Of a DNA stretch of 64,000 nucleotides, positions 1 to 64,000 are shown piece by piece. Where the stretch lies: positions 3,317-67,316 of the forward strand of contig JBDRPX010000015.1 in the NCBI GenBank assembly GCA_043826565.1, given 5' to 3'. The translations under genes were made by a program, and so were the position numbers. A model generated the notes under the pieces. That model was not told the DNA's origin. It ran no database searches and was given only the letters and a program-made list of their open reading frames with translations. Source of the stretch: Candidatus Omnitrophota bacterium (GTDB taxonomy: Bacteria > Omnitrophota > Gorgyraeia > B26-G9). How positions within the stretch are numbered: position 1 is the stretch's first letter; every line of letters begins with the position of its first letter.

Positions 1-150
1 ACGCGACCCAGGGGTATTCCGCGTGATAACTGTGCACAAGCAAAATCTTTTTTCTCACGCCGGAAGCGCCCTCCTGCGCGAACAGCGCGGCTACGCTGAT
101 AAACAAAAGCAGGCTTACTACTACACTAATCTTTAGTATTTTTTTGTTCA
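1..150 (-). CDS. N-terminal fragment of a secreted protein truncated by the window edge (possibly another periplasmic binding protein)
   Basis: ATG at 150 on minus strand, translation MNKKILKISVVVSLLLFISVAALFAQEGASG... is signal-peptide-like; overlaps kinase stop by 25 bp; runs off the window. Confidence 0.3.
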
Positions 151-2276
151 TATCCGTCATCTCCTGTCTGTTCTTTTAAGGCATCAAAAACATCTTTTTC
201 TTTCACTAATTTCTTATTAACCAATATTTCCCCGATTTTTTTCTTTTCCTTGATAAAGTTTTTATCAATAGGAATGGTAAAATAAAAGGCGGCGCCTTCC
301 CCGAGGATAGATTCAACCCATATTTTACCTTTATGCATTTCTACGATCTTTTTAGCTATGGTCAATCCGGCCCCGGTTCCTTCGGTATCTTCTCTTCTTC
401 CTAGACGCTGAAAGATACCAAATACTTTTTCAAAATATTTTTCTTCTATCCCCGGGCCATTATCTTTTACATAAAATTCATAATACGGATCTTTCTTTGC
501 GCATCCAATTTCAACCACTGCCTTTTCTTTATCTAAAAATTTAACCGCGTTAGAAACAAGGTTTACAAATACTTCGGTTAAGCGAATCCGGTCACAATAG
601 ACTTTAGGCAATCTGCCCCGAATAAGCATCTCAACATTTTTCTCCTTTATCGCGTACTCAAGCCTAAGCTGTACCTCGGCAAGGATTTGACTGATTTCAA
701 TTTCTTCAAACGGATTTTTCTTTCGTTCAATGCGGGATATTTCCAGCAGATCTTCTATGAGCGCCTGCATGCGATGAGCGTTTGCCTGGATCCGCGCAAG
801 AAAATCCCGGCCTTCTTCACCAAGATTATCCTGGTAGTCATCAATAACAAATTTACTAAACGCGTGAATAGACCTTAACGGCTCTTTCAAATCATGTGAG
901 ATTATATACGTAAAATCATCCAGCTCCTTATTCACTTCCTCTATTTGCTTAGTGTAACTTTGCAAAGCCTGTTCTGCTTTTATCCTTTCGGTAATATCTT
1001 TAGCTATCCCCACTATCCCGATAGGAACCCCCGCCTTATTACACATCATCGATCCGGAAAAAAGCATCGGGATTCTACTGCCGTTTTTTCTTTTATACTC
1101 CACCTCATAATTACTGATAACTCCCTGCGCTAATACTTTTTGCAGCAGGATTTCCGCATCAGCGATAAGACTAATCTGCTGGCCCTGCAATTCCGATTCT
1201 GTATATCCTAATAATTGCTTAGTAATAACATTAACCCTCTGAATTTTTCCTTCGGTACTAAAAACAATTAAAGTGTCCAGGAAATTAGCAATAATATTTT
1301 CGATGTAGGTATTGACTTCTTCTAAGTCTTTCATCATATTAAGCGTTGCCTTCTGCGAATGCGAAAGCTCCTGGGTTCGATCATCAACTTTTTGCTCCAG
1401 AGTCCGGGACCAGTCTTCAATTTTTTCCTTAGCTTCAATTAACTCATCCCGAGATTTCTTTATGGAAGCAGTCATAACATTAAAAGAAGCTGCCAATTGG
1501 CCGATTTCATCACCGGACTTAATTGATACTGTTGTTGTTAAATCTCCGGCAGCCAGCCGGCGCGTTCCTTCCGCAAGCTTTAGAATGGGAACTGTCGAGA
1601 TCCTGGCTAAGACCATTGTAACCATTCCCGCGAACACAATAATTATTAAAGTAATAATTGTTCCTGTTCTCTGCGCCGCCAGAAGCAGGGCATCGGCTTT
1701 TTCCAAAGACAAAACTATGTGGACCCGGCCAATTGTTTTTTTGATAACTGTTTTCTGGTCTACAGCTAATCTTAACTCTTTTCCCGGCATAGCGTTATCA
1801 TCAGCATAAAACAAGCCTTCTTCATTCTGGTAAAGAGTTATTCCTTCGCTCTGCACTAGCGCGCAAACTTCGTAATATCTTGTATTATTAGTTCCGCGAA
1901 ACATTTGGACATGCGTTTTTTCAGCAAGCTGGGCTTCTTCAAAAATCTCTTTAGGGATTTGAAACTGCATTTCTTTTGCCCATTTTACAGCTAACCCCTT
2001 ACCTAAATTATCATATACCGAGCAATAAACAATCTCCGCCGATCTTAAACGATCGGTCAGCAGTTCATCCAGACTTGTTTGATTGTCTGTAAGCACCCCA
2101 TACTCCGCTTCGGAAGCAAGGTTCTCGGCCAATACAACCCCCTGCTCTTTATGGTTCTGGTAAATCATCTGACGTTCATGCCGAATAAAAAACACCCCTA
2201 AAACCCCCGCCACCGCAATAACAATAGCGGTGACAATTATAATAAATTTAAAATATAGACCGATTCTAATATTCAT
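126..2276 (-). CDS. sensor histidine kinase (periplasmic sensor domain, TM, HAMP, PAS, HisKA, HATPase_c)
   Basis: two TM segments flank a roughly 170-aa periplasmic region; HAMP-like linker; H-box SHDLKEPLRSI; G-boxes DNGPGI and GTGAGLTIAK. Confidence 0.9.
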   Translation of the reverse strand: MNIRIGLYFKFIIIVTAIVIAVAGVLGVFFIRHERQMIYQNHKEQGVVLAENLASEAEYGVLTDNQTSLDELLTDRLRSAEIVYCSVYDNLGKGLAVKWAKEMQFQIPKEIFEEAQLAEKTHVQMFRGTNNTRYYEVCALVQSEGITLYQNEEGLFYADDNAMPGKELRLAVDQKTVIKKTIGRVHIVLSLEKADALLLAAQRTGTIITLIIIVFAGMVTMVLARISTVPILKLAEGTRRLAAGDLTTTVSIKSGDEIGQLAASFNVMTASIKKSRDELIEAKEKIEDWSRTLEQKVDDRTQELSHSQKATLNMMKDLEEVNTYIENIIANFLDTLIVFSTEGKIQRVNVITKQLLGYTESELQGQQISLIADAEILLQKVLAQGVISNYEVEYKRKNGSRIPMLFSGSMMCNKAGVPIGIVGIAKDITERIKAEQALQSYTKQIEEVNKELDDFTYIISHDLKEPLRSIHAFSKFVIDDYQDNLGEEGRDFLARIQANAHRMQALIEDLLEISRIERKKNPFEEIEISQILAEVQLRLEYAIKEKNVEMLIRGRLPKVYCDRIRLTEVFVNLVSNAVKFLDKEKAVVEIGCAKKDPYYEFYVKDNGPGIEEKYFEKVFGIFQRLGRREDTEGTGAGLTIAKKIVEMHKGKIWVESILGEGAAFYFTIPIDKNFIKEKKKIGEILVNKKLVKEKDVFDALKEQTGDDGYEQKNTKD

Positions 2277-2303
2277 CGTAAAAACAAACTCCTTAACCTT
2301 ATC

Positions 2304-3266
2304 TTAATAAACAATATCTGCTTCATCAAAAACTGTTTCTGATAATTCAACCTGAATGGTTTTCGCGGTTTTTTGATTTACAGATAATAATGTTTTACGC
2401 GGAAATTCGACAGAAATACTTTCAATATTTTGACCGCCCAGTATTTTTATGGCCATTTGCGCTGCCTGCCGGCCGATATCATTATAATCACTTTCTAGAG
2501 CAAACAATGCCCCCCCTTTTACATACGCCGAAGAAAACGCCATAAACGGACATTTATTTCTTAGAGTTGCCAGTAAAATTTTTTGGGTTGTATTTGGATT
2601 AAATATTAATGGGTCAACCCCTCCCCACAAACACTCACTTTCTTTTAACACCATCTCCAGGTTCGGCATTACTTGGGCAGAGTTATTTACCGGAACAGCC
2701 TGCAGCTCAAAACCATACTGGCCGGCCGCGGCTTGGGCCTCCTCCGCCATCAATGTTTTAACCTCAGACTGATAGAGCATACCGATTTTTTTCACTTCAG
2801 GAAGAAATTTTTTTATATATTTAAACTGCTCGGCAATCGGGATATTTAAGGCAACTCCGGTAATATTTTTATTCCTGCCCCCGGAGATGATGCCGCTTTC
2901 CTCAGGGTTTAAAACCATAAAAAAGATTATCGGGATCCCGGGAATATTTTCTTTAGCAAATACCGCTGCTTTTGTTCCTAAAGCGATTATACTATCCGGA
3001 GCGGATTTATTGATTTCCTGAAGAATTTGACCAAACTCAGCTTCCGGGATTCGACTCAAATCATACTCCCGGTAAAAAGCCGGAACATTATTATCTTTTA
3101 GCTCCTGCTTAAAGCCGCTAAGCGCCTGGTTATATTGTAAAATTACCCGCGAATTAAGAACTACGATATTTGCTTTCTCTTGAGCAACCCCTGGGGTTAA
3201 GCGCCACCCCCAAAAGAGAAAAAAAGCAAAAATTAGAAATCCAATCTTATAAAAATGTTTTTTCAT
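2304..3266 (-). CDS. periplasmic substrate-binding protein of the ABC-type uncharacterized transport family often paired with sensor kinases
   Basis: signal peptide; periplasmic-binding fold pattern (IVVLNS..IIALGTKAA..GVALNIPIAEQ); 27 bp upstream of kinase gene. Confidence 0.6.
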   Translation of the reverse strand: MKKHFYKIGFLIFAFFLFWGWRLTPGVAQEKANIVVLNSRVILQYNQALSGFKQELKDNNVPAFYREYDLSRIPEAEFGQILQEINKSAPDSIIALGTKAAVFAKENIPGIPIIFFMVLNPEESGIISGGRNKNITGVALNIPIAEQFKYIKKFLPEVKKIGMLYQSEVKTLMAEEAQAAAGQYGFELQAVPVNNSAQVMPNLEMVLKESECLWGGVDPLIFNPNTTQKILLATLRNKCPFMAFSSAYVKGGALFALESDYNDIGRQAAQMAIKILGGQNIESISVEFPRKTLLSVNQKTAKTIQVELSETVFDEADIVY

Positions 3267-3540
3267 ATGACAAGACTTTATTAAATTGTTTAAGTTGGAA
3301 TTAAAAAAAATCCCGAATCACTGTTCAAAAAATGAACATTTCCCCGGGCTTAAGCATTGATCAATTGTTTTTCTCTTTCAGAAATAATACTTTGCATATT
3401 AGTACCCTTCATTAGAGGTCAAACAATATAATTTGGCGTTAAAATACCTCAAAACACAAGCAGAAACACATATATTGTTGTATTCTATATTATATTATGC
3501 TATTGTTTGATGTCAACGTTTTTCTTTAATACACATCTAA

Positions 3541-3574
3541 TAAAAAAGGCGGTCAAGCTGAAAGCTTGACCGCC
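3541..3574 (-). terminator. intrinsic terminator downstream of response regulator gene
   Basis: GGCGGTCAAGCT-GAAA-AGCTTGACCGCC hairpin preceded by A-run on plus strand (T-run in minus sense). Confidence 0.5.
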
Positions 3575-3590
3575 TTAACTGCTTTAGCTA

Positions 3591-4202
3591 TCACTCAGAA
3601 TCACCTTCTCCAAAACTAGGTCTTTTAGAAGGAGCATTATTAAACGCATCAGAAATTATTGTCTTCATTTCATATAAGTCGAACGGTTTAGCCAAAGAAG
3701 TATACGCGCCCATTTTCGCCGCCTCCAGATTCGTCTGCAATGTGCGATGAGCGCTTAGCATTATTACAGCAATATTGATATCTATTTCCTTAATTCTTTT
3801 TAATGTTTCTATCCCATCGATTCCCGGCATGCGGATATCCAGCAAAACCAGATCAGGCCGGTCTTTGCGCACAATTTCCAAAGCTTCGGTTCCATTGGAA
3901 GCCTTAAGCACTCGATATTCCTTTAATACTCTTTCAAAATAATCCTGAATTGTTTGGTCATCATCAACAATCAGGACAGTCTTAGCCCCTTTTGCATTGC
4001 TAACCGTATTAAACTGTTCAAGCTCCGGCTTTTCTTTAAATTGGCTCATCAGCCAAGCATCGATTAAGTCTTTGCGGAAACGCCATTCACTAGCAACTTT
4101 AAACGCGGGGATTTTCCCCTGCCTGGCCAGTTTATAAATAGTCATCTTATTCATTTGAAGATATTCTGCCACTTGAGCTATGTCCAGCAAATTTTCCGCC
4201 AT
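3591..4202 (-). CDS. response regulator with N-terminal excisionase/MerR-type HTH (HTH_17) and C-terminal receiver domain
   Basis: N-terminus IAQVAEYLQMNKMTIYKLARQGKIPAFKV matches excisionase-family HTH; the C-terminal half (LIVDDD..LLDIRMPGIDG..) is a CheY-like receiver. Confidence 0.8.
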   Translation of the reverse strand: MAENLLDIAQVAEYLQMNKMTIYKLARQGKIPAFKVASEWRFRKDLIDAWLMSQFKEKPELEQFNTVSNAKGAKTVLIVDDDQTIQDYFERVLKEYRVLKASNGTEALEIVRKDRPDLVLLDIRMPGIDGIETLKRIKEIDINIAVIMLSAHRTLQTNLEAAKMGAYTSLAKPFDLYEMKTIISDAFNNAPSKRPSFGEGDSE

Positions 4203-4505
4203 TTTACATCTCCTATTTTTTAACTGATATACCTTTCGCTCACTATTATATAATATCCTATAATATTATAATTTAATTTACACAAAAATTTCGTTTTTGT
4301 CAAGCACTTTATCTTGAACATGGCAGGATTTTAAACTGCCCTATTTTTTAGCAGAATTTTTGATTCTTTCTTGTTTTTCCTGAACTTGAAAGAACCTGAT
4401 TACTGTGATTAAAAACCCGATTACATCGATAACTAATTTAAAAATAATCTTTGTAATCTTTACCCTAATCTGTGTAATCAAGGGGCATTCTTAAATTCAG
4501 CTTAA

Positions 4506-6605
4506 TTAAGAATGGCCCGAATTTTTTCTTTTTTCTTCTACAATTGTTTCCGATATCGCAAACGGGACTTCTACATATTTTTCAAAATGCATGGAATATG
4601 TAGCACGTCCACTACTTAAAGAACGAATATCGCTGGCATAACCAAACATTTCCGATAGCGGCGCTTCCGCGGCGACAATCTGCTGTTTTCCTTTAATTTC
4701 CATACCCAGAACTTTTCCTCTGCGCCGGCAAACATCACCGACAATATCACCCACAGATTCCTCCGGGGTAGTTATTTCCAAAGACATATGGGGCTCCAGC
4801 AAAATCGGAGCGCCTTTCAGAAATGCCCGCTTAAAACATTCCGCTCCGGCAACCTTGAAAGCCATTTCCGAAGAATCAACTTCATGATAAGAACCATCCA
4901 CCAGGTCAACCCGGACATCAACAACCGGATACCCAGCATAGATTCCTTTTTTCATAACACTGATTATTCCCTTTTCTATCGCTGGAATATATTCGCGGGG
5001 GATAGATCCTCCGGTAATCTTATTATTAAATTCAAATCCATGGCCCGGCTCAGTAGGGTATATCTCAATTTTAACATGCGCGTATTGCCCCTTACCCCCG
5101 GTTTGCTTAACATGCTTATGGTTTTCCATGGCATTTTTAACAATAGTTTCCTTGTAAGCAACTTTTGGCTGACCGACAACAGCATCAACCTTAAACTCAT
5201 GTTTTAATCTGTCTATAATAATTTCCAGATGAAGCTCTCCCATTCCGGAAAGAATAGTTTCTTCTGTTTCCTGGTCTGTTGATATTGTAAACGTCGGGTC
5301 TTCTTCGGCAAGCCTGACCAGCCCCCTGCCAAGCCTTTCCTGATCCTGACGGCTTTGCGGATTAATACTCATGGACATTACCGGTGCCGGAAATTCTATG
5401 GCCTCCAAAATAACCTGCTTATCCGGATCGCACAAAGTATCTCCGGTAACCGTACGGTCTAATCCCACAACCGCGGCAATCTCTCCGGCATAAATAGCTT
5501 CAATGATCTCTCTTTGATTAGCATGCATCTGTAGAATTCTGCCCACACGCTCTTTTTTTCCTTTAGTCGAATTATACACATAGGAACCGGCTTTTAATTC
5601 TCCGGAGTAAACCCGCACATACACCAATTTACCCATATGCGGGTCAGCCTGTACTTTAAAAGCAAGTGCGGCAAAAGGCTCACTATCCTCCGGCTTGCGG
5701 GTAATCTTTTTTTCCGCATCATCAGGGTCTTTCCCTTCAATCGCCCCGATATCACTTGGTGATGGCAAATAATTAATGACCGCATCCAATAATTTCTGTA
5801 CTCCTTTGTTTTTAAATGCTGCCCCGCAAAGCACCGGAACAATCTTATTAGCAATCGTTCCAATACGAATTGCCTTTATTAACTCTTCTTTAGTAATTGA
5901 TTTTTCATCCTCAAGATATTTTTCCATGATAGAGTCATCTAATTCTGCTGCCTTCTCGATCATGATATGATAATATTCCTGGGCTATTTTTTTATATTCT
6001 TCCGGGATTTCTTCCTCATGAAAATTTTTCCCGAAAGAATCATCATCATAAATATACGCTTTCATTTCTATCAGATCAACAATTCCCCGAAAATTGTCTT
6101 CAGCCCCGATAGGAATCTGTAACGGAATTACATTCGCTTCCAGATTATGCTCTATTTCTTTTATAACTTCAAAAAAATCCGCGCCTATTCTATCCATCTT
6201 ATTAATAAAAGCCAGTTTCGGAACTTCATATTTATTAGACTGACGCCATACTGTCTCTGACTGCGGCTCCACACCCCCCACCGCGCAAAAAACCGCGATT
6301 GCTCCGTCTAAAATACGCAAACTGCGCTCAACCTCTACCGTAAAATCAACGTGTCCGGGAGTATCAATAATATTGATTCTAGTATCTTTCCAAAAACAGG
6401 TTGTTGCCGCAGAAGTGATTGTAATTCCTCTCTCCTGCTCCTGCTTCATCCAGTCCATCTGCGCTTTTCCGTCATGAACCTCGCCGATTTTATGCGAACG
6501 CCCGGTGTAAAACAGAATACGCTCGGTAACTGTAGTTTTTCCGGCATCAATATGCGCCATAATCCCAATGTTTCTTACTTTACTTAATTCGATTGTACGT
6601 GCCAT
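4506..6605 (-). CDS. fusA: translation elongation factor G (stand-alone copy, outside an rpsL-rpsG-fusA-tuf operon)
   Basis: G1-G4 motifs [21 protein letters not shown]; full five-domain length of 699 aa. Confidence 0.9.
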
Positions 6606-6764
6606 TTGTTTTCTCTCCTTTTTACAGCAATACGATATTATATTCTATAATAACATAAACACCTAATAGAATAGGCAAAGAATAAAATATACCCTATATT
6701 AAAGACTTTTGCAAGGAGAAATAATTATTTTATTATCTCCGGCTAAACAAAAACCCCTAATATC

Positions 6765-9700
6765 CTATATGGACTGGCTCACAAGACTCTGCGGGGACAT
6801 ACTGCTAATTGATTGTTTTGCTACTTCCGGAGATCTTCCCGTCTGTTCAGTTTTTCTTGGCCCAATAACCCCTAAAGCATTAAGCATCTCTATTAATTGT
6901 TTAATATCTTCCTGATACTCTTGCATGTTCGGAAGTCTTTTCCCTATTTCTACCCAACGCTGCTGACTATGCTCCCACTCTCCGCGGGCCGCGTCAATAT
7001 CCCCGGCATTAGCAAACTGCAACACATGAACAAATAATGGTCTGACTTTTTTGTGCAGCCTTTGTAATATTTTTTGTTGTTCTTCGGTCAATCCATGTAA
7101 TGGATCAACGGCGAATCTCTTTTGTTCTTTTTGTCTATATTGATTAATTTCTTTTTCAATAGACTCTCGCAATGCCCTTACGGCATGTTGGACTGCCGAA
7201 GATAATCGCCCGGGATTAGGGAATTCCTGCTCTAACATTATCAATACATTATTACATTCTTCTGCGCTATTTGCCTCTTGCAAATATTCCTCTATCAAAC
7301 TTAATGCTGCTTGAGCTTCTTTGGAAATTTCTCCTTCTTTGGCCCGCATGGGGACTGGCGCTGAAGGCTCAAGGATTTCCGGAGGAATTTCTCTTTGTCT
7401 TCTTCCGGGATATTCGCCGCGAGGTTTTTGTAAACTTTCTGCCAGATTAACCGCGGCTTCGACATCCGGAAATTTTTTACATAAATCCAAAAGCTCTTGG
7501 TTTTGCCCGTGCTTGTTTTTATCTCGGTAATGCGTGCGCTCTATTTTTGAACGCCAAGACATAAAAACCATGGCCCTTCTTTGGGTTATCTGAGAAGATC
7601 CTTCAGACAGTAATTGCTGACGCGCATCCTTAATGGCCTGATTTTGTTTAACTGCTGCTGGAATTTCTACTGCTTCTAAATCTTGCTGAAAATCTTGAAC
7701 ATTCCCATATTTCGTTTGCTCAACTGCCTCTAAAACCCGAACTCCTTCTTGTATTACTCTTGCCTCAATGTCAGCTACTAGAGGGTCTACAATTTTTTGG
7801 ACAACGATCATTCCACGAATCCCTTCAGGAAAAATCGCCGTGATTTGTTCGCGAACTTGCGCCATCGTGCTGCACTGCTGCGGATCAAACTGTACTGCTT
7901 TTTCTTTTGCCTGTTCTATCTGCTGAACGATCTCTTTAAACTGAGCCATTCTTTGTTCTGCCTGAGCAATTCTCTCCTGCTCTTGCCTGATCTTTGCCTT
8001 ATAAGTATCTTTTGCCTGCTCTAATAATGGGCGGGCCTCCGGAAAGTCTTTTACTTTTTCAAATGCTTCACGCGCACCGGTGATAAACTTTTCAATGTTG
8101 TCTATAGACACGCTTTGAAGTTCTGCAAGCGTTTGCCGGAATTCCTGCAAAGCTAAGTTTTTTCGCACTAATGTTTTGAATTCTTCTTTCTTTTGTTCTA
8201 CCCATTCCAGCAGCTTTGCCGCGGCTTCAACTTTTTTGTTTTCCTTTAAAATATCCGGGATCAACCTCTCAATTTTATCATCAACATCATTCTCCGCAGC
8301 GCAACTTGCCAAACTAAAATTTTCTATAGTTTGTTTTGTTTGCTGAATTGCCCCATTAATTCGCCTTTGTTTTTCTTCTTGGTCTAAACGGTCCTGCACC
8401 TGCCATCTCAGCTTTATTGTTTTTTCCCTCAGCCAACTAAAAAATGCTCTTGCCTCTTTGTCTAAACGGTTATCTCGAAGAACTTGCGGAACTAAAGCCT
8501 CAATCATTGTATCCGCAACATCAAGTGTCTCACATTGCGTAGAATCAAAATCTTCAATAGCTTTTGTTACAGCAACAATAGCTGCATCAATATTTCTTCT
8601 TAATGTTTCAGCTTGCTGTGTTTCTTTTTCTACTCTCACGGCAACTTCAGCCTGTTTTCCCAGCTTAATTGTTTCTAGCTCACCCATTAGCCGCATTACC
8701 CGAGGATCATTAGAATTACGCCGAAGCAATTTAGGAATAAGGCCATTTATTGCCCTATTAACATCTTCTGCGCTTATCAATCTGCTTGTATCTAAGTTCT
8801 GCGCATCATCTCGACATTCAGCAATTTTCGTTCCAATTAGAGGTTCTCTCTGCTCATCAGCATCAGCCTTTTTATCCAGAGCTTTAAGCCTCGCTTCTGC
8901 CGCCACAACTCCCGGACGATGTTTACTAACAAATGTCTCCACTATCTGCTGTGCCTGATAATCTTTTTTTAATTCAGCAGGCAAGGCTTCTGCAACTGCA
9001 GTATCAAAACCCCTTGTTTCCATAAACGAATCTATTTGCTCGGCCACTTGAGCTAAATTTACTCTAAGCTGTTCAATTTGATCTTTTCTTTCCTGCCGCG
9101 CCTGCTGGAAAATCTTTATCTTTGCCTCTGCGCCTTCCATTACCTGCCTTACCTTTGCTTTTACCTTTTCATTATCTTTTAAGTTCTTTGGGATCATTTT
9201 CTGTAAAGCCTTTAAAGCTGCTTCCACACTCTCATGTTCTTCAACTTTAAAATTACCCAGCTTTACACGTAATCCTTGGGGGAATTTTTTTTGTAGTTTT
9301 TCCCGGCGTTTTTGCTTAGCAGCTTCTGCTTTTTCTGCGTGCAATTGTTTATTTTCTTTGGCTTCTTTTTCTTTTTTTCTTTTATTAATCAAGCGCTCAA
9401 AAAATCTCTGGGTTTCATAATTAAACAACAAAAAACCAACGACAGCCACGCCCACAGTAATGGCTGTAGCAATATATTTATCCGGGATAGTTGCATAGCA
9501 AACAACTCCCACTCCTGTAACCACTCCTAAATATATGAGCGCAATATCTTTAGATCCTTTAGCAAAACGATACTTACCAATTTTCATGCGTTGCGGAACA
9601 TATCGTGGTTTATGGGAAAAACCCTGATCTTGAGAAGTCTTTTTTATCTGGATATATATCTGGGAGAAATTTTGTCCAAGAACTTGATTGCTAATTTGCA

Positions 9701-9833
9701 GCTTCGGAGATAAACACTCTGCAGCCCCAGAAAAGACAACACTCCCTGCTCCGGCCCAAGCAAAATCAAGCAAAAGAAAGGCCTGGATCAATATAATTGC
9801 GGTGATTTTAAGCCACTTATGTCTTTTAATCAT
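6765..9833 (-). CDS. membrane-anchored giant coiled-coil protein (1022 aa), function unknown
   Basis: N-terminal hydrophobic segment plus two TM helices at about residues 95-140, then roughly 850 aa of K/E/Q/A-rich heptad-like sequence; single long ORF. Confidence 0.6.
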   Translation of the reverse strand: MIKRHKWLKITAIILIQAFLLLDFAWAGAGSVVFSGAAECLSPKLQISNQVLGQNFSQIYIQIKKTSQDQGFSHKPRYVPQRMKIGKYRFAKGSKDIALIYLGVVTGVGVVCYATIPDKYIATAITVGVAVVGFLLFNYETQRFFERLINKRKKEKEAKENKQLHAEKAEAAKQKRREKLQKKFPQGLRVKLGNFKVEEHESVEAALKALQKMIPKNLKDNEKVKAKVRQVMEGAEAKIKIFQQARQERKDQIEQLRVNLAQVAEQIDSFMETRGFDTAVAEALPAELKKDYQAQQIVETFVSKHRPGVVAAEARLKALDKKADADEQREPLIGTKIAECRDDAQNLDTSRLISAEDVNRAINGLIPKLLRRNSNDPRVMRLMGELETIKLGKQAEVAVRVEKETQQAETLRRNIDAAIVAVTKAIEDFDSTQCETLDVADTMIEALVPQVLRDNRLDKEARAFFSWLREKTIKLRWQVQDRLDQEEKQRRINGAIQQTKQTIENFSLASCAAENDVDDKIERLIPDILKENKKVEAAAKLLEWVEQKKEEFKTLVRKNLALQEFRQTLAELQSVSIDNIEKFITGAREAFEKVKDFPEARPLLEQAKDTYKAKIRQEQERIAQAEQRMAQFKEIVQQIEQAKEKAVQFDPQQCSTMAQVREQITAIFPEGIRGMIVVQKIVDPLVADIEARVIQEGVRVLEAVEQTKYGNVQDFQQDLEAVEIPAAVKQNQAIKDARQQLLSEGSSQITQRRAMVFMSWRSKIERTHYRDKNKHGQNQELLDLCKKFPDVEAAVNLAESLQKPRGEYPGRRQREIPPEILEPSAPVPMRAKEGEISKEAQAALSLIEEYLQEANSAEECNNVLIMLEQEFPNPGRLSSAVQHAVRALRESIEKEINQYRQKEQKRFAVDPLHGLTEEQQKILQRLHKKVRPLFVHVLQFANAGDIDAARGEWEHSQQRWVEIGKRLPNMQEYQEDIKQLIEMLNALGVIGPRKTEQTGRSPEVAKQSISSMSPQSLVSQSI

Positions 9834-9988
9834 AATTAGTTAGCGTTTTCCCATTACATGAGCACAAGTCTACAATTTAAAAAGATTATAAAGTGTACCA
9901 CAAAAAGAAGGTTTAAGCAAATTAAACGATTGGCGTAACTGGCTAGAAATAAATTCGTTACATTTGTAATTAGGGGGAATAATAGAGG

Positions 9989-10297
9989 CTATTTCTTTTG
10001 GGCTTTAACGCGTTCAATATATTTAAACGCATTGAAGGATGCCTTTTCTTCCTGCCGCAGTAATTTATAAAACTCACAGTTAACACAGTTTTTCTCTTTG
10101 TCTTTTTGCGCGCCCTCAACAATTCCTACGCAAAAAGTCCCGCAGATATAAACACAGGCCCGGCCGCCGTTAGTGCCGCCGCAAAATCCCTGCGCCTCTT
10201 TTGCTTGCGCCGCCGGACAAACACCTAATTCCTTAGATTTAGCCCCATTAATGTTTCTGCCGCAGCCTTTAAATTCCCAACAATTCTGTTTTAACAT
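9989..10297 (-). CDS. small cysteine-rich protein, two-CW-domain-like (paralog 1)
   Basis: NCWEFKGCG..GTNGGRACVYICG..CVNCEFYKLLRQEE; shares motif order with the 32404..32703 product. Confidence 0.6.
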   Translation of the reverse strand: MLKQNCWEFKGCGRNINGAKSKELGVCPAAQAKEAQGFCGGTNGGRACVYICGTFCVGIVEGAQKDKEKNCVNCEFYKLLRQEEKASFNAFKYIERVKAQKK

Positions 10298-10365
10298 TAC
10301 CCTGCCTTTTTTAATAATAGTCTTATTTCTTATTATACTCCCAAAAAAAAGAAGAAGGCAATACT

Positions 10366-10414
10366 AAAAAATAAAGAGCAGCTTCTACATAATAAAAGCT
10401 GCTCTTTATTTTTC
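10366..10414. terminator. bidirectional intrinsic terminator
   Basis: AAAGAGCAGCTT...AAGCTGCTCTTT hairpin flanked by A-run and T-run. Confidence 0.45.
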
Positions 10415-10437
10415 CCCTTTTTCACACAAGCTCTTAG

Positions 10438-10641
10438 CTAGTAACTATCTTCTTCCGATGCATCAGCATTATCAAAATACCCATCCAGGGTACTACAAGC
10501 CTTCAAACGAACCGGAGCAACAGCGATAATTTCAAATTCTAGGTCGCAAATGGAACAATATAAAAGATCGCCAACATCTAGATCGTCATCCCTTTCTTCA
10601 ATAACCCTTTTACATTGCAAACATTTCACACTGGCACTCAT
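10438..10641 (-). CDS. LysW-like zinc-ribbon protein with acidic C-terminal tail
   Basis: CxxC..(7 aa)..VGDLLYCxxC..EFEIIAVAPVRL.. then acidic tail ADASEEDSY; pattern parallels amino-group carrier protein LysW. Confidence 0.45.
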   Translation of the reverse strand: MSASVKCLQCKRVIEERDDDLDVGDLLYCSICDLEFEIIAVAPVRLKACSTLDGYFDNADASEEDSY

Positions 10642-10852
10642 ATATCTCTCCTGGTATAATCTTCAATCCTCTGATGGATTATACCTGATTAAAACGATTA
10701 TTAATAGATTGCAAAGATTAAACCATTAATCTTCTATAACTAATTCCACTGAGAAAAGATCTCTTTTTTTAATCACTGTAATCTCCTCTTTAATCTATGG
10801 AATCAAGACATCCTGACCTTTATAGGATGTCTTCAGCAGATTATCTTAGCGT

Positions 10853-11122
10853 TTATAAATAATTATAGTCTACAGCAACAAGCCCTTCTTCTGTCGTATT
10901 AACAATAACTTCTATCTCATCCCCTTCTTCTAAATCAACTGAATATTCAAAATCCTCCGGGATCATAATTACTTTTCCGCTCACAGTTATAGAACTTCCA
11001 TCCTCCGCAATTGCCTCCACTGTCCCGGTAATGGTTGTGCTGGCTGATTGCGCAAAAGCCGCGTTAAAGGTGATCCCTAAACACAAAACAACAGCGCAAA
11101 GAACAAACATTTTCTTAAACAT
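10853..11122 (-). CDS. small secreted protein (89 aa), hypothetical
   Basis: signal peptide MFKKMFVLCAVVLCLGITFNAAFA; acidic beta-rich remainder. Confidence 0.5.
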   Translation of the reverse strand: MFKKMFVLCAVVLCLGITFNAAFAQSASTTITGTVEAIAEDGSSITVSGKVIMIPEDFEYSVDLEEGDEIEVIVNTTEEGLVAVDYNYL

Positions 11123-11412
11123 GACACTCCCTTTCTATCTACCCTAAATACTTCAGAGCAGGTACTCTTATTTAGTCTGTCGGAACGTTCCGATAGCTTT
11201 ATTTCTTTTTTGCTTTAACTGCTTTTTTTGCTTTAGCTGGTTTAGCTTTCTTCACTGCCACTATGCTCACCCCCCTATTTTTTAAGAACAAGCCTATATG
11301 TTCATATTGGAATATGTCCATATATTTATATACTATAACAGTGTATGTTTGTCAAGCTAAAAATCTTGGTTTTTTGATAAAAACATAGAGTGAAAACATG
11401 GTTTGGGAAAAA

Positions 11413-11742
11413 CTAGTTTTTGGGCCTTTGCAGAGACTTTTTATCTATCTTTAAAGAAGGGATATCTTTGCATTGGGCCTGTAAAAAGGCGACTATTTCA
11501 TATTGGAAAGAATCTGTTTTATTGGTTAAGGTGTAAAATACTCTATTGCCCCGGCGCCGGTCTGTGACAATTTTCAAAAAACGCAACCGGCTAAGATGTT
11601 TAGAAATAACCGACTGCGATACTTTGAGCGTCCGGCAGATCTCGCCTACCGGGAGTTCTTCCCCTTCGAGAAGGCTTATAATCCTCAAACGCGTATCTTC
11701 CGCGCACGCTTTTAAAACTAATCTTACTTTTTTTACCGACAT
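11413..11742 (-). CDS. ArsR/SmtB-family winged-helix transcriptional regulator
   Basis: LKACAEDTRLRIISLL..ELPVGEICRTLKVSQSVISKHLSRLRFLKIV. Confidence 0.8.
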   Translation of the reverse strand: MSVKKVRLVLKACAEDTRLRIISLLEGEELPVGEICRTLKVSQSVISKHLSRLRFLKIVTDRRRGNRVFYTLTNKTDSFQYEIVAFLQAQCKDIPSLKIDKKSLQRPKN

Positions 11743-11820
11743 AAAACCACCTAAAAATCATTATTGCTTTATGAACATATTAGCATATACTTCTCTATTT
11801 GTCAATACAGGAAGCCGGCC

Positions 11821-13473
11821 CTAATACCACTCATATTTTTTGACCCGAGCTATTTTAAAAATATTTATTATTTTGCTTATAATAAACCGGGGGTATTCTG
11901 CGGATTTCTTATTAATAAAAACCGTAATATATTCTAACTCGCCCTCATACGAAACATAACCGGCAAATCTCGCCAAAGGACACATCTTGGCCTCTAGTTC
12001 CGCCAGGCGATTAATTTGACTGCGTCCATTTTCCGATTTTAGTTCCGGAAGAAGCAGGCCATATTGCCGTACTAAAGAATCTTTTAGTGGCCAAGCGGAA
12101 TTTTTATTTTTGCTTACCAATATAAAAACATCAAAATCCGGCACAGCCGAATAGATCTCCGGGTCAGGGAAACCAGCTCCGCCAATAGTCTGCGCATAAC
12201 CCCGGGTTTTTAAATCCCGGGAAAGCCTTTCGGCTAAAACCATTTCCCAGGAATCACGAAATATCCCGATCCTGGAATTTTGGTTTTTTAAAGCATCTAG
12301 CGTAGCAATATAATTCACAATGTTTTCTGTGGCTATTTCTCCTATTTGGGGATAAGTCTTTCGGCTTTTTGCGTTTACTTCCGTGAAAAAAGGATAAGCT
12401 GCCAGCGTTAAAATAAGCAGTATCGCATAGATATTATCTTTATATTTTTTAGAATAAACCCCCAGCATAACCGCGGCTTGCGGCAAGGCCGGCGCCAGAT
12501 AAAACCAGTGAAACCATTTTCCGCGCACATCAAACAAACTAAAAAAAACCAGACAAAACAATAATGATGAGCCGATCAATACTGCGAAAGTTTCTTTGCG
12601 GGCAAGCATCCGGATACAAACATAGATCCATAAGCATAAAATCGGCAAAGAAAAACATATTTTTAATCCGATCAGATAATGCGTAAGTTCCCGGATAAAA
12701 TTATGGCCGCCGGGCATAAACGCCTCGCACAAATAAAAGCCGGCCTGATGCGCAGTGAACAACAAAACCCCGGATAATAAAAAAGCAATCCCCCCATAAC
12801 TGATGTTTTTTACGTTAACCGATTTTATTTTTTTTATAAACATAAAAATTATGACCACGGCCGGGCCGATAAAAAAAAGAAAAAACTGCTCTTTCATCAG
12901 AACACCCAACCCAAAGACAATACCAAAAGCTATGGAGAATTTTCTTCGGGAAAAATATTCACTTCGCAGCAAGTAATAAAACGCTGTTATGGTTAAGGCG
13001 ATTTGTCCGGCATATAATGTCAGTCCCTCAGCATGCAAAACAATTCCCGGAAGGATACTAAGAAAAAGCGCGGCGATTATTCCGCTCCCCGGGCATAGAT
13101 ATTCCCCGGTTTTAAAGGTAAAGATAATTGTCACCACAAAAAAGATTAGGGGTAAAATATATAATTCCGTAAGCAAAAGATTCCCGACAAATAAATCCGT
13201 TGTCACCGCAGAGAAAAAATACAATGGCGGACGGTGAATAATATGATTTAAACTATAGATTATTTCCCAGAGAACGCCCCCTAAATTTTGACCGGCAAAA
13301 ATAGTTGCGAGATGATTTTGGATCATTACATTGGCCGCATGGTGAGTTTCCGCATCATGCCCAAACAACCCAAAAAAAGTTTTTGCGGAGATTGCATTGC
13401 GATAACTGAAGATTAAGATAATCACAAAAATCAGGATCAGGGGAACCAAATTCGCGCGTTTTTTCTTAAGCAT
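11821..13473 (-). CDS. GT-C fold polytopic membrane glycosyltransferase (ArnT/PMT-like) with C-terminal periplasmic domain
   Basis: about 11 predicted TM helices over 330 aa then roughly 200-aa soluble domain; overlaps upstream oxidoreductase gene by 8 bp (operon). Confidence 0.6.
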   Translation of the reverse strand: MLKKKRANLVPLILIFVIILIFSYRNAISAKTFFGLFGHDAETHHAANVMIQNHLATIFAGQNLGGVLWEIIYSLNHIIHRPPLYFFSAVTTDLFVGNLLLTELYILPLIFFVVTIIFTFKTGEYLCPGSGIIAALFLSILPGIVLHAEGLTLYAGQIALTITAFYYLLRSEYFSRRKFSIAFGIVFGLGVLMKEQFFLFFIGPAVVIIFMFIKKIKSVNVKNISYGGIAFLLSGVLLFTAHQAGFYLCEAFMPGGHNFIRELTHYLIGLKICFSLPILCLWIYVCIRMLARKETFAVLIGSSLLFCLVFFSLFDVRGKWFHWFYLAPALPQAAVMLGVYSKKYKDNIYAILLILTLAAYPFFTEVNAKSRKTYPQIGEIATENIVNYIATLDALKNQNSRIGIFRDSWEMVLAERLSRDLKTRGYAQTIGGAGFPDPEIYSAVPDFDVFILVSKNKNSAWPLKDSLVRQYGLLLPELKSENGRSQINRLAELEAKMCPLARFAGYVSYEGELEYITVFINKKSAEYPRFIISKIINIFKIARVKKYEWY

Positions 13474-14935
13474 GGGTATTTACTGCTCCGTTTGCTAATT
13501 TTTCCGCAACCTCCATAGCTGAAAGCATGGCCGCATCAGTATTGCAATATTCATGCTGCCCGTTTCTGCCGATAAGAAACAAGTTCTTGGTCGTATTGAT
13601 AAATACCCCGAGTTGGGCTAATTCGCCCTGCTCTAGGCCATGAACCGGATAGGCTTTTTCCTGTCGGATGACAACTCCATCAATGAAATCATTCGGGTCA
13701 ATAAAATCAAGCCTGGCTAAATCGCGGATTGTTTGTTTTACCAGCACATCATCCTGCTTTTCCCATAATTGGCTTTCCTCCGAACAAAAATATTCTGCGC
13801 CAAGCAAAACATGCTCTTTGTCTTTAACTAGAAATTCGCTCCAATTGTTAAATATTTGAAGCCTTCCCATGGCAATATCTTTATTGTGTATATAAATCCA
13901 TTGGTCCGGCAAGGTGCTTACATTTCTTTTTGAAACATTAAGTTTGGATTTTTTTAAGATCAGGCCCACTATAATTACATTCCTATAGATAAGTTTTTCG
14001 GCCGCGCTAAGTATTGACTCGGGCACCTTGTTTTCAAAAGCACTAACCAGCTCACCCAGGGGGATTGAAGAAATAAAATAATCACCCGGCTCAACAGAAA
14101 TCTTCTTTGTTGATAAATTCATAATTTTGGCACTATGGATATTCTCCTGATTATTGAGCCCGATCATTTTATGGCCTAAGAAAATCTTTCCGCCCTTTTC
14201 GATAATCCTGGCGGCAATGGTTTCCCATAACTGTCCCGCGCCTTTAGCCGGATACAAAAACTGTTCGGTTAAGCTGGGAGGAACAGACCCCGGCATTAGC
14301 CCCAAGGCTTTTCTGGGAAAAACTTTCTTAATCGCATGATCAAGGATAGATTTTATAGATACTGATTGAATGCGCCCTTTCGCCCATTGAGCGCTAATAA
14401 GATTACACGGCAGGCCCCACACTTTTTGAGTATAATCCTGAAAAAACGTCCGGTAAAGCTCTTCGCCAAACCGCATTATAAGCAAATCTTCCAAGGAATT
14501 AATTTGTTTGCGCGGAAATAGTTGGGATTTCAAATAACTTAATAAAATTTTGCCTATTTTCCGAAACCCCAGAGCTTTTAAGATCTGATGATTTATTTTC
14601 AGCGGATACCGAATAAAGGCATTCCCGAAAACAATCCGGGAAATACGCTTTTTCAGAATCAGGCATTGCTCCGCAGGAATATTTAGAGGAAGAGCCTTTA
14701 ACCACCATTTTAATATTTTTTGTGATGTCGTAAAATAACGATGCCCCCCGATATCCAAGCGATTCCCTTTATAATCAATAGTGCGGCAAAGCCCTCCAAC
14801 TATATTTTGAGTTTCAAAAACCAAAGGCTGGATATTAGTCTTGGTTAACAGTTCGTGAGCTAAGGTTAGTCCGGCGGGCCCTGCTCCGAAAATAATGGCT
14901 TTTTGTGGTTTGTTTTTCAATTTCTCGTTTACCAA
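13466..14935 (-). CDS. FAD/NAD(P)-binding oxidoreductase (amine-oxidase / UDP-galactopyranose-mutase-like fold)
   Basis: N-terminal dinucleotide-binding motif IIFGAGPAGLTLA plus GGLCRTIDYKGNRLDIGGHRYF. Confidence 0.75.
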   Translation of the reverse strand: MVNEKLKNKPQKAIIFGAGPAGLTLAHELLTKTNIQPLVFETQNIVGGLCRTIDYKGNRLDIGGHRYFTTSQKILKWWLKALPLNIPAEQCLILKKRISRIVFGNAFIRYPLKINHQILKALGFRKIGKILLSYLKSQLFPRKQINSLEDLLIMRFGEELYRTFFQDYTQKVWGLPCNLISAQWAKGRIQSVSIKSILDHAIKKVFPRKALGLMPGSVPPSLTEQFLYPAKGAGQLWETIAARIIEKGGKIFLGHKMIGLNNQENIHSAKIMNLSTKKISVEPGDYFISSIPLGELVSAFENKVPESILSAAEKLIYRNVIIVGLILKKSKLNVSKRNVSTLPDQWIYIHNKDIAMGRLQIFNNWSEFLVKDKEHVLLGAEYFCSEESQLWEKQDDVLVKQTIRDLARLDFIDPNDFIDGVVIRQEKAYPVHGLEQGELAQLGVFINTTKNLFLIGRNGQHEYCNTDAAMLSAMEVAEKLANGAVNTHA

Positions 14936-15030
14936 TTACTCTCCTATCTGCAGGATAAGCCTGTAAGTATTTAGGCTGTTTATTCGATCAAAAGACGGGA
15001 ACAAAAAATTCGTCCACTTTATTAGGACCT

Positions 15031-15110
15031 ATTTCATCACGACTTTAACTCCCTTCAAACAATATATGATTTTAGCAAGAAAGGTAGTCTTTAGGCAAGG
15101 ATTTAAGGAA
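15031..15110 (-). repeat. conserved roughly 80-bp leader-like repeat, copy 1 (between OM protein gene and oxidoreductase operon)
   Basis: about 90% identical to 16283..16361; minus-sense copy contains TTGCTA..TATATT and AAGGGAG-N8-GTGATG. Confidence 0.6.
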
Positions 15111-15163
15111 GCTACGACTTTATTTTTCTGTTATCCTTTGTTTAAACTGGCGAAGAATGTGTG

Positions 15164-16066
15164 CTACCACTTAATGCTGATGCCTCCGATTACTCCGCGG
15201 CGGTTATGATAACCGAAAATAGCTGTCATGTCACTTTGGAAAAGATATCGCGCTTGAGCAGAGACAGTTATATTGTTCTCCGTTGTTTCTCCGGACTCAT
15301 AAAGATTTCCCGTTGCATTGTCCCGAGATACCGAGATTTTATCCTGACGAGAAATTCCCAGCGTAGCGGCCCAAAACCAACGTTTCTTGAACCGCCTACC
15401 AAAAACCCCGAATAGCTCAAATTCATCACTAAGATTCTTATCTCCTAGAGCAGTAAGCCCCGGAGGCGGGGCGCTGACAATAAAAGATGTATTGTCAAGC
15501 TCATCTGTCTGCATCCAACAACCCCCTGCCCCATAGAGAATGTTCCCTTTTATTCTCCCTAGCTCAAGCGCCATGCTGGAGCCATCAGCTACTCCTCCGC
15601 CTCCGGCAGTCAAACCGACATATCCAAACGAAGTATTCCGTTCTGCTTTTTTATCTATACTTATAAGCACCCGGTTAACCAAATCGTTTTCCGCATTTGT
15701 ACTTGTTAGCTGTTTGTTCTCTATCCGCGCTAATACATCACTTGCTTCTTTTGCTTCATTCGTTTCCGGATACTCATACAGAAGTATCTCCAGATAGACG
15801 CTTGCCTTCTTTAGCTCCTCAATGAGAATTAACTTTTTACCTATGTCTAAAAGTTGGGCCGCACTCATTTTCCCATGGTAGCCCGTGTTCTTTTCCAGGA
15901 TACGCTCTAAGCGGTTAATTTTTATCATCAATGCTGTATTTTGTGATTGCATTTTCTCGATGTCCGGAGCGGAAACACGGTCAAAGACAACCACGCATAA
16001 AAGCACTACCAGCATTGTCAGCAAAAGTAATTTTTTAATTTGGGATCTTTTTTTCTTTTTCATCAA
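15164..16066 (-). CDS. putative outer-membrane protein: N-terminal anchor, coiled-coil region, C-terminal beta domain ending in W
   Basis: MMKKKKRSQIKKLLLLTMLVVLLCVVVF anchor; C-terminus ...GGISIKW typical of OM beta-barrel terminal aromatic. Confidence 0.5.
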   Translation of the reverse strand: MMKKKKRSQIKKLLLLTMLVVLLCVVVFDRVSAPDIEKMQSQNTALMIKINRLERILEKNTGYHGKMSAAQLLDIGKKLILIEELKKASVYLEILLYEYPETNEAKEASDVLARIENKQLTSTNAENDLVNRVLISIDKKAERNTSFGYVGLTAGGGGVADGSSMALELGRIKGNILYGAGGCWMQTDELDNTSFIVSAPPPGLTALGDKNLSDEFELFGVFGRRFKKRWFWAATLGISRQDKISVSRDNATGNLYESGETTENNITVSAQARYLFQSDMTAIFGYHNRRGVIGGISIKW

Positions 16067-16282
16067 GTATTAGAAGTTGCGTGTCCCCTTCAGGGTACAA
16101 ATAAAAAAAGACAAACACATCCGTGATTGCCCGATTAAATCCTTATGGACAAATGCTACACCTTTGCTATTAGTTAGTCAATAAAAAAGGGATATCTCAC
16201 ACGGTCTCTACGTTTAGAACTACTCGTTCTCCGCCGACAATCAATCCTGTTTTTAGAATTGTTTGTTTTTTTAAGCTCCACA

Positions 16283-16361
16283 ATTTCATCACGTATTTAA
16301 CTCCCTTCAAACAATATATAATTTTAGCAAGAAAGGTGGTCTTTAGGCAAGGATTTGAGGA
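16283..16361 (-). repeat. conserved roughly 80-bp leader-like repeat, copy 2
   Basis: see 15031..15110; here the RBS-GTGATG is followed by a roughly 30-codon ORF, truncated to MK-stop in copy 1. Confidence 0.6.
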
Positions 16362-16394
16362 AAGAGCTTGCTGGCTTCTACGGATGTGCGGATA

Positions 16395-17054
16395 TTACCA
16401 GTTAGCACCCAGACCCACAATAACCTGATCAGCGTCAAAGTTTATACTTCCGTCTTCTTTATCCATATCCTGGCGATATTCAACCACAAAAAACATTTTT
16501 GATTTCTCTCGGCCTAACTCAACTCCCAGGCAATTACTCCAGAAAGACCCGTCAAAATCAGATTTTGTGGTATTTAATCCATAGTGCCGGCCGCCGTAAA
16601 TATCCAGGCCTAAGTATGAGCCTTGTGAATTTCTTTCCGCTTCTCCGGAAAAATAACCATAGCCTGCGCCGACATATGGAGACAATGTCCAGCCTGATTT
16701 AAAGATATTCACGGATTTCAGCGGATAAGCGCGCGCGGTAATACGGGTATCCCACATATGCGCGTTAATGGCATCTTTGGTGTGCGGAAAATAATGGGTG
16801 GCGTTTTCTGTGGAATAATTAACCTTGCCTCCGCTCTTGCCGCGAAGAAACCCCAGCCCCCAGGACAAATCTACCATATCAAAATATTTATGAGAACGCA
16901 ATTCCGTTTCAAAATAACCCGTAGCATCTTTATGATAATAATCATCAAACCCGGTATCTTTTTTAAAACCATAGTCTCCCATGCGCAAGGAACAACCTGA
17001 AACACTCAACCCGATCATCATTATTATAATTATTTTAATAATCTGTTTCATCAA
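16395..17054 (-). CDS. outer-membrane beta-barrel lipoprotein
   Basis: lipobox LSVSGC after signal peptide; alternating Y/G-rich beta strands; C-terminal GLGANW. Confidence 0.55.
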   Translation of the reverse strand: MMKQIIKIIIIMMIGLSVSGCSLRMGDYGFKKDTGFDDYYHKDATGYFETELRSHKYFDMVDLSWGLGFLRGKSGGKVNYSTENATHYFPHTKDAINAHMWDTRITARAYPLKSVNIFKSGWTLSPYVGAGYGYFSGEAERNSQGSYLGLDIYGGRHYGLNTTKSDFDGSFWSNCLGVELGREKSKMFFVVEYRQDMDKEDGSINFDADQVIVGLGANW

Positions 17055-17217
17055 TATCTCCTTTTCTAAACAAAAAAACCATCACTTCCGTGATTGCTTG
17101 GACAAAATTTCTTTGTAAATTATACTATTTTTATATAAATCCGTCAACTAGGTTTTTCGGAAATTAAGACTCAAAACTAATGGGCCTGGTATACGTTATC
17201 CCCTAAACGCCGGATTT

Positions 17218-20200
17218 TCATATCGCCTGTTCCACCAGAGCAGAAATGCCGGTCATCGGATTAGCATTAATTTCCGATTGTAATCCACTATTGTTTGTTT
17301 CTCCGAGAAGAACATCAATCCTCACGATCTTCTTATCTCTCAGCTGATGCGCAATATTTTCATCAGTAATGGTGTCGCCAACAAATACCGCGGCAAGGTC
17401 TTTCCCTTCCAAATCTCGATAAATTCTGATCTGCTGTGGAACCACCGCACCTTCTCCAAAGGTATCCTTAAAATTTCCATCCAGGCTTAAAACATTATGA
17501 TAGACCAGTAAAGTATTTTTAAACTGTTTCGCGGCAAAGCTGCCCCGAGGCAAAACAATCTGTTTTTTCTCCCCGTTAACCATAAAAACCGCTTCCTCTT
17601 CCTGTGCCAGGAATAACTCGCCTGACAAACAAGGACTATAAGTAAATTGTTCCTGCCCCTGATTGTTTACACTAAAATAAGTCTCTCCCCAGAGCAGTTT
17701 TTCCAAAAACCATTTCATTACTTCGGAGTTATAACCGGAAAACCGGGCATAGTGTCCACGGCCTTCTTCATCCTGGTATGAGACATTCTGAAAGAAAGCA
17801 CGTCCGTAAACCAGCTCATCCATATACGGCGCGATATTGCGATGAATATCCGCGTAAAACTCGCTGATCAGTCCTGCTCCCAGCAATTCCGTCATGAATT
17901 TCCCTTCCTGATGTTTAAACGCACCATTCTCCAGATGCCCGCGCGGAAATACACTTTTCCGCCTTGTTACCAATTCCACCTCATCATCTTCAGTCAACGG
18001 TTCATTCAACCGATAATTGCCTGTCTGCGCGTTATACAGCTGTGTCTGCTGTACTTTCCGGTAGACTTCCCGGGCCTGCTGCGGATTTTCTGCGGTCTGT
18101 AAATCTCCGACAACGCCTTCCAGAAAAAGCGGCAATGACTTCCTGACAAACTTTTTGGCTTGGACCGCGGGAAAATCTTCCGCGGCCATTATTTCTTTGC
18201 CGCTCTGGTCGCGCAAGATCTCATATTCAGTCATATCATAATAAAAATACGCATGTGTTAATCCACTCTGCGGATCTTTTGCTTTGTCCAAAGCAGCACG
18301 CAGTTTCTTTTTTCCATCATTTAAAAAAGCTTTGATCTCCGCCACGGTTACGCGGTCGGTTTTTCCGGAAACACCCAGTCGTGTCTGAGCATTATATTCT
18401 TCCTGAAAGATATTGCTTTTATCCCAGAAATCGAAGCATTCCGTATCAGACTGAAAATCTTTTTTATCCACATGCTGATCCAGGACATCGGCAAGCTTCC
18501 GGAAATACGCAGCTTTTTCTTCTGAAACCGCCACCGTATCCGTCCCATTAAACTGCATAGCGTCAAAATACTGCTCCCAGGATTCAAAAAGAAGATATAA
18601 GTCTGTAGTGACCCGTGCCGATGAGCCGAAATAGGCAGCCAGTTTGCTTAAGGAGTCATCCCACCCAGGCTTACCCGCTTTAAATTCCACGCCCACTCCA
18701 TGCGGATCAAGATCGGCAATTTTCATCAGCAAAGTCAGCATTTTCTCAAAAGCAGAACTATAAAAAATATCCCCGGTTTCGTAATCGTAACCGGTATGCA
18801 CTTTATCTCTTGCCTCTTTCTGCCGGGATTCATTTCGCCTGCTTCTTTCTTCTACATGTTCCAGCACTTTTCGCTGTAGAGGTTTACCGTCTACTAAAGC
18901 ATATCTGCCGTTTGCCCCATAGCGGGGTTTTACTTGCACCGTAGATTCAAAGGCCGTAAGCTGAGTTTGGAAAAGAAGTTCTCTAAATCTTTTTCTATTC
19001 TCCTCTTTATCCAGAGGAAATAAACGTATAAAATTCTTAAAAAAATCGTTAATATATCCCACGCTATGATCCTGCCAATATCCCTCGCCAAAATCAGCCT
19101 GCTGAATAACCTCGGAAGAAGCGATTAGATCACGTAAAAACGCGTCTTTATCCTTGATCTTAATACCTTCTTTATCGATAAATTCCACTAATTTACGCAA
19201 TATAAAACCGTTTCGCAAAAAATCAGCCAGTTTATAAACATCTTTCCCTTTGACATAAGTTAATAAAAACCGGGGCAATCTTTTTTTCCCTCCGGCATAT
19301 TTCAATATTCCCGCCCCAACTCCCATGGGATTATATCCGTCTAATTGGACTAAAGACAGAAACCGCAGAATATCCGTTTCCGCCAGATCCGGATCGACCA
19401 GCATATTTGTCCGCCGGTTTTGCAGCACATCACGAAAATTACCCATACCTTCTTCCCGGTCAATGATGACAAAATTACCGTAATCACGTTCCTGATCAGC
19501 GTGCTTTACCTTGTTTTCATATTCCACGACAATGCGCCCATCCTTAGTTCGATATTCTGCTTTCACCGCCGGCATACCGCCCCGCAAATAATTTTCCAGT
19601 TTGCTCTGAGCAAACCAGGCATTAAGTTTCTTATCCCGGGAATGTATCCAGGCATCTTCGTATAACCATTGTTCGATGATCGCATCCATTTCCGCTCTTT
19701 TTTGCCGGAAATATTCTTTATTTAAAATTTTCCCCTCAAGCGCGGCAATCTTCGGGTCAAGCTCTCCGCTTTTTAACTTTTCCTGCGCTGATATCTGTCC
19801 ATAATATGAATAAATCGTATGTTCATTTCTACCTTCTCCCAAACGCACCCGGGCAAAATTCATAGCGCAGAAATGCTGGCCGCCGTCTTTATTATTCAAA
19901 CGATCGGACTGCTGCCGGGATTGGAATTCTCCAAAATCAGCGCCAAAAAAACGCGATGCCACCCGCCGGTCACCTTCCCCGAATACCCTGTCTTTATCCC
20001 AAACCGGAGAAATGGTTACAGAAGCATCAGAACTGAAGCTGGTATAAAAATTATTCAACTCATCGACAACCGGCTTCCCTCTCACATTGTCAACATTATC
20101 TTCTATTGCCCTGGCCCGGGTGAGCACAGTATTGCCTCTGAGCTCAACGGAATTGAAATACTGCCCGGTATGGGACATATTGTCCCGGGTCCATTTATTC

Positions 20201-20988
20201 TGCCCCGGGGACATGATCTTGCGCATTCCTTCCAGCACCTCATACTCTATTGCCGCTTGTTCAAACCCGGGTAACTTTCTCACTGTAAATTCCCGCGCGA
20301 ACAAAGGAACTCCTTCCCGCGGAACTTGATTATATGTGACTTCGACTTCTATACCTAAGGTAAGGTTTCTCTCCCGGATCTTTTTCTTTCCATTGCCGAG
20401 ATATTCAATTAATTCATTTTCTATTTCATAACCTCTTTGCAAAGAATCTTCCGGAAGAAAAGGAATATAATCAAGAACCATGTCTTCGCCGCCAAACAAA
20501 GTCCTGACCTTGAGAAAGGTTCCAAACCCCTGATTCAATACTTGTTCCATAGCCCTGTCCTTAGGCAAAAACTCCATGATCGGATCATCTTTAGTGGTAA
20601 CGTTGATACTGCTGATCTGCTCTCCTTTATTTACACTGAAAATCCCCAAACTTCCGCCGACCGGGGTGATCGTATCAGCGTATACAGGGAATTTATCGAA
20701 ATTTTTTATGACTACGCATTTATTTTCCGCGTCATAAACAGCCTCAGTTTGTCTTTTTTCATCAAGCTCCCGCATCCTTTGATCTATCAGATAAGCAACA
20801 TGTAATACTTCGGCAGTTTTCACCATGTGAAATGCCTGAAGAAAAACTGCATTATCTATTTCGATCCGGGGAGATAAACAGTTTTCAGAAACCGGCTCAG
20901 CGTACGCATGACTCTGCGGTAGGAAAAATAAGTTCTGGTTGAGTAAAAAAACGCTGATAAGAAAAATGCCGATATATTTGTTCCGCAT
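17218..20988 (-). CDS. large secreted protein (1256 aa), function unknown (possibly carbohydrate-active)
   Basis: signal peptide MRNKYIGIFLISVFLLNQNLFFLPQSHAYA; single long ORF with no low-complexity regions. Confidence 0.7.
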   Translation of the reverse strand: MRNKYIGIFLISVFLLNQNLFFLPQSHAYAEPVSENCLSPRIEIDNAVFLQAFHMVKTAEVLHVAYLIDQRMRELDEKRQTEAVYDAENKCVVIKNFDKFPVYADTITPVGGSLGIFSVNKGEQISSINVTTKDDPIMEFLPKDRAMEQVLNQGFGTFLKVRTLFGGEDMVLDYIPFLPEDSLQRGYEIENELIEYLGNGKKKIRERNLTLGIEVEVTYNQVPREGVPLFAREFTVRKLPGFEQAAIEYEVLEGMRKIMSPGQNKWTRDNMSHTGQYFNSVELRGNTVLTRARAIEDNVDNVRGKPVVDELNNFYTSFSSDASVTISPVWDKDRVFGEGDRRVASRFFGADFGEFQSRQQSDRLNNKDGGQHFCAMNFARVRLGEGRNEHTIYSYYGQISAQEKLKSGELDPKIAALEGKILNKEYFRQKRAEMDAIIEQWLYEDAWIHSRDKKLNAWFAQSKLENYLRGGMPAVKAEYRTKDGRIVVEYENKVKHADQERDYGNFVIIDREEGMGNFRDVLQNRRTNMLVDPDLAETDILRFLSLVQLDGYNPMGVGAGILKYAGGKKRLPRFLLTYVKGKDVYKLADFLRNGFILRKLVEFIDKEGIKIKDKDAFLRDLIASSEVIQQADFGEGYWQDHSVGYINDFFKNFIRLFPLDKEENRKRFRELLFQTQLTAFESTVQVKPRYGANGRYALVDGKPLQRKVLEHVEERSRRNESRQKEARDKVHTGYDYETGDIFYSSAFEKMLTLLMKIADLDPHGVGVEFKAGKPGWDDSLSKLAAYFGSSARVTTDLYLLFESWEQYFDAMQFNGTDTVAVSEEKAAYFRKLADVLDQHVDKKDFQSDTECFDFWDKSNIFQEEYNAQTRLGVSGKTDRVTVAEIKAFLNDGKKKLRAALDKAKDPQSGLTHAYFYYDMTEYEILRDQSGKEIMAAEDFPAVQAKKFVRKSLPLFLEGVVGDLQTAENPQQAREVYRKVQQTQLYNAQTGNYRLNEPLTEDDEVELVTRRKSVFPRGHLENGAFKHQEGKFMTELLGAGLISEFYADIHRNIAPYMDELVYGRAFFQNVSYQDEEGRGHYARFSGYNSEVMKWFLEKLLWGETYFSVNNQGQEQFTYSPCLSGELFLAQEEEAVFMVNGEKKQIVLPRGSFAAKQFKNTLLVYHNVLSLDGNFKDTFGEGAVVPQQIRIYRDLEGKDLAAVFVGDTITDENIAHQLRDKKIVRIDVLLGETNNSGLQSEINANPMTGISALVEQAI

Positions 20989-21198
20989 ACAATAATTCTC
21001 CCTATATACTCTTATTTTATTTTAATTTATTAAGTTAGAAACAAAAGGACTCAAAAGTATACCTGACGAACTATTTTTTGTCAAGACAGGGAGAAATAAA
21101 ACATCCTATTATCCCGCAATGGGTTGCGATATTTTAAGGGAAGATAAGATAAGGAGGAAACAGAGAGATTTTCCTTTGCCGCTTCTTTATCGCGTTTC

Positions 21199-21387
21199 TT
21201 ATTTTATTTTTCTAAAAACAAACACAGCAATTGCAATTACTATGATCACAACCAAGACCGTTATTGCAATAACCCGGGAGGAAAGTTCTTGCCCTCCTTG
21301 CTTTAACTTAGACACAAGCGCGAAGATCACGGTTCCGACGCAAACGATCAATCCTGTTTGTAATCCTTCTTTTATAAACTTATCCAT
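21199..21387 (-). CDS. small two-TM membrane protein (62 aa), hypothetical
   Basis: two hydrophobic helices; weak evidence only. Confidence 0.25.
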   Translation of the reverse strand: MDKFIKEGLQTGLIVCVGTVIFALVSKLKQGGQELSSRVIAITVLVVIIVIAIAVFVFRKIK

Positions 21388-21516
21388 TTCTTTCCTATCC
21401 TTTGTTTATACAATATCTTACAATATTGGAAGGTATTTTACAACAATTTCCCCTTGGATGCCCGCCAAACCTGACAGCTTGGCGAGGTCTCGCCGTTATT
21501 TGGCGGAGGCACCGTT

Positions 21517-22860
21517 TTATTTTGATGAAACACGCTTTTTTAATTGATTATGTGGGATATAATAAAATTTCCTTCCTTTTTTAGTTTTTATTAAGAATTG
21601 TTTTTTAGTCAAATATAATAGGTCTCTTCTGGCCGCTTCATACGTTACACTATGATAATTTTGATGCGTGTTCATAGTATACTGCGCATTTGGATTATCC
21701 AATGCATGTTTCACGAGTGCCTTTTGCCGCTCATTCAATTCTGGGTATTTTTTAAGCATATAAGTTATTTGTTTGGATTCTTCCTGTTTTTTCGCAATAT
21801 ACTTAATAAAGGAGTTGATTGCCATCTCCACTACTCTCAGATTAAAACAGATAAAATACGTTAAATCCGAGTCATCCATTTCAGTATGCAAGAAAGCTCT
21901 TGCGTATTTAGCTGGAGCTTTTAAAAAAATTCTCGAAATCGGTAAAAATTGAAAAATCCAATATTTATTTTTCAACATATACCAATAAAATAGTGCTCTG
22001 GCTGTACGCCCATTACCATCCATGAAAGGATGTATGTATGATAAATAAAAATGTAAAATAATCGCCCTTATCACAGGGTGAGTAAACTTTTTACTAAAAG
22101 TGTCATTTGCATAATCACATAAATTTTTTATCATCCCGGGAATAGCTTCACTTGAAGGAGGTTCGTATAGTATTTGCCCCTCGTTATCACGCACACAAAT
22201 AGAATCGTCTGTAGGAATGCGAAAACGTCCACATGTAAGAGGATCATCCATGGTATCGTTTGTCATAGATTTATGTAATTCTAAAATTACTTTTTCCGAT
22301 AATGGTTGTTTTATCATATCTCTTATCATCATGATCGTTTGAAAATTATTATATATCATTTTCTCAGCATAGTTATTTGGTTTTCGCCCTGATCGTAACA
22401 TTTCTTTAGCAACTTTTCTTGTAGTCGCAGCCCCCTCAAGCCTACTAGATGCTATCGCTTCTTCCATTAAGGAATTTATAACGTATCTTTTCTCTTCTGA
22501 TTTATGAACTGAAGCATCCCCAACTAATATATGCCCACCAGCAAATTTATCCACAAAAGATAGCCGTTCTAATACCATATCCGGCAACCCATAAAAAAAT
22601 GAGTCATTTCCCTTTGTTAAAAAACAAGTTTTTCTTCTGTCTGCCTGCCTTCTTAGTTTTAAATATGACCAAACAACCTCAGGAGAAAATGATTCAGGCA
22701 TATTTAAATGTTTTAGCTTATCCCAATATATATATCCATGCCGCTGTTCCGCTGTTAAAATAAAATTATTAAGCAAATCGGTTTTTTTTCCTTCAAATAT
22801 TTGCTCCCAATTATCCTTTAGTAAAGAAGTCCACTCTGGTGTTTTTTCTGGAATTTTCAT
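21517..22860 (-). CDS. Fic/DOC family protein (AMPylation-type Fic domain)
   Basis: canonical Fic motif IHPFMDGNGRTARAL. Confidence 0.9.
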   Translation of the reverse strand: MKIPEKTPEWTSLLKDNWEQIFEGKKTDLLNNFILTAEQRHGYIYWDKLKHLNMPESFSPEVVWSYLKLRRQADRRKTCFLTKGNDSFFYGLPDMVLERLSFVDKFAGGHILVGDASVHKSEEKRYVINSLMEEAIASSRLEGAATTRKVAKEMLRSGRKPNNYAEKMIYNNFQTIMMIRDMIKQPLSEKVILELHKSMTNDTMDDPLTCGRFRIPTDDSICVRDNEGQILYEPPSSEAIPGMIKNLCDYANDTFSKKFTHPVIRAIILHFYLSYIHPFMDGNGRTARALFYWYMLKNKYWIFQFLPISRIFLKAPAKYARAFLHTEMDDSDLTYFICFNLRVVEMAINSFIKYIAKKQEESKQITYMLKKYPELNERQKALVKHALDNPNAQYTMNTHQNYHSVTYEAARRDLLYLTKKQFLIKTKKGRKFYYIPHNQLKKRVSSK

Positions 22861-22930
22861 TTTAGCTCCTTCTGTTATTACGTATTACTATTAAAAATAG
22901 TACACCATTTCTATTAGCTTGTCAACCAAA

Positions 22931-22968
22931 TACTACTATAGTAGTTAGTAGTAGTTAAGTAGTAGTTG
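22931..22968. promoter_or_regulatory. palindromic TAGTAGT-iteron site 1 upstream of fic
   Basis: perfect 14-bp palindrome ACTACTATAGTAGT followed by TAGTAGTAGTT(AAG)TAGTAGTT; about 70-110 bp upstream of fic start. Confidence 0.5.
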
Positions 22969-23126
22969 GCATTTTATTTTTTTGCAACACGTTGAAAATA
23001 AATGTATTACACAACCTACTTTTACTGCCCAGCTTATTCATAAAAAATACACTAACTTTCTTTTACTGTTCAATGATTAATCTATGCAACAATTACCCCG
23101 CACCTAATACAACTAACATAAACGGT

Positions 23127-23165
23127 AACTACTATAGTAGTAGTTAGTAGTAGTTGCGTAGTATT
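23127..23165. promoter_or_regulatory. palindromic TAGTAGT-iteron site 2
   Basis: second copy of ACTACTATAGTAGT + TAGTTAGTAGTAGTT about 195 bp from site 1. Confidence 0.5.
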
Positions 23166-23214
23166 TGTGCTATCCGTTGATCTTGATTTTCGATTAAATG
23201 TAGGATTATTTGTC

Positions 23215-24174
23215 CTAAGTCATTAATATCTTCAGCCCAAATATCCCGCTTAGGAAAAGTAATATTGTTGAGGGTTCGGGGATAGGGTTAAGGAGAAAGG
23301 CTCTCCTTGTTGAATACTCATATTGCCCCCATCCAACTATTTGACCTTTGTTATTTATCGCATAAGCCTCTCTTAGATCCCACCATCCACTATCATAATC
23401 TAAAAAATCATTAAGATAAACAATCTTTCCGTCTTCCCAAAAAAATGCTTTATTGTGACATCGCCCAACAATCTGCCCGCTATTATTGATATCATAAGCT
23501 TCCCCTAGCACTCCTAATTCATCAAGAAATTCAATCTGCCCATTTTCCCATAAACACGGCCGGCCATGAGCCTGTCCCACCACTTGCCCAGCATCATTAA
23601 TCCCAAAGGCTTTATTTACGTTGTTAATTATTGAAAAATCACCGTTATCCCAAATAAATGCTTCTCCTGAAGATTCTCCGACAATTACTCCTTTTTCATT
23701 TATATCCCGCGCTTCACCCCATGTTTCATCCAAAACGGTAATATTACCATTTTCCCATAAACACGGATAGCTATCCTTAATTCCTACTATTTGTCCTGCA
23801 TCATTAATAGCGTAACTAAATATATTTTGAAGGGATGTCTTTGTTTTTGTTTTTAAATCAAATAACACTTCTCCCACAACTTGCCTTTTATTGTTAATAT
23901 CTGCTGCTGCCGGCATCGGAAGTGCCTGCAGTCTTCCTTCTTGCCAGACAAATCCTAGTTCTCCTCCATTCACTAAAATATCAAAACCCACTACCTCTCC
24001 ATTATCATTAATTCCTAAAGCTTGACTCCGCCGAAAATCAGAATCTGGGAAGGTAGGGTCATCAAAATGTCCCAAATCAATAATTTCATAATCAAAGGCA
24101 AAACAGGATTGTAAACAAAGAAAAAAACTAAAAGATAGGATGAACACCGATATGATTGTTTTTTTAAAAAACAT
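23215..24174 (-). CDS. HAF-repeat extracellular protein with PEP-CTERM sorting signal
   Basis: signal peptide; five repeats of the (G/A)IN(D/N)xGQ(I/V)VG type; C-terminus PIPEPSTILLFLSGIFGLKILMT is PEP-CTERM. Confidence 0.8.
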   Translation of the reverse strand: MFFKKTIISVFILSFSFFLCLQSCFAFDYEIIDLGHFDDPTFPDSDFRRSQALGINDNGEVVGFDILVNGGELGFVWQEGRLQALPMPAAADINNKRQVVGEVLFDLKTKTKTSLQNIFSYAINDAGQIVGIKDSYPCLWENGNITVLDETWGEARDINEKGVIVGESSGEAFIWDNGDFSIINNVNKAFGINDAGQVVGQAHGRPCLWENGQIEFLDELGVLGEAYDINNSGQIVGRCHNKAFFWEDGKIVYLNDFLDYDSGWWDLREAYAINNKGQIVGWGQYEYSTRRAFLLNPIPEPSTILLFLSGIFGLKILMT

Positions 24175-24226
24175 TTCAGACCTCTGAATATATCATACCG
24201 CCTGGTCGCTAAACACGCAAGAGTTG

Positions 24227-24300
24227 TTATTGCTTTTTTCTAAACCAGCACACCCCAAATATTCCGCTTAAGAAAAGTAATATTGTGGGTAGATAAAATA
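24227..24300 (-). pseudogene. duplicated fragment of PEP-CTERM C-terminal coding segment
   Basis: about 35 bp cccaaatattccgcttaagaaaagtaatattgt nearly identical to the 3' end of the HAF gene; encodes ...LPTILLFLSGIFG in a 63-aa ORF. Confidence 0.4.
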
Positions 24301-24350
24301 AAATGGCGGATCCGCCTTGAGGCGAGATCTCGCCAAATTTTCCAAAAATT
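24301..24350. repeat. GC-rich palindromic module immediately 3' of tRNA-Ser(CGA)
   Basis: contains palindromes GGCGGATCCGCC and GGCGAGATCTCGCC; same palindromes recur at 21462, 33421 and 47196. Confidence 0.55.
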
Positions 24351-24440
24351 TGGCGGAGAGTGAAGGATTCGAACCTTCGGTCCGGTTGCCCGGACAACGG
24401 TTTTCGAGACCGCCACATTAAACCGCTCTGCCAACTCTCC
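24351..24440 (-). tRNA. tRNA-Ser (anticodon CGA), long variable arm
   Basis: minus-sense GGAGAGT..anticodon loop CTCGAAA..variable arm..T-arm GAAGGTTCGAATCCTTC..ACTCTCC-G-CCA. Confidence 0.85.
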
Positions 24441-24539
24441 GCGAATAATCGTAGATTATGAGCGGATATCGAACTCTGTTTTATAGAGTGAGATATCTTT
24501 TTATTCTAATCTTAAAATTTGTCAGCTAAATCTAGCTTT

Positions 24540-24743
24540 TTATCTCGCCGATCTATAATTACCACATTTTTCCTTATGTATAAGCTTTAGCGGTTTTCTG
24601 TATCTTGTGTAACGACACTTAGTTGTCGTATTATGCTCTTTTATTCGCTTATCAACATCTAATGCTATGCCCACATACAGACTTTTATCCCTGCACTCTG
24701 CTATATAAACAAACCATTGTTTTTGAAATACCTGCTTGTCCAT
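24540..24743 (-). CDS. small GIY-YIG nuclease-domain protein (paralog A)
   Basis: MDKQVFQKQWFVYIAECRDKSLYVGIALDVDKRIKEHN matches GIY-YIG motif; start placed at the Met aligning with paralog B. Confidence 0.75.
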   Translation of the reverse strand: MDKQVFQKQWFVYIAECRDKSLYVGIALDVDKRIKEHNTTTKCRYTRYRKPLKLIHKEKCGNYRSAR

Positions 24744-24774
24744 AATCAATGAGTTTTTGGCTCTCACCCTGCTA

Positions 24775-24900
24775 CACAGGGATTCGACCTCATTTGCATA
24801 AAACGCAAATGACCAACTCTCCGAGTTTTTACGCAGTAAAAACGAGGACTTCGAACCTGCCTTTCAGGTGAGAAGTCTTTTATCCCTCTCGCTATGCTCG
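24775..24900 (-). other. tRNA-like remnant / structured leader upstream of GIY-YIG A
   Basis: minus-sense GGAGAGTTGG (same as tRNA-Ser 5' end), 7-bp stem with 7-nt loop, GGTCGAATCC T-loop-like segment, plus hairpin GACTTCTCACCTGAAAGGCAGGTTCGAAGTC also present at 33338. Confidence 0.3.
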
Positions 24901-24991
24901 AGGTGATTTGTTTAACAGCACAAATCAGAACCCGGTTTTTCAGAGTGAGATATCTTCTCTCAGTTACTTTGGTTAAGATTCCTCGCTTCGC

Positions 24992-26161
24992 TCACTTCAT
25001 TATTGAAGAAAACAATTCATCAATTGCTTTGTAACTAATAACTTTTGTGTCGGAACGAGACTGGTTATCCTTTCCGCCATAGACTAGATAACCCGTCTTA
25101 CTTTTCGGATTAAGCTTATAATAATAATTCAGTCCCTTAAAAAAATCAGTGTTTATTGTTTTGCCTGATTTTATTTCCAGAGGAATAACTTTTGTTCCGC
25201 AATCTATTAATAAATCCACCTCATTACCGATATTATCACGAAAATAATAAATATTACTGGTATTCCCGGAATTAAAAAGAGCTTTCAAAATTTCAATAAC
25301 AATAAATGTCTCAAATAACGCGCCTTTTAACGGATGAGCGTCAATATGAGAAAGATTTTTTATGTCCAGCAAATATGCCGCAAGGCCCGGATCTGTAAAA
25401 TATAATTTTGGAGATTTAATAAGTCTCTTTCTAAAATTATTATAATGAGGTTTAAGCAGGTATACTATATAACTTGCCTCCAAAACACTCAGCCAGCTTT
25501 TCGCGGTATTATGATTTATCCCGCAATCATTAGCCAAGCCGGAAATATTAAGAATTTGGCCGGTACGTGCCGCGCATAGTTTCAAAAAAATCTCAAATTT
25601 CGAAAGATCTTTTATATTAATTAATGTCCGGACATCTCTTTCTAAATAAGTACTAACGTAAAAAGATAATGCCTCGGTAGGATTAAGTTTTTTATCATGA
25701 ATCCGCGGATAAAACCCCTTATATAATATCTCATTCACGGGAACAGATGTTTTTTTATATATCTCACTGTATGAAAACGGCAGTAATGTCGCCAAGGCTG
25801 TTCTACCAGCTAAAGATTGACTTATCGTGTTCATAACCTGGAAATTCTGACTGCCCGTAAGAATAAAAAGTCCCGGCTTATTTTTTTCATCTACAATTGT
25901 TTGAATATAAGAAGTTAAGTCCGGAACTCTTTGAATCTCATCAATTATCGCGCCCTTTTTGAAGCAGTCATGTAAAAATCCTTTGGGATCATTCCGCGCA
26001 TAATTACGCGTGTCGATATCCTCCAAAGAAAAGTACTGCAGTTTAGGAAATAACATTCTGCATAAAGTAGTTTTTCCGGACTGGCGAGGACCGGTAATCG
26101 TGACTACCGGATAATGTTTAAAATACGATAAGATTTTGGTCGCGATATTTCTTTCTATCAT
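24992..26161 (-). CDS. AAA-family ATPase with DUF4143-type C-terminal domain
   Basis: Walker A GPRQSGKTT; typical length and architecture. Confidence 0.8.
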   Translation of the reverse strand: MIERNIATKILSYFKHYPVVTITGPRQSGKTTLCRMLFPKLQYFSLEDIDTRNYARNDPKGFLHDCFKKGAIIDEIQRVPDLTSYIQTIVDEKNKPGLFILTGSQNFQVMNTISQSLAGRTALATLLPFSYSEIYKKTSVPVNEILYKGFYPRIHDKKLNPTEALSFYVSTYLERDVRTLINIKDLSKFEIFLKLCAARTGQILNISGLANDCGINHNTAKSWLSVLEASYIVYLLKPHYNNFRKRLIKSPKLYFTDPGLAAYLLDIKNLSHIDAHPLKGALFETFIVIEILKALFNSGNTSNIYYFRDNIGNEVDLLIDCGTKVIPLEIKSGKTINTDFFKGLNYYYKLNPKSKTGYLVYGGKDNQSRSDTKVISYKAIDELFSSIMK

Positions 26162-26247
26162 AATTATAGTATATCATATCTTTACATATTGTCAATCCAA
26201 ACATAAATATGTAAAGATGCCCGGAAAAAGCAAATTGGCAAGATATT

Positions 26248-26610
26248 TCAGATAAGTTTTTTTATTTCTTCGATCACTGATTCACCCCGATTACTTTTAG
26301 TTGTAAAAGCATCCGGATGCGAAGGGAAAATTTTAAACGGCGAAGCCCCTTCAACTTTATCGGTCATAATAATTACCGGGGTTTTTAATTTTTTTGTCTG
26401 CTTAACAAACCGGCATATTTTATGCCCGTCTATATCCGCAAGCATTACATCTGTAACAATCAGATCCGGAGAATGTGTTTCAATCTTTTCTAATCCGGAC
26501 TGGCCGCTTGTCGCGGTAATGACTTCATAACCTTCCCCAGATAACTTATCTCTTAAAACAGCAAGGATCAGCTCATCATCATCAATAACCAGGATTTTTT
26601 TCTTTTGCAT
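26248..26610 (-). CDS. single-domain response regulator (CheY-like receiver)
   Basis: KKILVIDDDELI..VTDVMLADIDG.. Confidence 0.8.
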   Translation of the reverse strand: MQKKKILVIDDDELILAVLRDKLSGEGYEVITATSGQSGLEKIETHSPDLIVTDVMLADIDGHKICRFVKQTKKLKTPVIIMTDKVEGASPFKIFPSHPDAFTTKSNRGESVIEEIKKLI

Positions 26611-26698
26611 AGTATTGTCTTATAATTATTGTTTACAAACAATTCAATGTATCATTATATAACATTATATGCCTTGCTGTGCTTAAAAACAAGTAGTT

Positions 26699-27460
26699 TT
26701 AAGAAATTTTCGATATACCGCAAACAGGACATGCCTGCATTTTTAAAGGTTTTTCCAGACTGCTAAGACGCAGAAGAGCTTCATCCTGCAAGATTTCTTG
26801 GGTAGGGCCGTCAGCAGTAATCCGGCCCTGATGCAGAACTATTGTTCTCTGGCAAACATCCATCGCCATATCTAAATCATGCGTCGCAATAATTTTTGTA
26901 TGCTGAAATTTTTTTAACAGCTCGATCAGGCCGCGCCGTGATTTTGGATCCAGGCTTGAAGTCGGCTCATCCATAACCAGAATATCCGGTGACATTGCCA
27001 AAACAGTCGCGATCGCTACCGATCTTTTTTCTCCCTGGGAAAGCTTGTAAGGCGGCCGTTTGCTTAGATGCTGTGCCTGTACTGTTTCCAGCGCCTGGCT
27101 AACTGCTTTTTCTACTTCTTCCCGGGTAAAACCAAGATTTAGCGGGCCAAACGCAACATCATCAAAGACTGTGGGCATGAATAATTGATCATCCGAATTT
27201 TGAAATACCATACCCACGCTCCGGCGTACTGCATCAAGATTCTTGATTGTAATAACATGTTCGCCAATGCGCACTTCTCCCTGCGAAGGAGATAAATAAC
27301 CATTTAACTGAAGCAAAAGAGTTGACTTGCCCGCACCATTTTCTCCGACCACAGCCACCGACTCTCCATGCAATATTCGAAAAGAAACTCCGTCTAAGCC
27401 CGCAGTCCCGTCCGGATATTTATAGTGAAGATCGCGCGCTTCCACAATATGATGACTCAT
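26699..27460 (-). CDS. cbiO: ECF-type cobalt/nickel transporter ATPase component
   Basis: Walker A GENGAGKST, signature LSQGEKRSVAIA, Walker B ILVMDEP; start set at MSHH where ATG overlaps cbiQ stop (ATGA), good RBS spacing. Confidence 0.85.
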   Translation of the reverse strand: MSHHIVEARDLHYKYPDGTAGLDGVSFRILHGESVAVVGENGAGKSTLLLQLNGYLSPSQGEVRIGEHVITIKNLDAVRRSVGMVFQNSDDQLFMPTVFDDVAFGPLNLGFTREEVEKAVSQALETVQAQHLSKRPPYKLSQGEKRSVAIATVLAMSPDILVMDEPTSSLDPKSRRGLIELLKKFQHTKIIATHDLDMAMDVCQRTIVLHQGRITADGPTQEILQDEALLRLSSLEKPLKMQACPVCGISKIS

Positions 27461-28269
27461 TTCCATGCTCCTATTAAAAGTTCTCCTATTTTCATCGGAA
27501 TGTTTATGCCTCTGAATAACGCGAATACCCCGATCCACGCAAGCGTAAAAATAATTTCCTGCCGGCGGATTTTCATTGTTTTAAGCATCCGGACATTGCC
27601 GTCAAACCCCCGGCAGCACATAGCCAGATAAATTCTCTCGGCTCTGTCTAAAGTCCGCAAAAGCAAATGGCCGATCAAAGGAATGAAAGTTTTAAACCCC
27701 ATGACCCCGGATTTAAATGTCCTCATCGCCCTGGCCCGCACCATGCGCTCAGCCTCATCGGTCAGAACAAATATATACCGGTAAAAAAACAAGAGCTGTA
27801 CCACAAAATATTTAGGCACCCCAAGTTTTAGCAATGCCTGAGCAACCGCGTTGAATCCGGTAAGAGAAACCAAGATCAGCGCGGCTGTGACCGTTAAAAG
27901 ACAGCGTATAAATATGGATAAAAAGGATATCCAGCCTCCGGAAACGCCTATGGGGCCTAACTGCAAAAGTATCTCTTGATCAATCAGCGGATTAAACATT
28001 CCGACTAATATCGCAAAAGGAGACGCCCATAATACTTTCTTAAATAAATATAACCGCGGCAGACGAGCGAAAGTTATTAATATTACCGGATAGATAAAGA
28101 ACGGCGTCAACGCGGAAAGCGCATACTTATCAAAAGATACCACGCTCAAAATAAAAACCAACGTAGTAATTAATTTAGCCCGCGGATCCAAACGATGCAA
28201 AAAGCTGTTCCCGGAAGCTAGGGTATCCATCTGTCCAATATCAAAATAATTTTTACCGATATTATTCAT
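27457..28269 (-). CDS. cbiQ: ECF transporter transmembrane T component
   Basis: multi-TM; position between cbiM and cbiO. Confidence 0.8.
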   Translation of the reverse strand: MNNIGKNYFDIGQMDTLASGNSFLHRLDPRAKLITTLVFILSVVSFDKYALSALTPFFIYPVILITFARLPRLYLFKKVLWASPFAILVGMFNPLIDQEILLQLGPIGVSGGWISFLSIFIRCLLTVTAALILVSLTGFNAVAQALLKLGVPKYFVVQLLFFYRYIFVLTDEAERMVRARAMRTFKSGVMGFKTFIPLIGHLLLRTLDRAERIYLAMCCRGFDGNVRMLKTMKIRRQEIIFTLAWIGVFALFRGINIPMKIGELLIGAWK

Positions 28270-28283
28270 AAACCCGATCTTTT

Positions 28284-29321
28284 TTAAGCTAAGCTTTTTC
28301 TTTGGCTTTGCAATCCCCAGCCAATACCGGCCGCCAGCAAAAGCGTTAATGCTCCTCCAATCAAACCGGACAGGGAAGTTCCCGCGTCAATTACCGGCCA
28401 TGATTGTTTTTGTTCTTGTTCCGGATTGGCAATATCCTCGGCTTGTTTAAATCCATAGTCCGGGAAAAAAGCCGTCTTCTCCTGCACTGAGGATAAAGAA
28501 ACATGCATTGCCTTACTGCTTTCCAGCTCTTCCTGTCCGGAAGTTTTAAACATCGCCCACTCCAGTCCATCCGGATTAGATGACGCAAACCAACTTAAAA
28601 TCCCTCCGGTAAATACCGCGGCAATTAGCAGCCCCGTTAAAACTTTCCGTGTATTACCGGTTTCGGCTGGTTTCTTGTGATTAGCTGTTTTTAAAATTTC
28701 CGGACGCGCGTTCCAAATAAACATAACCACCGCGGCAGTAACCAGGCCCTCCACAATACCGATAGCCAGATGAATCGGCTGCATTAAAACAACAAATGTC
28801 TTAAACGGCAGTTCCGATATTCCCGAGCCCAGGGTTTCCAATACAACGCTAAAAGCTCCCAGCTGCAGGCCAATGATCGAGGCAATAACCGCAGCGATCA
28901 TAATTTTTCCCCGGGCAGAACTGTCCCCGGCAATCTTGCGATAAAGAAACGGATACGCGATAAAACAAGAAAAAAATCCCATATTAAAAATATTACATCC
29001 TAAGGCTAAAAGTCCGCCGTCGGCAAAAAACAGCGCCTGGATTATGAGAACCGATGCCATTACCAAAAAAGCCGCGTAGGGCCCCAGAAGAATCGCCAAG
29101 ATCATTCCTCCGCCCAAATGTCCGCTGGACCCGGTAGCCGGAATACTGAAATTAATCATCTGCGCGGCAAAGATAAACGCTCCCAATACTCCCATTAAGG
29201 GAATTTTGCGCTCATCTGCTTCTTCCTTAACTTTTTTCGCGCTAAACCCGATAAACCCCGCAGTAGCCGCCCACATCCCCACGCCCACTGCCGGAGAAAT
29301 CAAAGCATCTGCCATATGCAT
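28284..29321 (-). CDS. cbiM: cobalt/nickel ECF substrate-capture component CbiM fused to a PDGLE-type (CbiN/NikN-like) C-terminal extension
   Basis: N-terminus MHMADALISPAVG..., GSSGHLGGG motif; C-terminal part contains SSNPDGLEWA and an extra TM. Confidence 0.8.
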   Translation of the reverse strand: MHMADALISPAVGVGMWAATAGFIGFSAKKVKEEADERKIPLMGVLGAFIFAAQMINFSIPATGSSGHLGGGMILAILLGPYAAFLVMASVLIIQALFFADGGLLALGCNIFNMGFFSCFIAYPFLYRKIAGDSSARGKIMIAAVIASIIGLQLGAFSVVLETLGSGISELPFKTFVVLMQPIHLAIGIVEGLVTAAVVMFIWNARPEILKTANHKKPAETGNTRKVLTGLLIAAVFTGGILSWFASSNPDGLEWAMFKTSGQEELESSKAMHVSLSSVQEKTAFFPDYGFKQAEDIANPEQEQKQSWPVIDAGTSLSGLIGGALTLLLAAGIGWGLQSQRKSLA

Positions 29322-29402
29322 AATTGTCTCCTTTCTTCTAATTTAATCTCGCCATGCTTTCCGCCATAAAGCATGGCGGACAAGTGTGGCTGGTGTTTAT
29401 TT

Positions 29403-30617
29403 TTAAAAATCAATCTGTGTCCGGATTCCGCCAACCAAGATTGTAGATGTTCCATTAACCGCATCCTTACCATAAGGATTCGTGATCATCTGAATATCCG
29501 GAGTTACGGACAAATTTTCATTTACCCGGTAATTATAATAAAGCTCTGCGTGTCCTTCGGTTTTAGCCTGTAAATTCCCGGCTTTTTTATATTCATCAGA
29601 AGGATATATAAACCCATAGGCAAAACCCAAGACATCTTCGTCCCTTCCCCATAAAGTTCCGTTAAACTGCATTCCCGCACTGTAAGAACTTTCCAAAGAA
29701 AAGGTTGTTGTATCCAAAGCCGCCTCATCCTGCTGCCAGCCGCAGCGTAAAAATATTCCGACATCATCGGTGATTTCCTGGTCAAAGCTTACACCAAAAC
29801 CGCTACCCTCTTCTTTTATCTTAGCAGCAGCATTCCACTTGGTATGCGGTGCGTCATTGTACCAATAATACACGCGGTAATTCCCCGCACGGCCCATTAA
29901 TTCCGGTTTTAAATTAGCCTGAACTGCCCACCAAAGAGAATCTGCGATCTGATTAAAATCAGCATCACCGTCAGCAGTTATAGCTTCTATTTCCACGACA
30001 TCTGCTGCCAATACTCCCAGCCTAATCCCGATAGTATTGTCCGGGAACTCAATTACCGGAGAGCGCTTGAACATACTGCCCAAAAACTGCGCGCATTCAT
30101 CGCCCGCGTATTCATTAGCATCAATATAACTACTGCTATCAATCTTACCAAAAGTCAAAATCGCGGTATCATCAAAATTCTGCTCCCAGAATAATTCCGA
30201 AACCATCATAACCCCAGCGGCAGGGTTCGCGTCCTGATTGACATTAGAAAATAATTCCAGATCATCTGTAACGCCATTGCCTTCGCCGGTTTCTAAATGC
30301 AAAAACGCTTTGGCTCCATTATCAAATTCTTTTTCTAATTCAATATCCGCGGAATAGCTCGCGTCCGTAGTCTCATTTCCTTTATACCCGATATTATTCG
30401 CGGTAATTCCTGAACCATTGGCATTACTTGTTCCCTGAATAACCATTGTCGCGCCTACGCCCAGGTTTAATCCGTCCAATAAATTGGACCCTTCCAGCTT
30501 TTCTTCCAAAGCCGCAACCCTTGATTCTAAATCGTTCGCAGCTTGCGCGCAGCCACAGCTGGCCGCTAGTAACAGCCCCGCGGCAAAAACAACACCCCAC
30601 ACTTTACTAACCGGCAT
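29403..30617 (-). CDS. putative outer-membrane porin with N-terminal coiled-coil segment
   Basis: signal peptide; NDLESRVAALEEKLEG coiled-coil; alternating amphipathic strands; terminal F (..RTQIDF); directly upstream of cbiM. Confidence 0.55.
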   Translation of the reverse strand: MPVSKVWGVVFAAGLLLAASCGCAQAANDLESRVAALEEKLEGSNLLDGLNLGVGATMVIQGTSNANGSGITANNIGYKGNETTDASYSADIELEKEFDNGAKAFLHLETGEGNGVTDDLELFSNVNQDANPAAGVMMVSELFWEQNFDDTAILTFGKIDSSSYIDANEYAGDECAQFLGSMFKRSPVIEFPDNTIGIRLGVLAADVVEIEAITADGDADFNQIADSLWWAVQANLKPELMGRAGNYRVYYWYNDAPHTKWNAAAKIKEEGSGFGVSFDQEITDDVGIFLRCGWQQDEAALDTTTFSLESSYSAGMQFNGTLWGRDEDVLGFAYGFIYPSDEYKKAGNLQAKTEGHAELYYNYRVNENLSVTPDIQMITNPYGKDAVNGTSTILVGGIRTQIDF

Positions 30618-30704
30618 TACTCTCCTCCTTTAATACTCGCATCTTCCGGAGGCCCGGTCAGAATACAAAAATTTTCAATCAACATCTACGGGTGTAGTCT
30701 GTTA

Positions 30705-30866
30705 CTATTATCATGGAAACCGTTTTTTCTCTCTTTTCTCAATCTGAACCACCTTTGAATCATGCACGGTAATAACCACTTCTCCGTATTTGATCTTTTT
30801 TAAAGAGAGTACGATTTCGTCGATCACATCCTGGCTTATTTTCTGATTGGAATTTAAATCTTTCAT
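30705..30866 (-). CDS. YezD/DUF2292-family small protein (53 aa), not in ORF track
   Basis: translation [51 protein letters not shown] fits the YezD pattern ..YGsVtItVhdgkVvQIE..EK.R. Confidence 0.55.
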
Positions 30867-30938
30867 TTATAGTAGCACGTTTTTTATAATAGTAACACGA
30901 AAGAGTGAAATGTCAAGAATTTTTACTAGGCGGGTTAT

Positions 30939-32354
30939 TTAATGCCGGGGTTTGCATTCTCTCCCAAAAACTTCAAACTCCCACAAAGAATGGCCGAATT
31001 CTGTTCCGCGCTCAATAGCATACATACTTATATACCGCGCCGGAGCATTAAGATTGGTGATCTCTTCAGTTTTTCCTTTTCCGTTTTGCGTAGAATAAAT
31101 TGTCTGCCATTCTACGGCATTTTCGGAAACCTGTATTTCATAGGTCGTAGCGTATGCCACTTCCCAGCTTAAGCGAACAGCTTTAATCCAATAGGTTTCG
31201 CCTAAATCGATCTGGATCCATTGCGAGTCCGCAAAGTGAGAAGACCAGCGGGTATCCGGATTTCCGTCAACCGCAGATTCCGGAGGGTATTGGGCTGATT
31301 CAACCGTGGAAGAACTTACCTGTTTGTTTTGGGAAATCAAATGCGGCGCCCCCGGAGACACAACAAAGTGAGCTTTTATCTGTTTGTGCGCGTTCATTTT
31401 GATTATTGCCGGGTTTTCTCTTCCGGTTAAATCTCCGCTCCAATGACTGAATTCATATCCGATAGACGGGCTTACCGTAAGGCTAACACTATCTCCTTCT
31501 TTATACACCTCTTGCTGAGGGTCAGCAGTAATATGCCCGTTTTGAGTATATGTCGTTAAAAAATATGCCCCGGGAACTTCTTTCGCGTAAATACGCACAT
31601 AATCGATCTCATGATATTGCGGAAATTCTGTAGCACTGTTAGGGCTTCCCGGCCAGTTACCGCCGACTGCTGTATTCAGAATTAAGTAAAACGGCTCCTG
31701 CGGGATATTGTCCGTTTCCAGAAAGCATTGCACTCCGTCAACATACCAGCACAATTCCTGGGGGGTCCATGCTAAAGCAAATGTGTGAAAATCATCAGAA
31801 AAATCCGGGCCGGTATACATAGAGGCCTGGTGTTTTTTATTCGGCCAGATGCCCCAGTGGTGGGTCGTATAAATAGTATTGGGCGAATGCCCTAAGAGCT
31901 CCATAATGTCTATTTCCGGAGGCCATTCTCCGCTTGCCGGCAGCATCCAATGCGCTGCCCATAAACCTTTTCCTTTAGGCAGTTTTGCTCTTATTTCAAA
32001 ATATCCGTATTGTCTGGCAAATCGATCTATTGTTTCTACTAGTCCGGAGGTGTATTGCCGGCCTTTCATTAATCTTTTCTGACTGCGTAAAACAAGAACC
32101 CCGTCCTGCAAATAGACATCTTCCGGAGTATAATATTGAAGCTCATTATTTTTAAACAGAGCCGCGTCTTCAATTCTCCATTTAGTCAGGTCTAATGATT
32201 CTCCTTCAAATTCATCCTGCCAGAGAAGACACCAATTTTCTTTAATTTCCCGGGGAGTCGTTTGCGCGTATACTGTAATACCTGATATTAAAAATAGTCC
32301 TGCGGCGAGGAAAACAATGGGCAGGGATTTATATATTAAACAACGCTTTTTCAT
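30939..32354 (-). CDS. secreted glycoside hydrolase family 16 (laminarinase/beta-glucanase-type) with C-terminal F5/8 type C (discoidin/CBM32-like) domain
   Basis: signal peptide; GH16 catalytic motif EIDIME; C-terminal ..NPDTRWSS..WIQIDLGETYWI.. Confidence 0.85.
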   Translation of the reverse strand: MKKRCLIYKSLPIVFLAAGLFLISGITVYAQTTPREIKENWCLLWQDEFEGESLDLTKWRIEDAALFKNNELQYYTPEDVYLQDGVLVLRSQKRLMKGRQYTSGLVETIDRFARQYGYFEIRAKLPKGKGLWAAHWMLPASGEWPPEIDIMELLGHSPNTIYTTHHWGIWPNKKHQASMYTGPDFSDDFHTFALAWTPQELCWYVDGVQCFLETDNIPQEPFYLILNTAVGGNWPGSPNSATEFPQYHEIDYVRIYAKEVPGAYFLTTYTQNGHITADPQQEVYKEGDSVSLTVSPSIGYEFSHWSGDLTGRENPAIIKMNAHKQIKAHFVVSPGAPHLISQNKQVSSSTVESAQYPPESAVDGNPDTRWSSHFADSQWIQIDLGETYWIKAVRLSWEVAYATTYEIQVSENAVEWQTIYSTQNGKGKTEEITNLNAPARYISMYAIERGTEFGHSLWEFEVFGRECKPRH

Positions 32355-32403
32355 TTTATAATCATCTCGCCAGGCAACAGATCTCTATTAAATGTCTTTT
32401 CTT

Positions 32404-32703
32404 CTATTTAATTTTAGACATTATTGTTTTTGCTCCGACAAAGTCGCTTCCCTCTTCCTGACGCACAACCTTGTAAAACTCACAGCTTAAACATTTACTT
32501 AGCTTTACAGCAAATGAAGCTTGTTTTTCACCGTCACAAAGAGTATCCATGATCGCCCAGCAGGCCCGGCCGCCGTTTTTCCCATGGTTAATTCCCTCTG
32601 TTCTTTTTTCTGTTGCCGCCGTACATACCCCGCATTTTTCCGCATTTGCACCGCCCGGCTGGCATCCGCATTTTTTAAATTCCCAGCAATTAATTTTTAC
32701 CAT
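32404..32703 (-). CDS. small cysteine-rich protein, two-CW-domain-like (paralog 2)
   Basis: NCWEFKKCG..GKNGGRACWAIMDTLC..CLSCEFYKVVRQEE; two CW dipeptides. Confidence 0.6.
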   Translation of the reverse strand: MVKINCWEFKKCGCQPGGANAEKCGVCTAATEKRTEGINHGKNGGRACWAIMDTLCDGEKQASFAVKLSKCLSCEFYKVVRQEEGSDFVGAKTIMSKIK

Positions 32704-32958
32704 AAATTACCCCCAAGTAGAAACATAATATTCTCTCCTTTTATATCAGAAATTCACTAAAAAAGCAACCCTTAAAGACCTCCGCCGCATCGCCCGCCCC
32801 TTGCTTTTCCAAAAAATTTATGCTATCTTATGCACGTACCGTTAGTTTTGATCGTATGATCTTTTGCGGAAAAATACCTGGGCGGTGATCTGAGCGTAAG
32901 CGAAGATCATCTCGAACAGAGTGAGAGATCTTCAAAAAGCCTACAGGATAAGAATATC

Positions 32959-33291
32959 TTGATGAATAAAGATATATTTGTAAAACCTTGGTTTTTATAT
33001 ATCGCAAAATGTCGAGATGGGACACTTTATGTTGGTGTTGCGCAAGATGTATATAAAAGAATAAAGGAACATAATACAACCAATCGATGTAGATATACGC
33101 GGTTCCGCAAGCCACTAATATTGATATATAAGGAAAAATCTGATAATTATAGCTTAGTGCGAAAAAGAGAATCAGAAGTAAAGAAATTTAGTCGGAAGAA
33201 AAAGCTAGCGCTAATAGAACAAAGAATCTCAGAGAAGCTATCTCACCCCAAAGAACGGGGTTCGATATCCGCTGATCGAAGCAAAAGTTGA
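32959..33291 (+). CDS. small GIY-YIG nuclease-domain protein (paralog B) with basic C-terminal tail
   Basis: MNKDIFVKPWFLYIAKCRDGTLYVGVAQDVYKRIKEHN..; flanked by about 31-bp imperfect direct repeats. Confidence 0.75.
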   Translation: MMNKDIFVKPWFLYIAKCRDGTLYVGVAQDVYKRIKEHNTTNRCRYTRFRKPLILIYKEKSDNYSLVRKRESEVKKFSRKKKLALIEQRISEKLSHPKERGSISADRSKS

Positions 33292-33392
33292 GATCATCTC
33301 GAGCAAACGCGAGAGATCTGATTATATTTAGACATAAGACTTCTCACCTGAAAAACAGGTTCGACGTCCGCTCAAAATTATTAGCATAATTA

Positions 33393-33418
33393 TTCGCGGA
33401 GGAATGGCTGAGCGGTTG
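33393..33418 (+). repeat. 26-bp duplicate of the 5' end of tRNA-Ser(UGA) gene (ttcgc + acceptor/D-arm)
   Basis: ttcgcggaggaatggctgagcggttg identical to 33635..33660; not followed by the rest of a tRNA. Confidence 0.6.
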
Positions 33419-33639
33419 TCCGCCGGGAGGACACAGAGAAGTTGCCTACGGCGAGATCTCGCCCGGCCTAATAAGAAAAATTTTTGATTTTGGCCGAGGC
33501 GGAAATGCGGCTGGTCTTGCGAAGCGAATGAAATGAGCGGAGTCCCGCAAGGATGCTTAAATAAGAGCACTGTCGCGGGGCAAACCGTTGTAACAACGGA
33601 ATACATAGTATACTTAAACAAAAATTTAATATTTTTCGC

Positions 33640-33727
33640 GGAGGAATGGCTGAGCGGTTGAAAGCGGCGGTCTTGAAAACCGTTGTACTGCAAGGTACCG
33701 TGGGTTCGAATCCTACTTCCTCCGCCA
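33640..33727 (+). tRNA. tRNA-Ser (anticodon UGA), long variable arm
   Basis: GGAGGAA..anticodon loop CTTGAAA..variable arm TGTACTGCAAGGTAC..T-arm GTGGGTTCGAATCCTAC..TTCCTCC-G-CCA. Confidence 0.85.
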
Positions 33728-34032
33728 GAACATCAAACCCCCTTCATGGGGGTTTTTATTTTCTAGTCGTGGATGAGGAGGATGAGAACCCAAAAAGAGG
33801 ATTTTAAGGAGGAGGATTGTTCCTTCTTATCGGCGCACGTGAACCCCACGCGGAAGGAAAAGGAACAGCCCGAAGGGCGATAGGGAAAAACCATGAGGGT
33901 TTTTCTCTATAGAGTAAGCGGACCGCAATACCGGCAAAGCCGGTTGTAGGGAAGCGACACGACGGGGGCGTAATCCTACTTCCTCCGCCAGAAAAGCGCC
34001 TTTCACTGAAAGCCTTCTTTCTGGTATAATAA
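33721..34032 (+). repeat. structured non-coding repeat element copy 1, starting at tRNA-Ser 3' end (terminator, hairpin-rich core, duplicated tRNA 3' end, extended -10)
   Basis: about 90% identical to 38747..39045; reading frames not conserved between copies; ends with aatcctacttcctccgcca (19-bp repeat of tRNA 3' end) then TGGTATAAT. Confidence 0.6.
33735..33764 (+). terminator. intrinsic terminator after tRNA-Ser(UGA)
   Basis: AAACCCCCTTCATGGGGGTTTTTATTTTC. Confidence 0.6.
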
Positions 34033-34056
34033 CACATATTTAAAAAGGAAATTTTT

Positions 34057-34911
34057 ATGAAAAAATTAAAACCAAAAGAACCATTACTGGCGCTATTATT
34101 AGCCTGTCTTTTCCCAGGATTAGGACAAGTGTATGCAGGACAGACAAAACGCGGGATTAAATTCTTTTGCCTTTTAGTTGTCTTGCCGTTAATCCCCATC
34201 TTGTATCTTTTACATCCTCAGACAGGGATACCTGCTGTTTTAGGATATGCTTTTCTGGCAATGCTTGGCTTTCTGGTTATTTTAAGTTTTGTTGTGCTTG
34301 TAGACGCATATAAATGTGCAAAATCGTTCAATCGGCATCGTAATATTAAAATAACTACTTCTCGGTCAAAAAAGTTTTGGCTAATTATCTACATTATCTT
34401 TTTTCTCTTCGTGTTCAATCCTAGTTCTCTCGTTGGGCTTTATGTGAAAACATCGGTGATTCAAGCCTTTAAAATCCCGGTAGGCTCAATGATGCCTACA
34501 CTTATTGCAGGAGATCGTATTATTTGTAATAAACTGGCTTATAAAAAATCCGCACCGAAAAGAGGTGATGTTATAATTTTTAAATTTCCGGAAAACCCTA
34601 AAATTGTTTTTATTAAAAGACTCGTGGGATTTCCCGGAGAAACATTAGAAATTCGGAGTGGACAGATTATCATTAATGGCAAAACACTTAAAGAGCCTAA
34701 AGCAATAACACAAACGTTTTATCATAATCGCGGAGAATATGGACAGGAAGAACAAGCTATTACAATCCCAGAAGATAGTTATTTTTGCCTGGGAGATAAC
34801 AGCTATAATAGCAGAGATTCCCGTTATTGGGGGTTTGTCCCGAAAAAGAACCTTATAGGTAAAGCATATAAGATTTATTGGCCTTTTGATAGATCGGGGC
34901 CAATAGAATAA
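34057..34911 (+). CDS. lepB: signal peptidase I with extended multi-TM N-terminal region
   Basis: boxes GSMMPTL (Ser), KRLVGFPGE (Lys), GDNSYNSRDSRYWGFV; about 115-aa N-terminal membrane extension. Confidence 0.85.
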   Translation: MKKLKPKEPLLALLLACLFPGLGQVYAGQTKRGIKFFCLLVVLPLIPILYLLHPQTGIPAVLGYAFLAMLGFLVILSFVVLVDAYKCAKSFNRHRNIKITTSRSKKFWLIIYIIFFLFVFNPSSLVGLYVKTSVIQAFKIPVGSMMPTLIAGDRIICNKLAYKKSAPKRGDVIIFKFPENPKIVFIKRLVGFPGETLEIRSGQIIINGKTLKEPKAITQTFYHNRGEYGQEEQAITIPEDSYFCLGDNSYNSRDSRYWGFVPKKNLIGKAYKIYWPFDRSGPIE

Positions 34912-34925
34912 GAAAGGCATTTAAT

Positions 34926-36413
34926 ATGCGAGTAAACATTTTTGTTGGATTAGTAGTATTAGGACTTGGCCTTTATTGGCTTATCCCGTGGATTCGAAAA
35001 CTTAACGATAAATACATTAAAGGAGAATTTATTGTTAAGAAATATCCTTTGAAGGAAATTTGGAGTCAGATTATTGGCAATAAGGAAGTTTTAAAACGGC
35101 TTTTAATTACCGTTACAATTTTGATTTTAATACGCATGGCTTACCATATCCCCTTACCCTGTATTGACACAACTCCTATGAGGGACTTTTTTTCTAAACA
35201 CTCTACAATGAGCTCTTCTTATCCACAAATATATGTTCTAAATTTAGGGTTATTGCCTTTTACGGGAATGTGTGGTCTTTTGCTTTTGTTTTCAATTATT
35301 ATTCCTCCCCTGCGCAGAAACGTCTTTGGGGGCGAAAAAGGCCGTAATAAATTAATAAAACATACCTTGTTCGGCGCAGCAATACTAGCAATCTTCCAAT
35401 CCTACTCCTTTATGTCTTATGTGTTTGAACAGAATTTAGTCACAATCAACGGCCCTTATATTAATTTTATTATTATAAGTATAACAACTTTGTTAGCTGG
35501 AGTTTTTTGTTTAATTGTTGCCGCAGAAACTATTAATCGATTTGGAATTGGAAATGGATATGCCCTAATTATATCTGAGGCTATTCTGTTAGGAATCATA
35601 TCCAAATTGTATAAACTTCAATCCCTTTTACCTATACTTATGGTTCTTGGAATTCTTTTTGTACTTGGTTATTTTACCCGACTGATAAAACCTGAAGAAA
35701 TAATAAATAAAAAAGGAGAAAAAACAACACTGAAATTCCGGCTTAGCTGGGTTGGACTTGGCCCGCTCCTGCTGGCAAGCACAATTATCATGCCCTTATA
35801 CACTTTAACCCATTTTTGGAATGCTCGATGGATAAGTCATTATTATATTTTTGACATATTGACAGCTTTATTAATTATCCCTACTACTTTTTTATATAGC
35901 AGCATAGTCTTTGACCCCCAATATGTTTCGAAGCTTTTAAATAAATACGGCTATTCCTTTGCAAATAACCCTAAAGAGTTGACTCCAAGCCGCTATCTAG
36001 AAAAAACCGTGCTTAAAGTCCTTCCCATAACCGCTGTTTTATTATGCTTGGGCTATATGCTTCCAAAACTTTTGGTGCATACGAAACTTTATTCAGGATC
36101 AACGATGGTAGTCGTAATCGGAGGAAGATTAGGTCTTTGGGGCTTAACTGGTGCTTTTCTTGATTTACTCGACCAGTTAGAGTTTTTTCATAAAAAGAAA
36201 CTAGCTGGAATAAAAGAATGGGGAATTTGCTATGTAGCCCAGGACGAAATAGAAGCTAGCATAAAAAGTGGATACTTGAGATCACAAGAAATAAAGGCCT
36301 TAGTTAAACCCTATAGATATACTTGGGGCTTACCCATTAGAACAATGGTCGATAAATATGAAATTTATGTACCTCAAGAGCGAGTACAAAAGGCGCGGGA
36401 ACTGATCGTTTAA
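34926..36413 (+). CDS. SecY-homologous translocon-like membrane protein with extra N-terminal TM helix and C-terminal DUF2007-like soluble domain
   Basis: aligns with SecY blocks: LKRLLITVTILILIRMAYHIPLPCID, LGLLPF..IIPPLRR..GGEKGRNKLIKHTLFGAAILAIFQS, GIGNG, FDPQ..LNKYGY, C-terminal TM10-like VVVIGG..LDLLDQLE; then roughly 90 extra residues (EIYVPQERVQKARELIV). Confidence 0.7.
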   Translation: MRVNIFVGLVVLGLGLYWLIPWIRKLNDKYIKGEFIVKKYPLKEIWSQIIGNKEVLKRLLITVTILILIRMAYHIPLPCIDTTPMRDFFSKHSTMSSSYPQIYVLNLGLLPFTGMCGLLLLFSIIIPPLRRNVFGGEKGRNKLIKHTLFGAAILAIFQSYSFMSYVFEQNLVTINGPYINFIIISITTLLAGVFCLIVAAETINRFGIGNGYALIISEAILLGIISKLYKLQSLLPILMVLGILFVLGYFTRLIKPEEIINKKGEKTTLKFRLSWVGLGPLLLASTIIMPLYTLTHFWNARWISHYYIFDILTALLIIPTTFLYSSIVFDPQYVSKLLNKYGYSFANNPKELTPSRYLEKTVLKVLPITAVLLCLGYMLPKLLVHTKLYSGSTMVVVIGGRLGLWGLTGAFLDLLDQLEFFHKKKLAGIKEWGICYVAQDEIEASIKSGYLRSQEIKALVKPYRYTWGLPIRTMVDKYEIYVPQERVQKARELIV

Positions 36414-36432
36414 AACAAAAGGACGCTATTTA

Positions 36433-36879
36433 ATGAAACATCTTAGAAAAAGGTTATGTTTTTTTATACTACTAAGCGCTCTTATTTCTTACAGTTTTGC
36501 TTACGGAAGAGTATCAAGCATTAAGATTAATGAGCAGGCATATGAAGTTATCTATGGGGAGGAAATGACTATATACCTAGGCAAGCCCGCAAATCCACCG
36601 ACCCAACTTATAGCAAAACTTAAAGAATATTTCAAAACTAATAAAAAAATAGAATCTGCATACCTCGCACAAATGGCTGTGCCTCAAGAAAAACAACCTT
36701 CTCATCCAGTAATTGGAATAAAGATGTCTGGTCAAATTGAGACCATTTTAGATACACTGTTTTCTCTGGCAAAAGGATCATTAAGAAAGACCGACTTTGT
36801 TGATTTCATTCCCATTGAGCCTGGGACTACAATCTCAGAGTATATGCTTAAAGAAGTGGAGCCGTTTTATGAAAAATAA
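36433..36879 (+). CDS. secreted hypothetical protein (148 aa)
   Basis: signal peptide MKHLRKRLCFFILLSALISYSFA. Confidence 0.5.
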   Translation: MKHLRKRLCFFILLSALISYSFAYGRVSSIKINEQAYEVIYGEEMTIYLGKPANPPTQLIAKLKEYFKTNKKIESAYLAQMAVPQEKQPSHPVIGIKMSGQIETILDTLFSLAKGSLRKTDFVDFIPIEPGTTISEYMLKEVEPFYEK

Positions 36880-37582
36880 ATTCTTATTGTGTGCATTATT
36901 GTTGGCTATCGTCCTCGCCCCTGCCACCAATGCAATGTCCGAAGTAAAAAGCATTAAAGGCAGAAGCACAATTAAAACAGTTATGCGTGTAAGGTCTTTT
37001 AACTTTTCTGAGATAGAAAATTTGATGGGTAAAAGATGGAAAGAGGTTATTACGCTAAGACCCGATGTTCAAATCCTTTCAATGGGGCCTGATAATGTTG
37101 ATTTAACCCCTGACATTAACATTCCCCAAAAAGGGCTGATAGAGCAGGTATCCGACAAAGATTCCTTACATACAATTATGTATGCCTTTGAAGCTGGAGT
37201 TTTAGAATCTATAAGCATTGCCGGTAAAATCAATCACGTTGAAAGATCAAAAGTGATTGAACAGTCTCTTGCAAAATATGGTGATTATGATGCTATAGAG
37301 GGGGCAGTAACAGAAAAAAATATTGGTGTTTTAAAATGGGATAAGGGAAAGCGTCATATTAAACTTTGGCTGCCTTATTCGAGCAAAAACAAGGAGCAGA
37401 CATTTGCATTGCAGTTTTTATCGCAAAAAGCTCATGAAAAGTTTCAAACCGTAGAAAATGAAATCAAGGCAAAGAAAAAATCCATTACTGGTCAGGTCAC
37501 CCTAGACATCCCCCAAAATACCAAGATAAAAGCACTAAAAGACGAGATAGAAAATATCAAAAAAGCTCATGACAATAGATAA
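36869..37582 (+). CDS. secreted hypothetical protein with post-signal motif SEVKSIKGRSTI
   Basis: start reset to MKNKFLLCALLLAIVLAPATNA (RBS GTGGAG); shares the post-signal motif with the 46028..46666 product. Confidence 0.55.
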   Translation: MKNKFLLCALLLAIVLAPATNAMSEVKSIKGRSTIKTVMRVRSFNFSEIENLMGKRWKEVITLRPDVQILSMGPDNVDLTPDINIPQKGLIEQVSDKDSLHTIMYAFEAGVLESISIAGKINHVERSKVIEQSLAKYGDYDAIEGAVTEKNIGVLKWDKGKRHIKLWLPYSSKNKEQTFALQFLSQKAHEKFQTVENEIKAKKKSITGQVTLDIPQNTKIKALKDEIENIKKAHDNR

Positions 37583-37702
37583 AGCATGTTTACCCTCCCC
37601 TGTTTATCCAAAACAGTTTTCAGGGGGGATTAACGCTGTCCCCTTTAAGCATAATGACAGCAGAATCTTTTGCTAAAGGAATAAGTATGAAAGGAGAAGC
37701 TT

Positions 37703-38479
37703 GTGAAAATTTTTAAAATAATTACATGCCTTTTGGTCTTTTTATTGCTGGCAATTAACATGTCTTACGCTTCCCCAAACAAGGACTATTGTAATAAGAG
37801 GATGGGGTCTGATTATCAAGGGATCGGACGAGAATCTGAAAAATTGCAGGAAGTTGAGTTATTTTATGTTTTGGTGCAAAAACATTTAGAACCAACAAAA
37901 AATGTTGTAGTTGAAAATGCGCGAACTATTTATTTGCTTAAAGGAATAGAGCATGCAAGCAAAGGAAAGTATGATAAAGCAATTGAACAATTTAAAAAAG
38001 CACTTATTCTTAATCCTAAAGATGCCCTAGCACATAATTGCCTTGGGGGAGCTTATAAAAGCAAGGGCATGCTTGATGAAGCAATTAAAGCATACAAAAA
38101 AGCACTTATTCTTAATCCTAAAGATGCCCGCGCACATACTAGCCTTGCAGCAGTATATGAACGCAAAAAAATGCGTGATGAAGCAATCGAAGAATACAAA
38201 AAGGCTATCGCCATTGACCCCGAATATTTCAGGCCTCATTATGACCTTGGAGTAGCCTATAAATGCAAAGGAATGGTTGATGAAGCAATTGAAGAATACA
38301 AAAAAGCTCTTGTCATCGATCCTAACAATGCCAAGACACATTACGAATTGGCATTGTTATATTGCAATAAAAAGCAATATGACCTATCTATTGAACATTG
38401 TGATAAAGCAATTAAGTATGGTAAAAAAAGTTCTATGCTTTTAAAGCGGTTAGCTCCATTCCGAAATAAAGACTATTAA
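37703..38479 (+). CDS. secreted TPR-repeat protein
   Basis: signal peptide; five or more 34-aa repeats of the A..YKKAL.LNPKDA..H..LG.AY type. Confidence 0.8.
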   Translation: MKIFKIITCLLVFLLLAINMSYASPNKDYCNKRMGSDYQGIGRESEKLQEVELFYVLVQKHLEPTKNVVVENARTIYLLKGIEHASKGKYDKAIEQFKKALILNPKDALAHNCLGGAYKSKGMLDEAIKAYKKALILNPKDARAHTSLAAVYERKKMRDEAIEEYKKAIAIDPEYFRPHYDLGVAYKCKGMVDEAIEEYKKALVIDPNNAKTHYELALLYCNKKQYDLSIEHCDKAIKYGKKSSMLLKRLAPFRNKDY

Positions 38480-38491
38480 TCCAAAACATGC

Positions 38492-38731
38492 TTATTCCCC
38501 TCCCCTTCTAATATGCCGAATCGCCCTAATAACAGTCTTTTTACTAACCTTCAGACTCTGGGCTATATCTATGTAGTTCATGCCTAATAGGCATAATTGT
38601 GTGGCTTTTGGGGCTATCTTTTGATATAAAGGGATTTGTTGTGTTGGAAGTACTTTGATATGTGCGTTGATTTCGGCTGCACATTCGACAGGCTCAGTGT
38701 GCCCGGTGGTCACGGTGCGAATTGGTTGCAA
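38492..38731 (-). CDS. small HTH-domain protein (transposase-N-terminus / sigma-70 region-4-like HTH), paralog 1, TTG start
   Basis: LQPIRTVTTGHTEPVECAAEINAHIKVLP...LLGMNYIDIAQSLKVSKKTVIRAI; about 75% identical to the 46947..47186 product; first roughly 90 nt nearly identical at DNA level. Confidence 0.5.
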   Translation of the reverse strand: MQPIRTVTTGHTEPVECAAEINAHIKVLPTQQIPLYQKIAPKATQLCLLGMNYIDIAQSLKVSKKTVIRAIRHIRRGGE

Positions 38732-38746
38732 CTGCGTCCGCCAGAA

Positions 38747-39045
38747 AATCAAACCCCCTTCATGGGGGTTTTTATTTTCTAGTCGTGAATGAGGAGGATG
38801 AGAACCCAAAAAGAGGATTTTAAGGAGGAAGATTGTTCCTCCTTGTCGGCGCACGTACCCCCACCCGGAAGGAAAAGGAACAGCCCGAAGGGCGATAGGG
38901 AAAAACCATGAGGGTTTTCCTCTATGGAGTGAGCGGACCGCAATACCGGCAAAGCCGGTTGTAGGGAAGCGACACGATGGGGGCGTAATCCTACTTCCTC
39001 CGCCAAAAGCACCTTTCTCCAAAAGCCTTCTTTCTGGTATAATAA
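38747..39045 (+). repeat. structured non-coding repeat element copy 2 (terminator, core, tRNA-Ser 3'-end-like segment, extended -10)
   Basis: see 33721..34032; here it abuts the 5' end of the small HTH gene at ...gcgtccgcca. Confidence 0.6.
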
Positions 39046-39131
39046 AAAACACCGACAACCCGAAGAAAACTTATGGTTATGTGGTAGGAATTCTGGAGAA
39101 TTGGGATAAAAAAAATAACTACAGTTTAAAT

Positions 39132-41000
39132 TTAATCCATCACTTTATATAGTATTATCGGATATTTCACTCCGCCTTCCCACTCCTTAAGCTTTTTAAA
39201 TATTTCCGGATGTTCCCGCGCCCAGAAATAATCCTTATGCACTGCTCCTTTATTCCAATGCGGAACCCAGGCAAAGAAATAATTTGCCCCGTGTTTTTCA
39301 AGCTGCGCTGCCCATTCTTCATAAGATTGGGCAACAAAACTTTCTTTATATAGAGTTTTATAAGCAGGGACCTGCACAATATCATGTTGTAATCTCTGTC
39401 CATACAAAGGAGTTGTCAGTTCCTGATGACTGTAAGCAATAACGCTTCCGTCAGGAGCATTATCATTCATCCATTCCCAGGCATTAGCAATACTGCCATA
39501 TATCATCTTATAATACTTATATTGTGATACCTTTTTTGTTTTAAAATATTCGCCTGATATATTTGCCTGATACGGAACAAGCCGCGGCAAAGAAGTGATG
39601 AAAGAAAAAAACAAGCAGTACAGAATTAATCCTCCCATGATTTTCTTCTGCCAGGTGTTTAAATCGTCATATACATAAGCAGTAGCAACTGCTGTTATAC
39701 TGCAAATAAATACTATATACCGCGGAACCGGGCAATTATTGGAAATAAGCCAAAAAAAGATAAGCACAGGAAACAACATGAAAATCAATAAGGATTGTTT
39801 GTCTTTTTTTATAACTGATAAGTATATCGAGTAAATAAGGCTTACGATTCCTAGCGCAAACTGTACCCCAAAACCATTTTCTATAGAATAAGCAAACTCC
39901 CCCCTTACCTTTTCCTTTATAGGATACAAAAACCATTCCAAGGGAGTATTCACAAACCATTTTGAGTAATCGGATGCGGAATGCACAGCAATGGTTCCTT
40001 TAAAAAGCTTAACCCCCAGGAGTTTTATGGTGTATGGAAAAACAGGGTTGCCGGTTAAGATCAGATTCCTAATATACCAAAAACCTCCTGCGGCAAATAA
40101 TAAAACCCCTCCGATAATAATATTATTCCGGGAAGTTTTCTGATTATAAGAAAAAATTAGAAATATTAGCCCTATCGGAATAGCAATAATGCCAGCCGGT
40201 TTCATGCCTGCAGACAGTCCCAAAGCAATACAACTTAACATCACAAAAAGAGGTTTTTTTGTTTGCGAATATCCGAGGATAAAGTTTATCCCTGCGACAA
40301 TAAAACATCCGAACATTAAGTCTACGTAGGAAACAGAACATAAAAGCATTACTACCGGGGTGAATAATATTATAGGTATCGTGACAGCTGGGTTCTTTAT
40401 ATTCAGTTTTTTAGCTATACTGTACGTTGAAAGAGCAAAAATAAAAGCAAAAGGTATTTGAATGAGGTTTAGAATATGCATATTCTTACTTGTAATGTAT
40501 GCCCAAAGCATAACAAGCGATCCGTTTTGAGGAAAATAAGAAGTGTCTCTCAGGGGTTGGATCATCGTTAATCTCTCCGTTTTTACCCATTGGGCAACTG
40601 CGAGGAGATGATATGAAATGCTGTCCCAAGCGTATGGAGGAATGAGTAAACTGAGAAAAAAAATAAGGCCGTATGCTATGAGAATGAATTGGAATGCAAG
40701 AACAGTCTCTATTGGTATTGCTTTACAGTAAAAAGAGGATATTAACTTTTTCCATTCAATCTTGCTGCTTGTACATACGAGGATAAACAATGATATTGCG
40801 ATATTTGAGGAAACAACCAATACTGAATTTAAAAATCCAAGGATCCCGAGAATAGCTTGCGTCACTATGATCTGAAAAACAAACAAGGTAAAGCCAGCAA
40901 TTATAATATCACTTTTCTCTTCCAATCTCGTGGCAAAATACTTAAGATAAGAGAATGTAATGAATAATGATATTGATAACAATATGATCAGGTATGCCAT
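39132..41000 (-). CDS. GT-C fold polytopic membrane glycosyltransferase-like protein with C-terminal soluble domain
   Basis: at least 12 TM helices over about 450 aa then hydrophilic C-terminal domain; architecture like ArnT/PMT-type enzymes. Confidence 0.55.
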   Translation of the reverse strand: MAYLIILLSISLFITFSYLKYFATRLEEKSDIIIAGFTLFVFQIIVTQAILGILGFLNSVLVVSSNIAISLFILVCTSSKIEWKKLISSFYCKAIPIETVLAFQFILIAYGLIFFLSLLIPPYAWDSISYHLLAVAQWVKTERLTMIQPLRDTSYFPQNGSLVMLWAYITSKNMHILNLIQIPFAFIFALSTYSIAKKLNIKNPAVTIPIILFTPVVMLLCSVSYVDLMFGCFIVAGINFILGYSQTKKPLFVMLSCIALGLSAGMKPAGIIAIPIGLIFLIFSYNQKTSRNNIIIGGVLLFAAGGFWYIRNLILTGNPVFPYTIKLLGVKLFKGTIAVHSASDYSKWFVNTPLEWFLYPIKEKVRGEFAYSIENGFGVQFALGIVSLIYSIYLSVIKKDKQSLLIFMLFPVLIFFWLISNNCPVPRYIVFICSITAVATAYVYDDLNTWQKKIMGGLILYCLFFSFITSLPRLVPYQANISGEYFKTKKVSQYKYYKMIYGSIANAWEWMNDNAPDGSVIAYSHQELTTPLYGQRLQHDIVQVPAYKTLYKESFVAQSYEEWAAQLEKHGANYFFAWVPHWNKGAVHKDYFWAREHPEIFKKLKEWEGGVKYPIILYKVMD

Positions 41001-41234
41001 AATTTAATAAAAAGAGCTCCTATCCCCTGCCAAAAACAATCTGTTAATCCCCAGTGATAATACGAATAAAACAGTATAAATAATATGGCCACCACGAGGA
41101 ACAGGCTGCCGAACAACGCTTCATCCTTTTTTTCTAAAGAATCCTGATTCACCTAAAACCTCTTTCGTTTCGAAATATTGTATGTTAAAATTATAATACA
41201 TTTTTGTTAACTTTAACAAATTTAAATTATAATC

Positions 41235-42908
41235 ATGAAAAAACATTCCCCTATACCCAGAGCGCCCTCTCTAAAAAAAGACAATCTTATGTTTATCATT
41301 GTTTTGGGTCTTTGGGTTATTACCATGTTACATTTTGATCCAAAGATTTTGAGATACCTGCAAGAAAATAGTTCCTTATTCTCTCGTAGCTCTGTCATAG
41401 CCTTTGTTGTTTGTGTTAATATCTTTTGGCTATTCGGAATCTATCATCTGACAATCGCGTTTTTTGCCGCATTCATTGCGCGCCCTCCAAAAATCCATAA
41501 AAAAGGACAAAAAGAGAATCAGCCGCGCGTAGCCGTCCTCTATTTAACCATGAATGATTTTAGGGAGGAAGCTATTTGCTCTTGCTTGAAACAAGACTAT
41601 AAAAACTTTGATGTATACATCCTTGATGATAGCACCTCTGTAGAATGGCAAGCAAAAGTTGATCAATTTATCGCTATACATGAAAAGGCTATCCTTATTC
41701 GCAGGCAGACCCGGGAGCATTTTAAAGCCGGGAATCTTAATAATGCTTTCGAACAACTCTATTCGCGGTATGAATATTTTGCCGTTTCCGATTCCGATGG
41801 AATACTTCCAAAAGATTTTATCGGAAAACTTCTCCCTTATTTTTCTCTGGATAAGCAGATCGGCTTTGTTCAGGCCAATCAGCGATGGAACGAAGCTCAG
41901 GATTCTGAATTTGCTAAAGATTTAGGCATAAACACCGATATCCATTGGAAATATTATGTGCCGGCTAAAAATATGTACGGATTCCTTATGTTTTACGGCC
42001 ACGGAGCTATTATCCGAAGTGATGTCTGGAAGAAAGCCGGAGGATTTCCTCATACTATAACTGAAGACATAGCTTTTTCTTCCGTATTAAGAGAAAACGG
42101 CTACTACGGAGTTTTTGCTCCGGAAGTAGTCTGCCTGGAGGATTTTCCTATAGACTACAAATCTTTCCGGATTAGAAATGAACGCTGGATAAAAGGAACA
42201 ACTGAATATCTGTATAAATGGTATCCCCGCCTTCTTTTTTCCCGGAATGCCCCCTGGTCTGAAAAACTTGATGTCCTTGTATCCGCGGGGGTTTTATTAC
42301 AGCCGTTTGTTTTTATCTTATTCTTGTTGCTAGTAAGTATTGTTTTACCGGTAACAACAAAATTGTTTGGCTTACATATCCCTCTTGTAGCAACGTTCTC
42401 TCCTATGAAAGCAATGCTGGCAACTTACTTGTCAGGAATTTATCTGCAAACCAGCTGGACAATGGATTTCTTTTTGATTATGTTAATTGCCGCCTTTGCG
42501 CAATTTGCTCCACTTTTAATCAGTCTTATCAAAGATCCTATTAAAATCACGCGCTATATAGGAAGTTTTTTGTTTGTGTGTTTATCCTCAAGCGTGGCTT
42601 CTTTTGTGAATATATTAACTATCCTGATAACACAAAAAAGTAGATTTTTAGTAACCGGAACAAAAAAGAAAAAAGATACTCTTGAGCATAAGATTATTTA
42701 TTTATTTGAAATAATCTTTTGTGCTTTTCTGATTTTTTCTGCTTTATCTACAGGCAATCTCTGGCTGCTAACAGTAGCCATATCTGTATTTCTTAATCCC
42801 TTTGTTTATAAATCGCATTGGGACGACCCCCTATTAAGTGCGGCTATTTATCTCCCTTCCCTTATTATACTATTAATCATCCTTATGGTATCCGCTGTTT
42901 TAGTATAA
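41235..42908 (+). CDS. processive family-2 glycosyltransferase (cellulose/chitin/hyaluronan-synthase-like polysaccharide synthase)
   Basis: N-terminal TMs, GT-A core with DDS / SDSDG, processivity motif QANQRW (QxxRW), C-terminal TM bundle. Confidence 0.8.
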   Translation: MKKHSPIPRAPSLKKDNLMFIIVLGLWVITMLHFDPKILRYLQENSSLFSRSSVIAFVVCVNIFWLFGIYHLTIAFFAAFIARPPKIHKKGQKENQPRVAVLYLTMNDFREEAICSCLKQDYKNFDVYILDDSTSVEWQAKVDQFIAIHEKAILIRRQTREHFKAGNLNNAFEQLYSRYEYFAVSDSDGILPKDFIGKLLPYFSLDKQIGFVQANQRWNEAQDSEFAKDLGINTDIHWKYYVPAKNMYGFLMFYGHGAIIRSDVWKKAGGFPHTITEDIAFSSVLRENGYYGVFAPEVVCLEDFPIDYKSFRIRNERWIKGTTEYLYKWYPRLLFSRNAPWSEKLDVLVSAGVLLQPFVFILFLLLVSIVLPVTTKLFGLHIPLVATFSPMKAMLATYLSGIYLQTSWTMDFFLIMLIAAFAQFAPLLISLIKDPIKITRYIGSFLFVCLSSSVASFVNILTILITQKSRFLVTGTKKKKDTLEHKIIYLFEIIFCAFLIFSALSTGNLWLLTVAISVFLNPFVYKSHWDDPLLSAAIYLPSLIILLIILMVSAVLV

Positions 42909-43031
42909 AACAGAAAAATATTGACAAAATAAATCATAATCTGATAAAATTTAATCTATTGCTTTATATTATATGGGGTTATATTAGTGTTTTATGGCAG
43001 ATTAAAAACTACCGAAAAAAGGGAGGGTGCT

Positions 43032-43901
43032 ATGAAGAATCTATCGCGTTTTGTTATGGGAGTCCTGGTTTTTACATTAGCTGTTTTTAGTTTCGGATTT
43101 GTTGCCGGCGAAGTGGTCCTGCAAAAAAAGCTGGATATTGTTAAACAGCGCATCCCTAATCAGTGGTGGAACGGCGGTTGGGATGAAGAAGCTGATTTAC
43201 AAGACATTATCGCGCAATCCGGCAAAGACAAGAGCCAAAAAGCTCAGGCACAGTATTACATTGCCGGACAATACTATTCCAACAGAGAGCACCAAAAAGC
43301 ACTCCAGGAATATCGCAAATTAATAAAAGACTACCCCGATGCCTGGCTGGAATGCCAGAAAGCGCAGTTTGAAATCGGACAGATCAATTTATACAGGTTA
43401 AATGAGCCGGAAGAGGCAATTTATGAATACCGGAAAATAATTGACAATTACGAGAACAGTTTCATGAAACCGAAAGCACAGCTGATGATCGCAAGGGCTT
43501 ATCGCAAACAGCAACAATACGATTCAGCTCTCAAAGAATATTCTAAGGTATTAGAGTTATATCCTGAATACAGCAGCGAAGTAACCGAAACTCACCTGGA
43601 TATCGCGGAGATGAAAATTGTGCAGGCAGTACTGCCGGGAGTAAGCGCAGTGGAAAAAGAAACACTGTTAAACCAAGCAATTCTCTCTTTCAAAAAAGCT
43701 TATGAAATATGCCCGTTAAATCATCCTGAGTTTATGGAAAGAGCTTTAGACGGTGTCTGCCGCGCATTTCGCTGCTTAGACATGAATCTTGTCAGAGCCA
43801 ACAATTTTGTAAAGTTTCAGAAATACGGCGCCGCCGGCGCAGACGGCACAGAAGGAACAGACGATGACCTAATAAATCCTTTGGAGGAAATTAAATCATG
43901 A
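43032..43901 (+). CDS. secreted/membrane-anchored TPR-like repeat protein
   Basis: start at MKNLSRFVMGVLVF (RBS GGGAGGG); helical repeats with YY..A..YY..G pattern. Confidence 0.6.
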   Translation: MKNLSRFVMGVLVFTLAVFSFGFVAGEVVLQKKLDIVKQRIPNQWWNGGWDEEADLQDIIAQSGKDKSQKAQAQYYIAGQYYSNREHQKALQEYRKLIKDYPDAWLECQKAQFEIGQINLYRLNEPEEAIYEYRKIIDNYENSFMKPKAQLMIARAYRKQQQYDSALKEYSKVLELYPEYSSEVTETHLDIAEMKIVQAVLPGVSAVEKETLLNQAILSFKKAYEICPLNHPEFMERALDGVCRAFRCLDMNLVRANNFVKFQKYGAAGADGTEGTDDDLINPLEEIKS

Positions 43902-44548
43902 GGACGGCAATTAAGCTATTCATAGTAACAGCATTTATTGTTGTTATTTCGTTTCAGGTGTTAAGCATTGCCGCTTATGCGCCCTTTGATTACACCCCCT
44001 ATGTCGGATATGTCGAGCAGATTGAAGCTCAATTAGCTGCGGCAATGTATCCTGAGGCAATCCTAGGATTGCGATCGGAAGATGAAAAAAGTGAAGAGAA
44101 AGCCCAGACCCTGGCAAGTCAATTAATAAAAGATTATGAACAATTAGAAGTTAGCCCTGCACATAAACAACAGGCAATGGAAGAAGTAGCCATGTTGCTG
44201 TATAGAAAAAAAGATTATGAGCAAGCCTTAATAAAAGCGAAGACGATTTTGGAAGAATACCCGAAAGATTTGGTAGGGTCGAGGGTTTTATGGATATGTT
44301 ATCGGCTAAAAGCACAAACATCCGAAAAGCAAAAAAATTATGGAAAAGCTATAAATGAATATGAAAACATTTTAAGATATCCAGTTTTTGATAATTTTGA
44401 AGCAGCAACATATCATTTAATCGGAAAACTTTATGAGAAAAAAGAAGACAAAGAATCTGCAAAAGTATCCTATCAACATATTATTGATAATTTTCCAAAT
44501 ATGAATCTAACAAAGATCATAAAAAAGAGGATGTCAAATTTAAAATGA
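43898..44548 (+). CDS. secreted TPR-like helical-repeat protein
   Basis: signal/anchor MRTAIKLFIVTAFIVVISFQVLSIAAYA; 4-bp overlap with upstream gene. Confidence 0.55.
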   Translation: MRTAIKLFIVTAFIVVISFQVLSIAAYAPFDYTPYVGYVEQIEAQLAAAMYPEAILGLRSEDEKSEEKAQTLASQLIKDYEQLEVSPAHKQQAMEEVAMLLYRKKDYEQALIKAKTILEEYPKDLVGSRVLWICYRLKAQTSEKQKNYGKAINEYENILRYPVFDNFEAATYHLIGKLYEKKEDKESAKVSYQHIIDNFPNMNLTKIIKKRMSNLK

Positions 44549-46044
44549 AAACTCTAAAAAAAATAAATATTTTTTTACTATCCATTACATTCCTTTTTAT
44601 GTGGGCGCAAAATGTTTCGAGTTGTGAGCAGACAAGATATGCTGACATCTTCACAGAAAAGGATATAATTTCTTATAATGGGGGGAGTACTGAAATTGAC
44701 GTTTACGTTTTTGATATCGAAGAAGACTGGTATGTGGCAGGAGCAACAGTAGATCTGGAATGTTTTAAAAAAGTAGGAGAAGAAGTTACTTGGGTTGTGT
44801 TTGCTTCCGGAGTTACTGAGTATGATTATGAGGGAGGCGAATTTGGGCTACATCATACGACACTAACATTTGAAAATCCATCTAGTTATGGGATACATGA
44901 ACAGGTTATCTCAGCGAAAGAGCTTGAAGGCGGTGATTATTCTTCGGCAAGAATCGATTGCTACGAAGTTAAGATAATTGACCCCACTGAGTATCCGATA
45001 TATGTTGGGAGCAATACAACGGTTTCGCTTTACGCAACAAATTATGCGGGATCGCACGAAGACTACGAAGGAGAATTTACCTGGAGCAAAGTTAGCGGAT
45101 CAGGTGAATTATCAATGGATGTAATTCAAAATGGAAATTTTTCATGTTTGACATTTAGCACAAATACTGGAGGAACATATAAGCTAGAGGTAACTTTTTC
45201 CGGGCCAAAAATGAATGGTTCTGATGAGACTGGAGATATTTATGTGGTTCAAGCTGAATTTTTAAAGGAAGGAACCAGCACCCCCATATCCGAAGCACAT
45301 GTAGGCACAGACGGGAATTCTGCAACAACCCTTGACGGAGAAACAAAACAGATTGATATTAAAATTACGCCTAGTAATATAACAGTTGATTTTGATTTGA
45401 GCAATGGAGAAGTAGCCATAACTCCTACTAGCGGTAGCGGCACGACAACAGTAACCATTACGGGAAAGGGTTCTGGATATTCTGATTCTGAGATAATAGT
45501 TAAAAAAGATGATATGGGATTAGGCTCTTTGGATGTACAAGTACATAAGCCGGATAAGTTAGTTTACCAATACAGCAACTCATTAAGTGCTGCCCCTGGA
45601 GATGTGGGGGCAGGAAACATGTATGTTTTTGATGTAAAAGACATTCAAAATCGTGTTATTCCCAATATTGGAGGATATCGTGTGTATGAACGTATGCATA
45701 TTGATAGAAATGAAGATGGTCTAGAAGGTTATTTTTACTCTAATCTTATAGCAAAGTTAGATTGTAATCCTTATGATGGCATTGTGTTGCCAGACACGGA
45801 AATGTTTAATGATACTCTCCAGCTATGGATTCCAGACTATACAACAACAAGTGATTTATCAGCAGATGGAATCGTCCAATTGCACAATAGTTGGTATTTT
45901 ATGGACATTTATCTTAAAAGTTCTACTTATCAATATACTTGGACACCTATAATACAAGGAACCGCTGTGACAGGATTACAGATGTCGCGGTCTTTACTTA
46001 GCGATTCTCAAAAAGTTACGGAGGCTAATGATGATATCGATTAG
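44545..46044 (+). CDS. secreted beta-rich protein (499 aa), possibly Ig-like/adhesin-type
   Basis: signal peptide; T/S/G/Y-rich beta-strand-like composition; 4-bp overlap upstream. Confidence 0.6.
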   Translation: MKTLKKINIFLLSITFLFMWAQNVSSCEQTRYADIFTEKDIISYNGGSTEIDVYVFDIEEDWYVAGATVDLECFKKVGEEVTWVVFASGVTEYDYEGGEFGLHHTTLTFENPSSYGIHEQVISAKELEGGDYSSARIDCYEVKIIDPTEYPIYVGSNTTVSLYATNYAGSHEDYEGEFTWSKVSGSGELSMDVIQNGNFSCLTFSTNTGGTYKLEVTFSGPKMNGSDETGDIYVVQAEFLKEGTSTPISEAHVGTDGNSATTLDGETKQIDIKITPSNITVDFDLSNGEVAITPTSGSGTTTVTITGKGSGYSDSEIIVKKDDMGLGSLDVQVHKPDKLVYQYSNSLSAAPGDVGAGNMYVFDVKDIQNRVIPNIGGYRVYERMHIDRNEDGLEGYFYSNLIAKLDCNPYDGIVLPDTEMFNDTLQLWIPDYTTTSDLSADGIVQLHNSWYFMDIYLKSSTYQYTWTPIIQGTAVTGLQMSRSLLSDSQKVTEANDDID

Positions 46045-46666
46045 AATGCATAACATATTAATTATTCTGGTTATTTATCTATGTTTATTTGCTGTTTTCT
46101 CTGATTTTTCTTATTCTGAAGTAAAAAACATTAAAGGTGGCAGTACAATTACAGTAATGCCCAGAAAAACAAATAAGCAAGAAAAAGAACGTGTTCTAAA
46201 AGCGTTTGAGAAAAAAAATGTTGATGATATAATGTTAGATATTTATCCACGAAGATATGAAACACAAAACATATTGAAAAGTATTGTTAAATCAAAAGAA
46301 CATAGAGTAGAAACACGTATTTTAGCAGCGCAAATTTTAGGAGAGATAAGGTTAAACTATGATGTAGACATTTTAGTTAAAAATATGCGGCTAGGCTACG
46401 CAAATTCCGCTGAATTTACAGAATTAGATAAGTTTAACTTCCCTGTTGGCTATGCAATAATAAATATCGGCATTCCTGCCCGACTACATTTATTGAATGA
46501 AATAAAAAGCTCTAAAGATGAGGAGATTATTCGCCTTTGCGCGTTTGTACTAATGAAAATCGAGGATCAAGACATTGCAAAAGTTATTCTTGAGCGTGAA
46601 ATCAAAAAGGAAGAACAGATAAATCAGAAGGCTAACCTTGAGAAAGCACTATCATATTTAAAATGA
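46028..46666 (+). CDS. secreted helical-repeat protein with post-signal motif SEVKNIKGGSTI
   Basis: signal peptide then SEVKNIKGGSTITVM; HEAT/armadillo-like later part. Confidence 0.55.
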   Translation: MMISIRMHNILIILVIYLCLFAVFSDFSYSEVKNIKGGSTITVMPRKTNKQEKERVLKAFEKKNVDDIMLDIYPRRYETQNILKSIVKSKEHRVETRILAAQILGEIRLNYDVDILVKNMRLGYANSAEFTELDKFNFPVGYAIINIGIPARLHLLNEIKSSKDEEIIRLCAFVLMKIEDQDIAKVILEREIKKEEQINQKANLEKALSYLK

Positions 46667-46697
46667 ATCTCTCCTGGCTTTAGTCCGGAGTTTCTCA

Positions 46698-46733
46698 AAT
46701 TATCCGCCGCAAAACATTGGCGGATAATTTTCG
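46698..46733 (+). terminator. intrinsic terminator after secreted-protein operon 2
   Basis: ATTATCCGCC-GCAAAACATT-GGCGGATAAT hairpin followed by TTTTCGG. Confidence 0.45.
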
Positions 46734-46749
46734 GGAACAAAATGTTTAA

Positions 46750-46944
46750 TTATTTAACAATATAGTTTTTAATATATATCTCAAAAACTCCTTTTTTGAG
46801 TCTAATTTTAACTATCTTTGATTTAACTATCCACATTTTCCTGTAATTCTCCACTAAAACGGCCCTGTCTGTTTCCTTCAGTATGCGCACAGGAAGCCAG
46901 AGATATTCCGATTTTCCAAACAAAAGCCTAATAATCCAAAACAT
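46750..46944 (-). CDS. small hypothetical protein (64 aa) 3 bp downstream of small HTH gene
   Basis: ORF only; tight spacing to the 46947..47186 gene suggests co-transcription. Confidence 0.3.
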   Translation of the reverse strand: MFWIIRLLFGKSEYLWLPVRILKETDRAVLVENYRKMWIVKSKIVKIRLKKGVFEIYIKNYIVK

Positions 46945-46946
46945 AA

Positions 46947-47186
46947 TTACTCCCCTCCTTTTTTTAAATGATTAAGCGCCTTTAGGACGGTTTTCTTGCT
47001 CACTTTAAGACTCTTTGCTATGTCGGGATAGGTCATGCCTAATAAGCGCAATTGAGTTGCCTTTTGGGCTACTTTTTGGTATAAAGGAGGTGGTTGTATC
47101 GGTAATATTTTGATATGTGCGTTAATTTCGGCTGCACATTCGACAGGCTCAGTGTGCCCGGTGGTCACGGTGCGAATTGGTTGCAA
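46947..47186 (-). CDS. small HTH-domain protein, paralog 2
   Basis: MQPIRTVTTGHTEPVECAAEINAHIKILP..LLGMTYPDIAKSLKVSKKTVLKAL. Confidence 0.55.
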   Translation of the reverse strand: MQPIRTVTTGHTEPVECAAEINAHIKILPIQPPPLYQKVAQKATQLRLLGMTYPDIAKSLKVSKKTVLKALNHLKKGGE

Positions 47187-47339
47187 CTGCGTCCGCCAAG
47201 CTTTCTTGGCGGATCCGCCAGTTAATAAAAACTCCCCTTCCCTAATTATGGGATGGGAGTTTTATTTTCCGTTTGTTCTGTTTTTTATAGCCACAAGTTT
47301 TTTTCTTTGTTATAATAGGATTCAATAAAAAGAACCCTT

Positions 47340-49499
47340 ATGGACGAAAAAAAACTATCGTTTAAAGAAAAAGAAAATCCCGCGCGCGCAAAAATTGCCG
47401 GCCAGTTCGCAGCAAATTTCCTGGGACTGCTAAAAGCTATCAGCCTGTATCCTAAAGGACATCAGATGCTCGTTCAGGTGGCGGAAAAATTCTACATACA
47501 CTTAGAACAGCTCTTAACTGAATTCAAAACCCTGACCCTGCAAATCTATGCTAATAATATTTACCTTCTCGATCAATGTATCCACGCGGAAAAAGCCCCG
47601 GGCATCGAAGCTTTTATGGAAGACCTGCAAAAACGTTATATCCGCCAAATCGTTTTTTCCCAGGGAGTAAGCGTTCCTGATCTTACGACATTACTAGATA
47701 TTTTAGGCGCTGACCCAAAAGATATTATTGAAAGAGGCGGAGCAGAAGCAATGCTTGCTAATGCTTCCTCAAAGAATATTCATATAATTGAATATTACTC
47801 GCGCCGGCATATTGATTTTAAGGAAGATGATCTTCTGGCTATTATAAATAGCCGTCTTTTTCGCTTTTTTGTGGACGATCAAATAAAAATACTTACTTAT
47901 GAGCAGACTCTTCAGTTATACGATTTTCTTAAGAACTCTATTTTAATGTGCGAATTATTAAAAGCCGCTTTTAAGTTTATCACGGAAGAGCCTCAGGCAG
48001 AAGCCGCGGAAAGCCAAACAATATTAAAAATATTAAAAAAAATCAACCCCCTAATGCTTGAAGCCGGGCTTTCCGAACACGCGGAAATGAAACATATTGT
48101 CTATGATATAATTTTTTCTTTTGATAAAGAACGCTGTTTCACCCTGGCCTCAGACGACCCGAATGATTCACTTCTTGAGTATGCCGGTGTTCTTCCGGAT
48201 ATTCCTTCCCGGATTGAAGTTGGCGATATTGCTGATTTAACCGCGAAAAAACTCGCTAAAAACCCGGAAGATGACCACGTGATTATCAGTATAAAAACAT
48301 TTCTTTGTAAAATATTTATTAGCCGCAGTGCCTTTTTAGCCTTTCTCCCGGCTTTTAAAAAGAAGCTGGGGGAGAACATCCCCTCTGAAGATAAAGCGCA
48401 TGCCTTGCTTAATGATATCTGCTCCGCTTTTGGCGCCGGCTTTGCCGTAGATGATGATGTCGTCTTGGCCCTAGGGACAGTCACCAGCACAGATAACGAA
48501 GCCATTGTCACGGGATTAAATTTATTACGCACGGTGCACCTGGACATCCAGGAGGTTACCCAGCAAGTCGAAAATTTTGATATCGACACCGGACGGCTGC
48601 TAATCCTGACCGCCGTAATTTCCGCGGAAGATGATCCTGCTCTTTTAGAGATCTTTCTGCGCACATTAATTGACCTATTAACCGATTCCATCAAAACCGA
48701 CAACCCCTCAAGAAATTCCTTAATTGTAGAATTTTTGGCTCAACAAACACAAAAACGCACAGCCGCAGCCAACAAACTTATCATAAATGCCATTAAAACA
48801 CTGCCGGACATTTTATTGGAAACATTGATCATCAGCAGTCTGACTACTCTTACCCCGGATTCTGCGGTGACCTTTTTAGGGCACTTAGCCGTATTATTTG
48901 AGAAACAATTAACCGCGATTCTTATACAGCTATATATTAGCAATGACAGCATTCCGCATCAGGATATTATTTGTAAAGTCATTAGTGATTCCGGGATTTT
49001 AGATTTTGACCGTGATCTGCGCAATGAACCGTCAAAAAATCTTACCCGCATCGTCGATTTGCTCGGACATATTCGAAGCTACAAAGTCCTTCCTTTACTT
49101 TGGGAGGTCACTTTTCACGAAGATATTATTCTGGCGCTTCGCGCGCTTAAGATCCTTGCCGAACATAAATCTCATGATGCTTTTAAATTTATTATTAAGG
49201 CGCTTACACATCCAAATGTTCAGCTGGCGATGGCCAGTATTGACCATTTGGCTTTATTTAAAACCCAGGAGTCTGCCGGACACTTAGCGGCAATCGCCCG
49301 GGGCCGGGAACTTACCGGTAATCCGGAAATGGCACTAACAATGCGCCTGATGGCGATTAGATCTCTGTCTCAAATAGATCATGAGCAAACAAAACAGGTA
49401 CTAAGAAGCATTTTAAAAAATAGGCGTTTCTTAATTATTCCGATAGAACCTAAAAAATTACGGTTATTTGCCGCGGAACAATTAAAAAATATGAACTAA
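47340..49499 (+). CDS. cytoplasmic helical-repeat protein (719 aa) whose N-terminal roughly 110 aa are homologous to the N-terminal domain of the adjacent HD-GYP protein
   Basis: no signal peptide; ISLYPKGHQMLVQVAEKF.. parallels HSLYPAQHPSVLAQTKQTF.. in the next gene. Confidence 0.65.
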   Translation: MDEKKLSFKEKENPARAKIAGQFAANFLGLLKAISLYPKGHQMLVQVAEKFYIHLEQLLTEFKTLTLQIYANNIYLLDQCIHAEKAPGIEAFMEDLQKRYIRQIVFSQGVSVPDLTTLLDILGADPKDIIERGGAEAMLANASSKNIHIIEYYSRRHIDFKEDDLLAIINSRLFRFFVDDQIKILTYEQTLQLYDFLKNSILMCELLKAAFKFITEEPQAEAAESQTILKILKKINPLMLEAGLSEHAEMKHIVYDIIFSFDKERCFTLASDDPNDSLLEYAGVLPDIPSRIEVGDIADLTAKKLAKNPEDDHVIISIKTFLCKIFISRSAFLAFLPAFKKKLGENIPSEDKAHALLNDICSAFGAGFAVDDDVVLALGTVTSTDNEAIVTGLNLLRTVHLDIQEVTQQVENFDIDTGRLLILTAVISAEDDPALLEIFLRTLIDLLTDSIKTDNPSRNSLIVEFLAQQTQKRTAAANKLIINAIKTLPDILLETLIISSLTTLTPDSAVTFLGHLAVLFEKQLTAILIQLYISNDSIPHQDIICKVISDSGILDFDRDLRNEPSKNLTRIVDLLGHIRSYKVLPLLWEVTFHEDIILALRALKILAEHKSHDAFKFIIKALTHPNVQLAMASIDHLALFKTQESAGHLAAIARGRELTGNPEMALTMRLMAIRSLSQIDHEQTKQVLRSILKNRRFLIIPIEPKKLRLFAAEQLKNMN

Positions 49500-49514
49500 A
49501 ACAGGGCCATAAGT

Positions 49515-50885
49515 ATGGACAAAATCACATCAAAAAATCTGGTAAAAACTTTTGTTAAAGAATTCGCACTGCTTTGTACTGAACATTCTTTATATCCGGC
49601 ACAGCATCCCAGTGTACTTGCGCAAACAAAGCAAACATTTTCCGCGGCCGAAGCAATTTTAAGCATTATAGAATTGTTTTATATCGACATTGAAGAGGGA
49701 CAGTTTGCTTTTGAAGGCATTCCGTTATATGAAATAAGACACATTGTGGAAAAAACCGCTCAACTCCTGGATTCAAAAAAAATAAACACAATTTGTTTTA
49801 AGCGCGGAATAACTCCGCAGGAAATTACCTCCTTTATCCTGTTTGCGATAAAAACCCCCAGCCCGCAATCTCATGAACAACTGCAAGCAGCATTACAAAA
49901 ATCCGGAGTGACCAGTATCGTGTTGGAAAAAGCCCACCTATCTACAGATGTGGATACAGACTCCACAACATTTATTCCTCCGGAAAAGATTTATGGAAGC
50001 AGTGTTGAAACAAATAAATCAATTATTAAAGCCATCCAGGAAGGCAAAAAAATCCCGGTAGACCTGGTTAATAAAATATCTAAAGACATTACGGACATGA
50101 TCTCTAAGGATATGGCCGCTAGTATCGCGCTGACAACGCTTAAGGATTATGATGATTATACCTACACCCATTCGACAAATGTTGCCATATTATCCGTAAT
50201 TCTGGCGAAAAGTATTTTTGATAACGAGCAATTACTAAAAGACCTGGCCAGGGCCGCCCTATTGCATGATGTCGGAAAAACACTTCTTCCCATTGAAATC
50301 ATTCAAAAACCGGGAAAACTCGATGATCGGGAGTGGAAGATCATTCGGCAGCATCCTGTTTTAGGCGCGAAAATACTTGAACAGCAGGATCCGGTACACA
50401 CGCTTTCGGTGATCATTGCCGCTCAGCATCACATAAAATTTGATTTTAGCGGCTACCCGGGGAACATTACAAACCTGCATCCTTTAACCTTAATTGTTAA
50501 TATCTGCGATGTCTATGATGCCATAACTTCCCGGCGCCCCTATAAGGATGCTTTACAGCCGGATAAAGCTCTGGCGCTGATGATGAGCCTTGTGGGATGT
50601 GATTTTGACCCAAGATTTTTTAAAGTTTTTACGCATATGCTGGGTATTTATCCTCCGGGAAGTTTTGTACTCTTAAGTACTTCCGAGATCGCGGTTGTCC
50701 GAACGGTTAACCCTTTAGCTTTGTTACTGCCGGAAGTTAAGATCATCCGGACCGCTGATGAAAAAACAATGTTTGCACCGAAAATAATCAATCTTTTTAG
50801 TAAGGAAGACAACCCTTCCGGAATTACGATCACCGAAGTTATTGAACCTCGGGATCACGGGATCGACCCGCTTCTTTTTCTATAA
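49515..50885 (+). CDS. HD-GYP domain phosphodiesterase (likely c-di-GMP) with DUF3391-like N-terminal domain
   Basis: HD motif LLHDVGK, metal ligands HH, GYP motif FSGYPGN. Confidence 0.85.
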   Translation: MDKITSKNLVKTFVKEFALLCTEHSLYPAQHPSVLAQTKQTFSAAEAILSIIELFYIDIEEGQFAFEGIPLYEIRHIVEKTAQLLDSKKINTICFKRGITPQEITSFILFAIKTPSPQSHEQLQAALQKSGVTSIVLEKAHLSTDVDTDSTTFIPPEKIYGSSVETNKSIIKAIQEGKKIPVDLVNKISKDITDMISKDMAASIALTTLKDYDDYTYTHSTNVAILSVILAKSIFDNEQLLKDLARAALLHDVGKTLLPIEIIQKPGKLDDREWKIIRQHPVLGAKILEQQDPVHTLSVIIAAQHHIKFDFSGYPGNITNLHPLTLIVNICDVYDAITSRRPYKDALQPDKALALMMSLVGCDFDPRFFKVFTHMLGIYPPGSFVLLSTSEIAVVRTVNPLALLLPEVKIIRTADEKTMFAPKIINLFSKEDNPSGITITEVIEPRDHGIDPLLFL

Positions 50886-50902
50886 ACCAGAGGCTTCCGC
50901 GG

Positions 50903-51589
50903 CTACTTAAGCCGGCTTTTAATAAATATCCGCACCTGCGCAAACACTTCCATCGCGAAATCTTTCGCATGCACCCAGCTGCTCTGGAAAAAAACACTCA
51001 AGGAAACCTCTTTATATAAAAAACTCAGCGGAATAATTAAGATGATTATATTAACAATATAAATTAGAACCAGGGAAAAAAGATACCCGTTATCAACAAG
51101 GTCCGGCTGTTTTGTTTTTAAAGAATCCGCGGTCATCACAAAATGGAACGATAAAGAAAACCCCAAGCTAAAAATAAAAATATTTGTGTATTGGTAAGCG
51201 CCTTTCCAAAAAAAACACAGAATCAAAAAGATCAGCGACAAAGCCGCGGTATAGATCGGAAAAAAATAAGGAGCTAAACTGATAATAAAGTTTGTCTTTG
51301 TTGTCCCCACGCTTCCGCCGCCGGAAGACACTTTAAAGGATTTTACCTTTCCCCCAAAAAGCATTGCGAAGAAAGCATGCACGGATTCATGTCCTAACAC
51401 ATATAAATAGTTAAACTTAACTACAAAAAGATGTATTAATATATATGCGCCTATTCCGGAAATAAAAAAAAGGTGAGTTTTTCCTATGGCTTTTAGGGAA
51501 ACAATGGCTTCATAAAGCCCCTGGCTGACTCCGATACAAATCGGAATCAGCCCGAGGCCAATAAAAATTTTCACTATCTTAAGCAACAT
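50903..51589 (-). CDS. polytopic membrane protein with intramembrane HExxH (putative zincin-like peptidase, DUF3267-like)
   Basis: LGHESVHAF within hydrophobic segment; 5-6 TMs. Confidence 0.55.
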   Translation of the reverse strand: MLLKIVKIFIGLGLIPICIGVSQGLYEAIVSLKAIGKTHLFFISGIGAYILIHLFVVKFNYLYVLGHESVHAFFAMLFGGKVKSFKVSSGGGSVGTTKTNFIISLAPYFFPIYTAALSLIFLILCFFWKGAYQYTNIFIFSLGFSLSFHFVMTADSLKTKQPDLVDNGYLFSLVLIYIVNIIILIIPLSFLYKEVSLSVFFQSSWVHAKDFAMEVFAQVRIFIKSRLK

Positions 51590-51609
51590 ATCATTATATA
51601 AGCAAATTA

Positions 51610-51897
51610 TTATACATTACCGGTTCCATCACACTTAGGACAAGGTCGTTTCCCGTTTTTGCAGTCAGGAACATTGCAACCAACTTTTCCGCCGGAACAT
51701 TGACTATTTTGGCAATTCCCTGTTCCATTACAGTCGGGACATTGCTTTATCCCTTCACATCCTCCACCCCCGATCGTTCCCTTCCCTTTACATCTCTCAC
51801 AATCTGCAGAACCATGACAAGTAATGCAAATAATTTTTCCCTCAACACACTTACTGCAATCAATTACCCTTGTACCATAACACCCAGAACAGATCAT
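51610..51897 (-). CDS. stand-alone DnaJ-type CR zinc-finger protein (95 aa)
   Basis: repeated CxxCxGxG-type units (CSKC, CITCHGSADCERCKGKG, CPDCNGTG, CPKCDGTG); starts 1 bp after serS stop. Confidence 0.6.
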   Translation of the reverse strand: MICSGCYGTRVIDCSKCVEGKIICITCHGSADCERCKGKGTIGGGGCEGIKQCPDCNGTGNCQNSQCSGGKVGCNVPDCKNGKRPCPKCDGTGNV

Positions 51898-53190
51898 TTA
51901 CTCCTCCTTTCTTTGGTTAGGTTCAATAAGCTCCCGCCCGTCCATATACGGCCGTAAAACTTCCGGAACAATAATCGACCCGTCTTTTTGCTGATAGGTT
52001 TCCATTATCGCGATCACTGTTCTGGCCAAGGCAACACCGGAACCATTTAAAGTGTGCACAAAATTTGTTTTTCCGGTTGCGGAATCTTTATATTTAATAT
52101 TTGCCCGGCGCGCCTGAAAATCTTCAAAATTACTACAGCTGGAAACTTCCAGCCATTTCCCTACCCCCGGAGCCCACGCTTCGATATCATAACACTTAGC
52201 TGCCGCAAAGCTGATATCACCGGTTGATAAACACAGTACCCGATAAGGAAGTTTTAAAAGCTGAAGCACAGTTTCCGCGTTAGTTAATAAGGTTTCCAGC
52301 TCATTGTATGAATCCTGCGGTTTGACAAATTTAACCATTTCCACCTTATCAAACTGATGAACTCTCATCAAACCGCGGGTATCTTTACCATAAGACCCTG
52401 CTTCCCTTCTAAAGCAAGGGGTATAGGCGGTGTAATATATCGGGAGCTCCCCATCATTCAATACTTCATCTCTATGTATATTAGTTACAGGCACTTCTGC
52501 TGTTGGAATCAAAAATAAATCATCTTCACAGGCCCGATACATATCTTCTTCAAGCTTCGGAAGTTGTCCAGTCCCAGTCATGCTCGCCCTATTCACCAAA
52601 AGTGGAGGGGAAATCTCAGTATACCCGTGCTTTTGTGTGTGCAATCCCAACATAAAATTAATTAAAGCTCTTTCCATTCTGGCCCCAACACCTTTAAAAA
52701 GCACAAAATTTGACCCTGTCAACTTGGCTGCTCTGGCAAAATCTATAATATCAAGGTGTTCTGATAGAGCAATATGATCTTTTGGCGTAAAATCAAAAGA
52801 ACAGATTTCTCCCCATTTTTTAATTTCAATGTTTGCGGCGGCATCTTTTCCTATTGGTACTGATTTATGGGGTATATTTGGGACATTGATTACTATATCA
52901 GAAACTTTTTGGTTAACATCACCCACTTTTGCATCAAATTCCTTGATTTTTTGGGACAACTCCTTTAGTGTGGTTCTTTTTTCCGAAACATCTTCTTTTT
53001 TGGCTATTAGCTTAGCCATTTCATCAGAAGCCAGGTTTCTTTGACGTTTTAATTCCTCTACCTCGGTTAGTAGTTCTCTTTTTTGCTTATCCAGCGCCAG
53101 TAATTCATCAATACTAATACGCATATTGCGATTTCCTATCGCCGCTTTTACAATCTCTGGATTTTCTCTAATAAATTTTAGGTCTAACAT
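51898..53190 (-). CDS. serS: seryl-tRNA synthetase
   Basis: N-terminal coiled-coil arm, class II motifs; MLDLKFIRENPE.. typical SerRS start. Confidence 0.9.
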   Translation of the reverse strand: MLDLKFIRENPEIVKAAIGNRNMRISIDELLALDKQKRELLTEVEELKRQRNLASDEMAKLIAKKEDVSEKRTTLKELSQKIKEFDAKVGDVNQKVSDIVINVPNIPHKSVPIGKDAAANIEIKKWGEICSFDFTPKDHIALSEHLDIIDFARAAKLTGSNFVLFKGVGARMERALINFMLGLHTQKHGYTEISPPLLVNRASMTGTGQLPKLEEDMYRACEDDLFLIPTAEVPVTNIHRDEVLNDGELPIYYTAYTPCFRREAGSYGKDTRGLMRVHQFDKVEMVKFVKPQDSYNELETLLTNAETVLQLLKLPYRVLCLSTGDISFAAAKCYDIEAWAPGVGKWLEVSSCSNFEDFQARRANIKYKDSATGKTNFVHTLNGSGVALARTVIAIMETYQQKDGSIIVPEVLRPYMDGRELIEPNQRKEE

Positions 53191-53359
53191 AGAATCAGCT
53201 CCTTAATTTGCCTTGGCAAATTAACCTCGAACATATTTTAGTGAGAGGTCTCTACATTTTTATTCTTACATTTGAAAATAACATAGCCTACTAAAAAACT
53301 CAAGCAAAAACACTATTTCTTTTTTTTGTTTTAACCTGTCACTTGCGACCTGAAACCAG

Positions 53360-54808
53360 TTACCCCTTAATTACTCCCAACGGTCGCATCCGGCACACTT
53401 TTTTGGAAATTCCCGCACCGTGAACAACCTCAACCACATCATTGACATTCTTGTATGCGTCCGGAGCTTCCTCGGCGATGGTATCTCTGCCCTTGGCGCG
53501 GATAATAATACCTTTTTGTTTTAAATCGTGAATGATCTTATGTCTATCCAGAGTACGAATAGCTTCTGATCGTGATTTTAATCTTCCTGCTCCATGGCAG
53601 GTACTGCCAAAAGTTTCCTCCATAGCGTTTTGTGTTCCCACAAGCAGATAAGAATGTGTGCCCATATCACCGGGAATAATTACCGGCTGGCCGATTTTCT
53701 TATATCTATCCGGCAGATCCGGATGTCCCGGACCAAAAGCCCGGGTCGCGCCTTTTCGATGAACACAAAGTTTTTTTTCTTTACCCTCAATAATATGTTT
53801 TTCTATTTTAGCCATATTATGGGAAACATCATAGATTAAATTCATTCCCAGTTTTTCCCAGCTTTGATTAAATACTTTTTCAAAAACATCCCGAGTATAC
53901 TGCATAAGCACCTGGCGATTCGCCCAGGCATAGTTGGCCGCGCAATTCATGGCTGATAAGTATCTTTCCCCCTCTTTTGACTCTACGGGAGCACAAGCCA
54001 ATTGTTTGTCCGGAACATTAATTTCATATTTTCGTAAACAATTCAACATTGTTTTAATGTAATCCGTGCATACCTGGTGACCAAACCCCCGCGATCCGGT
54101 ATGGATCATTACCGTTATCTGCCCTTTTTCCAGATTAAGCTCACGGGCAATATCTTCATCAAATATCGTGTCTATTACCTGCACTTCCAGAAAATGGTTA
54201 CCGGAGCCCAGGGTTCCGGATTGAGGCTTTCCTCTCTCATAAGCGCGCTCGGATACTGCCTCAGGATCAGTAAAATCCATTTTTCCGCCCTCTTCCGTAC
54301 ATTCGAGGTCGGATTTTATGCCAAATCCTTTAGCAACTGCCCACGCCGCCCCCTCAGTAAGCACTTTTACAGCCTCCGCTCCTTTAAGCTTTATCTGTCC
54401 AGTTGAGCCAACTCCTGAGGGAACAACATGATAGAGCTTATTTACCAGGTCTTCCAGGCTGCCACTCATCTCATCATAAAAAAGCCTGGTTTTCATTAAT
54501 CTCACTCCACAATTAATATCAAACCCAACGCCGCCAGGGCTAATTACTCCATTTTTCTCTATATTAGTCGCCACTACTCCACCGATAGGAAAACCATAAC
54601 CCCAGTGTATATCCGGCATAGCTAGGGCGTATTTTTCAATCCCCGGCAAAAAAGTTGTATTCGCCACCTGTTCTATGGCCTTGTCTTTTAATAAACTCGG
54701 AAGTAATTTTTCGCTGGTATAGATAACACCATCTACAAGCATGCCTGGTTTATAACTTTTAGGGATGCGGTAGCGATATTCATCTATTTTTTCTAAAATA
54801 TTCAGCAT
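53360..54808 (-). CDS. rtcB: RNA 3'-phosphate/tRNA-splicing ligase RtcB
   Basis: 482 aa; conserved GSRGFGHQ, HNMA..HRKGATRAF, metal-binding His/Cys. Confidence 0.9.
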   Translation of the reverse strand: MLNILEKIDEYRYRIPKSYKPGMLVDGVIYTSEKLLPSLLKDKAIEQVANTTFLPGIEKYALAMPDIHWGYGFPIGGVVATNIEKNGVISPGGVGFDINCGVRLMKTRLFYDEMSGSLEDLVNKLYHVVPSGVGSTGQIKLKGAEAVKVLTEGAAWAVAKGFGIKSDLECTEEGGKMDFTDPEAVSERAYERGKPQSGTLGSGNHFLEVQVIDTIFDEDIARELNLEKGQITVMIHTGSRGFGHQVCTDYIKTMLNCLRKYEINVPDKQLACAPVESKEGERYLSAMNCAANYAWANRQVLMQYTRDVFEKVFNQSWEKLGMNLIYDVSHNMAKIEKHIIEGKEKKLCVHRKGATRAFGPGHPDLPDRYKKIGQPVIIPGDMGTHSYLLVGTQNAMEETFGSTCHGAGRLKSRSEAIRTLDRHKIIHDLKQKGIIIRAKGRDTIAEEAPDAYKNVNDVVEVVHGAGISKKVCRMRPLGVIKG

Positions 54809-54822
54809 AACTATCCCTTTAT

Positions 54823-55263
54823 TTATACATCAAATATTACTTCTGCTTGCCAGGAGTTGTTTACACGCGTAATTTTGAGCTGGTGATAAGTAACTGCTTT
54901 GATTTCAGTCACAGCTTCATAATTATGTTCGAGACGGGTAAAGGCAATGCTCGCCTTAAGTTCAATGCCGGAGAGTTTGGTAATGCGTATTTGGGAAGCA
55001 ACTCCCCTTTTAATATCAGCTAGGCTAAGCAGTTCGCTTAGCCAGCTAACCAGAAGTTCTTCGGCATTGTTCGCGGTAACCAACACTTTAACTTCTTCGG
55101 GCTGCCCCTTCTTTGGTTTAGGTTTTTGATCAGCAATTATGCTAAACATTCCCTGGGCCGCGTTTAAAAAAAGTTCTTTTTTGTTTTTTCCAAACGCCCG
55201 CAACCCAATATCTGCTGTGTGCTCTATAATTTCAAACTTCTTGCGTTGGCTCTTCTTCTTCAT
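54823..55263 (-). CDS. archease (RtcB activator)
   Basis: [12 protein letters not shown] archease signature; start placed at [10 protein letters not shown]..; 5' end overlaps gyrA 3' end by about 30 bp. Confidence 0.75.
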
Positions 55264-57685
55264 CTTTTGCGGCAACCCGCGCCACCGCGACAAGTTTATC
55301 TTTTTCTTTTGTCCGGATAAGTCTAACTCCCTGTGTGGACCGCCCGGTAGAACGGATATCTTTTATGGGACAGCGGACAACCATAGCGCTGGAAGTAATC
55401 AGCATTAGTTCATCATCATCTACAACAGTCCTAAACGCGACCACTCCTCCGTTTGTTACTGTTGTCTTAATATTAATTATACCTTTTCCGCCGCGGCTTT
55501 GAATGCGGTATTCCTCGAATTTTGTTCTCTTGCCAAAACCGTTCTCGGTAACGGTAAGCATGGTTCCTTCTTTTTCAACAATCTCCATTCCGATCACATA
55601 GTCTTTTTTTGCCAAGGAGATCCCGCGGACACCGGAAGCTGTCCGGCCCATATCTCTTACGTCGGTCTCGGAAAATCTTATCGCTTTACCCTCTTTTGTT
55701 GCCAGAATGATTTCCTGTTGTCCATCAGTAAGTTTACAGCCGATCAGCTGGTCTTTGTCGCGCAGGGTTATGGCGCTGATGCCGCCTTTGCGCGGATGGC
55801 TATAGGCCATTAGGTCGGTCTTTTTCACTTGACCGTTTTTGGTAGCCATGGTCAAAAACTTTCCTTCTTCAAACGATTTTACCTGTATTAACGCGCTTAT
55901 CTGCTCTCCGGATTCAAATTGGAGTAAGTTTACAATCGCTTTCCCTTTAGAAAGCCTCCCCGCCTGCGGTATTTCATAAACTTTTACCCAAAAAACCTGC
56001 CCCTTATCGGTAAATACCAGTAGATAGTCATGGGTTGAAGCGATAAACATGTGCTCGATAAAATCTTCATCTCTCATTCCCGCGCCGGTCACTCCTTTTC
56101 CTCCGCGCCGCTGCTGACGATACGCGCTAACCAGCTGACGCTTAATATAACCGGCATGGGAAATTGTAATAACAACATCTTCCTGCGCAATCAGGTCTTC
56201 TATCTCAAAGTCTTCTACCTGAGCCAGGATAAATGTTCTTCTTGCGTCTCCGTATTTTTTTTGAAGGGCGAGAAGCTCTTCCTTAATAATCGCTAAAACT
56301 TTTTTCAGATCAGCAAGAATTGCTTTAAGCAGATTAATTTTCTTTAAAAGTTCGAGATATTCATTTTCAATTTTTTCCCGTTCTAATGCTGTCAACCTCT
56401 GCAGCTGCATTTCCAGGATTGCCTGAGACTGAGCATCGGATAATCCGAAATTTTCCATTAATCCGGATTTAGCGTCCGCGGTTGTTTTAGAGCCGCGAAT
56501 AAGCTTAATGATCTTGTCCAGATTGTCCAGACAGATTTTTAGTCCTTCTAAGATGTGCGCCCTTTCCTGAGCTTTGCGCAAATCAAATTTTGTCCGGCGA
56601 ATAATAATTTCCTGGCGATGTTCAATATAGTGATGTAATATTTGTTTTAATGTTAATACCCGCGGCCGATTATCAACCAGAGCCAGCAAAATAATCCCAA
56701 AAGTTGTTTCCAACTGAGTATGCTTATATAAAAGATTTAGCACAACCTGCGCATTCGCGTCTTTTTTTAAGTCTATAACAAACCGCATACCGTCTTTATC
56801 CGATTCGTCGCGAATATCGGAAATTCCTTCAATTTTTTTAATCTGTACCAGATTGGCGATCGCTTCGATAACATTTGTTTTGTTAACCTGATAAGGAATC
56901 TCATTAATCACAATGGATTCTCGGCCGGATTTGTGTTCTTCAATAGCCGCTTTGGCGCGAACTTTTATTGTCGCCCGCCCGGTTTCATACGCCTTTTTAA
57001 TCCCTTCTTTTCCGCAAATAATCCCTCCGGTAGGAAAATCCGGGCCGGTTATGTATTGCATCAGCTCTTTTAATTTAGCTTCCGGATGATCAATTAGATA
57101 AACAATCGCGTCAATAACTTCCGTAAGATTATGCGGGGGAATGTTTGTGGCCATCCCCACAGCAATTCCACTGGATCCATTCACAAGTAATCCCGGCAAT
57201 ACCGCCGGAAGTATTTTGGGTTCTACTAAAGATTCATCAAAATTAGGGGAAAAATCCACCGTGTCTTTTTCTATATCTACAAGCATTTCTTTGGTTATTG
57301 AGGCCATCCGCGCCTCGGTATACCTCATGGCCGCGGCAGAATCACCGTCAATAGAACCAAAATTCCCCTGCCCGTCAATAAAAGGATATCGTAAAGAAAA
57401 TGTCTGCACCATTCGAACCAGAGAATCATACACCGCGGTGTCTCCGTGGGGATGATATTTACCTAAAACTTCTCCGACAATACGCGCGGATTTTTTATAG
57501 GGCTTACTGTGGTCTAGGTTTAACTCCTTCATCGCGTAAAGTATTCTGCGGTGTACGGGTTTTAACCCATCCCGGATATCCGGCAGAGCGCGCCCCACGA
57601 TTACACTCATCGCGTAATCAATATATGATCGCTTCATTTCTTCTTCAATTGGAACGATTACTATTTTTTCGTTTTCCGTGTACAT
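55232..57685 (-). CDS. gyrA: DNA gyrase subunit A
   Basis: N-terminal breakage-reunion domain with [10 protein letters not shown] active-site Tyr region; C-terminal beta-pinwheel repeats. Confidence 0.95.
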
Positions 57686-57749
57686 TGCTTTTGTGTCTCC
57701 TTGTCCTTGTCTCGGGCGGAGGCAAGCGCCGCCCCTACACTATTAATTT

Positions 57750-60275
<2,526 letters not shown>

Positions 60276-60542
60276 TTATGTGATCCACCACAAAGCATTG
60301 GCAGATAATCTTCGCCTTATTCCTCTCTGGCTTAAAAGTCAATTTTTTCTGCGTCTCGATTAAAATAAAACGTTTGTTCTTTTTATTAATGTTTTAATAG
60401 TTGTGTTTGTTTTATATTTATTCCCTTGTTTTGTGATTATTGTTGTTTTTGTTTTTGCTTTATTTTTTTTTGTATTAGAGCTAATTATTACAATAATATC
60501 ATCAAGGGTTATTGTTTTTTGTTTATCAATATAAAGAAACAT

Positions 60543-60857
60543 TTAAGTTATTTGCCCTATTTTAAAACGTATATCTTTAATTGCTTCTGTTTCATTGAAT
60601 TCTGCGGCAATAAGTTTAATTTTTTCCATTATTCGGTATTTATTTAAAGTTAATTGGTGTAACCATGCTGAATTAGAAACAACAATTATTAATATTTTAT
60701 TTTTAATCATTACTGGTTTTGTATACGGCCAGGCTTCTTCGGAAACAATTTTATCCCAATTATCTATAATTTGTGTTTTTAAAGATTCTTTTTTTGGTTT
60801 ATTCTCCTGTATAAATTTTTCAATTAAATCTTTAATAATAACCGGTTTATTCTTCAT
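60543..60857 (-). CDS. DUF721 (DciA-like) protein in the conserved slot between dnaN and gyrB
   Basis: ..WPYTKPVMIKNKILIIVVSNSAWLHQL..KIKLIAAEFNE..IKDIRFKIG pattern; genomic position. Confidence 0.5.
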   Translation of the reverse strand: MKNKPVIIKDLIEKFIQENKPKKESLKTQIIDNWDKIVSEEAWPYTKPVMIKNKILIIVVSNSAWLHQLTLNKYRIMEKIKLIAAEFNETEAIKDIRFKIGQIT

Positions 60858-60902
60858 TTTTTATCTCGAGCGGACACAAGGGCCGCCCCTACAGGTTTTA
60901 CA

Positions 60903-62009
60903 TTATGCTAACTGCATTGGTAAAACAATATACACATAAAAACTATTAAGTTCTGGAAGCTGTTCGCGGAAAACACCGGGCTTTTCTGCGTCACCGATCT
61001 CAAATTCAACAGTATCTTTTTGTAATACTTTTAATACATCAATTAAATAAAGCGGATTAAAACCAACGGTTAATTCATTTCCGCTATATTGTGTTTTGAT
61101 TTCTTCTTTTACTTCCCCAATATCCGGGGTCATTTTAGAAATAACAAGTTTGTTTTTAAAAATATCGAGTTTTATAGATTGGGAATCTAGACTTGTAAAA
61201 AGACTGGCTCTTTTTACCGCAGACATTAAACTCTCTTTATTAACTTCTATTTTTTCTTGTTTTTCTTTAGGTATAACTTGATCATAATTAGGAAATTCAC
61301 CTTCTATTAATCGGGAAATAATCATTGTTTCATCCAGCTCAAACGCTACTTGGTTTTCGGAGAAAATTATTCTTACCTGCCCCTCTTCTTTTAATATTTT
61401 ACTTAGCTCATTTATTGTTTTTAGGGGAATTATTGCCTCTCTTTTTTCAACATCAGCGGATAATTTACTTTCCGCTAAAGCTAAGCGTCTTCCATCTGTA
61501 GCAACTAACCGTAATATTTTATTCTTAAAAATAAAAAGTGTTCCATTTAAAACATACCTTGTTTCATCTCGAGACATGGCAAAACTTACTTTTTTTAATA
61601 ACTTCTTTAATAATACCTGGTCTAAAACAATTCCATCCTTACTATTGAATTTAGGGATAGATGGAAACTCTTCTTTAGGTAATCCGATCAATCGAAAGGA
61701 ACAATTACTAGAGTCAATAATCATATTATAATTTTTTCTTACATTAATCGTAACCTCTCCATTAGGAAGTTCTTTTATAATATCCGCAAAGCGTTTTGCC
61801 GGAATAGTGATATTTCCTTCGTCAATAATCTCGGCATTAGCTTTATATATGATTCCTATATCCAGATCTGTAGCGTTAAAGTTTAAGGTATCTTTTTGCC
61901 CTTCAATTAAAACATTTGATAATATTGGTAATGTTGTTTTAGTTGCTACGGCACCTTCAACTGTTTGGATCGCGTTCATTAATGTTTCTTTTGTGGATTT
62001 AAAGCGCAT
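60903..62009 (-). CDS. dnaN: DNA polymerase III beta sliding clamp
   Basis: 368 aa, three-domain clamp; MRFKSTKETLMNAIQTVEG.. typical start; downstream of dnaA. Confidence 0.9.
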   Translation of the reverse strand: MRFKSTKETLMNAIQTVEGAVATKTTLPILSNVLIEGQKDTLNFNATDLDIGIIYKANAEIIDEGNITIPAKRFADIIKELPNGEVTINVRKNYNMIIDSSNCSFRLIGLPKEEFPSIPKFNSKDGIVLDQVLLKKLLKKVSFAMSRDETRYVLNGTLFIFKNKILRLVATDGRRLALAESKLSADVEKREAIIPLKTINELSKILKEEGQVRIIFSENQVAFELDETMIISRLIEGEFPNYDQVIPKEKQEKIEVNKESLMSAVKRASLFTSLDSQSIKLDIFKNKLVISKMTPDIGEVKEEIKTQYSGNELTVGFNPLYLIDVLKVLQKDTVEFEIGDAEKPGVFREQLPELNSFYVYIVLPMQLA

Positions 62010-62149
62010 CTTATCCCCCTTTTTATTAACAGATTGTTATACTAATATTCTATTATATTATATCTAAAAATCAGCCGTCTTAGTAGTAGTACTCTTGTTA
62101 ATATGTTAATAACTAAGTTAAACCAACACACCGAACAAGGTTATATTTT

Positions 62150-63484
62150 TTATAAACTGTTGATAAGTGATGTTAATAATCCGTTAAGCTGTTCATCGTT
62201 TTGAATTTGTTTTTTTATTTTCTCGTAAGCGTGTAAAACAGTTGTGTGATCCCGGCCGCCGAAATTTTCTCCGATTTCCGCAAGAGAATGATTTGTAAGT
62301 TTACGTGATAAATACATCGCTATTTGCCGGGGGTGTGAAATAACCTTACTTCTCCCCCCTTTTTTTATGTCGGAAACTTTCACATCAAACTTTTCCGAGA
62401 TAACCCGCTGAATTTTATCAATTGTAATAACTTTTTTAGCGGAATCTTCTTTTATGGAATCTTTCAACACTTCGGCGGCAATATCAATAGAAATAGAATT
62501 GTTAGTCAATAAGGAATACGCGACAACCCTTATAAGGGCGCCTTCTAATTCTCGAATATTTGAACGGATTTTTTCGGCGATAAAAAACATTACTTCGTCA
62601 GGAACTTTAACAATTTCTCTCTCCGCCTTCTTTTTTAAAATAGCAATCCTTGTTTCCAGATCGGGCGGCTGAATATCTGTAACCAAACCCCACTCAAACC
62701 TTGAGATCAGCCGTTCTTCTAATCCGGAAATAACTTTAGGCGGACGGTCGCTGGAAACCACGATCTGTTTATGCGCGTCGTATAAAGTATTAAAAGTGTG
62801 AAAAAATTCCTCCTGGGTACTTTCCTTTCCGCCGATAAACTGGATATCATCGATTAATAAAATATCCACACTTCTATATTTTTCGCGAAAACGCGTTGTG
62901 GTTCGAGTCTGAATAGCATTAATAAGCTGATTAGTAAAACGCTCACTGGTGGTATATGACAATTTTGCTTTATTATTTTTTTCTTGAATATGGTGTCCGA
63001 TAGCCTGCATAAGATGAGTTTTTCCTAACCCCACTCCCCCATAAATAAAAAGAGGATTATACGAACGCGCCGGAGATTCCGCGACCGCAATGCTGGCAGC
63101 ATGAGCAAAGCGATTGCTGGGACCGACAACAAAACTATCAAAAGTGTATTTAGGATTTAAATAAATATCTGTACGCTGACGAGGAATCTGAAAAGAAGGA
63201 GTGTTTGTTTTTTCAATAAGTATCTCTTTACTGTTTTCAGAAATAATTAAATCCACGCGAATTTTTTTATTTAATACCTGAGTAGCCGCGCGCAGTATAT
63301 CGCCGAGATAATGATCAAGCAGCCATTCTTTGAAAAATTTATTAGGAACTTCAACAGTTAAAAATTCTTCGGAAAGCTCAACTCCAACTGTAGGCTTTAG
63401 CCAGGTTTCAAAACGCTGAGCGCTGATATCTTGTTTTAATATGGACAACACTTCGGTCCAAAGGTCTGAGGCCTTTATATTCAT
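62150..63484 (-). CDS. dnaA: chromosomal replication initiator DnaA
   Basis: Walker A GGVGLGKTHL, AAA+ boxes, C-terminal DNA-binding domain (..LAEIGENFGGRDHTTVLHA..). Confidence 0.95.
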   Translation of the reverse strand: MNIKASDLWTEVLSILKQDISAQRFETWLKPTVGVELSEEFLTVEVPNKFFKEWLLDHYLGDILRAATQVLNKKIRVDLIISENSKEILIEKTNTPSFQIPRQRTDIYLNPKYTFDSFVVGPSNRFAHAASIAVAESPARSYNPLFIYGGVGLGKTHLMQAIGHHIQEKNNKAKLSYTTSERFTNQLINAIQTRTTTRFREKYRSVDILLIDDIQFIGGKESTQEEFFHTFNTLYDAHKQIVVSSDRPPKVISGLEERLISRFEWGLVTDIQPPDLETRIAILKKKAEREIVKVPDEVMFFIAEKIRSNIRELEGALIRVVAYSLLTNNSISIDIAAEVLKDSIKEDSAKKVITIDKIQRVISEKFDVKVSDIKKGGRSKVISHPRQIAMYLSRKLTNHSLAEIGENFGGRDHTTVLHAYEKIKKQIQNDEQLNGLLTSLINSL

Positions 63485-63755
63485 ATGAGTAAGGGGTTGT
63501 GGTTAAAGTTATTAACAAAACAAAAATGTAATCAATATTGTTGTAACACCTTTAATCGGGGTAAGTTGGGGGTTTTATTTAATTTTATGTCCACAAGTTA
63601 TCCACAAGGTGCTTATGTCATTAGGGAGTAAACTCTTAATGTATTATAGCAAAAGAAACACATAATTCAAGAGTTTTTTTGTGTTTTTTATTGACTAAGC
63701 TAACTTTTATGTTATAATTCTCTCTATATCTATATAAGGAAAGGTGTAGCCGGAA
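63485..63755. other. putative oriC (dnaA-rpmH spacer) with DnaA boxes and AT-rich unwinding region
   Basis: perfect DnaA box TTATCCACA at 63598..63606 immediately preceded by TGTCCACAA-like box; AT-rich tracts 63500..63560. Confidence 0.6.
63691..63718 (+). promoter_or_regulatory. sigma-70-type promoter for rpmH-rnpA
   Basis: TTGACT - 16 bp - TATAAT about 37 bp upstream of rpmH ATG. Confidence 0.5.
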
Positions 63756-63893
63756 ATGAAAAAAAATCTTACAAGAAAATCAAATCTTAAGAGGAAAAGA
63801 AAACATGGCTTTCGCGAACGTATGAAAACTGAAGACGGCCGCGAGGTCATAAAAAGAAGAAGGCGCAAAGGGCGTAAGGTCCTCACAGCTTAA
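63756..63893 (+). CDS. rpmH: 50S ribosomal protein L34
   Basis: [45 protein letters not shown]. Confidence 0.9.
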
Positions 63894-63894
63894 A

Positions 63895-64000
63895 ATGAAG
63901 AGGTTTTGTTTTTCGAAAGAGGAACATTTATTAAAAACCTTTCAATTTAAAAGCGTCTATCAGCAGGGACGTTTGTTGAAAAGTAAATATGCGTGGATAT
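63895..64000 (+). CDS. rnpA: RNase P protein component (5' fragment, runs off window)
   Basis: starts 2 bp after rpmH; MKRFCFSKEEHLLKTFQFKSVYQQGRLLKSKYAWI.. Confidence 0.7.
   Translation, partial: MKRFCFSKEEHLLKTFQFKSVYQQGRLLKSKYAWI

Follow-up and report, generated by a model that had tools for sequence, protein, structure and literature searches.

Two stand-alone two-CW domain proteins of a Candidatus Omnitrophota bacterium, members of a widespread family linked to signal-transduction domains

Two short genes for cysteine-rich proteins lie 22.1 kb apart in the open reading frame (ORF) listing of a genomic contig of a Candidatus Omnitrophota bacterium, and the question raised by this locus is what such proteins are and what they may do when no other domain is attached to them. 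An earlier note on this DNA had taken both for independent copies of the so-called two-CW domain. Here that proposal is followed through the whole stretch of DNA that was analysed (64,000 nucleotides, called the window throughout this paper) and through the homologs of the two genes in other genomes. The first gene (copy 1; 9989..10297, minus strand) encodes a stand-alone two-CW protein of 102 aa that belongs to a variant subfamily, called subfamily B here; the second (copy 2; 32404..32703, minus strand) encodes one of 99 aa that belongs to the canonical subfamily A.

Both ORFs were confirmed at these positions, as were the three ordered cysteine motifs that they had been said to share, namely NCWEFKGCG, GTNGGRACV and CVNCEFYKLLRQEE in copy 1 and NCWEFKKCG, GKNGGRACW and CLSCEFYKVVRQEE in copy 2. 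The first Cys-Trp motif (C6-W7, in N-C-W-E-F) is found in both copies, and the second reads C48-W49 in copy 2 and C48-V49 in copy 1. The two proteins are 47% identical over 94 aa in an ungapped alignment (BLASTP, E = 2e-26), and therefore their likeness is far beyond chance. The earlier note had named the right family: the NCBIfam model NF045718, two_CW_domain (80 positions, curated cutoff 35 bits), matched both copies over practically its full length, with 78.9 bits for copy 1 (model positions 1-80) and 97.5 bits for copy 2 (model positions 2-80). When the proposed check against NCBIfam and Pfam was run, the two-CW model was the one matched; Pfam gave no family for either copy at E <= 1, zinc-ribbon and zinc-finger profiles included, and neither a Fer4 match in Pfam nor a CxxCxxCxxxCP motif was found in the two proteins. 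GenBank contains entries 100% identical to both, each named 'two-CW domain-containing protein [Candidatus Omnitrophota bacterium]'. A profile built from 117 homologs and run against all stop-to-stop frames of the six-frame translation of the window recovered these two copies (E = 2e-45 and 2e-35) and no third one, the next-best match having E = 0.87. Both proteins are hydrophilic and basic (pI 9.1 for copy 1 and 8.8 for copy 2), no signal peptide or transmembrane segment was noted in either, and the GC content of the genes (44%) is inside the range of their neighbours. That both genes encode complete, soluble, cytoplasmic single-domain two-CW proteins is the best explanation of these sequence features.

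The earlier note had also allowed that the two ORFs might be fragments of a larger, disrupted sensor gene, and this reading, in which both are pseudogene remnants of two-CW sensor kinase genes, was checked against the local sequence. Fused two-CW kinases are known in other genomes, and the window itself contains a gene for a PAS-HAMP histidine kinase (126..2276). However, the ATG of copy 2 is directly preceded by an in-frame stop, and the frame of copy 1 is open for just 22 codons (66 nt) before its ATG (stop-to-stop frames). Both ORFs end after the two-CW tail, with no HisKA/HATPase_c or other transmitter in the same frame, and no kinase-like sequence adjoins either copy in any frame. A purine-rich ribosome-binding site precedes each copy, that of copy 2 being GGGGG, 7 nt before the ATG. 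Copy 1 is further preceded, 35 nt upstream of its start codon, by a promoter-like site, TTGCCT-18 nt-TATAAT (10332..10361, minus strand; 10 of 12 matches in a consensus scan, a consensus match only), and by a hairpin with a perfect 20-bp stem and a T run (10368..10412, minus strand; read from the sequence); this terminator-like hairpin would close the upstream gene, which encodes a 67-aa protein, and insulate copy 1 as its own transcription unit. The length and C-terminal tail of the copies also agree with more than 100 intact stand-alone homologs (family-mode length 98-100 aa), and the proteins most similar to each of them are likewise about 100 aa long. The flanking stops, the separate ribosome-binding sites and the family-typical length refute the fragment reading, which we consider extremely unlikely. 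Copy 2 is separated from a divergent GIY-YIG gene (32959..33291, plus strand) by an intergenic region of 255 nt (32704..32958, from the ORF listing), in which no sigma-70-like promoter was scored for copy 2. On its other side a GH16 gene starts 49 nt after copy 2, and since no terminator was scored between them, co-transcription of the two genes is possible.

The domain is compact and comprises about 95 residues. Nine cysteines are present in each protein, seven of which are family-invariant (C6, C12, C27, C48, C56, C71 and C74) and stand in both copies at the spacing C-x5-C-x14-C-x20-C-x7-C-x14-C-x2-C. All 117 close homologs keep these seven, as do 440-452 of the 453 domains that were aligned, fused ones included, and W7 of the first CW motif is invariant in all 446 aligned domains compared at that position. 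Also conserved are G18, G41, the NGGR loop (residues 43-46) within the Gly-rich GxNGGRAC segment, the CxxC(E/D)FY motif and a C-terminal amphipathic helix, and an eighth, variable position occurs at residue 39 (Asn, His, Cys or Leu). The two further cysteines of copy 2, C14 and C24, occupy positions at which the homologs have Arg (115 of 117) and Leu (98 of 117), respectively; the codons of this pair are at 32632..32634 and 32662..32664 of the window, and the paired gain could be a disulfide or an extra pair of ligands. Compared with the NF045718 family, both copies share its length, seven cysteines, Gly-rich loop and CxxCEFY motif; copy 2 differs by the atypical C14 and C24, and copy 1 by CV at the second CW motif, by the change at position 39 and by its EHG...F..Y tail.

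An AlphaFold2 (AF2) model of copy 2, calculated from a 41-sequence alignment, reached a mean pLDDT of 85.6 and a pTM of 0.77 and contains several short helices and no strands (helices at residues 6-10, 21-24, 28-31, 48-51, 64-72, 75-87 and 91-98). The model of copy 1, from its own subfamily alignment, has a pLDDT of 73.6 and the same helix order, with residues 52-61 disordered. The fold of the two-CW domain as modelled is all-helical and not a zinc ribbon. No PDB structure was matched by Foldseek with an E value under 7.5, a profile run against PDB sequences gave nothing, and therefore these searches detected no solved relative of the fold. These features bear on the reading that the cysteines bind structural zinc only, the domain being a protein-protein (or nucleic-acid) interaction or adaptor module without sensing of its own. 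The basic character of the proteins (pI 8.8-9.1), the conserved amphipathic helix at the C-terminus and the promiscuous placement of the domain, N- or C-terminal and including receiver-domain (REC)-two-CW proteins in which an output or interaction domain would be expected, are in keeping with such a role. On the other hand, Zn(Cys)4 sites of a purely structural kind would not be expected to involve an odd number of invariant cysteines such as seven, the exchange of Asn, His, Cys and Leu at position 39 would be seen more typically at a labile or tunable site, and no likeness to a known zinc finger or ribbon was found in Pfam or in the fold search against the PDB. We regard the adaptor reading as rather unlikely overall. 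For the REC-two-CW architectures taken by themselves, the domain could equally serve for output or interaction instead of sensing.

The earlier note had presented the two-CW domain as usually fused to PAS/kinase sensors and had seen something special in its occurrence as independent genes. Neither view agrees with the distribution of the family. A length of at most 115 aa (mode 99 aa) is found in 114 of the 120 homologs listed for copy 2, and they are 51-65% identical to it over the whole length, the C-terminal tail beyond the NCBIfam model included. An exhaustive profile search against 1.84 billion representatives, clustered at 50% identity, returned 1796 two-CW clusters at E <= 1e-3 and 1026 at E <= 1e-10; in the best 150 of the 1796 clusters, 83 have lengths of 140 aa or less and 43 of 200 aa or more. 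In a species scan that used one genome per species, at least 599 pattern matches and at least 565 confirmed species loci were obtained, and 80 loci were kept. These come from Omnitrophota, Planctomycetota, Desulfobacterota, Nitrospirota, Acidobacteriota, Ignavibacteriota, Bacteroidota, Fibrobacterota, Chloroflexota, Spirochaetota, Gemmatimonadota and Armatimonadota, from one cyanobacterium and from Methanomicrobiales archaea. The two-CW gene is small and separate in about 76 of the 80. Several copies close together are likewise common, two or more two-CW ORFs being present within 12 kb in 7 of 82 loci. True fusions among the kept loci number two (L049, 410 aa; L063, 426 aa), both with the two-CW domain followed by HisKA-HATPase_c; the long 'fused' ORFs in several high-GC loci (L002, L007, L082 and others) came about because each ORF was begun at the first possible start codon behind a stop, and were discarded as artefacts. 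Two-CW proteins of about 100 aa with no further domain are the common form and dominate the close relatives, and a free-standing gene of this kind is the family norm. The two copies of the window are real and correctly named, yet ordinary for the family and already annotated in GenBank.

The earlier note had further stated that the first paralog lost its second Trp. This is literally true, since the motif reads CV in copy 1, but the change belongs to subfamily B as a whole and no local loss took place. W49 occurs in 420 of 453 domains, and members of the non-W subfamily are still above the cutoff of the family model. Among the 453 domains there is tight coupling between positions 39 and 49: Asn or His at 39 goes with Trp at 49 in 418 of them, and Cys or Leu at 39 with Val, Ala or Cys at 49 in 25. 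The nearest neighbour of a sequence without W49 also lacks it in 27 of 29 cases, and therefore the change is the signature of one clade and not of repeated independent events. In subfamily B, Trp49 is replaced by Val, Ala or Cys, and Asn39 by Cys, or by Leu in a sub-branch with Cys or Ala at position 49; the C-terminal tail is distinct as well (EHG...F..Y), and the consensus reads ...DGFCGGKNGGRAC(V/A)(Y/F)I.GTFC...QGTY..K.K.C..CEFY..LK.EHG...S...F..Y. Copy 1, whose two extra cysteines are Cys39 and Cys52, fits this description, and its best homologs (62-49% identity; Nitrospirota and unclassified bacteria among them) share the non-W49 trait. Cys52 (10142..10144) occupies a position at which the subfamily usually has Thr. 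Judged from these alignments, the missing second Trp of copy 1 is a trait of a coherent subfamily and not decay. The closest proteins from other samples or taxa are 65% and 62% identical to the copies, as against 47% between the copies themselves. Because each copy is nearer to proteins of other samples and taxa than to its sister, and because copy 1 falls in the coherent subfamily B, the two are ancient paralogs and not the product of a recent duplication. The subfamily A and B copies probably have different partners or different tuning.

Although they are in the minority, fusions of the two-CW domain to PAS and kinase sensors do exist, as the earlier note had stated, both in L049 and L063 and in Pfam results for longer members. 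Among 51 longer members, HATPase_c was found in 12, PAS_9 in 8, HisKA in 7, Response_reg in 6, Pkinase in 4, MCPsignal and cNMP_binding in 3 each, and GGDEF, STAS and GAF in 2 each; NIT, CBS and epimerase domains appeared as well, and a fusion to rubrerythrin was found. Kinases have the two-CW domain at their N-terminus; at the C-terminus it follows MCPsignal (NIT-MCP-two-CW and HAMP-MCP-two-CW), REC, GGDEF, CBS and rubrerythrin, and also PAS-HisKA_2-HATPase. Every recurrent fusion partner is a signal-transduction domain, and the occurrence of such fusions, with the module at either end of the protein, supports a role in signalling. In L049 and L063 the whole stand-alone unit, tail included, is joined directly to the phospho-acceptor helix of HisKA-HATPase, so that by a Rosetta-stone argument the free two-CW proteins would work with transmitters of this type.

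A check of the co-occurrence of stand-alone copies with kinases had also been proposed. When the neighbours in 82 loci were clustered, two-component proteins were the sole recurrent family, filling 16%, 12% and 11% of downstream slots 1-3 versus about 3% upstream. This downstream enrichment is lineage-specific and due only to archaeal and Desulfobulbia loci. In Methanomicrobiales, 13 of 13 loci (in Methanoregula, Methanospirillum and Methanosphaerula) have a gene for a REC (121 aa), REC-GAF(-PAS) (about 425 aa) or REC-GAF-HATPase (about 550 aa) protein no more than two genes away from the two-CW gene, usually convergent with it and immediately adjacent. The convergent arrangement, with one or two two-CW genes each, is seen at L001 (6347..10372), L031 (6001..8421; Methanoregula) and L048 (5526..7583; Methanospirillum lacunae), and in Methanosphaerula subterraneus the two-CW/REC pair is tandemly duplicated. 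The Methanomicrobiales loci are the best natural system in which to find the partner of the free two-CW proteins. In two Desulfobulbia loci a REC-HisKA-HATPase gene adjoins the two-CW gene. The linkage did not extend to the other bacteria, in which no conserved neighbour was found, four Omnitrophota and four subfamily B loci included, nor to the window, whose receiver-domain genes (a PAS-HAMP kinase/HTH-REC pair at 126..4202 and a lone receiver at 26248..26610) belong to other units at least 5.8 kb from the nearer copy. Two candidate links were set aside. The DVU0259 DivK-like receiver family NF045717 is adjacent to NF045718 by accession; the two-CW-adjacent receivers score below its cutoff, and so do those of the window. 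A link of subfamily B to PilZ comes down to one clear case (L088) and one weak Pfam mark (L091), which are too few; the PilZ-type proteins seen near two-CW genes are at 5586..5981 in L088, 6249..7103 in L091 and 6348..6986 in L086, the last seen by eye and without confirmation by Pfam.

The two-CW genes of the window, like those of the other Omnitrophota loci, have unrelated housekeeping or glycan genes as neighbours. When 33 window proteins were compared with 82 homologous loci by BLAST, only generic similarities of two-component, ABC and TPR proteins were detected, and neither the GH16/OprB/CbiMNQO context of copy 2 nor the coiled-coil context of copy 1 was repeated there. Directly downstream of copy 1 is a gene (6765..9833, minus strand) for a 1022-aa protein with no Pfam or NCBIfam match, in which an N-terminal hydrophobic segment is followed by Lys/Glu/Gln-rich, coiled-coil-like sequence; by eye, repeated modules of about 90 aa are visible, each with one Cys and an 'LIP..L' motif. 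The 67-aa protein encoded just upstream of copy 1 (10438..10641, minus strand) has a CxxC...CxxC arrangement and an acidic C-terminal tail, and gave a weak LysW-like match only (15.9 bits against a cutoff of 53.2). Downstream of copy 2, a co-directional run (26248..32354, minus strand) encodes a GH16 protein with an F5/8 type C domain, an OprB-family porin, CbiM-PDGLE, CbiQ and CbiO of a Co/Ni ECF-type transporter, and the lone CheY-like receiver. Such a combination of porin, glycosidase and metal transporter is unusual, and it is not conserved beside two-CW genes elsewhere. Between the two copies, a 1256-aa protein (17218..20988, minus strand) has no Pfam domain and a partial, far sub-threshold likeness to GH149 beta-1,3-glucan phosphorylase (46 bits, with the cutoff at 1150). 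Genes for a Fic/DOC protein and for an AAA_14/DUF4143 ATPase lie at 21517..22860 and 24992..26161 (both minus strand) beside tRNA-Ser(CGA), and tRNA-Ser(UGA) and the GIY-YIG gene are just upstream of copy 2, the tRNA genes being at 24351..24440 and 33640..33727. These sites could be borders of mobile elements or islands.

Some of these contexts would suit another reading, in which the stand-alone proteins transfer electrons or handle metal, in the manner of small ferredoxins or metallochaperones, and only the fused forms sense. The proteins are small, Cys-rich and very highly conserved, with 51-65% identity even between archaea and bacterial phyla, their gene is usually an orphan without a regulatory neighbour, two ferredoxin genes and the Wood-Ljungdahl cluster adjoin one subfamily B locus, a rubrerythrin fusion exists, and copy 2 is 3.1 kb (two genes) upstream of the CbiMNQO Co/Ni transporter. 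Yet the copies have no match to Fer4 or any other redox-protein family of Pfam, the recurrent fusion partners are all signalling domains and not oxidoreductases, no linkage to a metabolic enzyme is conserved across more than 80 loci, and the CbiMNQO, GH16 and ferredoxin contexts are not repeated at other two-CW loci. We regard an electron-transfer or metal-handling role as a rather unlikely explanation of the free form. Small size and high Cys content could also point to precursors of ribosomally synthesised Cys-modified peptides (RiPPs), but no radical-SAM enzyme, cyclase or transporter is conserved beside the two-CW gene in more than 90 loci, and no leader/core pattern is apparent. That possibility, very remote in our estimate, is practically ruled out by conservation over the whole length, by the confidently folded AF2 domain and by the embedding of the same unit in large signalling proteins.

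The reading favoured here, with moderate confidence and on the strength of sequence comparison, is that the two-CW unit is a metal-holding sensory or regulatory module whose free form would act in trans on a signalling partner. In such a scheme the seven cysteines would most likely bind metal in one or more centres, as an Fe-S cluster or as Zn, position 39, where Asn, His, Cys or Leu stands beside seven fixed cysteines, may supply a variable eighth ligand at a tunable metal site, and the module would sense or transmit a redox- or metal-related state. In the fused form it would do so while covalently attached to HisKA-HATPase, REC, MCP, GGDEF, Ser/Thr kinase/PP2C or STAS; the stand-alone form, by analogy with these fusions, would dock non-covalently onto its signalling partner, possibly through its surface and C-terminal helix. 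Counting against this reading, bacteria in general show no conserved neighbour of the gene, and the genes around the two copies of the window and around the other Omnitrophota copies are unrelated ones. A bolder version of this reading is possible and is put forward tentatively: the domain may represent an uncharacterised metal-cluster (probably Fe-S) sensor fold shared by Bacteria and methanogenic Archaea, the free 100-aa form a diffusible 'third component' that would dock onto receiver or kinase proteins, and subfamily B a ligand-switched branch that responds to a different signal, in which case this genome would carry two distinct single-domain sensors.

Several known systems help to place the proposed function. 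CZB, a small sensory module of the cytoplasm that binds metal, folds as a bundle of four helices and has a 3His/1Cys zinc site; it occurs C-terminal in chemoreceptors, joined to GGDEF or stand-alone. The two-CW domain shows the same spread of architectures, so that the two may work alike, but it differs in its seven invariant cysteines and short helices and has no sequence relation to CZB (no Pfam match). WhiB-like (Wbl) proteins are helical proteins of about 80-120 aa that use four cysteines to ligate a [4Fe-4S] cluster, sense O2 or NO and dock on a partner in trans; they are not known outside Actinobacteria and their phages. They may serve as a functional analogy for the stand-alone two-CW proteins, and no homology was detectable with Pfam, Foldseek or the PDB profile search. 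In the NreB PAS domain and in FNR, a Cys-ligated Fe-S cluster acts as a cytoplasmic redox or O2 input, including in N-terminal position on histidine kinases; their folds, Cys counts and Cys spacing differ from those of the two-CW domain, which in addition occurs C-terminally and free. CZB and the WhiB-like proteins appear to be the nearest functional analogies.

For the window itself these results carry little weight, as both genes are annotatable members of a catalogued family. It is the family that is notable. It comprises about 1800 clusters and is present in at least 565 species, from Omnitrophota to methanogens, and it recurs as a part of kinases, chemoreceptors, diguanylate cyclases and receiver proteins; no Pfam model, structure or paper was found for it, and a literature search for the two-CW domain or NF045718 returned degenerate PCR primers as its sole matches. 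A characterised two-CW protein would add a new input module to the catalogue of signal transduction and would help to interpret thousands of small proteins now called 'hypothetical'.

Follow-up and report, generated by a model that had tools for sequence, protein, structure and literature searches.

The T4 protein SegB is a GIY-YIG homing endonuclease encoded in a tRNA cluster, recognizes a tRNA T-loop motif, and spreads together with flanking tRNA DNA (PMC2330249). In REP/REPIN-RAYT systems, a nuclease-type gene is flanked by inverted hairpin repeats with a conserved base and a variable top, ORF-less doublets occur, and the RAYT proteins are relatives of HUH Y1 transposases (PMC3337134). Insertion sequences and MITEs are characterized by inverted-repeat ends, target duplication, a single small ORF, ORF-less miniatures, and site preference. 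Integrase-mediated islands in tRNA genes make the interruption of an essential gene harmless by duplicating or replacing its end; they need an integrase and duplicate the tRNA 3' end. A mobile GIY-YIG ORF in the fungal mitochondrial gene atp6 of Allomyces, attributed to Paquin et al. in 1994, reportedly carries a replacement gene end.

Structures have been solved within the very large UPF0213/YhbQ family, but the family has no assigned function, and neither a function nor mobility is described for its members in the literature that we searched. To our knowledge, E. coli yhbQ and B. subtilis yazA are single-copy genes that do not lie beside tRNAs. A sequence-only reading of a 64-kb stretch of Candidatus Omnitrophota DNA, here called the window, had pointed to two small GIY-YIG genes upstream of tRNA-Ser genes. 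The first of them, module A, has the following features.

24351-24440, minus strand: tRNA-Ser(CGA), intact, presumed occupied target gene of module A (ARAGORN; Rfam RF00005, 56.1 bits)
24438-24466, minus strand: hp_A3, small A/T-rich hairpin with TC/TC mismatches, outer right end (GA/TC-hairpin scan)
24465-24497, minus strand: H_A3, GATATC-TC-ACTCT(loop)AGAGT-TC-GATATC, inner right-end hairpin (covariance model CM R1, 50.3 bits, E 1.6e-9)
24540-24743 (from ATG) or 24540-24767 (from GTG), minus strand: GIY-YIG (UPF0213) ORF, 67 aa from the ATG (Pfam PF01541, E 7.7e-12)
24759-24789, minus strand: H'_A, degenerate hairpin in inverse orientation (GA strand), upstream of the ORF (positional homology; fold)
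24790-24812, minus strand: LH_A, hairpin TCATTTGCG..GCAAATGA, first left-end element (fold, 10-bp stem)
24813-24822, minus strand: displaced copy of tRNA-Ser positions 1-10 (identity to the tRNA 5' end)
24825-24877, minus strand: hp_A2 (24825-24843) and H_A2 (24847-24877), right end of an older ORF-less unit (CM R1, 44.7 bits, E 3.3e-8)
24882-24927, minus strand: H'-type GA hairpin (24882-24907; GA-hairpin scan 24885-24903) and LH-like GATTTGT..ACAAATC (24905-24927; sequence reading)
24928-24956, minus strand: H_A1, a decayed H whose 3' half no longer pairs, previously reported as the upstream repeat (29-nt repeat, 86%)

The same-strand arrangement of a GIY-YIG ORF about 100 bp upstream of tRNA-Ser(CGA) was recovered with ARAGORN, Rfam, and Pfam; the two genes lie on the minus strand and are separated by 99 nt. 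The proposed second, paralogous module was also found, on the plus strand at 32962-33727, with 66% amino acid identity to module A. The earlier concern that the GIY-YIG ORFs might be non-coding applies to module A, which is truncated by stops and a 12-nt deletion, and not to module B, whose ORF is intact. In module A, the PF01541 match spans only profile positions 1-61 of 78, an alignment with 19 relatives places a nonsense codon where the relatives have a Lys, and comparison with module B DNA reveals the stop and the 12-nt deletion; a second stop is also present. The near-invariant R-E..KKFSRKKKLAL tail is missing, including R70 and E71, and the module A ORF is a pseudogene that ends short of the catalytic Glu segment.

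AGAGTGAGATATCT has exactly two occurrences in the 64 kb, at 24485 and 24942, and is extendable to 29 nt at 86% identity (24471-24499 versus 24928-24956). Both copies of this direct repeat are real, but they flank the ORF plus the remnant upstream of it and not the ORF-tRNA pair, as had been proposed; the copy at 24485 sits between the ORF and the tRNA. Nor do these 14-16-nt repeats represent a target duplication of the element: they are the 5' halves of the compound hairpin H, that at 24485 belonging to H_A3. The pattern TCTCACN{8,20}GTTCGA occurs 5 times where 0.03 occurrences are expected, which excludes chance. Within the remnant described earlier as tRNA-like, one piece does derive from a tRNA, since GGAGAGTTGG at 24813-24822 matches the tRNA-Ser 5' end exactly, and these 10 nt are the survivors of an 18-nt flanking duplication. 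The other pieces are the left-end hairpins LH and H'. The stem of 7 bp with a 7-nt loop (24790-24812) and the GACTTC..GAAGTC hairpin (24847-24877) both fold as claimed. A tRNA or pseudo-tRNA at 24759-24822 was rejected, as it gave no Infernal signal even at E<=10: the RF00005 matches at this threshold in 24250-25050 are those of the real gene only, and ARAGORN calls only 2 tRNAs.

H_A3 folds with -10.3 kcal/mol (z -4.7) and has covariation support; for H_A2, z is -3.35, and H_A1 has no CM R1 match at E<=10. The 3' arm of hp_A3 extends into the first 3 nt of the tRNA, and hp is placed identically in 33 related right ends. On the left side, LH_A is homologous to ACATTTTCGC..GCGAAAATGT, found at the same junction in 13 related loci, and H'_A, which includes the GGTCGAATCC segment formerly called T-loop-like, has the positional homologue TCTCGAAC..GTGAGAGATC in loci L001, L003, L008, L012, L081, and L092-L099. 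The hairpins at 24882-24927 form the left end of the ORF-less, MITE-like unit that has hp_A2 and H_A2 as its right end. Module B and a further hairpin copy near serS comprise the following features.

32866-32885, plus strand: degenerate tRNA-Ser 5' fragment, left side of module B (repeat family D1, 67% identity with the 5' region of the tRNA)
32886-32909, plus strand: LH_B, GA hairpin (GA scan)
32903-32935, plus strand: H'_B (GA scan; CM minus-strand match of 13.7 bits; left side of module B, 32866-32935)
32962-33291, plus strand: GIY-YIG (UPF0213) ORF of module B, intact (Pfam PF01541, E 2.1e-14, profile positions 2-76 of 78)
33237-33269, plus strand: H_B1 (CM R1; H_B1 and H_B2 score 45.1 and 41.4 bits)
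33273-33400, plus strand: ORF-less unit with an LH-like hairpin (33273-33296), H' (33296-33317), H_B2 (33338-33368), and hp_B2 (33367-33400) (CM R1; GA scan)
33398-33418, plus strand: displaced tRNA-Ser 5' fragment, 21 nt identical to the downstream gene (repeat D1, 97%)
33398-33605, plus strand: disrupted pseudo-tRNA-Ser continuing from this fragment (D9/D10 repeat fragments)
33640-33727, plus strand: tRNA-Ser(UGA), intact, presumed target gene of module B (ARAGORN; Rfam, 60.1 bits)
53202-53255, minus strand: H-like and hp-like hairpins directly upstream of serS (CM R1, 15.5 bits, E 0.25; sequence; GA scan)

The pseudo-tRNA-Ser carries insertions in its D-loop and anticodon loop, and the anticodon-loop insert is also present in L003. 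The module B ORF runs about 22 codons past the usual stop and into H_B1; its 57 homologs are typically 85-90 aa long, and the relatives cover 79-150 aa, mostly 85-90 aa, with a second Pfam domain in none. The protein has the GIY-YIG/UPF0213 residues Y14, Y24, G26, R34, H38, N39, R70, and E71, which are invariant or near-invariant in the alignment with 19 relatives. Its profile matches PDB entries 1ZG2 (E 3.4e-18) and 1YWL (E 3.2e-16), and its match to TIGR01453 reaches 18.8 bits, below the 56-bit cutoff. An AlphaFold2 model (pLDDT 89) resembles the UPF0213 NMR structures 1ZG2 and 1YWL and then Slx1, a structure-specific nuclease for branched DNA, a likeness that fits recognition of hairpins or cruciforms. 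A phage or defence origin was rejected: the family has no PHROG match, one weak match was found in viral contigs, tblastn matches in phages were at most 46% identical and lacked a tRNA context, and PADLOC returned a marginal match only.

Our analysis makes it probable that both modules are copies of a selfish cassette of 370-480 bp that colonizes tRNA-Ser genes of Candidatus Omnitrophota, with module A as an old inactivated copy and module B as a copy with an intact ORF. The cassette consists of a left end (LH, H'), one stand-alone UPF0213/YhbQ GIY-YIG ORF of about 88 aa, and a right end (H, hp) that is an imperfect inverted copy of the left end. It sits after position 18-20 of the tRNA-Ser gene, at the D-loop GG, and tRNA positions 1 to 18-20 are repeated directly on its two sides, so that the downstream gene stays intact and a dead 5' fragment remains upstream.

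A survey of related genomes bore out the association of the ORF with tRNA-Ser. A same-strand tRNA-Ser follows within 23-156 nt downstream in 17 of about 20 close relatives from genomes and in 11 of 13 from metagenomes, with the anticodon GCT, TGA, GGA, or CGA. The order of the unit is tRNA-Ser bases 1-18/20, LH-H', GIY-YIG ORF (about 88 aa), H-hp, and intact tRNA-Ser. Under a strict pattern, the junction of tRNA positions 1-18/20 with an (A/T)CATTTT.. hairpin and then a TCTCGAA..GTGAGAGATC hairpin was present in 13 of 30 loci. Inserts are 372-476 bp long in the 10 loci with a full 18-20-nt duplication. In nine of these ten loci, which represent six different sequences, the flanking fragment matches the cognate tRNA 5' end with 100% identity; L094 has a non-cognate fragment (15/18 identical). 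In L001 the duplication begins exactly at tRNA +1. Scores of the left end against the reverse complement of the right end were 21-41 in 10 of 11 loci, compared with shuffle means of 14-16 (sd about 3); the inverted repeats are imperfect, with about 8 of the 11 loci clearly above the shuffle range, L001, L012, and WA within it, and L003 below the shuffle mean.

Occupied and unoccupied tRNA-Ser genes coexist within and between genomes, and seven out of seven tRNA-Ser genes that have no ORF beside them lack the H-hp pair. In the protein tree, the anticodon types are mixed. Copy number varies at one locus, in a single population: L081 and L082 share the same protein and the same flanks and have one and two perfect 418-bp tandem units, respectively. 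In L095, units of 432 bp stand in tandem. Both window modules and L003 also contain ORF-less H'-H units. L014 has a different H and an identical hp, and L006 an identical H and a different hp. No pair of zero and one copy at the same orthologous tRNA-Ser locus was recovered, and a look-up of the empty site by the exact flanking proteins of the window returned a sole other contig, which breaks at the module, with the second protein unrecorded.

These copies could also have arisen without any mobility of their own, if a small gene that uses tRNA promoters had been spread among tRNA-Ser paralogues by gene conversion and unequal crossing-over, the hairpins being terminator or processing signals and the 18-nt duplication a recombination scar. 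The tandem units of L082 and L095 are what unequal crossing-over between direct repeats of about 90 nt would produce, and the mosaic copies with mixed H and hp and the non-cognate fragment of L094 are in line with such exchange. Yet this explanation does not predict that four anticodon families share one junction behind the D-loop GG and a duplication that begins exactly at +1, nor does it predict inverted-repeat ends or, in other phyla, homologous left-end hairpins attached to unrelated tRNAs at their 3' ends, and we regard it as quite improbable. Another reading takes the flanking features as att-type scars left by a larger integrative element or prophage that attaches at tRNA-Ser, with the GIY-YIG gene as cargo; this is very improbable. 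tRNA genes are classic integration sites, and a large serine recombinase lies beside the same tRNA-Ser in L081; however, it is the tRNA 5' end that is duplicated, the copies are only about 400 bp apart, neither window module has an integrase within it or nearby, and viral contigs and PHROGs contain essentially no members of the family.

Hairpin H itself was characterized in a covariance analysis. CM R1 finds four strong H copies in the 64-kb window, all at the two modules. In the alignment, 92.6-94.2% of cells are paired, compared with 19-54% in slid controls, and double-sided changes are seen at 10-11 of 13-14 pairs. Only about 1-2% of the cells are G.U pairs, and H occurs in either orientation, which favours a role at the DNA level or a strand-symmetric one. 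The hairpins have a conserved base, tandem G.A mismatches (TC on the other strand), and a freely varying top, and with this covarying top they look like a structure-specific recognition site. Rfam (4227 covariance models) contains no family for H, returning tRNA and chance matches only, and none for the tRNA-ORF spacers of distant relatives even at permissive E-values. Further candidates were rejected: a group I intron (no Intron_gpI match at E<=10 in either module, and an uninterrupted downstream tRNA), a T-box (no Rfam match in either module), and a sigma-70 promoter of the tRNA formed by H-hp (no convincing hexamers at the right distance, with the hp stem reaching position -1).

H-hp was likewise rejected as a native element of tRNA-Ser genes or a serine regulon, being absent at all seven ORF-less tRNA-Ser genes and from all six other Omnitrophota serS leaders. 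This bears on a different explanation, in which a UPF0213 nuclease and tRNA-Ser form a co-transcribed functional unit for precursor processing or quality control, with H-hp as a serine-regulon leader and the fragments as by-products of operon duplication. The strictly constant orientation, the tight spacing, the strong conservation of the protein with its invariant catalytic residues, and the proximity of UPF0213 genes to tRNAs in many phyla would all suit such a unit, as would co-transcription, which is likely because no sigma-70-like promoter was seen between ORF and tRNA. The pair upstream of serS in the window agrees with the part of the sequence-only reading that linked nuclease, tRNA-Ser, RtcB, and serS. 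That link is weakened because the six other serS leaders lack the hairpins and the conserved synteny of RtcB with serS does not depend on the cassette; the serS pair is a lineage-specific extra copy. The module A ORF is dead while its tRNA is intact, the partner tRNA differs in other phyla, and selfish DNA is typically marked by ORF-less units, displaced fragments, and polymorphic copy number. We consider a functional unit of this kind unlikely.

For the selfish cassette, sequence comparison establishes the architecture, the recurrence at all four anticodons surveyed, the cognate duplication, the absence of the elements from unoccupied tRNA-Ser genes, the tandem polymorphism, and the decay products. 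The earlier proposal of a mobile cassette targeting tRNA-Ser is supported by the junction, the cognate duplication, unoccupied genes that lack the elements, copy number, and decay, and movement itself is what we infer from them. The encoded nuclease may start movement by cutting tRNA-Ser gene DNA, the hairpins, or both, after which host repair or replication would finish the insertion. Because the regenerated tRNA gene is a target again, arrays could build up upstream, by repeated insertion or unequal crossing-over, and would then decay to ORF-less hairpin units such as those around module A. Read-through from the original tRNA promoter probably expresses both ORF and tRNA.

Several observations count against this cassette model. 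The protein is a bare 88-aa catalytic domain with neither a DNA-binding domain nor strand-transfer chemistry, and it alone cannot explain the site specificity or a duplication of 18-20 bp. It is also unusual for homing endonucleases that the presumed target survives in the regenerated tRNA gene. Unequal crossing-over alone could yield the tandem copies, and the H-hp pair that precedes serS in this genome is a hint of cis-regulation. The same holds for the lack of a filled and empty pair at one locus, for the loci with weak or absent inverted-repeat similarity, for distant relatives beside non-Ser tRNAs, and for the hairpin patterns chosen after the data had been seen. With the window copies only 66% identical and copy A dead, nothing here has recently been active.

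Compared with the described systems, the cassette resembles SegB in placing a GIY-YIG gene among or beside tRNA genes, and the 3' half of H (GGGGTTCGAnnTCC) resembles the tRNA T-loop motif in the SegB site. SegB differs in being longer and multi-domain with an extended site of 27 bp, whereas the cassette protein is a bare catalytic domain (PF01541 only) and lacks the combination of a nuclease with a sequence-specific DNA-binding domain. Seg genes are phage-borne, without hairpin inverted-repeat ends, an 18-20-bp flanking duplication, or ORF-less derivatives; the cassette has all of these and is chromosomal and bacterial. It shares terminal inverted repeats, a direct target duplication of atypical length, a single small ORF, ORF-less miniatures, and site preference with insertion sequences and MITEs, but has no DDE, HUH, serine, or tyrosine transposase, its sole ORF being a GIY-YIG domain. 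Its duplication is unusually long and always covers the same part of one gene family, and its copies are confined to tRNA-Ser genes. As in REP/REPIN-RAYT systems, inverted hairpins with a conserved base and a variable top flank a nuclease-type gene and ORF-less hairpin units stand alongside, but unlike RAYTs its enzyme belongs to the GIY-YIG class, with no HUH protein present. REPINs are dispersed in tens to hundreds, whereas the cassette hairpins in 64 kb occur only at the cassettes and one serS site, with strong H copies only at the two modules. A duplicated gene end makes the insertion harmless in the cassette as it does in integrase islands, which duplicate the other end of the tRNA gene; the cassette duplicates the 5' end without a recombinase. 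No published description of bacterial UPF0213/tRNA cassettes was found in the literature searched, and a mobile cassette of this kind is apparently undescribed.

In a set of 160 loci drawn from many phyla, the 350 nt around UPF0213 ORFs contain tRNAs at 0.79/kb versus 0.05/kb farther out, UPF0213 genes adjoin tRNA genes 15 times more often than in the flanking background, and 81 of 82 tRNAs within 350 nt share the strand of the ORF. GA-mismatch hairpins just upstream of the ORF reach 0.375 per 100 nt against a background of about 0.02, in a survey whose patterns were defined after inspecting the data. The partner tRNA in other phyla differs (Asn, Gln, Glu, Ala, Met, Lys, and others), and homologues of the left-end hairpins adjoin the 3' ends of unrelated tRNAs there. 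Most of the distant relatives follow a complete tRNA other than tRNA-Ser, and no duplication was detected there. A classical att duplication of the tRNA 3' end was rejected, being absent in the Ser group and seen among distant relatives only in L072 (a 20-nt 3' copy). Tentatively, UPF0213 nucleases with G.A-mismatch hairpins may be widespread, unrecognized bacterial mobile elements that target the ends of tRNA genes without a transposase or recombinase and insert by a structure-specific nick or cut and host repair. In Omnitrophota, such elements might duplicate tRNA-Ser over its first 18-20 nt; in Nitrospirota, Desulfobacterota, CPR, and Planctomycetota, they might attach at the 3' end of tRNA-Asn, Gln, Glu, and others.

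If the cassettes move, they would be about the smallest autonomous elements known, with some 400 bp and an 88-aa nuclease, and would insert inside an essential tRNA gene that is rebuilt by duplication of the gene end. This would account for the pseudo-tRNA fragments at tRNA-Ser loci of Omnitrophota MAGs and for the breaks of assemblies there, and could offer a compact hairpin-guided or tRNA-gene-directed nuclease. It would also make testable how a bare GIY-YIG domain gains specificity and, if true, would give a large family of 'unknown function' a biological role.

The window contains two tRNA genes, tRNA-Ser(CGA) and tRNA-Ser(UGA), and ARAGORN and Rfam detected no others in it. Both belong to modules with a GIY-YIG gene, and the features on which the analysis rests are the following, LH and H' being the two hairpins upstream of the ORF.

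24351-24440, minus strand: tRNA-Ser(CGA) of module A (ARAGORN, Rfam)
24540-24743, minus strand: GIY-YIG ORF of module A, from its ATG (PF01541, E 7.7e-12)
24759-24789, minus strand: degenerate H'
24790-24812, minus strand: LH
24813-24822, minus strand: surviving 10 nt of a tRNA duplication
32962-33291, plus strand: intact GIY-YIG ORF of module B
33419-33605, plus strand: disrupted pseudo-tRNA-Ser gene
33640-33727, plus strand: tRNA-Ser(UGA) of module B (ARAGORN, Rfam)
51898-53190, minus strand: serS

The sequence-only reading had placed a GIY-YIG gene upstream of tRNA-Ser(CGA) in the same orientation and had proposed a second, paralogous module, and both observations are borne out: all the module A features it described lie on the minus strand, ORF and tRNA are 99 nt apart, and the proteins of modules A and B are 66% identical. 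The 14-mer AGAGTGAGATATCT occurs exactly twice, as part of a 29-nt repeat (24471-24499 versus 24928-24956, 86% identity), but these direct repeats do not bracket the ORF-tRNA pair as had been stated; they enclose the ORF and the remnant, leave the tRNA outside, and are really the 5' halves of a compound hairpin, H. Of the supposed tRNA-like remnant, GGAGAGTTGG at 24813-24822 is identical to the 5' end of tRNA-Ser. The remnant gives no tRNA signal, even at E<=10; its pieces correspond to the duplication, LH and H', and, farther upstream, to H_A2 (a copy of H) with a small hairpin, hp, belonging to an older unit. The ORF of module A is shortened relative to 19 relatives and module B: a nonsense codon and a second stop interrupt it and 12 nt are deleted, and together these lesions cost it the near-invariant R-E...KKFSRKKKLAL segment including the catalytic Glu; the ORF of module B is intact.

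Homologues of the GIY-YIG proteins are found mainly in Omnitrophota and are typically 85-90 aa long. The family profile matches the UPF0213 structures 1ZG2 (E 3e-18) and 1YWL (E 3e-16), and an AlphaFold2 model (pLDDT 89) has these as best matches and Slx1 next; no DNA-binding or strand-transfer domain was found in the protein.

On the coding strand, H reads AAGAnnTC-TC-R[variable stem-loop]Y-TC-GAnnTCC. The pattern TCTCACN{8,20}GTTCGA occurs five times against 0.03 expected, four of them at modules A and B, and all four module copies of H fold as predicted. In a set of 20 copies, taken from the window and from related genomes, pairing holds in 92.6% of cells (19-45% in slid controls), with changes on both sides in 11 of 14 pairs and few G.U pairs (about 1-2% of cells). 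The covariance model derived from this set matches strongly only the four module copies in the 64-kb window and recovers new ones in independent metagenome loci (94.2% of cells pair; 10 of 13 pairs covary). H also occurs inverted, as H', and on that strand its internal loop is a tandem G.A/A.G mismatch. Rfam held no matching family.

Among the closest relatives, a same-strand tRNA-Ser lies 23-156 nt downstream of the ORF at 17 of about 20 loci from genomes and at 11 of 13 from metagenomes, and the partners cover all four anticodons surveyed (GCT, TGA, GGA, CGA). The spacer always consists of H followed by the A/T-rich hp touching tRNA +1. Upstream of the ORF, the first 18-20 positions of tRNA-Ser are repeated as far as the D-loop GG, and then come LH, (A/T)CATTTTCGC..GCGAAAATG(T/A), and H', TCTCGAAC..GTGAGAGATC; a strict pattern for this conserved junction matches 13 of 30 loci. 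At nine of ten loci, representing six different sequences, the fragment and the opening 18-20 nt of the cognate gene downstream are 100% identical, and the insert between them measures 372-476 bp. In L001, a related locus, the duplication starts exactly at +1; in another, L094, the fragment is non-cognate (15/18 identical). In about 8 of 11 loci, LH-H' is more similar to the reverse complement of H-hp than shuffled controls are, and in the window both LH and hp are GA/TC-type hairpins. The conserved junction, cognate duplication and inverted ends therefore define a unit: tRNA 1-18, a two-hairpin end, the ORF, an inverted two-hairpin end, and tRNA 1-18...88.

Several observations point to insertion and movement. 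H, hp, LH and H' are all missing at the seven of seven tRNA-Ser genes lacking an adjacent ORF in the compared loci, the junction is identical at genes of all four anticodons, and anticodon types are intermixed in a weak protein tree. Loci L081 and L082, from different samples, share an identical protein and flanking genes and carry one and two perfect 418-bp tandem units, respectively; L095 has tandem 432-bp units. ORF-less LH-H'-H-hp units lie upstream of both modules (24825-24927; 33273-33400) and in L003. Recombination alone, with no element-encoded mobility, accounts for the tandem copies but leaves the constant junction, the +1 duplication start and the inverted ends unexplained, and we regard it as quite unlikely. 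An integrase island is very improbable, since the size is wrong, the duplication is of the 5' end of the tRNA, and neither window module has an integrase in it or nearby. No occupied and empty allele pair at one and the same locus was found among the compared loci, nor any recently active copy in the window, and the search patterns, those of the hairpin survey included, were set post hoc. In L002 (3343-4398), a 351-aa LAGLIDADG ORF (PF14528) separates H from tRNA-Ser(UGA) +1 and is a second homing-endonuclease family at the cassette junction.

A functional nuclease-tRNA-Ser operon also appears unlikely. In its favour, one H-hp pair lies upstream of serS at 53202-53255 (minus strand), but neither the serS leaders of six other Omnitrophota nor unoccupied tRNA-Ser genes have it, and the module A ORF is dead. 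That pair comprises an H-like hairpin (GAGACCTC-TC-AC..GT-TC-GAGGTT) and an hp-like one (AATTTGCC..GGCAAATT), placed between a likely promoter and the serS ribosome-binding site; its absence from the RtcB-serS spacers of six other Omnitrophota makes it lineage-specific, perhaps an end of a cassette that strayed there or an element co-opted for regulation. The serS product itself is identical to a MAG protein at NCBI that carries the label Candidatus Omnitrophota. RtcB (PF01139) lies directly upstream of serS, the two genes together spanning 51898-54808 (minus strand), an order found in all six other Omnitrophota genomes examined (L172-L177), so this link is independent of the GIY-YIG cassettes.

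Other features accompany the cassettes. In module B, a 21-nt tRNA fragment (33398-33418) runs on into the pseudo-tRNA-Ser. This gene and its counterparts in L003 (about 5340-5545) and L016 (3270-3400) share a conserved 55-60-nt anticodon-loop insertion after CT(C/T)G (CGAAGCGAA..GAGCGGAGTCCCG..CGGGG), and their D-loop carries an insertion as well; this may represent another small insertion element targeting tRNA-Ser. The palindrome GGCGAGATCTCGCC, resembling a collapsed H/H' core, occurs at 24316-24335, downstream of tRNA-Ser(CGA), and at 33450-33463, inside the pseudo-tRNA. The motif (G)TGAGCGAAG lies inside stem-flanked GA-type hairpins by cassettes (window 24975-24995, minus, and 32886-32909, plus; L009 2830-2960; L098 1390-1490), also upstream of ORFs without a canonical LH-H' end. 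An AAA_14/DUF4143 ATPase gene matching the PADLOC candidate defence family PDC-S01 (E 1e-100) adjoins module A (24992-26161, minus strand). Directly past the cassette-bearing tRNA-Ser(GGA) of L081 lies the gene for a large serine recombinase of 650 aa (3137-5089, minus strand), with HTH and RadC genes after it; this is probably an integrative element that uses this tRNA too.

At 160 loci from many phyla, tRNA genes are 15 times as dense up to 350 nt from the UPF0213 ORF as farther out (0.79 versus 0.05 per kb); 74 loci have such a nearby tRNA, and 81 of 82 tRNAs are on the same strand. In more distant relatives, a complete tRNA, mostly Asn but also Gln, Glu, Ala, Met, Lys, His, Phe, Gly or Trp, lies 25-290 nt upstream of the ORF. 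The conserved spacer, without a match in Rfam, contains a stem from the tRNA 3' end (CCATTTCGACGCG ... CGCGTCGAAATGG) and then, before the ORF, an S-GA-R...Y-GA-S' hairpin. Over the last 100 nt ahead of the ORF this hairpin is about 15-fold enriched (0.375 versus about 0.02 per 100 nt), and strict criteria detect it at 57 of the 160 loci. In such spacers (L041, L067, L068, L072, L080, L136, L140-L156, L166, L168 and others), a long-range stem from the CCA end surrounds a terminator-like hairpin and precedes nested CCYGAGC...GTCGARGG hairpins with tandem G.A mismatches, one within another in L067 and L168. Downstream H was not found outside the Ser group, to which it is confined. L072 carries a 20-nt tRNA-Asn 3'-end copy (GAGTCCTGCCCGGGGAGCCA, 3364-3383) about 120 nt downstream of the ORF, the mirror image of the tRNA-Ser 5' duplication.

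The likeliest reading is a selfish cassette: its nuclease would start the copying into tRNA-Ser genes, and host functions would complete the process. The observed duplication would result if staggered breaks were made at -1/+1 and behind position 18-20, and a structure-specific, Slx1-like enzyme would suit hairpins that carry a mismatch motif and whose base is conserved while the top is free; T4 SegB is a GIY-YIG homing enzyme able to read tRNA-gene motifs (PMC2330249). No promoter was found between ORF and tRNA, so expression probably relies on read-through from the tRNA promoter. The regenerated tRNA is open to further hits, and re-hitting or unequal crossing-over could generate the tandem arrays, as well as the decayed units that have piled up on the upstream side around module A.

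Our literature search found no published account of UPF0213/tRNA cassettes. The nearest systems, Seg-type free-standing homing endonuclease genes, IS/MITE elements and REPIN/RAYT, each share features with the cassette, but each fails at least one defining feature. We file it with free-standing homing-endonuclease cassettes, as a variant not seen before, and there is a substantial chance that it represents a new class of nuclease-only, tRNA-targeting element.

Follow-up and report, generated by a model that had tools for sequence, protein, structure and literature searches.

GIY-YIG genes, partial tRNA copies, and palindromic inserts beside tRNA-Ser genes of Omnitrophota

How did the 5′ part of a serine tRNA gene come to lie, displaced and broken up, between a small nuclease gene and the intact tRNA? 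In a 64-kb stretch of a contig from an uncultured Omnitrophota bacterium (the whole sequence analyzed, hereafter the window), such a region is probably, though with appreciable doubt, made of the stacked scars of homing endonuclease-like cassettes and small palindromic elements that entered a tRNA-Ser gene, with duplication of its 5′ part keeping the tRNA intact. The mobile cassette, as we propose it, consists of two hairpins (hp1 and hp2) and a minimal GIY-YIG open reading frame (ORF), usually followed by a third hairpin (M) and an AT-rich hairpin leader (H); its place in Omnitrophota genomes is within or next to the 5′ part of tRNA-Ser genes.

Layout of the two tRNA-Ser modules

The locus around tRNA-Ser(UGA), which we call module B, lies on the forward strand, and every feature that an earlier, sequence-only reading had reported there was recovered at or near the same positions. 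Its leftmost element is a decayed copy of tRNA-Ser nt 1–18 (GGAAAAATACCTGGGCGG; 32868–32885), identical at 13 of 18 positions by our own count and 67% identical over 30 nt, which alignment A6 places in register with other loci's tRNA 5′ fragments; it is a third tRNA 5′ copy that the sequence-only reading had overlooked. Directly after it stand hp1 (32886–32909), an AT-rich hairpin of the form TGATCT-GAGCGTAAGCGA-AGATCA that is the first conserved module and the left end of the cassette in A6, and hp2 (32910–32933; TCTCGAAC-loop-GTGAGAGATCT), which is hairpin M inverted and lies 10–30 nt before the ATG. The GIY-YIG gene B (32962–33291; 109 aa from the ATG) is followed by a copy of hairpin M (M1, 33235–33273; model R1 match, 44.3 bits, E 4e-8), a second set of the left-end hairpins with no ORF after them (hp1′ and hp2′, 33273–33319), a second M copy (M2, 33336–33372; R1 match, 42 bits, E 1.4e-7) that is the hairpin noted earlier at 33338–33369, and H (33373–33397), the leader before a pseudo-tRNA. 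The imperfect 31-bp direct repeats described around the nuclease gene are real, and longer than described (32883–32931 versus 33270–33319, 76% identical), but they are not ends made by insertion: they are copies of the conserved hairpins hp1 and hp2 rather than target-site duplications, and hp1′ with hp2′ is an ORF-less remnant of the cassette.

The duplicated tRNA 5′ end, first reported as 26 bp, extends to 30 nt. Its upstream copy (33389–33418) comprises 9 leader nucleotides and nt 1–21 of tRNA-Ser(UGA) (the tRNA part being 33398–33418), and it agrees with 33631–33660 at 29 of 30 positions, a match whose chance expectation within 1.4 kb is ∼1e-10 by our own calculation. Downstream of a spacer and an AT-rich linker that includes the tRNA leader (33593–33639, read from the sequence), the intact tRNA-Ser(UGA), placed at 33640 by the sequence-only reading, was found by ARAGORN and Rfam (tRNA, 60.1 bits) at 33640–33727.

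Could the partial tRNA copy be an assembly error, a collapse or false duplication of the gene's 5′ end? The genome was assembled from a metagenome, and an independent Logan contig of run SRR26275510 (L054) stops inside the intact tRNA, as assemblers do at repeats. That contig is, however, 100% identical to the window over 28962–33676, which amounts to 4.7 kb and covers both repeat copies and the whole spacer, and the same design appears in contigs of unrelated assemblies. An artifact, which the sequence-only reading had named as one result that would undo its claim, is thus extremely improbable.

The window contains two tRNA genes, both for serine and each with a GIY-YIG gene upstream. Module A (24351–24975, reverse strand), beside tRNA-Ser(CGA) (24351–24440), has the same design as module B, in the order decayed M, hp1′, hp2′, M, H, tRNA nt 1–10, hp1, hp2, truncated GIY-YIG, M, H, tRNA. 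Its GIY-YIG gene (24540–24743, reverse strand; Pfam PF01541, E 5.5e-12) lacks the last part and is therefore a pseudogene. The left end of the cassette is conserved across isoacceptors, and both window modules fit it (A6). Aligning module B to module A matched the ORF-less hp1′-hp2′-M unit at 68% (33220–33369 versus 24971–24846). The motif TCTCAC-N-GTTCGA occurs four times in the window (0.01 expected), every time beside one of the two tRNA-Ser genes, which bears out the earlier claim that the modules share a hairpin.

The nuclease family and its recurrence beside tRNA-Ser genes

What kind of protein does gene B encode? Judged by its sequence, it is a minimal stand-alone GIY-YIG domain of the Slx1/UPF0213 branch and a putative nuclease. 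The gene call stands (PF01541, E 2e-14), but the basic tail that had been ascribed to the protein does not: the ∼90 homologs (50–76% identical, and from Omnitrophota wherever the source gives a name) are single domains of ∼88 aa that align only to residues 1–86, so the tail is an unconserved read-through into the downstream hairpin. The conserved core of the gene is accordingly 32962–33219, the remainder running through M1. Across 35 sequences, Y22, G24, R32, H36, N37, E57, and E69 are invariant or nearly so, and the conserved residues also include Y44 and R46. The bare domain carries no additional DNA-binding domain of the kind that gives I-TevI its long recognition site. Viral collections yielded only GIY-YIG relatives 36–37% identical, no copy of the anticodon-loop element described below (insert 2), and no sign of a phage origin; the full-text literature search returned no paper linking UPF0213/GIY-YIG genes to tRNA-Ser genes in bacteria. 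The family profile matches two UPF0213 structures, PDB 1zg2 (E 5e-17) and 1ywl (E 4e-14). Both have been assigned, as bacterial representatives, to the Slx1 family, a lineage that is regarded as mainly inherited vertically and as standing apart from the homing-endonuclease lineage (PMC1564403).

Is the association with tRNA-Ser peculiar to the window? A tRNA-Ser gene lies downstream of the GIY-YIG homolog on the same strand in 23 of 25 genome loci, with four different anticodons; of the remaining two, one is on a contig that ends 54 nt past the gene, and in the other the last 250 nt of the contig contain no tRNA. The gap between GIY-YIG gene and tRNA-Ser is 6–240 nt except in L006 and L015, where LAGLIDADG endonuclease genes stand between them, so that the slot is shared by a second nuclease family. 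Direct repeats (87–100% identity) taking in the tRNA 5′ end enclose the cassette in 12 of 21 loci. The right end of this repeat falls at tRNA nt 18–21 in ten loci, at nt 15 in one, and at nt 31 in one, while the left end varies between +6 and −104. L002 retains a truncated upstream GIY remnant together with a 97% repeat of 76 nt. Of the traits expected of free-standing homing endonuclease genes, the family shows a place beside a conserved gene (23/25) with marks of recurrent entry and decay, namely bracketing repeats and truncated as well as ORF-less copies. Some tRNA-Ser genes in related contigs, at sites that may or may not be orthologous, are without a GIY-YIG gene (e.g., L007 at 4602 and L032), and a search for empty sites through the flanking 99-aa two-CW-domain protein yielded none, leading only to a family spread over many phyla, whose best homolog outside the same genome is 65% identical. 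In the GIY-YIG tree—a weak one, as the protein is short—anticodons are partly clustered and partly mixed. As a rule, the upstream tRNA fragments match the neighboring tRNA exactly, in spite of an apparent switching of cassettes between isoacceptors; this calls for local duplication or gene conversion.

The hairpins of the cassette recur with it. In hairpin M, 98% of cells are paired and both partners vary in 7 of the 10 pairs, a covariation score reached by 0 of 500 shuffles. M is direct after the ORF and inverted before it: model R1 matches the minus strand at 32904–32932 (hp2; E 0.021) and just before the GIY start in 11 other loci, and more weakly at 33291–33320 (hp2′). The hp1 stem varies between loci while its complementarity is kept (ACATTTTC/GAAAATGT, TGATTTTC/GAAAATCA, and TCATTTGC/GCAAATGA), as read by eye from alignment A6 without a score. 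The 3′ arm of hp2, GGTGAGAG in most loci, may be a masked ribosome-binding site. A sigma-70-like match at H (33361–33390; 9/12) points at the first base of the pseudo-tRNA; as for M plus H serving as the tRNA-Ser promoter, such matches are no more frequent in this region than expected by chance, and the promoter scan made no call at the equivalent sites of L003 and L016.

A mosaic between the tRNA copies

What fills the spacer between the repeat copies? The sequence-only reading took it for a single structured unit, which it is not: remnants of the tRNA alternate in it with palindromic inserts, and two 1-nt insertions harm the tRNA-derived stems. The remnants, overlooked in that reading, are colinear with the same tRNA-Ser up to ∼nt 47. 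After the upstream repeat copy comes insert 1 (33419–33502), in the D-loop of the pseudo-tRNA, closed by TCCGCC/GGCGGA and holding a CGGCC/GGCCG hairpin as well as the palindrome GGCGAGATCTCGCC (33450–33463), which had been correctly placed in this GC-rich segment and recurs in the window at 24321. The pseudo-tRNA resumes with nt 22–36 (AAATGCGGCTGGTCTTG; 33503–33519), which carries the two 1-nt insertions, is interrupted in the anticodon loop by insert 2 (33520–33581), and continues with nt 38–48 (AAACCGTTGTA; 33582–33592; 11/11 identical). Alignment of 33491–33526 to tRNA nt 8–43 gave a local score of 15, reached by 4 of 500 shuffles, and the 33582–33592 piece gave the second-best score, reached by 6 of 500. 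An alternative parse makes 33491 onward a second, diverged copy of the D-arm.

Insert 2 has a conserved head (GCGAAGCGAA-N5-TGAGCGGAGTCC) followed by a variable hairpin; the head match starts at 33519, its first G being common to the anticodon. It is single copy in the window, is 88% identical over 35 nt to L007 (4974–5008), and has its head in 28 metagenome loci. In five of these 28, as in L007, a tRNA-Ser gene is adjoined by a tRNA-Ser 5′ pseudo-half whose anticodon loop contains the element, and the position is identical in seven independent pseudo-halves. The cleanest form is L032, in which pseudo nt 1–35, insert 2, and nt 36–46 are identical to the adjoining tRNA; L007, L027, L031, L040, and L046 are variants of the pseudo-half with inserts. 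At the D-loop site, L007 and L027 have TCCGCC- or TCCCGC-type hairpins, L032 has no insert 1, and other loci have a different one.

Elsewhere, insert 2 occurs in protein genes and intergenic DNA, and at protein-gene ends it supplies an in-frame TGA. Its flanks are A-rich, with no clearly definable terminal repeat or target-site duplication. Short, multicopy, hairpin-forming, and found in varied contexts, it fits a small palindromic, MITE-like element. REP/BIME, Correia, and Rickettsia palindromic elements are small insertion elements of this general sort, and insert 2 and the TCCGCC-type hairpins resemble them in being short, multicopy, and hairpin forming, in genes, RNA genes, and the DNA between genes. 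Insert 2 differs from them in its conserved, nonpalindromic 27-nt head ahead of a variable hairpin and in its fixed anticodon-loop position in the seven pseudo-halves, and no family in Rfam matches it. As a separate observation, insert 2 recurs at the ends of essential protein genes, beside diverged duplicates of those ends (trmD and rplB).

Might the spacer instead be a functional RNA, either a structured 5′ leader or a tRNA-derived small RNA acting in cis or trans (as a control on processing, a decoy for anticodon nucleases, or a regulator)? The linker between pseudo-half and intact tRNA is 6–36 nt in other loci and only 6–10 nt in L007, L027, L031, and L040, which makes cotranscription likely; the 5′ repeat has stayed exact while older fragments decayed; the design occurs in seven loci; and the region folds better than its shuffles (z −2.6 in the window, −3.9 in L007). 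Palindromic inserts alone would give such a fold signal, however, and the two 1-nt insertions disturb both the D and the anticodon stems of the pseudo-copy. Nor does the inconstancy of insert 1 or the generic nature of insert 2, present as it is in protein genes, suit such a role, and the acceptor strand of the pseudo-half is mismatched to the adjoining tRNA in L007, L040, and L046. The Rfam scan suggested earlier for the spacer gave no family for 33419–33639 beyond the tRNA itself and chance-level overlapping matches. Rfam 15, run on the whole window at gathering scores, on 32700–34100 with E up to 10, and on nine related loci, likewise returned only tRNAs, with no ribozyme, intron, tmRNA, or SRP RNA. 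A functional RNA is quite unlikely on this evidence. The specific idea that spacer 2 is a tmRNA or SRP RNA found nothing in either ARAGORN or Rfam.

Because the D-loop and anticodon loop, where the inserts lie, are known tRNA intron positions in other domains of life, one could also imagine an intron-containing or split tRNA, in which the upstream 5′ part and its inserts are joined to the 3′ half to give a second tRNA-Ser. We give this next to no credence: the pseudo-copy ends at ∼nt 47 and is missing its own T-arm and 3′ acceptor strand, its acceptor strand is unable to pair with the 3′ strand of the adjoining tRNA in three of seven loci, Rfam shows no intron family, and copies of insert 2 are found within protein genes and between genes as well. 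Pairing of the pseudo-half with the adjoining 3′ half, as a switch or split tRNA, was rejected on the same incompatible strands (L007, L040, and L046).

A plainer account needs no nuclease. Slippage or unequal recombination in tandem tRNA-Ser arrays would have copied the 5′ part, the redundant copy would have gathered palindromes merely because insertions there are tolerated, and the GIY-YIG gene would be a neighbor rather than a cause. Tandem tRNA-Ser arrays are indeed common (L004, L007, L010, L013, L018, and L020, and also L027, L040, and L046), the loci with a pseudo-half and insert 2 have no close GIY-YIG gene nearby, insert 2 turns up in many unrelated places, and the pseudo-copy stems carry damaging 1-nt insertions. 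Left unexplained are the clustering of repeat ends at nt 18–21 in ten independent loci, the tie of GIY-YIG to tRNA-Ser in 23 of 25 loci, and the single anticodon-loop position of insert 2 in seven independent pseudo-halves. Furthermore, in L027, L040, L046, and L007 the pseudo-half is of a different allele from the adjoining tRNA-Ser gene and so is not a simple local duplicate. Duplication and decay alone are thus unlikely to account for the region.

Origin of the region and comparison with known systems

How, then, could cassettes have produced this layout? A break would be made in the D-loop region of tRNA-Ser, at ∼nt 18–21 to judge from the repeat boundaries, presumably by the GIY-YIG protein. 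Repair would leave the cassette with a displaced copy of the tRNA 5′ part on one side and a complete tRNA on the other, so that the essential gene would survive, and the displaced fragment would then decay and gather small palindromic insertion elements. Three layers may be read in this way. The oldest would comprise the GIY-YIG B cassette and the decayed fragment at 32868–32885, which would be the oldest tRNA-Ser copy at the locus; the second would be the ORF-less remnant (hp1′, hp2′, and M2); and the newest would be a copy of tRNA nt 1–47, its first 21 nt being the tRNA part of the repeat originally reported, now broken by the D-loop hairpin insert and the widespread ∼60-nt anticodon-loop element. 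The ∼240 nt that separate the repeat copies probably belong to the transcript as a pre-tRNA leader, which RNase P would remove. An earlier suggestion, that a disrupted ancestral tRNA was repaired by duplication, comes close to this evidence, given the colinear tRNA-Ser pieces to ∼nt 47 and the recurrence of the design in other genomes.

Several observations sit uneasily with the cassette reading. The presumed target is still present in the intact tRNA, which would require some means of averting self-cutting, and a bare catalytic domain of ∼88 aa has no DNA-binding domain to explain its specificity for tRNA-Ser. That domain comes from a lineage regarded as mainly vertical in inheritance and distinct from the homing endonucleases (PMC1564403), the search for an empty site in a close relative yielded none, and the match of most upstream fragments to the local tRNA makes local duplication or gene conversion necessary as well. 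The variable left end of the repeat does not fit a fixed staggered cut, and a long target-site duplication made by such a cut was disfavored on that ground. The newest layer has no nuclease gene, and the pseudo-half loci with insert 2 lack a close one, so that layer may have come by a different route.

The closest phage parallel is SegB of T4/T6, a free-standing GIY-YIG homing endonuclease in a tRNA gene cluster, which cuts inside tRNA genes and whose breaks lead to recombination-dependent copying and tandem amplification of segments that contain tRNAs (PMC2330249; PMC13096335). SegB homologs are statistically enriched beside tRNAs, with no isotype preference (PMC2330249; PMC13096335). As with SegB, a GIY-YIG gene sits amid tRNA genes; unlike it, the gene here encodes an Slx1/UPF0213-type domain of ∼88 aa, lies on a bacterial chromosome, keeps to one isotype, and is flanked by partial 5′ tRNA duplications and covarying hairpins.

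In fungal mitochondria, free-standing homing endonuclease genes enter a host gene and bring along, or give rise to, a duplicate of its displaced end (e.g., Allomyces atp6 and Ophiostoma rps3). The likeness lies in a selfish nuclease inside an essential gene that survives by part-duplication, with the displaced pseudo-copy adjoining. The fungal duplications, however, involve the 3′ end of a protein gene in an organelle; in the present case a bacterial tRNA gene on the chromosome has its 5′ part duplicated, and the nuclease is Slx1-like.

Could the tRNA fragment guide the nuclease? The guide RNAs of IscB/TnpB (OMEGA) derive from the transposon end and serve RuvC/HNH nucleases. The layout here is similar, in that conserved hairpins and a small nuclease ORF are immediately preceded on the 5′ side by a target-identical stretch (tRNA nt 1–19), and transcription of the fragment plus hp1 and hp2 might yield a guide-plus-scaffold RNA for bringing the GIY-YIG protein to tRNA-Ser. 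This is a long shot, although if true it would account both for the ability of an 88-aa domain to find a single isotype and for the usual identity between fragment and local tRNA. The fold is GIY-YIG, unrelated to RuvC/HNH, and the protein tiny, RNA guidance is here hypothetical, and module B has an intact ORF but a decayed fragment. In a milder version, the Slx1-type nuclease could recognize the cloverleaf or hairpin DNA of tRNA-Ser genes, or M/hp2, and be guided by structure rather than by RNA.

If the cassette reading holds, Omnitrophota harbor a family of selfish cassettes that we did not find described in the literature searched, built on the smallest kind of GIY-YIG protein and specialized on serine tRNA genes, in which the host is spared through 5′ duplication, the mirror image of the 3′ replacement made by integrases. 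Homing-endonuclease biology would then reach bacterial chromosomes, beyond phages and organelles, and the widespread UPF0213/Slx1-like proteins, whose function is obscure, would gain a candidate substrate in tRNA-Ser DNA near the D-loop G18-G19 or in the M hairpins. Such cassettes would also account for partial tRNA copies that confuse the annotation of uncultured genomes, and the anticodon-loop element is a second lead.

Integrases bear on both sides of the tRNA. Direct repeats of tRNA sequence are a hallmark of tRNA-targeting integrative elements, which the region resembles in having such repeats and in keeping the tRNA by means of a replacement copy, and the repeat might be the att-type duplication of an integrase-driven element of which only a remnant is left, akin to a cis-mobilizable element. 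Integrases normally duplicate the tRNA 3′ part, which begins in the anticodon loop or T-loop and runs through the 3′ end; here, the 5′ part is duplicated (nt 1–21, ending in the D-loop), the repeat differs in length and left end between loci, and the material between its copies is mostly tRNA derived. No recombinase or integrase lies in or adjoining the repeats: within 32903–33727 only the GIY-YIG ORF has a family match, and the ORFs adjoining the region encode the two-CW-domain protein and a signal peptidase. An att-type origin of the 5′ repeat is highly unlikely. The earlier idea that the tRNA 5′ half bears a scar of integration or recombination was right in spirit, as the repeat ends at nt 21 and those of ten other loci end within nt 18–21, but no integrase or att-type system accounts for it.

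An att-type origin does fit a separate element on the 3′ side (33709–33993, forward strand), which the sequence-only reading had passed over. There, exact 22-nt copies of the tRNA 3′ end (33709–33730 and 33972–33993) bracket a 241-nt body that folds strongly (z −4.2) and has a second genomic copy, 95% identical, at 38744–38990. This 22-nt repeat belongs to a different element from that of the 5′ repeat.

Module B and the copied 5' end of tRNA-Ser

How is the region around the tRNA-Ser(UGA) gene put together? The features that a sequence-only reading had listed here are all present. From left to right, module B consists of a decayed tRNA fragment, hairpins hp1 and hp2, the GIY-YIG B open reading frame (32962-33291; 109 aa from ATG; Pfam PF01541, E 2e-14) and a first copy of hairpin M (M1); an ORF-less second series of hp1', hp2', M2 and hairpin H; a pseudo-tRNA, broken by two inserts; a linker; and the intact tRNA-Ser(UGA) (33640-33727). 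The sole other tRNA within the 64 kb is tRNA-Ser(CGA) (24351-24440, minus strand), beside which lies module A. The hairpin motif shared by the modules, TCTCAC-N-GTTCGA, occurs four times, always adjoining the two tRNA-Ser genes (0.01 expected), and the palindrome GGCGAGATCTCGCC was found at 33450 and 24321. Together with GGCGGATCCGCC, it stands directly 3' of tRNA-Ser(CGA) (24320-24345, minus strand; compare 33450-33463). Palindromic hexamers like restriction sites (AGATCT, GGATCC, GATATC, CTCGAG) recur in hairpin stems around both genes.

The copy of the tRNA 5' end, previously given as 26 bp, is longer: 33389-33418 repeats 33631-33660 at 29 of 30 positions and holds nine leader bases plus tRNA nt 1-21, with a chance expectation, by our own calculation, of ~1e-10 in 1.4 kb. 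It had been overlooked that the tRNA 5' end recurs in decayed form at 32868-32885 (13 of 18 positions by count; 67% across 30 nt) and that the spacer separating the 5' copy from the intact gene holds further tRNA-derived pieces. That the repeat is an assembly artefact is extremely improbable. Over 28962-33676, which covers both 5' copies and the spacer, a Logan contig from run SRR26275510 agrees at 100% identity; thus, this assembly is not alone in showing the arrangement.

A minimal GIY-YIG gene ahead of tRNA-Ser

How widespread is this gene neighborhood? A GIY-YIG homolog scan of one genome per species gave 25 loci, all from Omnitrophota or mislabelled relatives. A same-strand tRNA-Ser (anticodon GCU, CGA, UGA or GGA) lies downstream of the gene in 23 of them, usually after 6-240 nt; one of the remaining two contigs stops 54 nt past the gene, and the second, which runs on for 250 nt, shows no tRNA there. 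At two related loci (handles beginning with L denote those from other genomes or metagenomes), L006 (2840-3895) and L015 (422-1477), a gene for a 351-aa LAGLIDADG endonuclease (Pfam PF14528) sits between the GIY-YIG gene and tRNA-Ser and abuts the tRNA start, so the slot ahead of tRNA-Ser serves two endonuclease families. L019 (1341-1583) holds a second GIY-YIG homolog, less closely related (42% identity), with tRNA-Gln on one side and tRNA-Leu on the other. Besides tRNA-Ser, it is tRNA-Leu that has a long variable arm in bacteria, so the linkage of this family may extend beyond Ser.

About 90 relatives of GIY-YIG B (50-76% identity) were recovered, all Candidatus Omnitrophota where the source gives a name. 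They are typically 85-95 aa long and align only to residues 1-86; the basic tail once remarked on in copy B is therefore an unconserved read-through into the next hairpin. The family profile matches the solved UPF0213 proteins 1zg2 and 1ywl, placed by Dunin-Horkawicz et al. in the bacterial Slx1 branch of minimal stand-alone domains, apart from the I-TevI/UvrC lineage (PMC1564403). Copy A (24540-24743, minus strand) is a pseudogene: it ends after residue 67, and what is left of the C terminus, the motif KKLDLA, can be read only past an internal deletion and in a different frame.

The cassette around the gene has a regular anatomy. In an alignment of the upstream regions (A6), the first 18-20 nt of tRNA-Ser, terminating in GAG(T/C)GG, are followed by the AT-rich hairpin hp1, by hp2 (TCTCGAAC-loop-GGTGAGAGATCT), by 10-30 nt and by the ATG. 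Downstream of the ORF come M (AGATCTCTC-RYCC-loop-GGRY-TCGAGATCC), the AT-rich hairpin H and the intact tRNA. Across 24 copies of M, 98% of cells pair and 7 of 10 pairs have changed on both sides, a score that no shuffle or slid register comes near: M is a real structure-constrained element. Its covariance model places M downstream of the ORF, in direct orientation, at nearly every locus and inverted, as hp2, just 5' of the ORF in module B and eleven other loci; in the window it matches beside the two modules only, bar a chance-level hit at 53220-53252 (15.6 bits, E 0.47). Some tRNA-Ser genes or fragments with no GIY-YIG gene ahead likewise have M, its internal TC/TC mismatch conserved, directly on their 5' side (L007 4541-4581, L003 2349-2389, L014 2290-2374); M may thus be native to the region upstream of tRNA-Ser genes in these bacteria. 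It could serve as a promoter, processing signal or protein-binding site; a promoter was looked for in the window and in L003 and L016 and was not demonstrated. Four genomes carry a long imperfect hairpin region of ~100 nt after tRNA-Ser(GCU) (L001 997-1110, L003 2919-3030, L011 2947-3060, L012 2947-3060), similar in design—a pyrimidine-rich arm, an inner hairpin and an AGGAAAAGGA-type arm—and matching nothing in Rfam.

At 21 loci, we compared the sequence 5' of the GIY-YIG gene with the stretch between the stop codon of that gene and tRNA nt 50; 16 of them have direct repeats. The upstream repeat copy of L013 and L018 coincides with the beginning of an entire tRNA-Ser next door, and the repeats of L011 and module A consist of leader alone; in the other 12 the bracketing repeat takes in the tRNA 5' end, with 87-100% identity. 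Its right end falls at tRNA nt 18-21 in 10 of these 12 (nt 15 in L024, nt 31 in L014), while its left end ranges from +6 to -104: short repeats cover only the first 13-18 nt of the tRNA (L001, L012, L023, L025), and long ones extend over the entire M-H region upstream of it (L003, L007, L014). Irrespective of isoacceptor, the fragment on the upstream side is nearly always identical to the local tRNA. With its right end at nt 21, the 30-nt repeat of the window belongs to the same class. An integrase scar we consider improbable for this duplication of the 5' end. By coincidence, the repeat boundaries lie at G18-G19, and a bacterial Slx1-like domain is fused to a TrmH-type enzyme that modifies tRNA G18 (PMC1564403).

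The pseudo-tRNA and its two inserts

What fills the spacer? Positions 33503-33519 (AAATGCGGCTGGTCTTG) correspond to tRNA nt 22-36 with two 1-nt insertions, and 33582-33592 are identical to nt 38-48; shuffles reach these colinear matches in 4/500 and 6/500 cases. The 5' copy thus continues as a pseudo-tRNA with insert 1 (33419-33502) in its D-loop, closed by TCCGCC/GGCGGA and containing the GGCGAGATCTCGCC palindrome, and insert 2 (33520-33581) in its anticodon loop, made up of a head, GCGAAGCGAA-N5-TGAGCGGAGTCC (match 33519-33545), and a variable hairpin. As an alternative parse, 33491-33519 may equally be a second, diverged D-arm copy. A split tRNA is extremely improbable. An Rfam scan matched no family in the spacer region, which folds somewhat better than shuffles (z -2.6), as expected of palindromic inserts. 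The two small insertions damage the tRNA-derived stems, which argues for decay and not a maintained structure. A functional leader RNA, which the folding would suit, seems unlikely to us; plain duplication followed by decay fits the damaged stems and is a little less unlikely.

The same design recurs in L007 (4842-5045), where M, H, a tRNA-Ser(CGA)-like 5' part, a TCCGCC-type D-loop insert and an insert 2 (88% over 35 nt to that of the window) precede an intact tRNA-Ser starting 9 nt past the pseudo part. Metagenomes scanned for exact matches to the pattern of the insert 2 head yielded 28 loci. In L027, L032, L040 and L046, a 5' pseudo-half of tRNA-Ser has insert 2 in its anticodon loop and stops at about nt 42-48, 6-36 nt before an intact tRNA-Ser. 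L032 offers the plainest case: it has almost the same tRNA as the window, its pseudo nt 1-35 and 36-46 agree fully with the intact copy, and the D-loop insert is absent. In L027, L040, L046 and L007 the pseudo-half derives from another tRNA-Ser allele than the adjoining gene. L031 (minus strand, about 1020-790) has a tRNA-Ser(UGA)-like pseudo-half with insert 2, cut by the contig end, and then a second broken copy whose hairpin insert, in the same place of the anticodon loop, is a different one; further downstream lie a weak GIY-YIG relative (38% identical) and tRNA-Ser(GCU). None of these metagenome contigs with an insert 2 pseudo-half carries a close GIY-YIG gene; thus, insert 2 is a widespread small element that is not tied to the cassette.

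Insert 2 also occurs at the 3' ends of essential protein genes (L026 7415-7441, L033 4565-4591 and L052 5360-5386, all minus strand; L041 1440-1466; L043 1950-1976; L053 3543-3569; L034 881-907; L036, L039, L045 and L047), which we read from their translations as trmD, rplB, ilvC and rplL. Where it interrupts a gene end it supplies an in-frame TGA, the frame being kept by a variable N5 or N6. In trmD and rplB the last 14-22 codons are repeated after it, and the second copies differ mostly at synonymous sites, as if from another allele; in L047 an intact ilvC end lies 100 nt 5' of the interrupted copy of the same end.

Origin of the cassettes and a 3'-side element

Module A is built from the same parts as module B, stacked a little differently and with its nuclease gene truncated; the stack in L002 is comparable and includes a 97% repeat and, upstream, what is left of a truncated GIY-YIG gene. 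We read all three as layers of successive events, the newest presumably nearest the intact tRNA. The best-supported model, and in our view a probable one, is a homing-endonuclease-like origin: a break in the 5' part of a tRNA-Ser gene would be repaired by copying the cassette in, leaving a displaced 5' fragment and a complete tRNA. There is precedent in SegB, a GIY-YIG endonuclease of the T4/T6 tRNA cluster that cuts within tRNA genes (PMC2330249) and drives recombination-dependent segmental amplification of a tRNA-containing segment (2026 study, PMC13096335). The model has weak points, however, that keep us from rating it higher. Cleavage is predicted; a search through flanking-gene homologs found no empty site; at 88 aa the protein is no more than a bare domain, and its lineage is regarded as mostly vertical (PMC1564403); the presumed target persists in the restored tRNA; and the newest layer lacks the nuclease gene.

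The nearest analogues in logic are fungal mitochondrial endonuclease genes, which duplicate the end of the gene they invade. A full-text literature search returned nothing linking UPF0213/GIY-YIG genes to tRNA-Ser genes in bacteria. Each part is of a known kind—a GIY-YIG nuclease, a partly duplicated gene next to a selfish one, small palindromic elements—and what is new is their combination: an Slx1-type mini nuclease, strict tRNA-Ser linkage, duplication of the 5' and not the 3' end, bounded in the D-loop, and inverted copies of a covarying hairpin.

The tRNA 3' end is repeated too, which had escaped notice: 33709-33730 equals 33972-33993 exactly over 22 nt, 263 nt downstream. Between the two copies lies the 241-nt body of a 3'-side element (33709-34030), which folds strongly (z -4.2), GGAGGAGGA pairing with the tRNA-like 3' end; Rfam and ARAGORN found nothing in the element. 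The body and about 40 nt beyond recur as a 95% copy 5 kb away (38735-39045), flanked by TCCGCCAGAA on the left side only. This may be either a gene for a tRNA-like RNA or a small element whose target is the 3' end of tRNA-Ser. Adjoining the second copy is a short helix-turn-helix-like coding remnant (38495-38640, minus strand; HTH_23, E 0.001, below the Pfam cut-off) that may be the leftover of a recombinase or transposase gene.

Follow-up and report, generated by a model that had tools for sequence, protein, structure and literature searches.

The window analysed here, the whole stretch of 64,000 nucleotides taken from a Candidatus Omnitrophota genome (GCA_043826565.1, JBDRPX010000015.1:3317-67316), carries an intact tRNA-Ser(UGA) gene whose 3' end is followed directly by a repeat of roughly 300 bp, here called U. 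Two copies of U each stand at the head of a block of genes (islets A and B), each block is closed by a small minus-strand HTH gene, and behind the second HTH gene lies a segment, B', presumed to be the original trailer of the tRNA gene (Table 1). Islet A carries genes for signal peptidase I (lepB, 34057-34911), a divergent SecY-like protein (34926-36413), an SseB_C protein (36433-36879), a hypothetical protein (36797-37582) and a TPR protein (37703-38479), while islet B carries a PMT_2-like gene on the minus strand, a GT2 gene and genes for two TPR proteins and two hypothetical proteins. The relatives of lepB, the nearest with 57-60% identity, have different neighbours, no synteny with the locus and no U.

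Table 1. Features of the tRNA-Ser(UGA) locus and of the paralogous tRNA-Ser gene, in window coordinates
Feature	Position	Strand	Evidence
tRNA-Ser(CGA), paralogue	24351..24440	-	ARAGORN
tRNA-Ser(UGA), intact	33640..33727	+	ARAGORN; Rfam tRNA, 60.1 bits
Junction 1, attL-type, tRNA/U1	33721-33727 (last 7 nt of tRNA)	+	Copy alignment begins here
U1, copy 1, left end of islet A	33728..34032	+	93.7% identical to 38744-39045
Intrinsic terminator at start of U1 (AAACCCCCTTCATGGGGGTTT + T-run)	33735..33765	+	Terminator scan
Degenerate inverted copy of tRNA-Ser 3' end (GTGGATGAGGAGGATGAGAACCCA)	33769..33792	+	17 nt, 82% complementary to 33701-33717
Hairpin-rich core: GTTCCTTC..GAAGGAA..GGAAC, GCCCGAAGGGC, 13-bp hairpin 33880-33910, CCGGCAAAGCCGG	33818..33971	+	
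Direct 22-nt copy of tRNA-Ser 3' end plus 3 trailer bases (AATCCTACTTCCTCCGCCAGAA)	33972..33993	+	
Trailer-like hairpin CCAGAAA..TTTCTGG, then promoter	33994..34032	+	Promoter scan, inverted-repeat search
Islet A cargo, GC 0.359	34057..38479	+	Pfam
HTH1, 73-aa sigma-70 region 4 / invertase-type HTH, right end of islet A	38492..38713	-	Pfam, homologues
Right-end site region, 91 bp, 99% identical to 47107-47198, ends GGTGCGAATTGGTTGCAACTGCG-TCCGCCA	38652..38743	+	
U2, copy 2, left end of islet B	38744..39045	+	Copy alignment, terminator scan
Islet B cargo, GC 0.368	39132..46666	.	Pfam
HTH2, paralogue of HTH1, right end of islet B	46947..47168	-	80% nucleotide identity over 285 bp
TCCGCCA junction 3, attR-type, HTH2/native-type trailer	47192..47198	+	
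B', presumed original tRNA-Ser(UGA) trailer	47199..47339	+	Likeness to tRNA-Ser(CGA) trailer

The segments 33715-34032 and 38731-39045 align with 93.7% identity over 318 columns and two indels (1 and 2 nt), so the two-copy repeat of common architecture described in the original prediction is real, although its figure of about 90% identity was too low. As had also been claimed, the likeness begins exactly at TCCGCCA in both places, in copy 1 at the 3' end of tRNA-Ser(UGA) and in copy 2 at 38737-38743, upstream of the HTH gene, and no reading frame is kept between the copies, in agreement with a non-coding repeat. It is scarcely credible that the two copies come from a MAG contig that was mis-joined or duplicated at the repeat. 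An independent Logan assembly of SRR26275510 does break inside U1, its contig beginning at window position 33933, as assemblers do at repeats, but the same contig confirms the join of U1, lepB and the SecY-like gene at 100% identity, the two copies differ at about 20 positions besides the two indels and hence are distinct loci, and the join of HTH gene, TCCGCCA and U is seen independently in another metagenome.

Further copies, which the original prediction had proposed to look for at tRNA-like CCGCCA ends, were found in none of the phage, plasmid, viral (IMG/VR), species-representative genome and JGI metagenome collections. A blastn search of the unit in its "distant" setting gave no match among phages and plasmids, two k-mers of U gave nothing in IMG/VR, and a protein search with the unit translated in all six frames, meant to reveal spurious ORFs annotated across further copies, returned nothing. 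Two k-mer results were set aside: among species-representative genomes CCGGCAAAGCCGGTTGTAGGG matched solely in two Nitrospirota MAGs, within a hairpin repeat unrelated to U, and the 17 loci matched by CAGCCCGAAGGGCGATAGGG in JGI metagenomes had only the 20-29-mer in common and belong to other repeat families.

In each copy the scan picked up the terminator said to follow the junction immediately (in U1 at 33735-33755 with a T-run behind it; in U2 at 38751-38771, where the feature spans 38751-38781). Next to it lies the degenerate inverted copy of the tRNA-Ser 3' end, because of which GAGGAGGA in the 5' part of U is indeed complementary to the TCCTCC of its 3' part. The core is as packed with hairpins as had been described, and its folding is more stable than that of shuffled sequences on both strands (z of -3.3 on the plus and -3.0 on the minus strand). 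The claimed exact 19-bp repeat of the tRNA-Ser 3' end, AATCCTACTTCCTCCGCCA, occurs three times in the window (33709, 33972 and 38987) where 0.03 occurrences are expected; both copies of U hold the 19 nt, and in copy 1 the identity reaches 22 nt. We read the copy in U1 either as what remains of a tRNA end that was displaced or as a second TCCGCCA site. The "T-arm-like segment" of the original prediction comes down to a weak resemblance between GGGGGCGTAATCC and GTGGGTTCGAATCC, and a reading of U as a decayed tRNA-Ser gene with insertions was rejected, there being no significant similarity outside the 3' fragment. At its right end U closes with the extended -10 element TGGTATAAT, present in both copies as described, while a -35 element that passes the scan occurs in copy 1 only (TTCACT at 34002-34007, a 17-nt spacer and the -10 at 34022-34030). 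The idea that U donates a promoter to the genes downstream is plausible for copy 1, in which the promoter lies 26 nt upstream of lepB; in copy 2 it points at the 3' end of a convergent minus-strand gene (39132-41000).

A structured unit with a tRNA-like end could be an RNA gene, and the original prediction had offered a novel tmRNA-like or tRNA-like RNA as one of its readings. In that case the core would be a structured non-coding RNA, either with a CCA end or acting as a regulator of the adjacent HTH gene, that was duplicated together with its flanks. The stability of the fold fits with this, as does the potential pairing of GGAGGAR with UUCCUCC, which the lone A/G difference between the copies preserves, and a minus-strand hairpin with a C(UUCG)G loop can be read from the sequence. 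However, ARAGORN called neither a tmRNA nor an extra tRNA at U, and the tmRNA-style split acceptor was rejected on that ground; Rfam at gathering thresholds found nothing at U beyond the tRNA in the whole window, and even at E values up to 10 the region 33200-34200 gave the tRNA plus chance-level matches. Consensus folding of the two copies gave 63-64 pairs per strand and 0 compensatory changes, a count that carries almost no covariation power with two sequences. Wobble-type single changes numbered three on each strand, so that neither strand is favoured, and an assignment of the strand by such substitutions was ruled out. No promoter lies upstream of the core, a terminator stands directly before it, and the right two thirds of U are missing from the homologue in the other metagenome. 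U has neither the covariance-model match nor the conserved pairing by which a tmRNA or tRNA-like gene is recognised, and we regard an RNA gene as quite improbable.

The observation that changes the picture is a second pair of repeats. The segments 38459-38743 and 46914-47198, which hold a small HTH gene and its upstream region, are 80% identical over 285 bp; the final 91 bp before TCCGCCA are 99% identical, the remainder of the gene is about 72% identical, and the similarity stops exactly at TCCGCCA, where that of U begins. Since the HTH pair ends at the same heptamer, the layout of the locus is tRNA/U1-cargo A-HTH1/U2-cargo B-HTH2/B', and the repeat spacings give the lengths of islets A and B, 5016 and 8455 bp. 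The start of HTH1 (GVG) is placed from the ATG of the homologues P0121 and P0122, the latter beginning with MTTGHTEP, equivalent to GTG at 38713 in the window. In a PHROGs scan HTH2 gave a weak match to the HTH at the C-terminus of DNA invertases.

The locus has three types of junction, tRNA/U1 at 33721, HTH1/U2 at 38737 (the tandem junction) and HTH2/trailer at 47192, and this set is the pattern expected for an attL, a tandem (attP-type) junction and an attR after two successive insertions. The segment behind the last junction is built like the trailer of the tRNA-Ser(CGA) gene (24296-24350): both have a fold-back of the CCA end (CCAAGCTTTCTTGG in B'), the 12-mer GGCGGATCCGCC (47208-47219 in B') and a T-run, which in B' is part of a terminator at about 47232-47268. 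The exact 12-mer occurs in the 64 kb only in B' and at 24305-24316, with 0.06 occurrences expected at up to 1 mismatch. B' also holds a TATAAT box (47311-47316) ahead of the gene at 47340. A reading of B' as a U without its core was tried and dropped, the MAFFT alignment being unconvincing and showing a similar build only. Directly after the CCA of the intact tRNA begins DNA of foreign appearance: the 13.5 kb from the tRNA to B' have a GC content of 0.373, compared to 0.418 and 0.417 in the flanks, and the whole islets A and B (0.371 and 0.374) rank second lowest among 102 windows of 13.5 kb. The tRNA is spared, the core repeats are direct and the junctions are hybrid, as in genomic islands inserted at tRNA 3' ends, and the signature of site-specific recombination that the original prediction had seen at the tRNA-Ser 3' end is present in the junctions and in the HTH partner repeat.

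We consider it likely that two related islets without an integrase stand one behind the other between tRNA-Ser(UGA) and the trailer that originally followed it, and that U is their conserved left end, which is non-coding. The islets would have entered, or been shuffled, by site-specific recombination with the crossover within TCCGCCA, in two successive insertions between the tRNA and B' that made U the left arm and the HTH gene the right arm. U itself may be a tRNA-Ser trailer region that travels with the islet, and a circle excised between the TCCGCCA of a tRNA and that of a downstream HTH gene would carry exactly such a trailer. The terminator after the CCA, the inverted copy at 33769-33792 and the direct copy at 33972-33993, behind which lies a fold-back trailer resembling B' and the CGA trailer in style, suggest this origin. 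In such a role U would supply the tRNA with a terminator, hold what is left of older events, including a displaced tRNA 3' end and the fold-back trailer belonging to it, and offer an outward promoter to the first cargo gene. The direct and inverted copies of the tRNA 3' end within U are not required by the islet model and need an extra history, and the cargo, with lepB and the SecY-like gene, could be ordinary chromosomal genes.

A narrower reading keeps U itself as the mobile unit. Here the 263-bp segment of terminator, core and tRNA 3' copy, enclosed by direct TCCGCCA(GAA) repeats, would be a miniature cassette that a recombinase acting in trans inserts and excises at TCCGCCA sites, independently of the neighbouring genes. 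A perfect 22-nt direct repeat does enclose copy 1, and copy 2 lies between copies of TCCGCCA with 16 nt at 81% identity; a 45-nt "class-1" block beside the HTH-linked site in other genomes is likewise bounded in L027 by TCCGCC(A/C) and TCCGCCA. Against this, the similarity between the copies goes 42 bp beyond the right TCCGCCA up to the -10 box, both copies sit at the same position relative to an islet, and no solo copy occurs in the collections searched; the homologue in the other metagenome keeps the left ~115 nt, has a 92-nt insertion and lacks the tRNA 3' copy, which means that the unit is not conserved as one separate piece. Nor does U resemble a MITE, as the repeat search of the unit found no terminal inverted repeats and the window holds two copies only, instead of many copies with short target-site duplications. 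We therefore find a miniature cassette improbable, and the mobile element of about 300 bp originally proposed gives way to an islet end, with its partner HTH repeat at the other end of each islet. As an observation on the L027 block itself, it resembles a diverged duplicate of the site.

The case for the islets is strengthened by the HTH-linked site in other genomes. The HTH family comprises 51 homologues of 70-140 aa, across which the stretch WRTQLQPIRT is nearly invariant; its DNA is TGGCGGACGCAGTTGCAACCAATTCGAAC, the reverse complement of which ends in TCCGCCA. The stretch is coding in some members (start MRSTRLRAPADIKNWRTQ) and non-coding in others, and since the site is nearly invariant in either case, the comparison of these sequences suggests that the constraint acts on the DNA itself. 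In all nine distinct instances, which come from at least five other metagenomic organisms, the sequences upstream differ and the similarity starts at TGGCGGA. Several contigs carry the site repeatedly in the same orientation with unrelated cargo in between, three times in L026 (Aerophobetes), twice in L027-L030 and three times in L038. The L038 array starts at a tRNA-Ser(UGA) located after serS, and the cassettes that come next contain genes for XRE regulators, a methyltransferase and toxin-antitoxin pairs. Two further loci, L034 and L032, share a flank of 91% identity that is joined at TCCGCCA to tRNA-Ser(GGA) in the former and to an HTH gene in the latter. This pair is the wider family's stand-in for an unoccupied site; for the locus in the window, the similar trailer of tRNA-Ser(CGA) is the only such proxy.

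The closest HTH homologue (72% aa identity) is found in another metagenome (L035/L036), where HTH gene, TCCGCCA and the left ~115 nt of U form a contiguous block with 77-85% identity and a 92-nt insertion. This homologue of U holds the terminator, GAGAACCCAAAAAGAGGATT (part of the inverted copy of the tRNA 3' end) and the first hairpin, while the rest is absent. The left part of U is accordingly linked to the HTH site rather than to the tRNA, and the right part, with the tRNA 3' copy, is by this comparison specific to the window's lineage.

With only two copies of U in the data, the same layout could in principle arise by recombination at a 7-bp microhomology, and an ordinary segmental duplication, or homologous recombination of the Campbell type between copies of U and of the HTH gene that were already present, with TCCGCCA as the microhomology, would need no special enzyme. 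The heptamer is over-represented in the genome (25 occurrences where 6.8 are expected) and is part of common terminator hairpins, and no recombinase was found. But the recurrence of the TGGCGGA breakpoint in nine distinct instances speaks against this, as do its location at tRNA-Ser 3' ends in L034 and L038 and the conserved dyad-symmetric site around it, and we judge a duplication of this kind highly improbable.

The geometry of the site, counted from its centre between the T and the C at the start of TCCGCCA, gives an indication of the enzyme. In every instance the half on the HTH side has the motif GGT(T/G)CGAAT at positions 24-16, followed by N14, and this right-side half-site overlaps the 5' end of the small HTH gene. 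The T-loop of tRNA-Ser, GGTTCGA(A/G)T (GGTTCGAAT), has its motif at positions 19-11, 5 bp nearer the centre. The islet has the conserved HTH-linked half-site on its right side, and the T-loop gives the same motif on the tRNA side. In L032 and L034 the other arm carries the inverted motif at 16-24. The window's U-side half-site is without the inverted GGTGCGAAT at +16..+24 and reaches dyad matches of 8-10/24, so that HTH/U departs from a canonical symmetric attP; in place of the motif, this half-site carries GGGTTTGAT (reverse complement), spaced as in an attB. One 17-bp arm of the site reads TGCAACCAATTCGAACC.

In large serine integrases, the zinc-ribbon-domain (ZD) motif lies 5 bp nearer the centre in attB than in attP (Rutherford et al. 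2013, PMC3783163). The sites of the wider family are alike in having a dyad of about 48 bp (15/24 matches in L032), the same 5-bp shift, with the outer 9-bp motif at 16-24 in the attP-type and at 11-19 in the tRNA (attB-type), and a non-palindromic central dinucleotide, TC. Unlike the sites of these enzymes, however, they have no linked integrase gene, and the window's U-side half is without the motif. By the match of this geometry to attP and attB, the recombinase is probably a large serine integrase acting in trans.

No such enzyme came to light in the sequences covered. Among the window's ORFs of at least 90 aa there is no integrase or recombinase of any class, although an integrase using the tRNA-Ser site had been envisaged; the PHROGs scan of the window's hypothetical proteins gave no recombinase, and neither did the precomputed Pfam lists within 10 kb of the sites in other loci or the about ten cassettes examined for an integrase. 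An autonomous parent element using the site was sought in the window, in 12 related loci and in IMG/VR, where neither the HTH-linked site nor HTH homologues occur, and none was found. GIY-YIG genes, which lie upstream of both tRNA-Ser genes, were considered as the recombinase and dismissed, as none lies near the sites in other genomes. From this, the enzyme must be supplied in trans, unless the islets are relics that have become fixed.

Several known systems share parts of this arrangement. The Dehalococcoides ssrA islands (McMurdie et al. 2011, PMC3146451) stand in tandem downstream of a tRNA-like gene, with short direct repeats of its 3' end, a conserved module at one edge, variable cargo and a serine-class recombinase. 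Their repeat is 20 bp long with the crossover in the T-loop, most carry a DsiB/DsiA integrase module, and some, which have no genes for integration, are presumed to move together with adjacent islands (PMC3146451). The islets are like them in tandem stacking, 3'-end direct repeats, a conserved edge module and varying cargo, and unlike them in that the core TCCGCCA lies at the very 3' end, the edges are an HTH gene and a non-coding segment of about 300 bp, and no island recombinase is present.

The concept of cis-mobilizable elements (CIMEs) and of accretion goes back to the primary literature on Streptococcus. As summarised in PMC3146451, it covers att-flanked segments without recombination and transfer genes, which is what the islets are. 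CIMEs are, however, defined relative to a cognate ICE that provides the integrase, and no such element is seen here.

The tycheposons of Prochlorococcus (Hackl et al., bioRxiv 10.1101/2020.12.28.424599) target tRNA genes, including tRNA-Ser(UGA), pile up at the island tRNA, leave partial tRNA repeats and degenerate remnants, and carry tyrosine recombinases. In contrast, the present locus has no recombinase, and the repeated site consists of 7 nt of the tRNA and an HTH-linked half-site. The locus is different from ssrA islands, CIMEs and tycheposons in its lack of an integrase in the cassettes, its HTH gene overlapping the site and its terminal TCCGCCA core.

Integrons consist of cassettes in same-orientation arrays, with promoter-poor units and a recombinase encoded outside the cassettes. 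The same-orientation arrays of promoter-poor units, the conserved terminal recombination module, the lack of a recombinase within the cassettes and the toxin-antitoxin cargo of L038 are reminiscent of them. Nevertheless, there is no attC imperfect palindrome with R'' and R' cores, no IntI and no attI; the TCCGCCA copies are direct and not inverted, the units are multi-gene and 3-8 kb long, the conserved module is an HTH protein gene and a tRNA serves as the anchor of the array.

It is tempting to go one step further and to take the small HTH gene and its overlapping TCCGCCA site of about 48 bp as the mark of an integron-like system of cassettes that has yet to be described and that would have its anchor at the tRNA-Ser genes of several uncultivated phyla, among them Omnitrophota and Aerophobetes. 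The cassettes would hold several genes but no recombinase, and an enzyme whose gene lies outside them would capture, stack and shuffle them; this might be a large serine recombinase for which the tRNA T-loop serves as an attB half-site. U would be carried as the leading end. We advance this wider reading tentatively and think it rather doubtful in its full form.

That the 300-bp repeat is probably the end of an island, and neither a new RNA nor a miniature element, is a deflationary result for the finding as it was first stated. What is of interest instead are tandem islets without a recombinase of their own, a strongly conserved HTH-linked site that recurs beside tRNA-Ser genes in several candidate phyla, and a geometry that points to a serine integrase using the tRNA T-loop as a half-site; the main part of the value lies in the wider family of HTH-linked sites. 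If the site is confirmed, TGGCGGACGCAGTTGCAACCAATTCGAAC would be a handle for mapping flexible gene cassettes in genomes known from metagenomes only and could guide the search for the missing recombinase.

A further islet may be present at tRNA-Ser(CGA), the paralogue in the window of the tRNA-Ser(UGA) gene that precedes islets A and B. At the end of tRNA-Ser(CGA), TCCGCCA is followed by AAT..GGCGAGAyCTCGCC, and a second copy of this arrangement lies 2.85 kb downstream, so that the pair encloses Fic and DUF3466-like genes in the part of the window with the lowest GC (0.34 to 0.37). TCCGCCA was found 25 times in the whole window against an expected 6.8, and many of the intergenic copies lie within TGGCGGA/TCCGCCA or GGCGAGAyCTCGCC hairpins, which look like terminators.

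The 5' side of the tRNA-Ser genes also carries repeated sequence. The first 24 nt of tRNA-Ser(UGA) and 6 upstream bases are duplicated upstream of the gene at 96.7% identity, and a second segment resembles its D and anticodon arms, with 2 of 300 shuffles scoring equally well. These pieces look like decayed tRNA fragments, which suggests that the 5' side, too, was rearranged in the past. Upstream of both tRNA-Ser genes there is also a small GIY-YIG gene (67% nucleotide identity; regions 32883-33375 and 24458-24971), the copy at tRNA-Ser(CGA) being possibly disrupted, together with short repeats that contain T-arm-like GGTTCGAyrTCCGC motifs.

Many of the HTH sites, the TCCGCCA-ending sites overlapping a small HTH gene at islet right ends, adjoin a 45-nt block that we call class-1. 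From its motif pattern, TGGCGGA-N15-TTCGAGCC versus TGGCGGA-N15-TTCGAAC in the HTH site, this block appears to be a tandem duplication of that site which has since diverged. The N-terminal MRSTRLRAPADIKN of longer HTH isoforms comes from the class-1 block, and an XRE-family gene directed away from the HTH site follows it.

The cargo of islet A includes a signal peptidase I with a TM2-like N-terminal extension, a SecY-like protein that is divergent (its match to Pfam SecY reaches only 4e-25) and an SseB_C protein, which together may constitute an accessory secretion module.

Several repeat families elsewhere have k-mers in common with U, the repeat at islet left ends. Exact 20-21-mers are shared with GC-rich REP-like intergenic hairpins, GCCCTCAAGCAGCCCGAAGGGCGAYAGGGC, which are frequently paired (L004, L010, L011, L013, L018), and with Nitrospirota hairpins, CCACCGGCAAAGCCGGTTGTAGGGGCGAGGC.. 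(L002, L003), and the same small hairpin modules thus recur across unrelated repeat families. A multi-copy structured element of ~160 nt in loci from JGI Ga0183095/97/98 and Ga0070399 (L005, L006, L008, L009, L016, L017, L019, L020) matches the U core in one 20-mer and in how three short motifs are ordered. It is built as GGACAAUCGCC...AGGAGGAUUCC-AAA-GGAAUCC-GGAAGCCCC-AGCCCGAAGGGCGAUAGGGG-CGGAAGCGUGUCC, enclosed by a long variable stem, and had no Rfam match; in L020 the GGAUUCC/GGAAUCC stem has a single compensatory change.

In the metagenomic locus L035 (1-400, minus-strand view), a tandem array with a ~60-nt period (..CTAATCGCTAAACGCTATACGCTAACCGCTGCTTTACGTCCCTC..) lies downstream of the homologue of the left part of U. 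Two neighbouring hypothetical genes in the window, neither of which had a Pfam match, carry an 80-nt direct repeat (94%) at their upstream ends. At its right end the window covers the replication-origin neighbourhood, and in L038, a locus from another genome or metagenome, dnaN-dciA...serS immediately precedes tRNA-Ser(UGA) and the cassette array that belongs to it.

Coordinates of features in the window and, where a locus is named, in other loci
Feature	Position	Strand
80-nt repeat	15031-15110; 16283-16362	
Hypothetical genes	15164-16066; 16395-17054	-
Possible islet at tRNA-Ser(CGA)	21501-24357	-
GIY-YIG gene, tRNA-Ser(CGA)	about 24536-24743	-
GIY-YIG gene, tRNA-Ser(UGA)	32959-33291	+
Apparent tRNA fragments	33389-33630	
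Duplicated tRNA 5' end	33389-33418	
D/anticodon-arm likeness	33463-33500	
Islet A cargo, signal peptidase I to SseB_C	34057-36879	
serS, rtcB, archease, gyrA, gyrB, dciA, dnaN, dnaA (origin neighbourhood)	within 51898-63484	-
Class-1 block region, L026	3334-3388; 11195-11249	
Class-1 block region, L027	1747-1808
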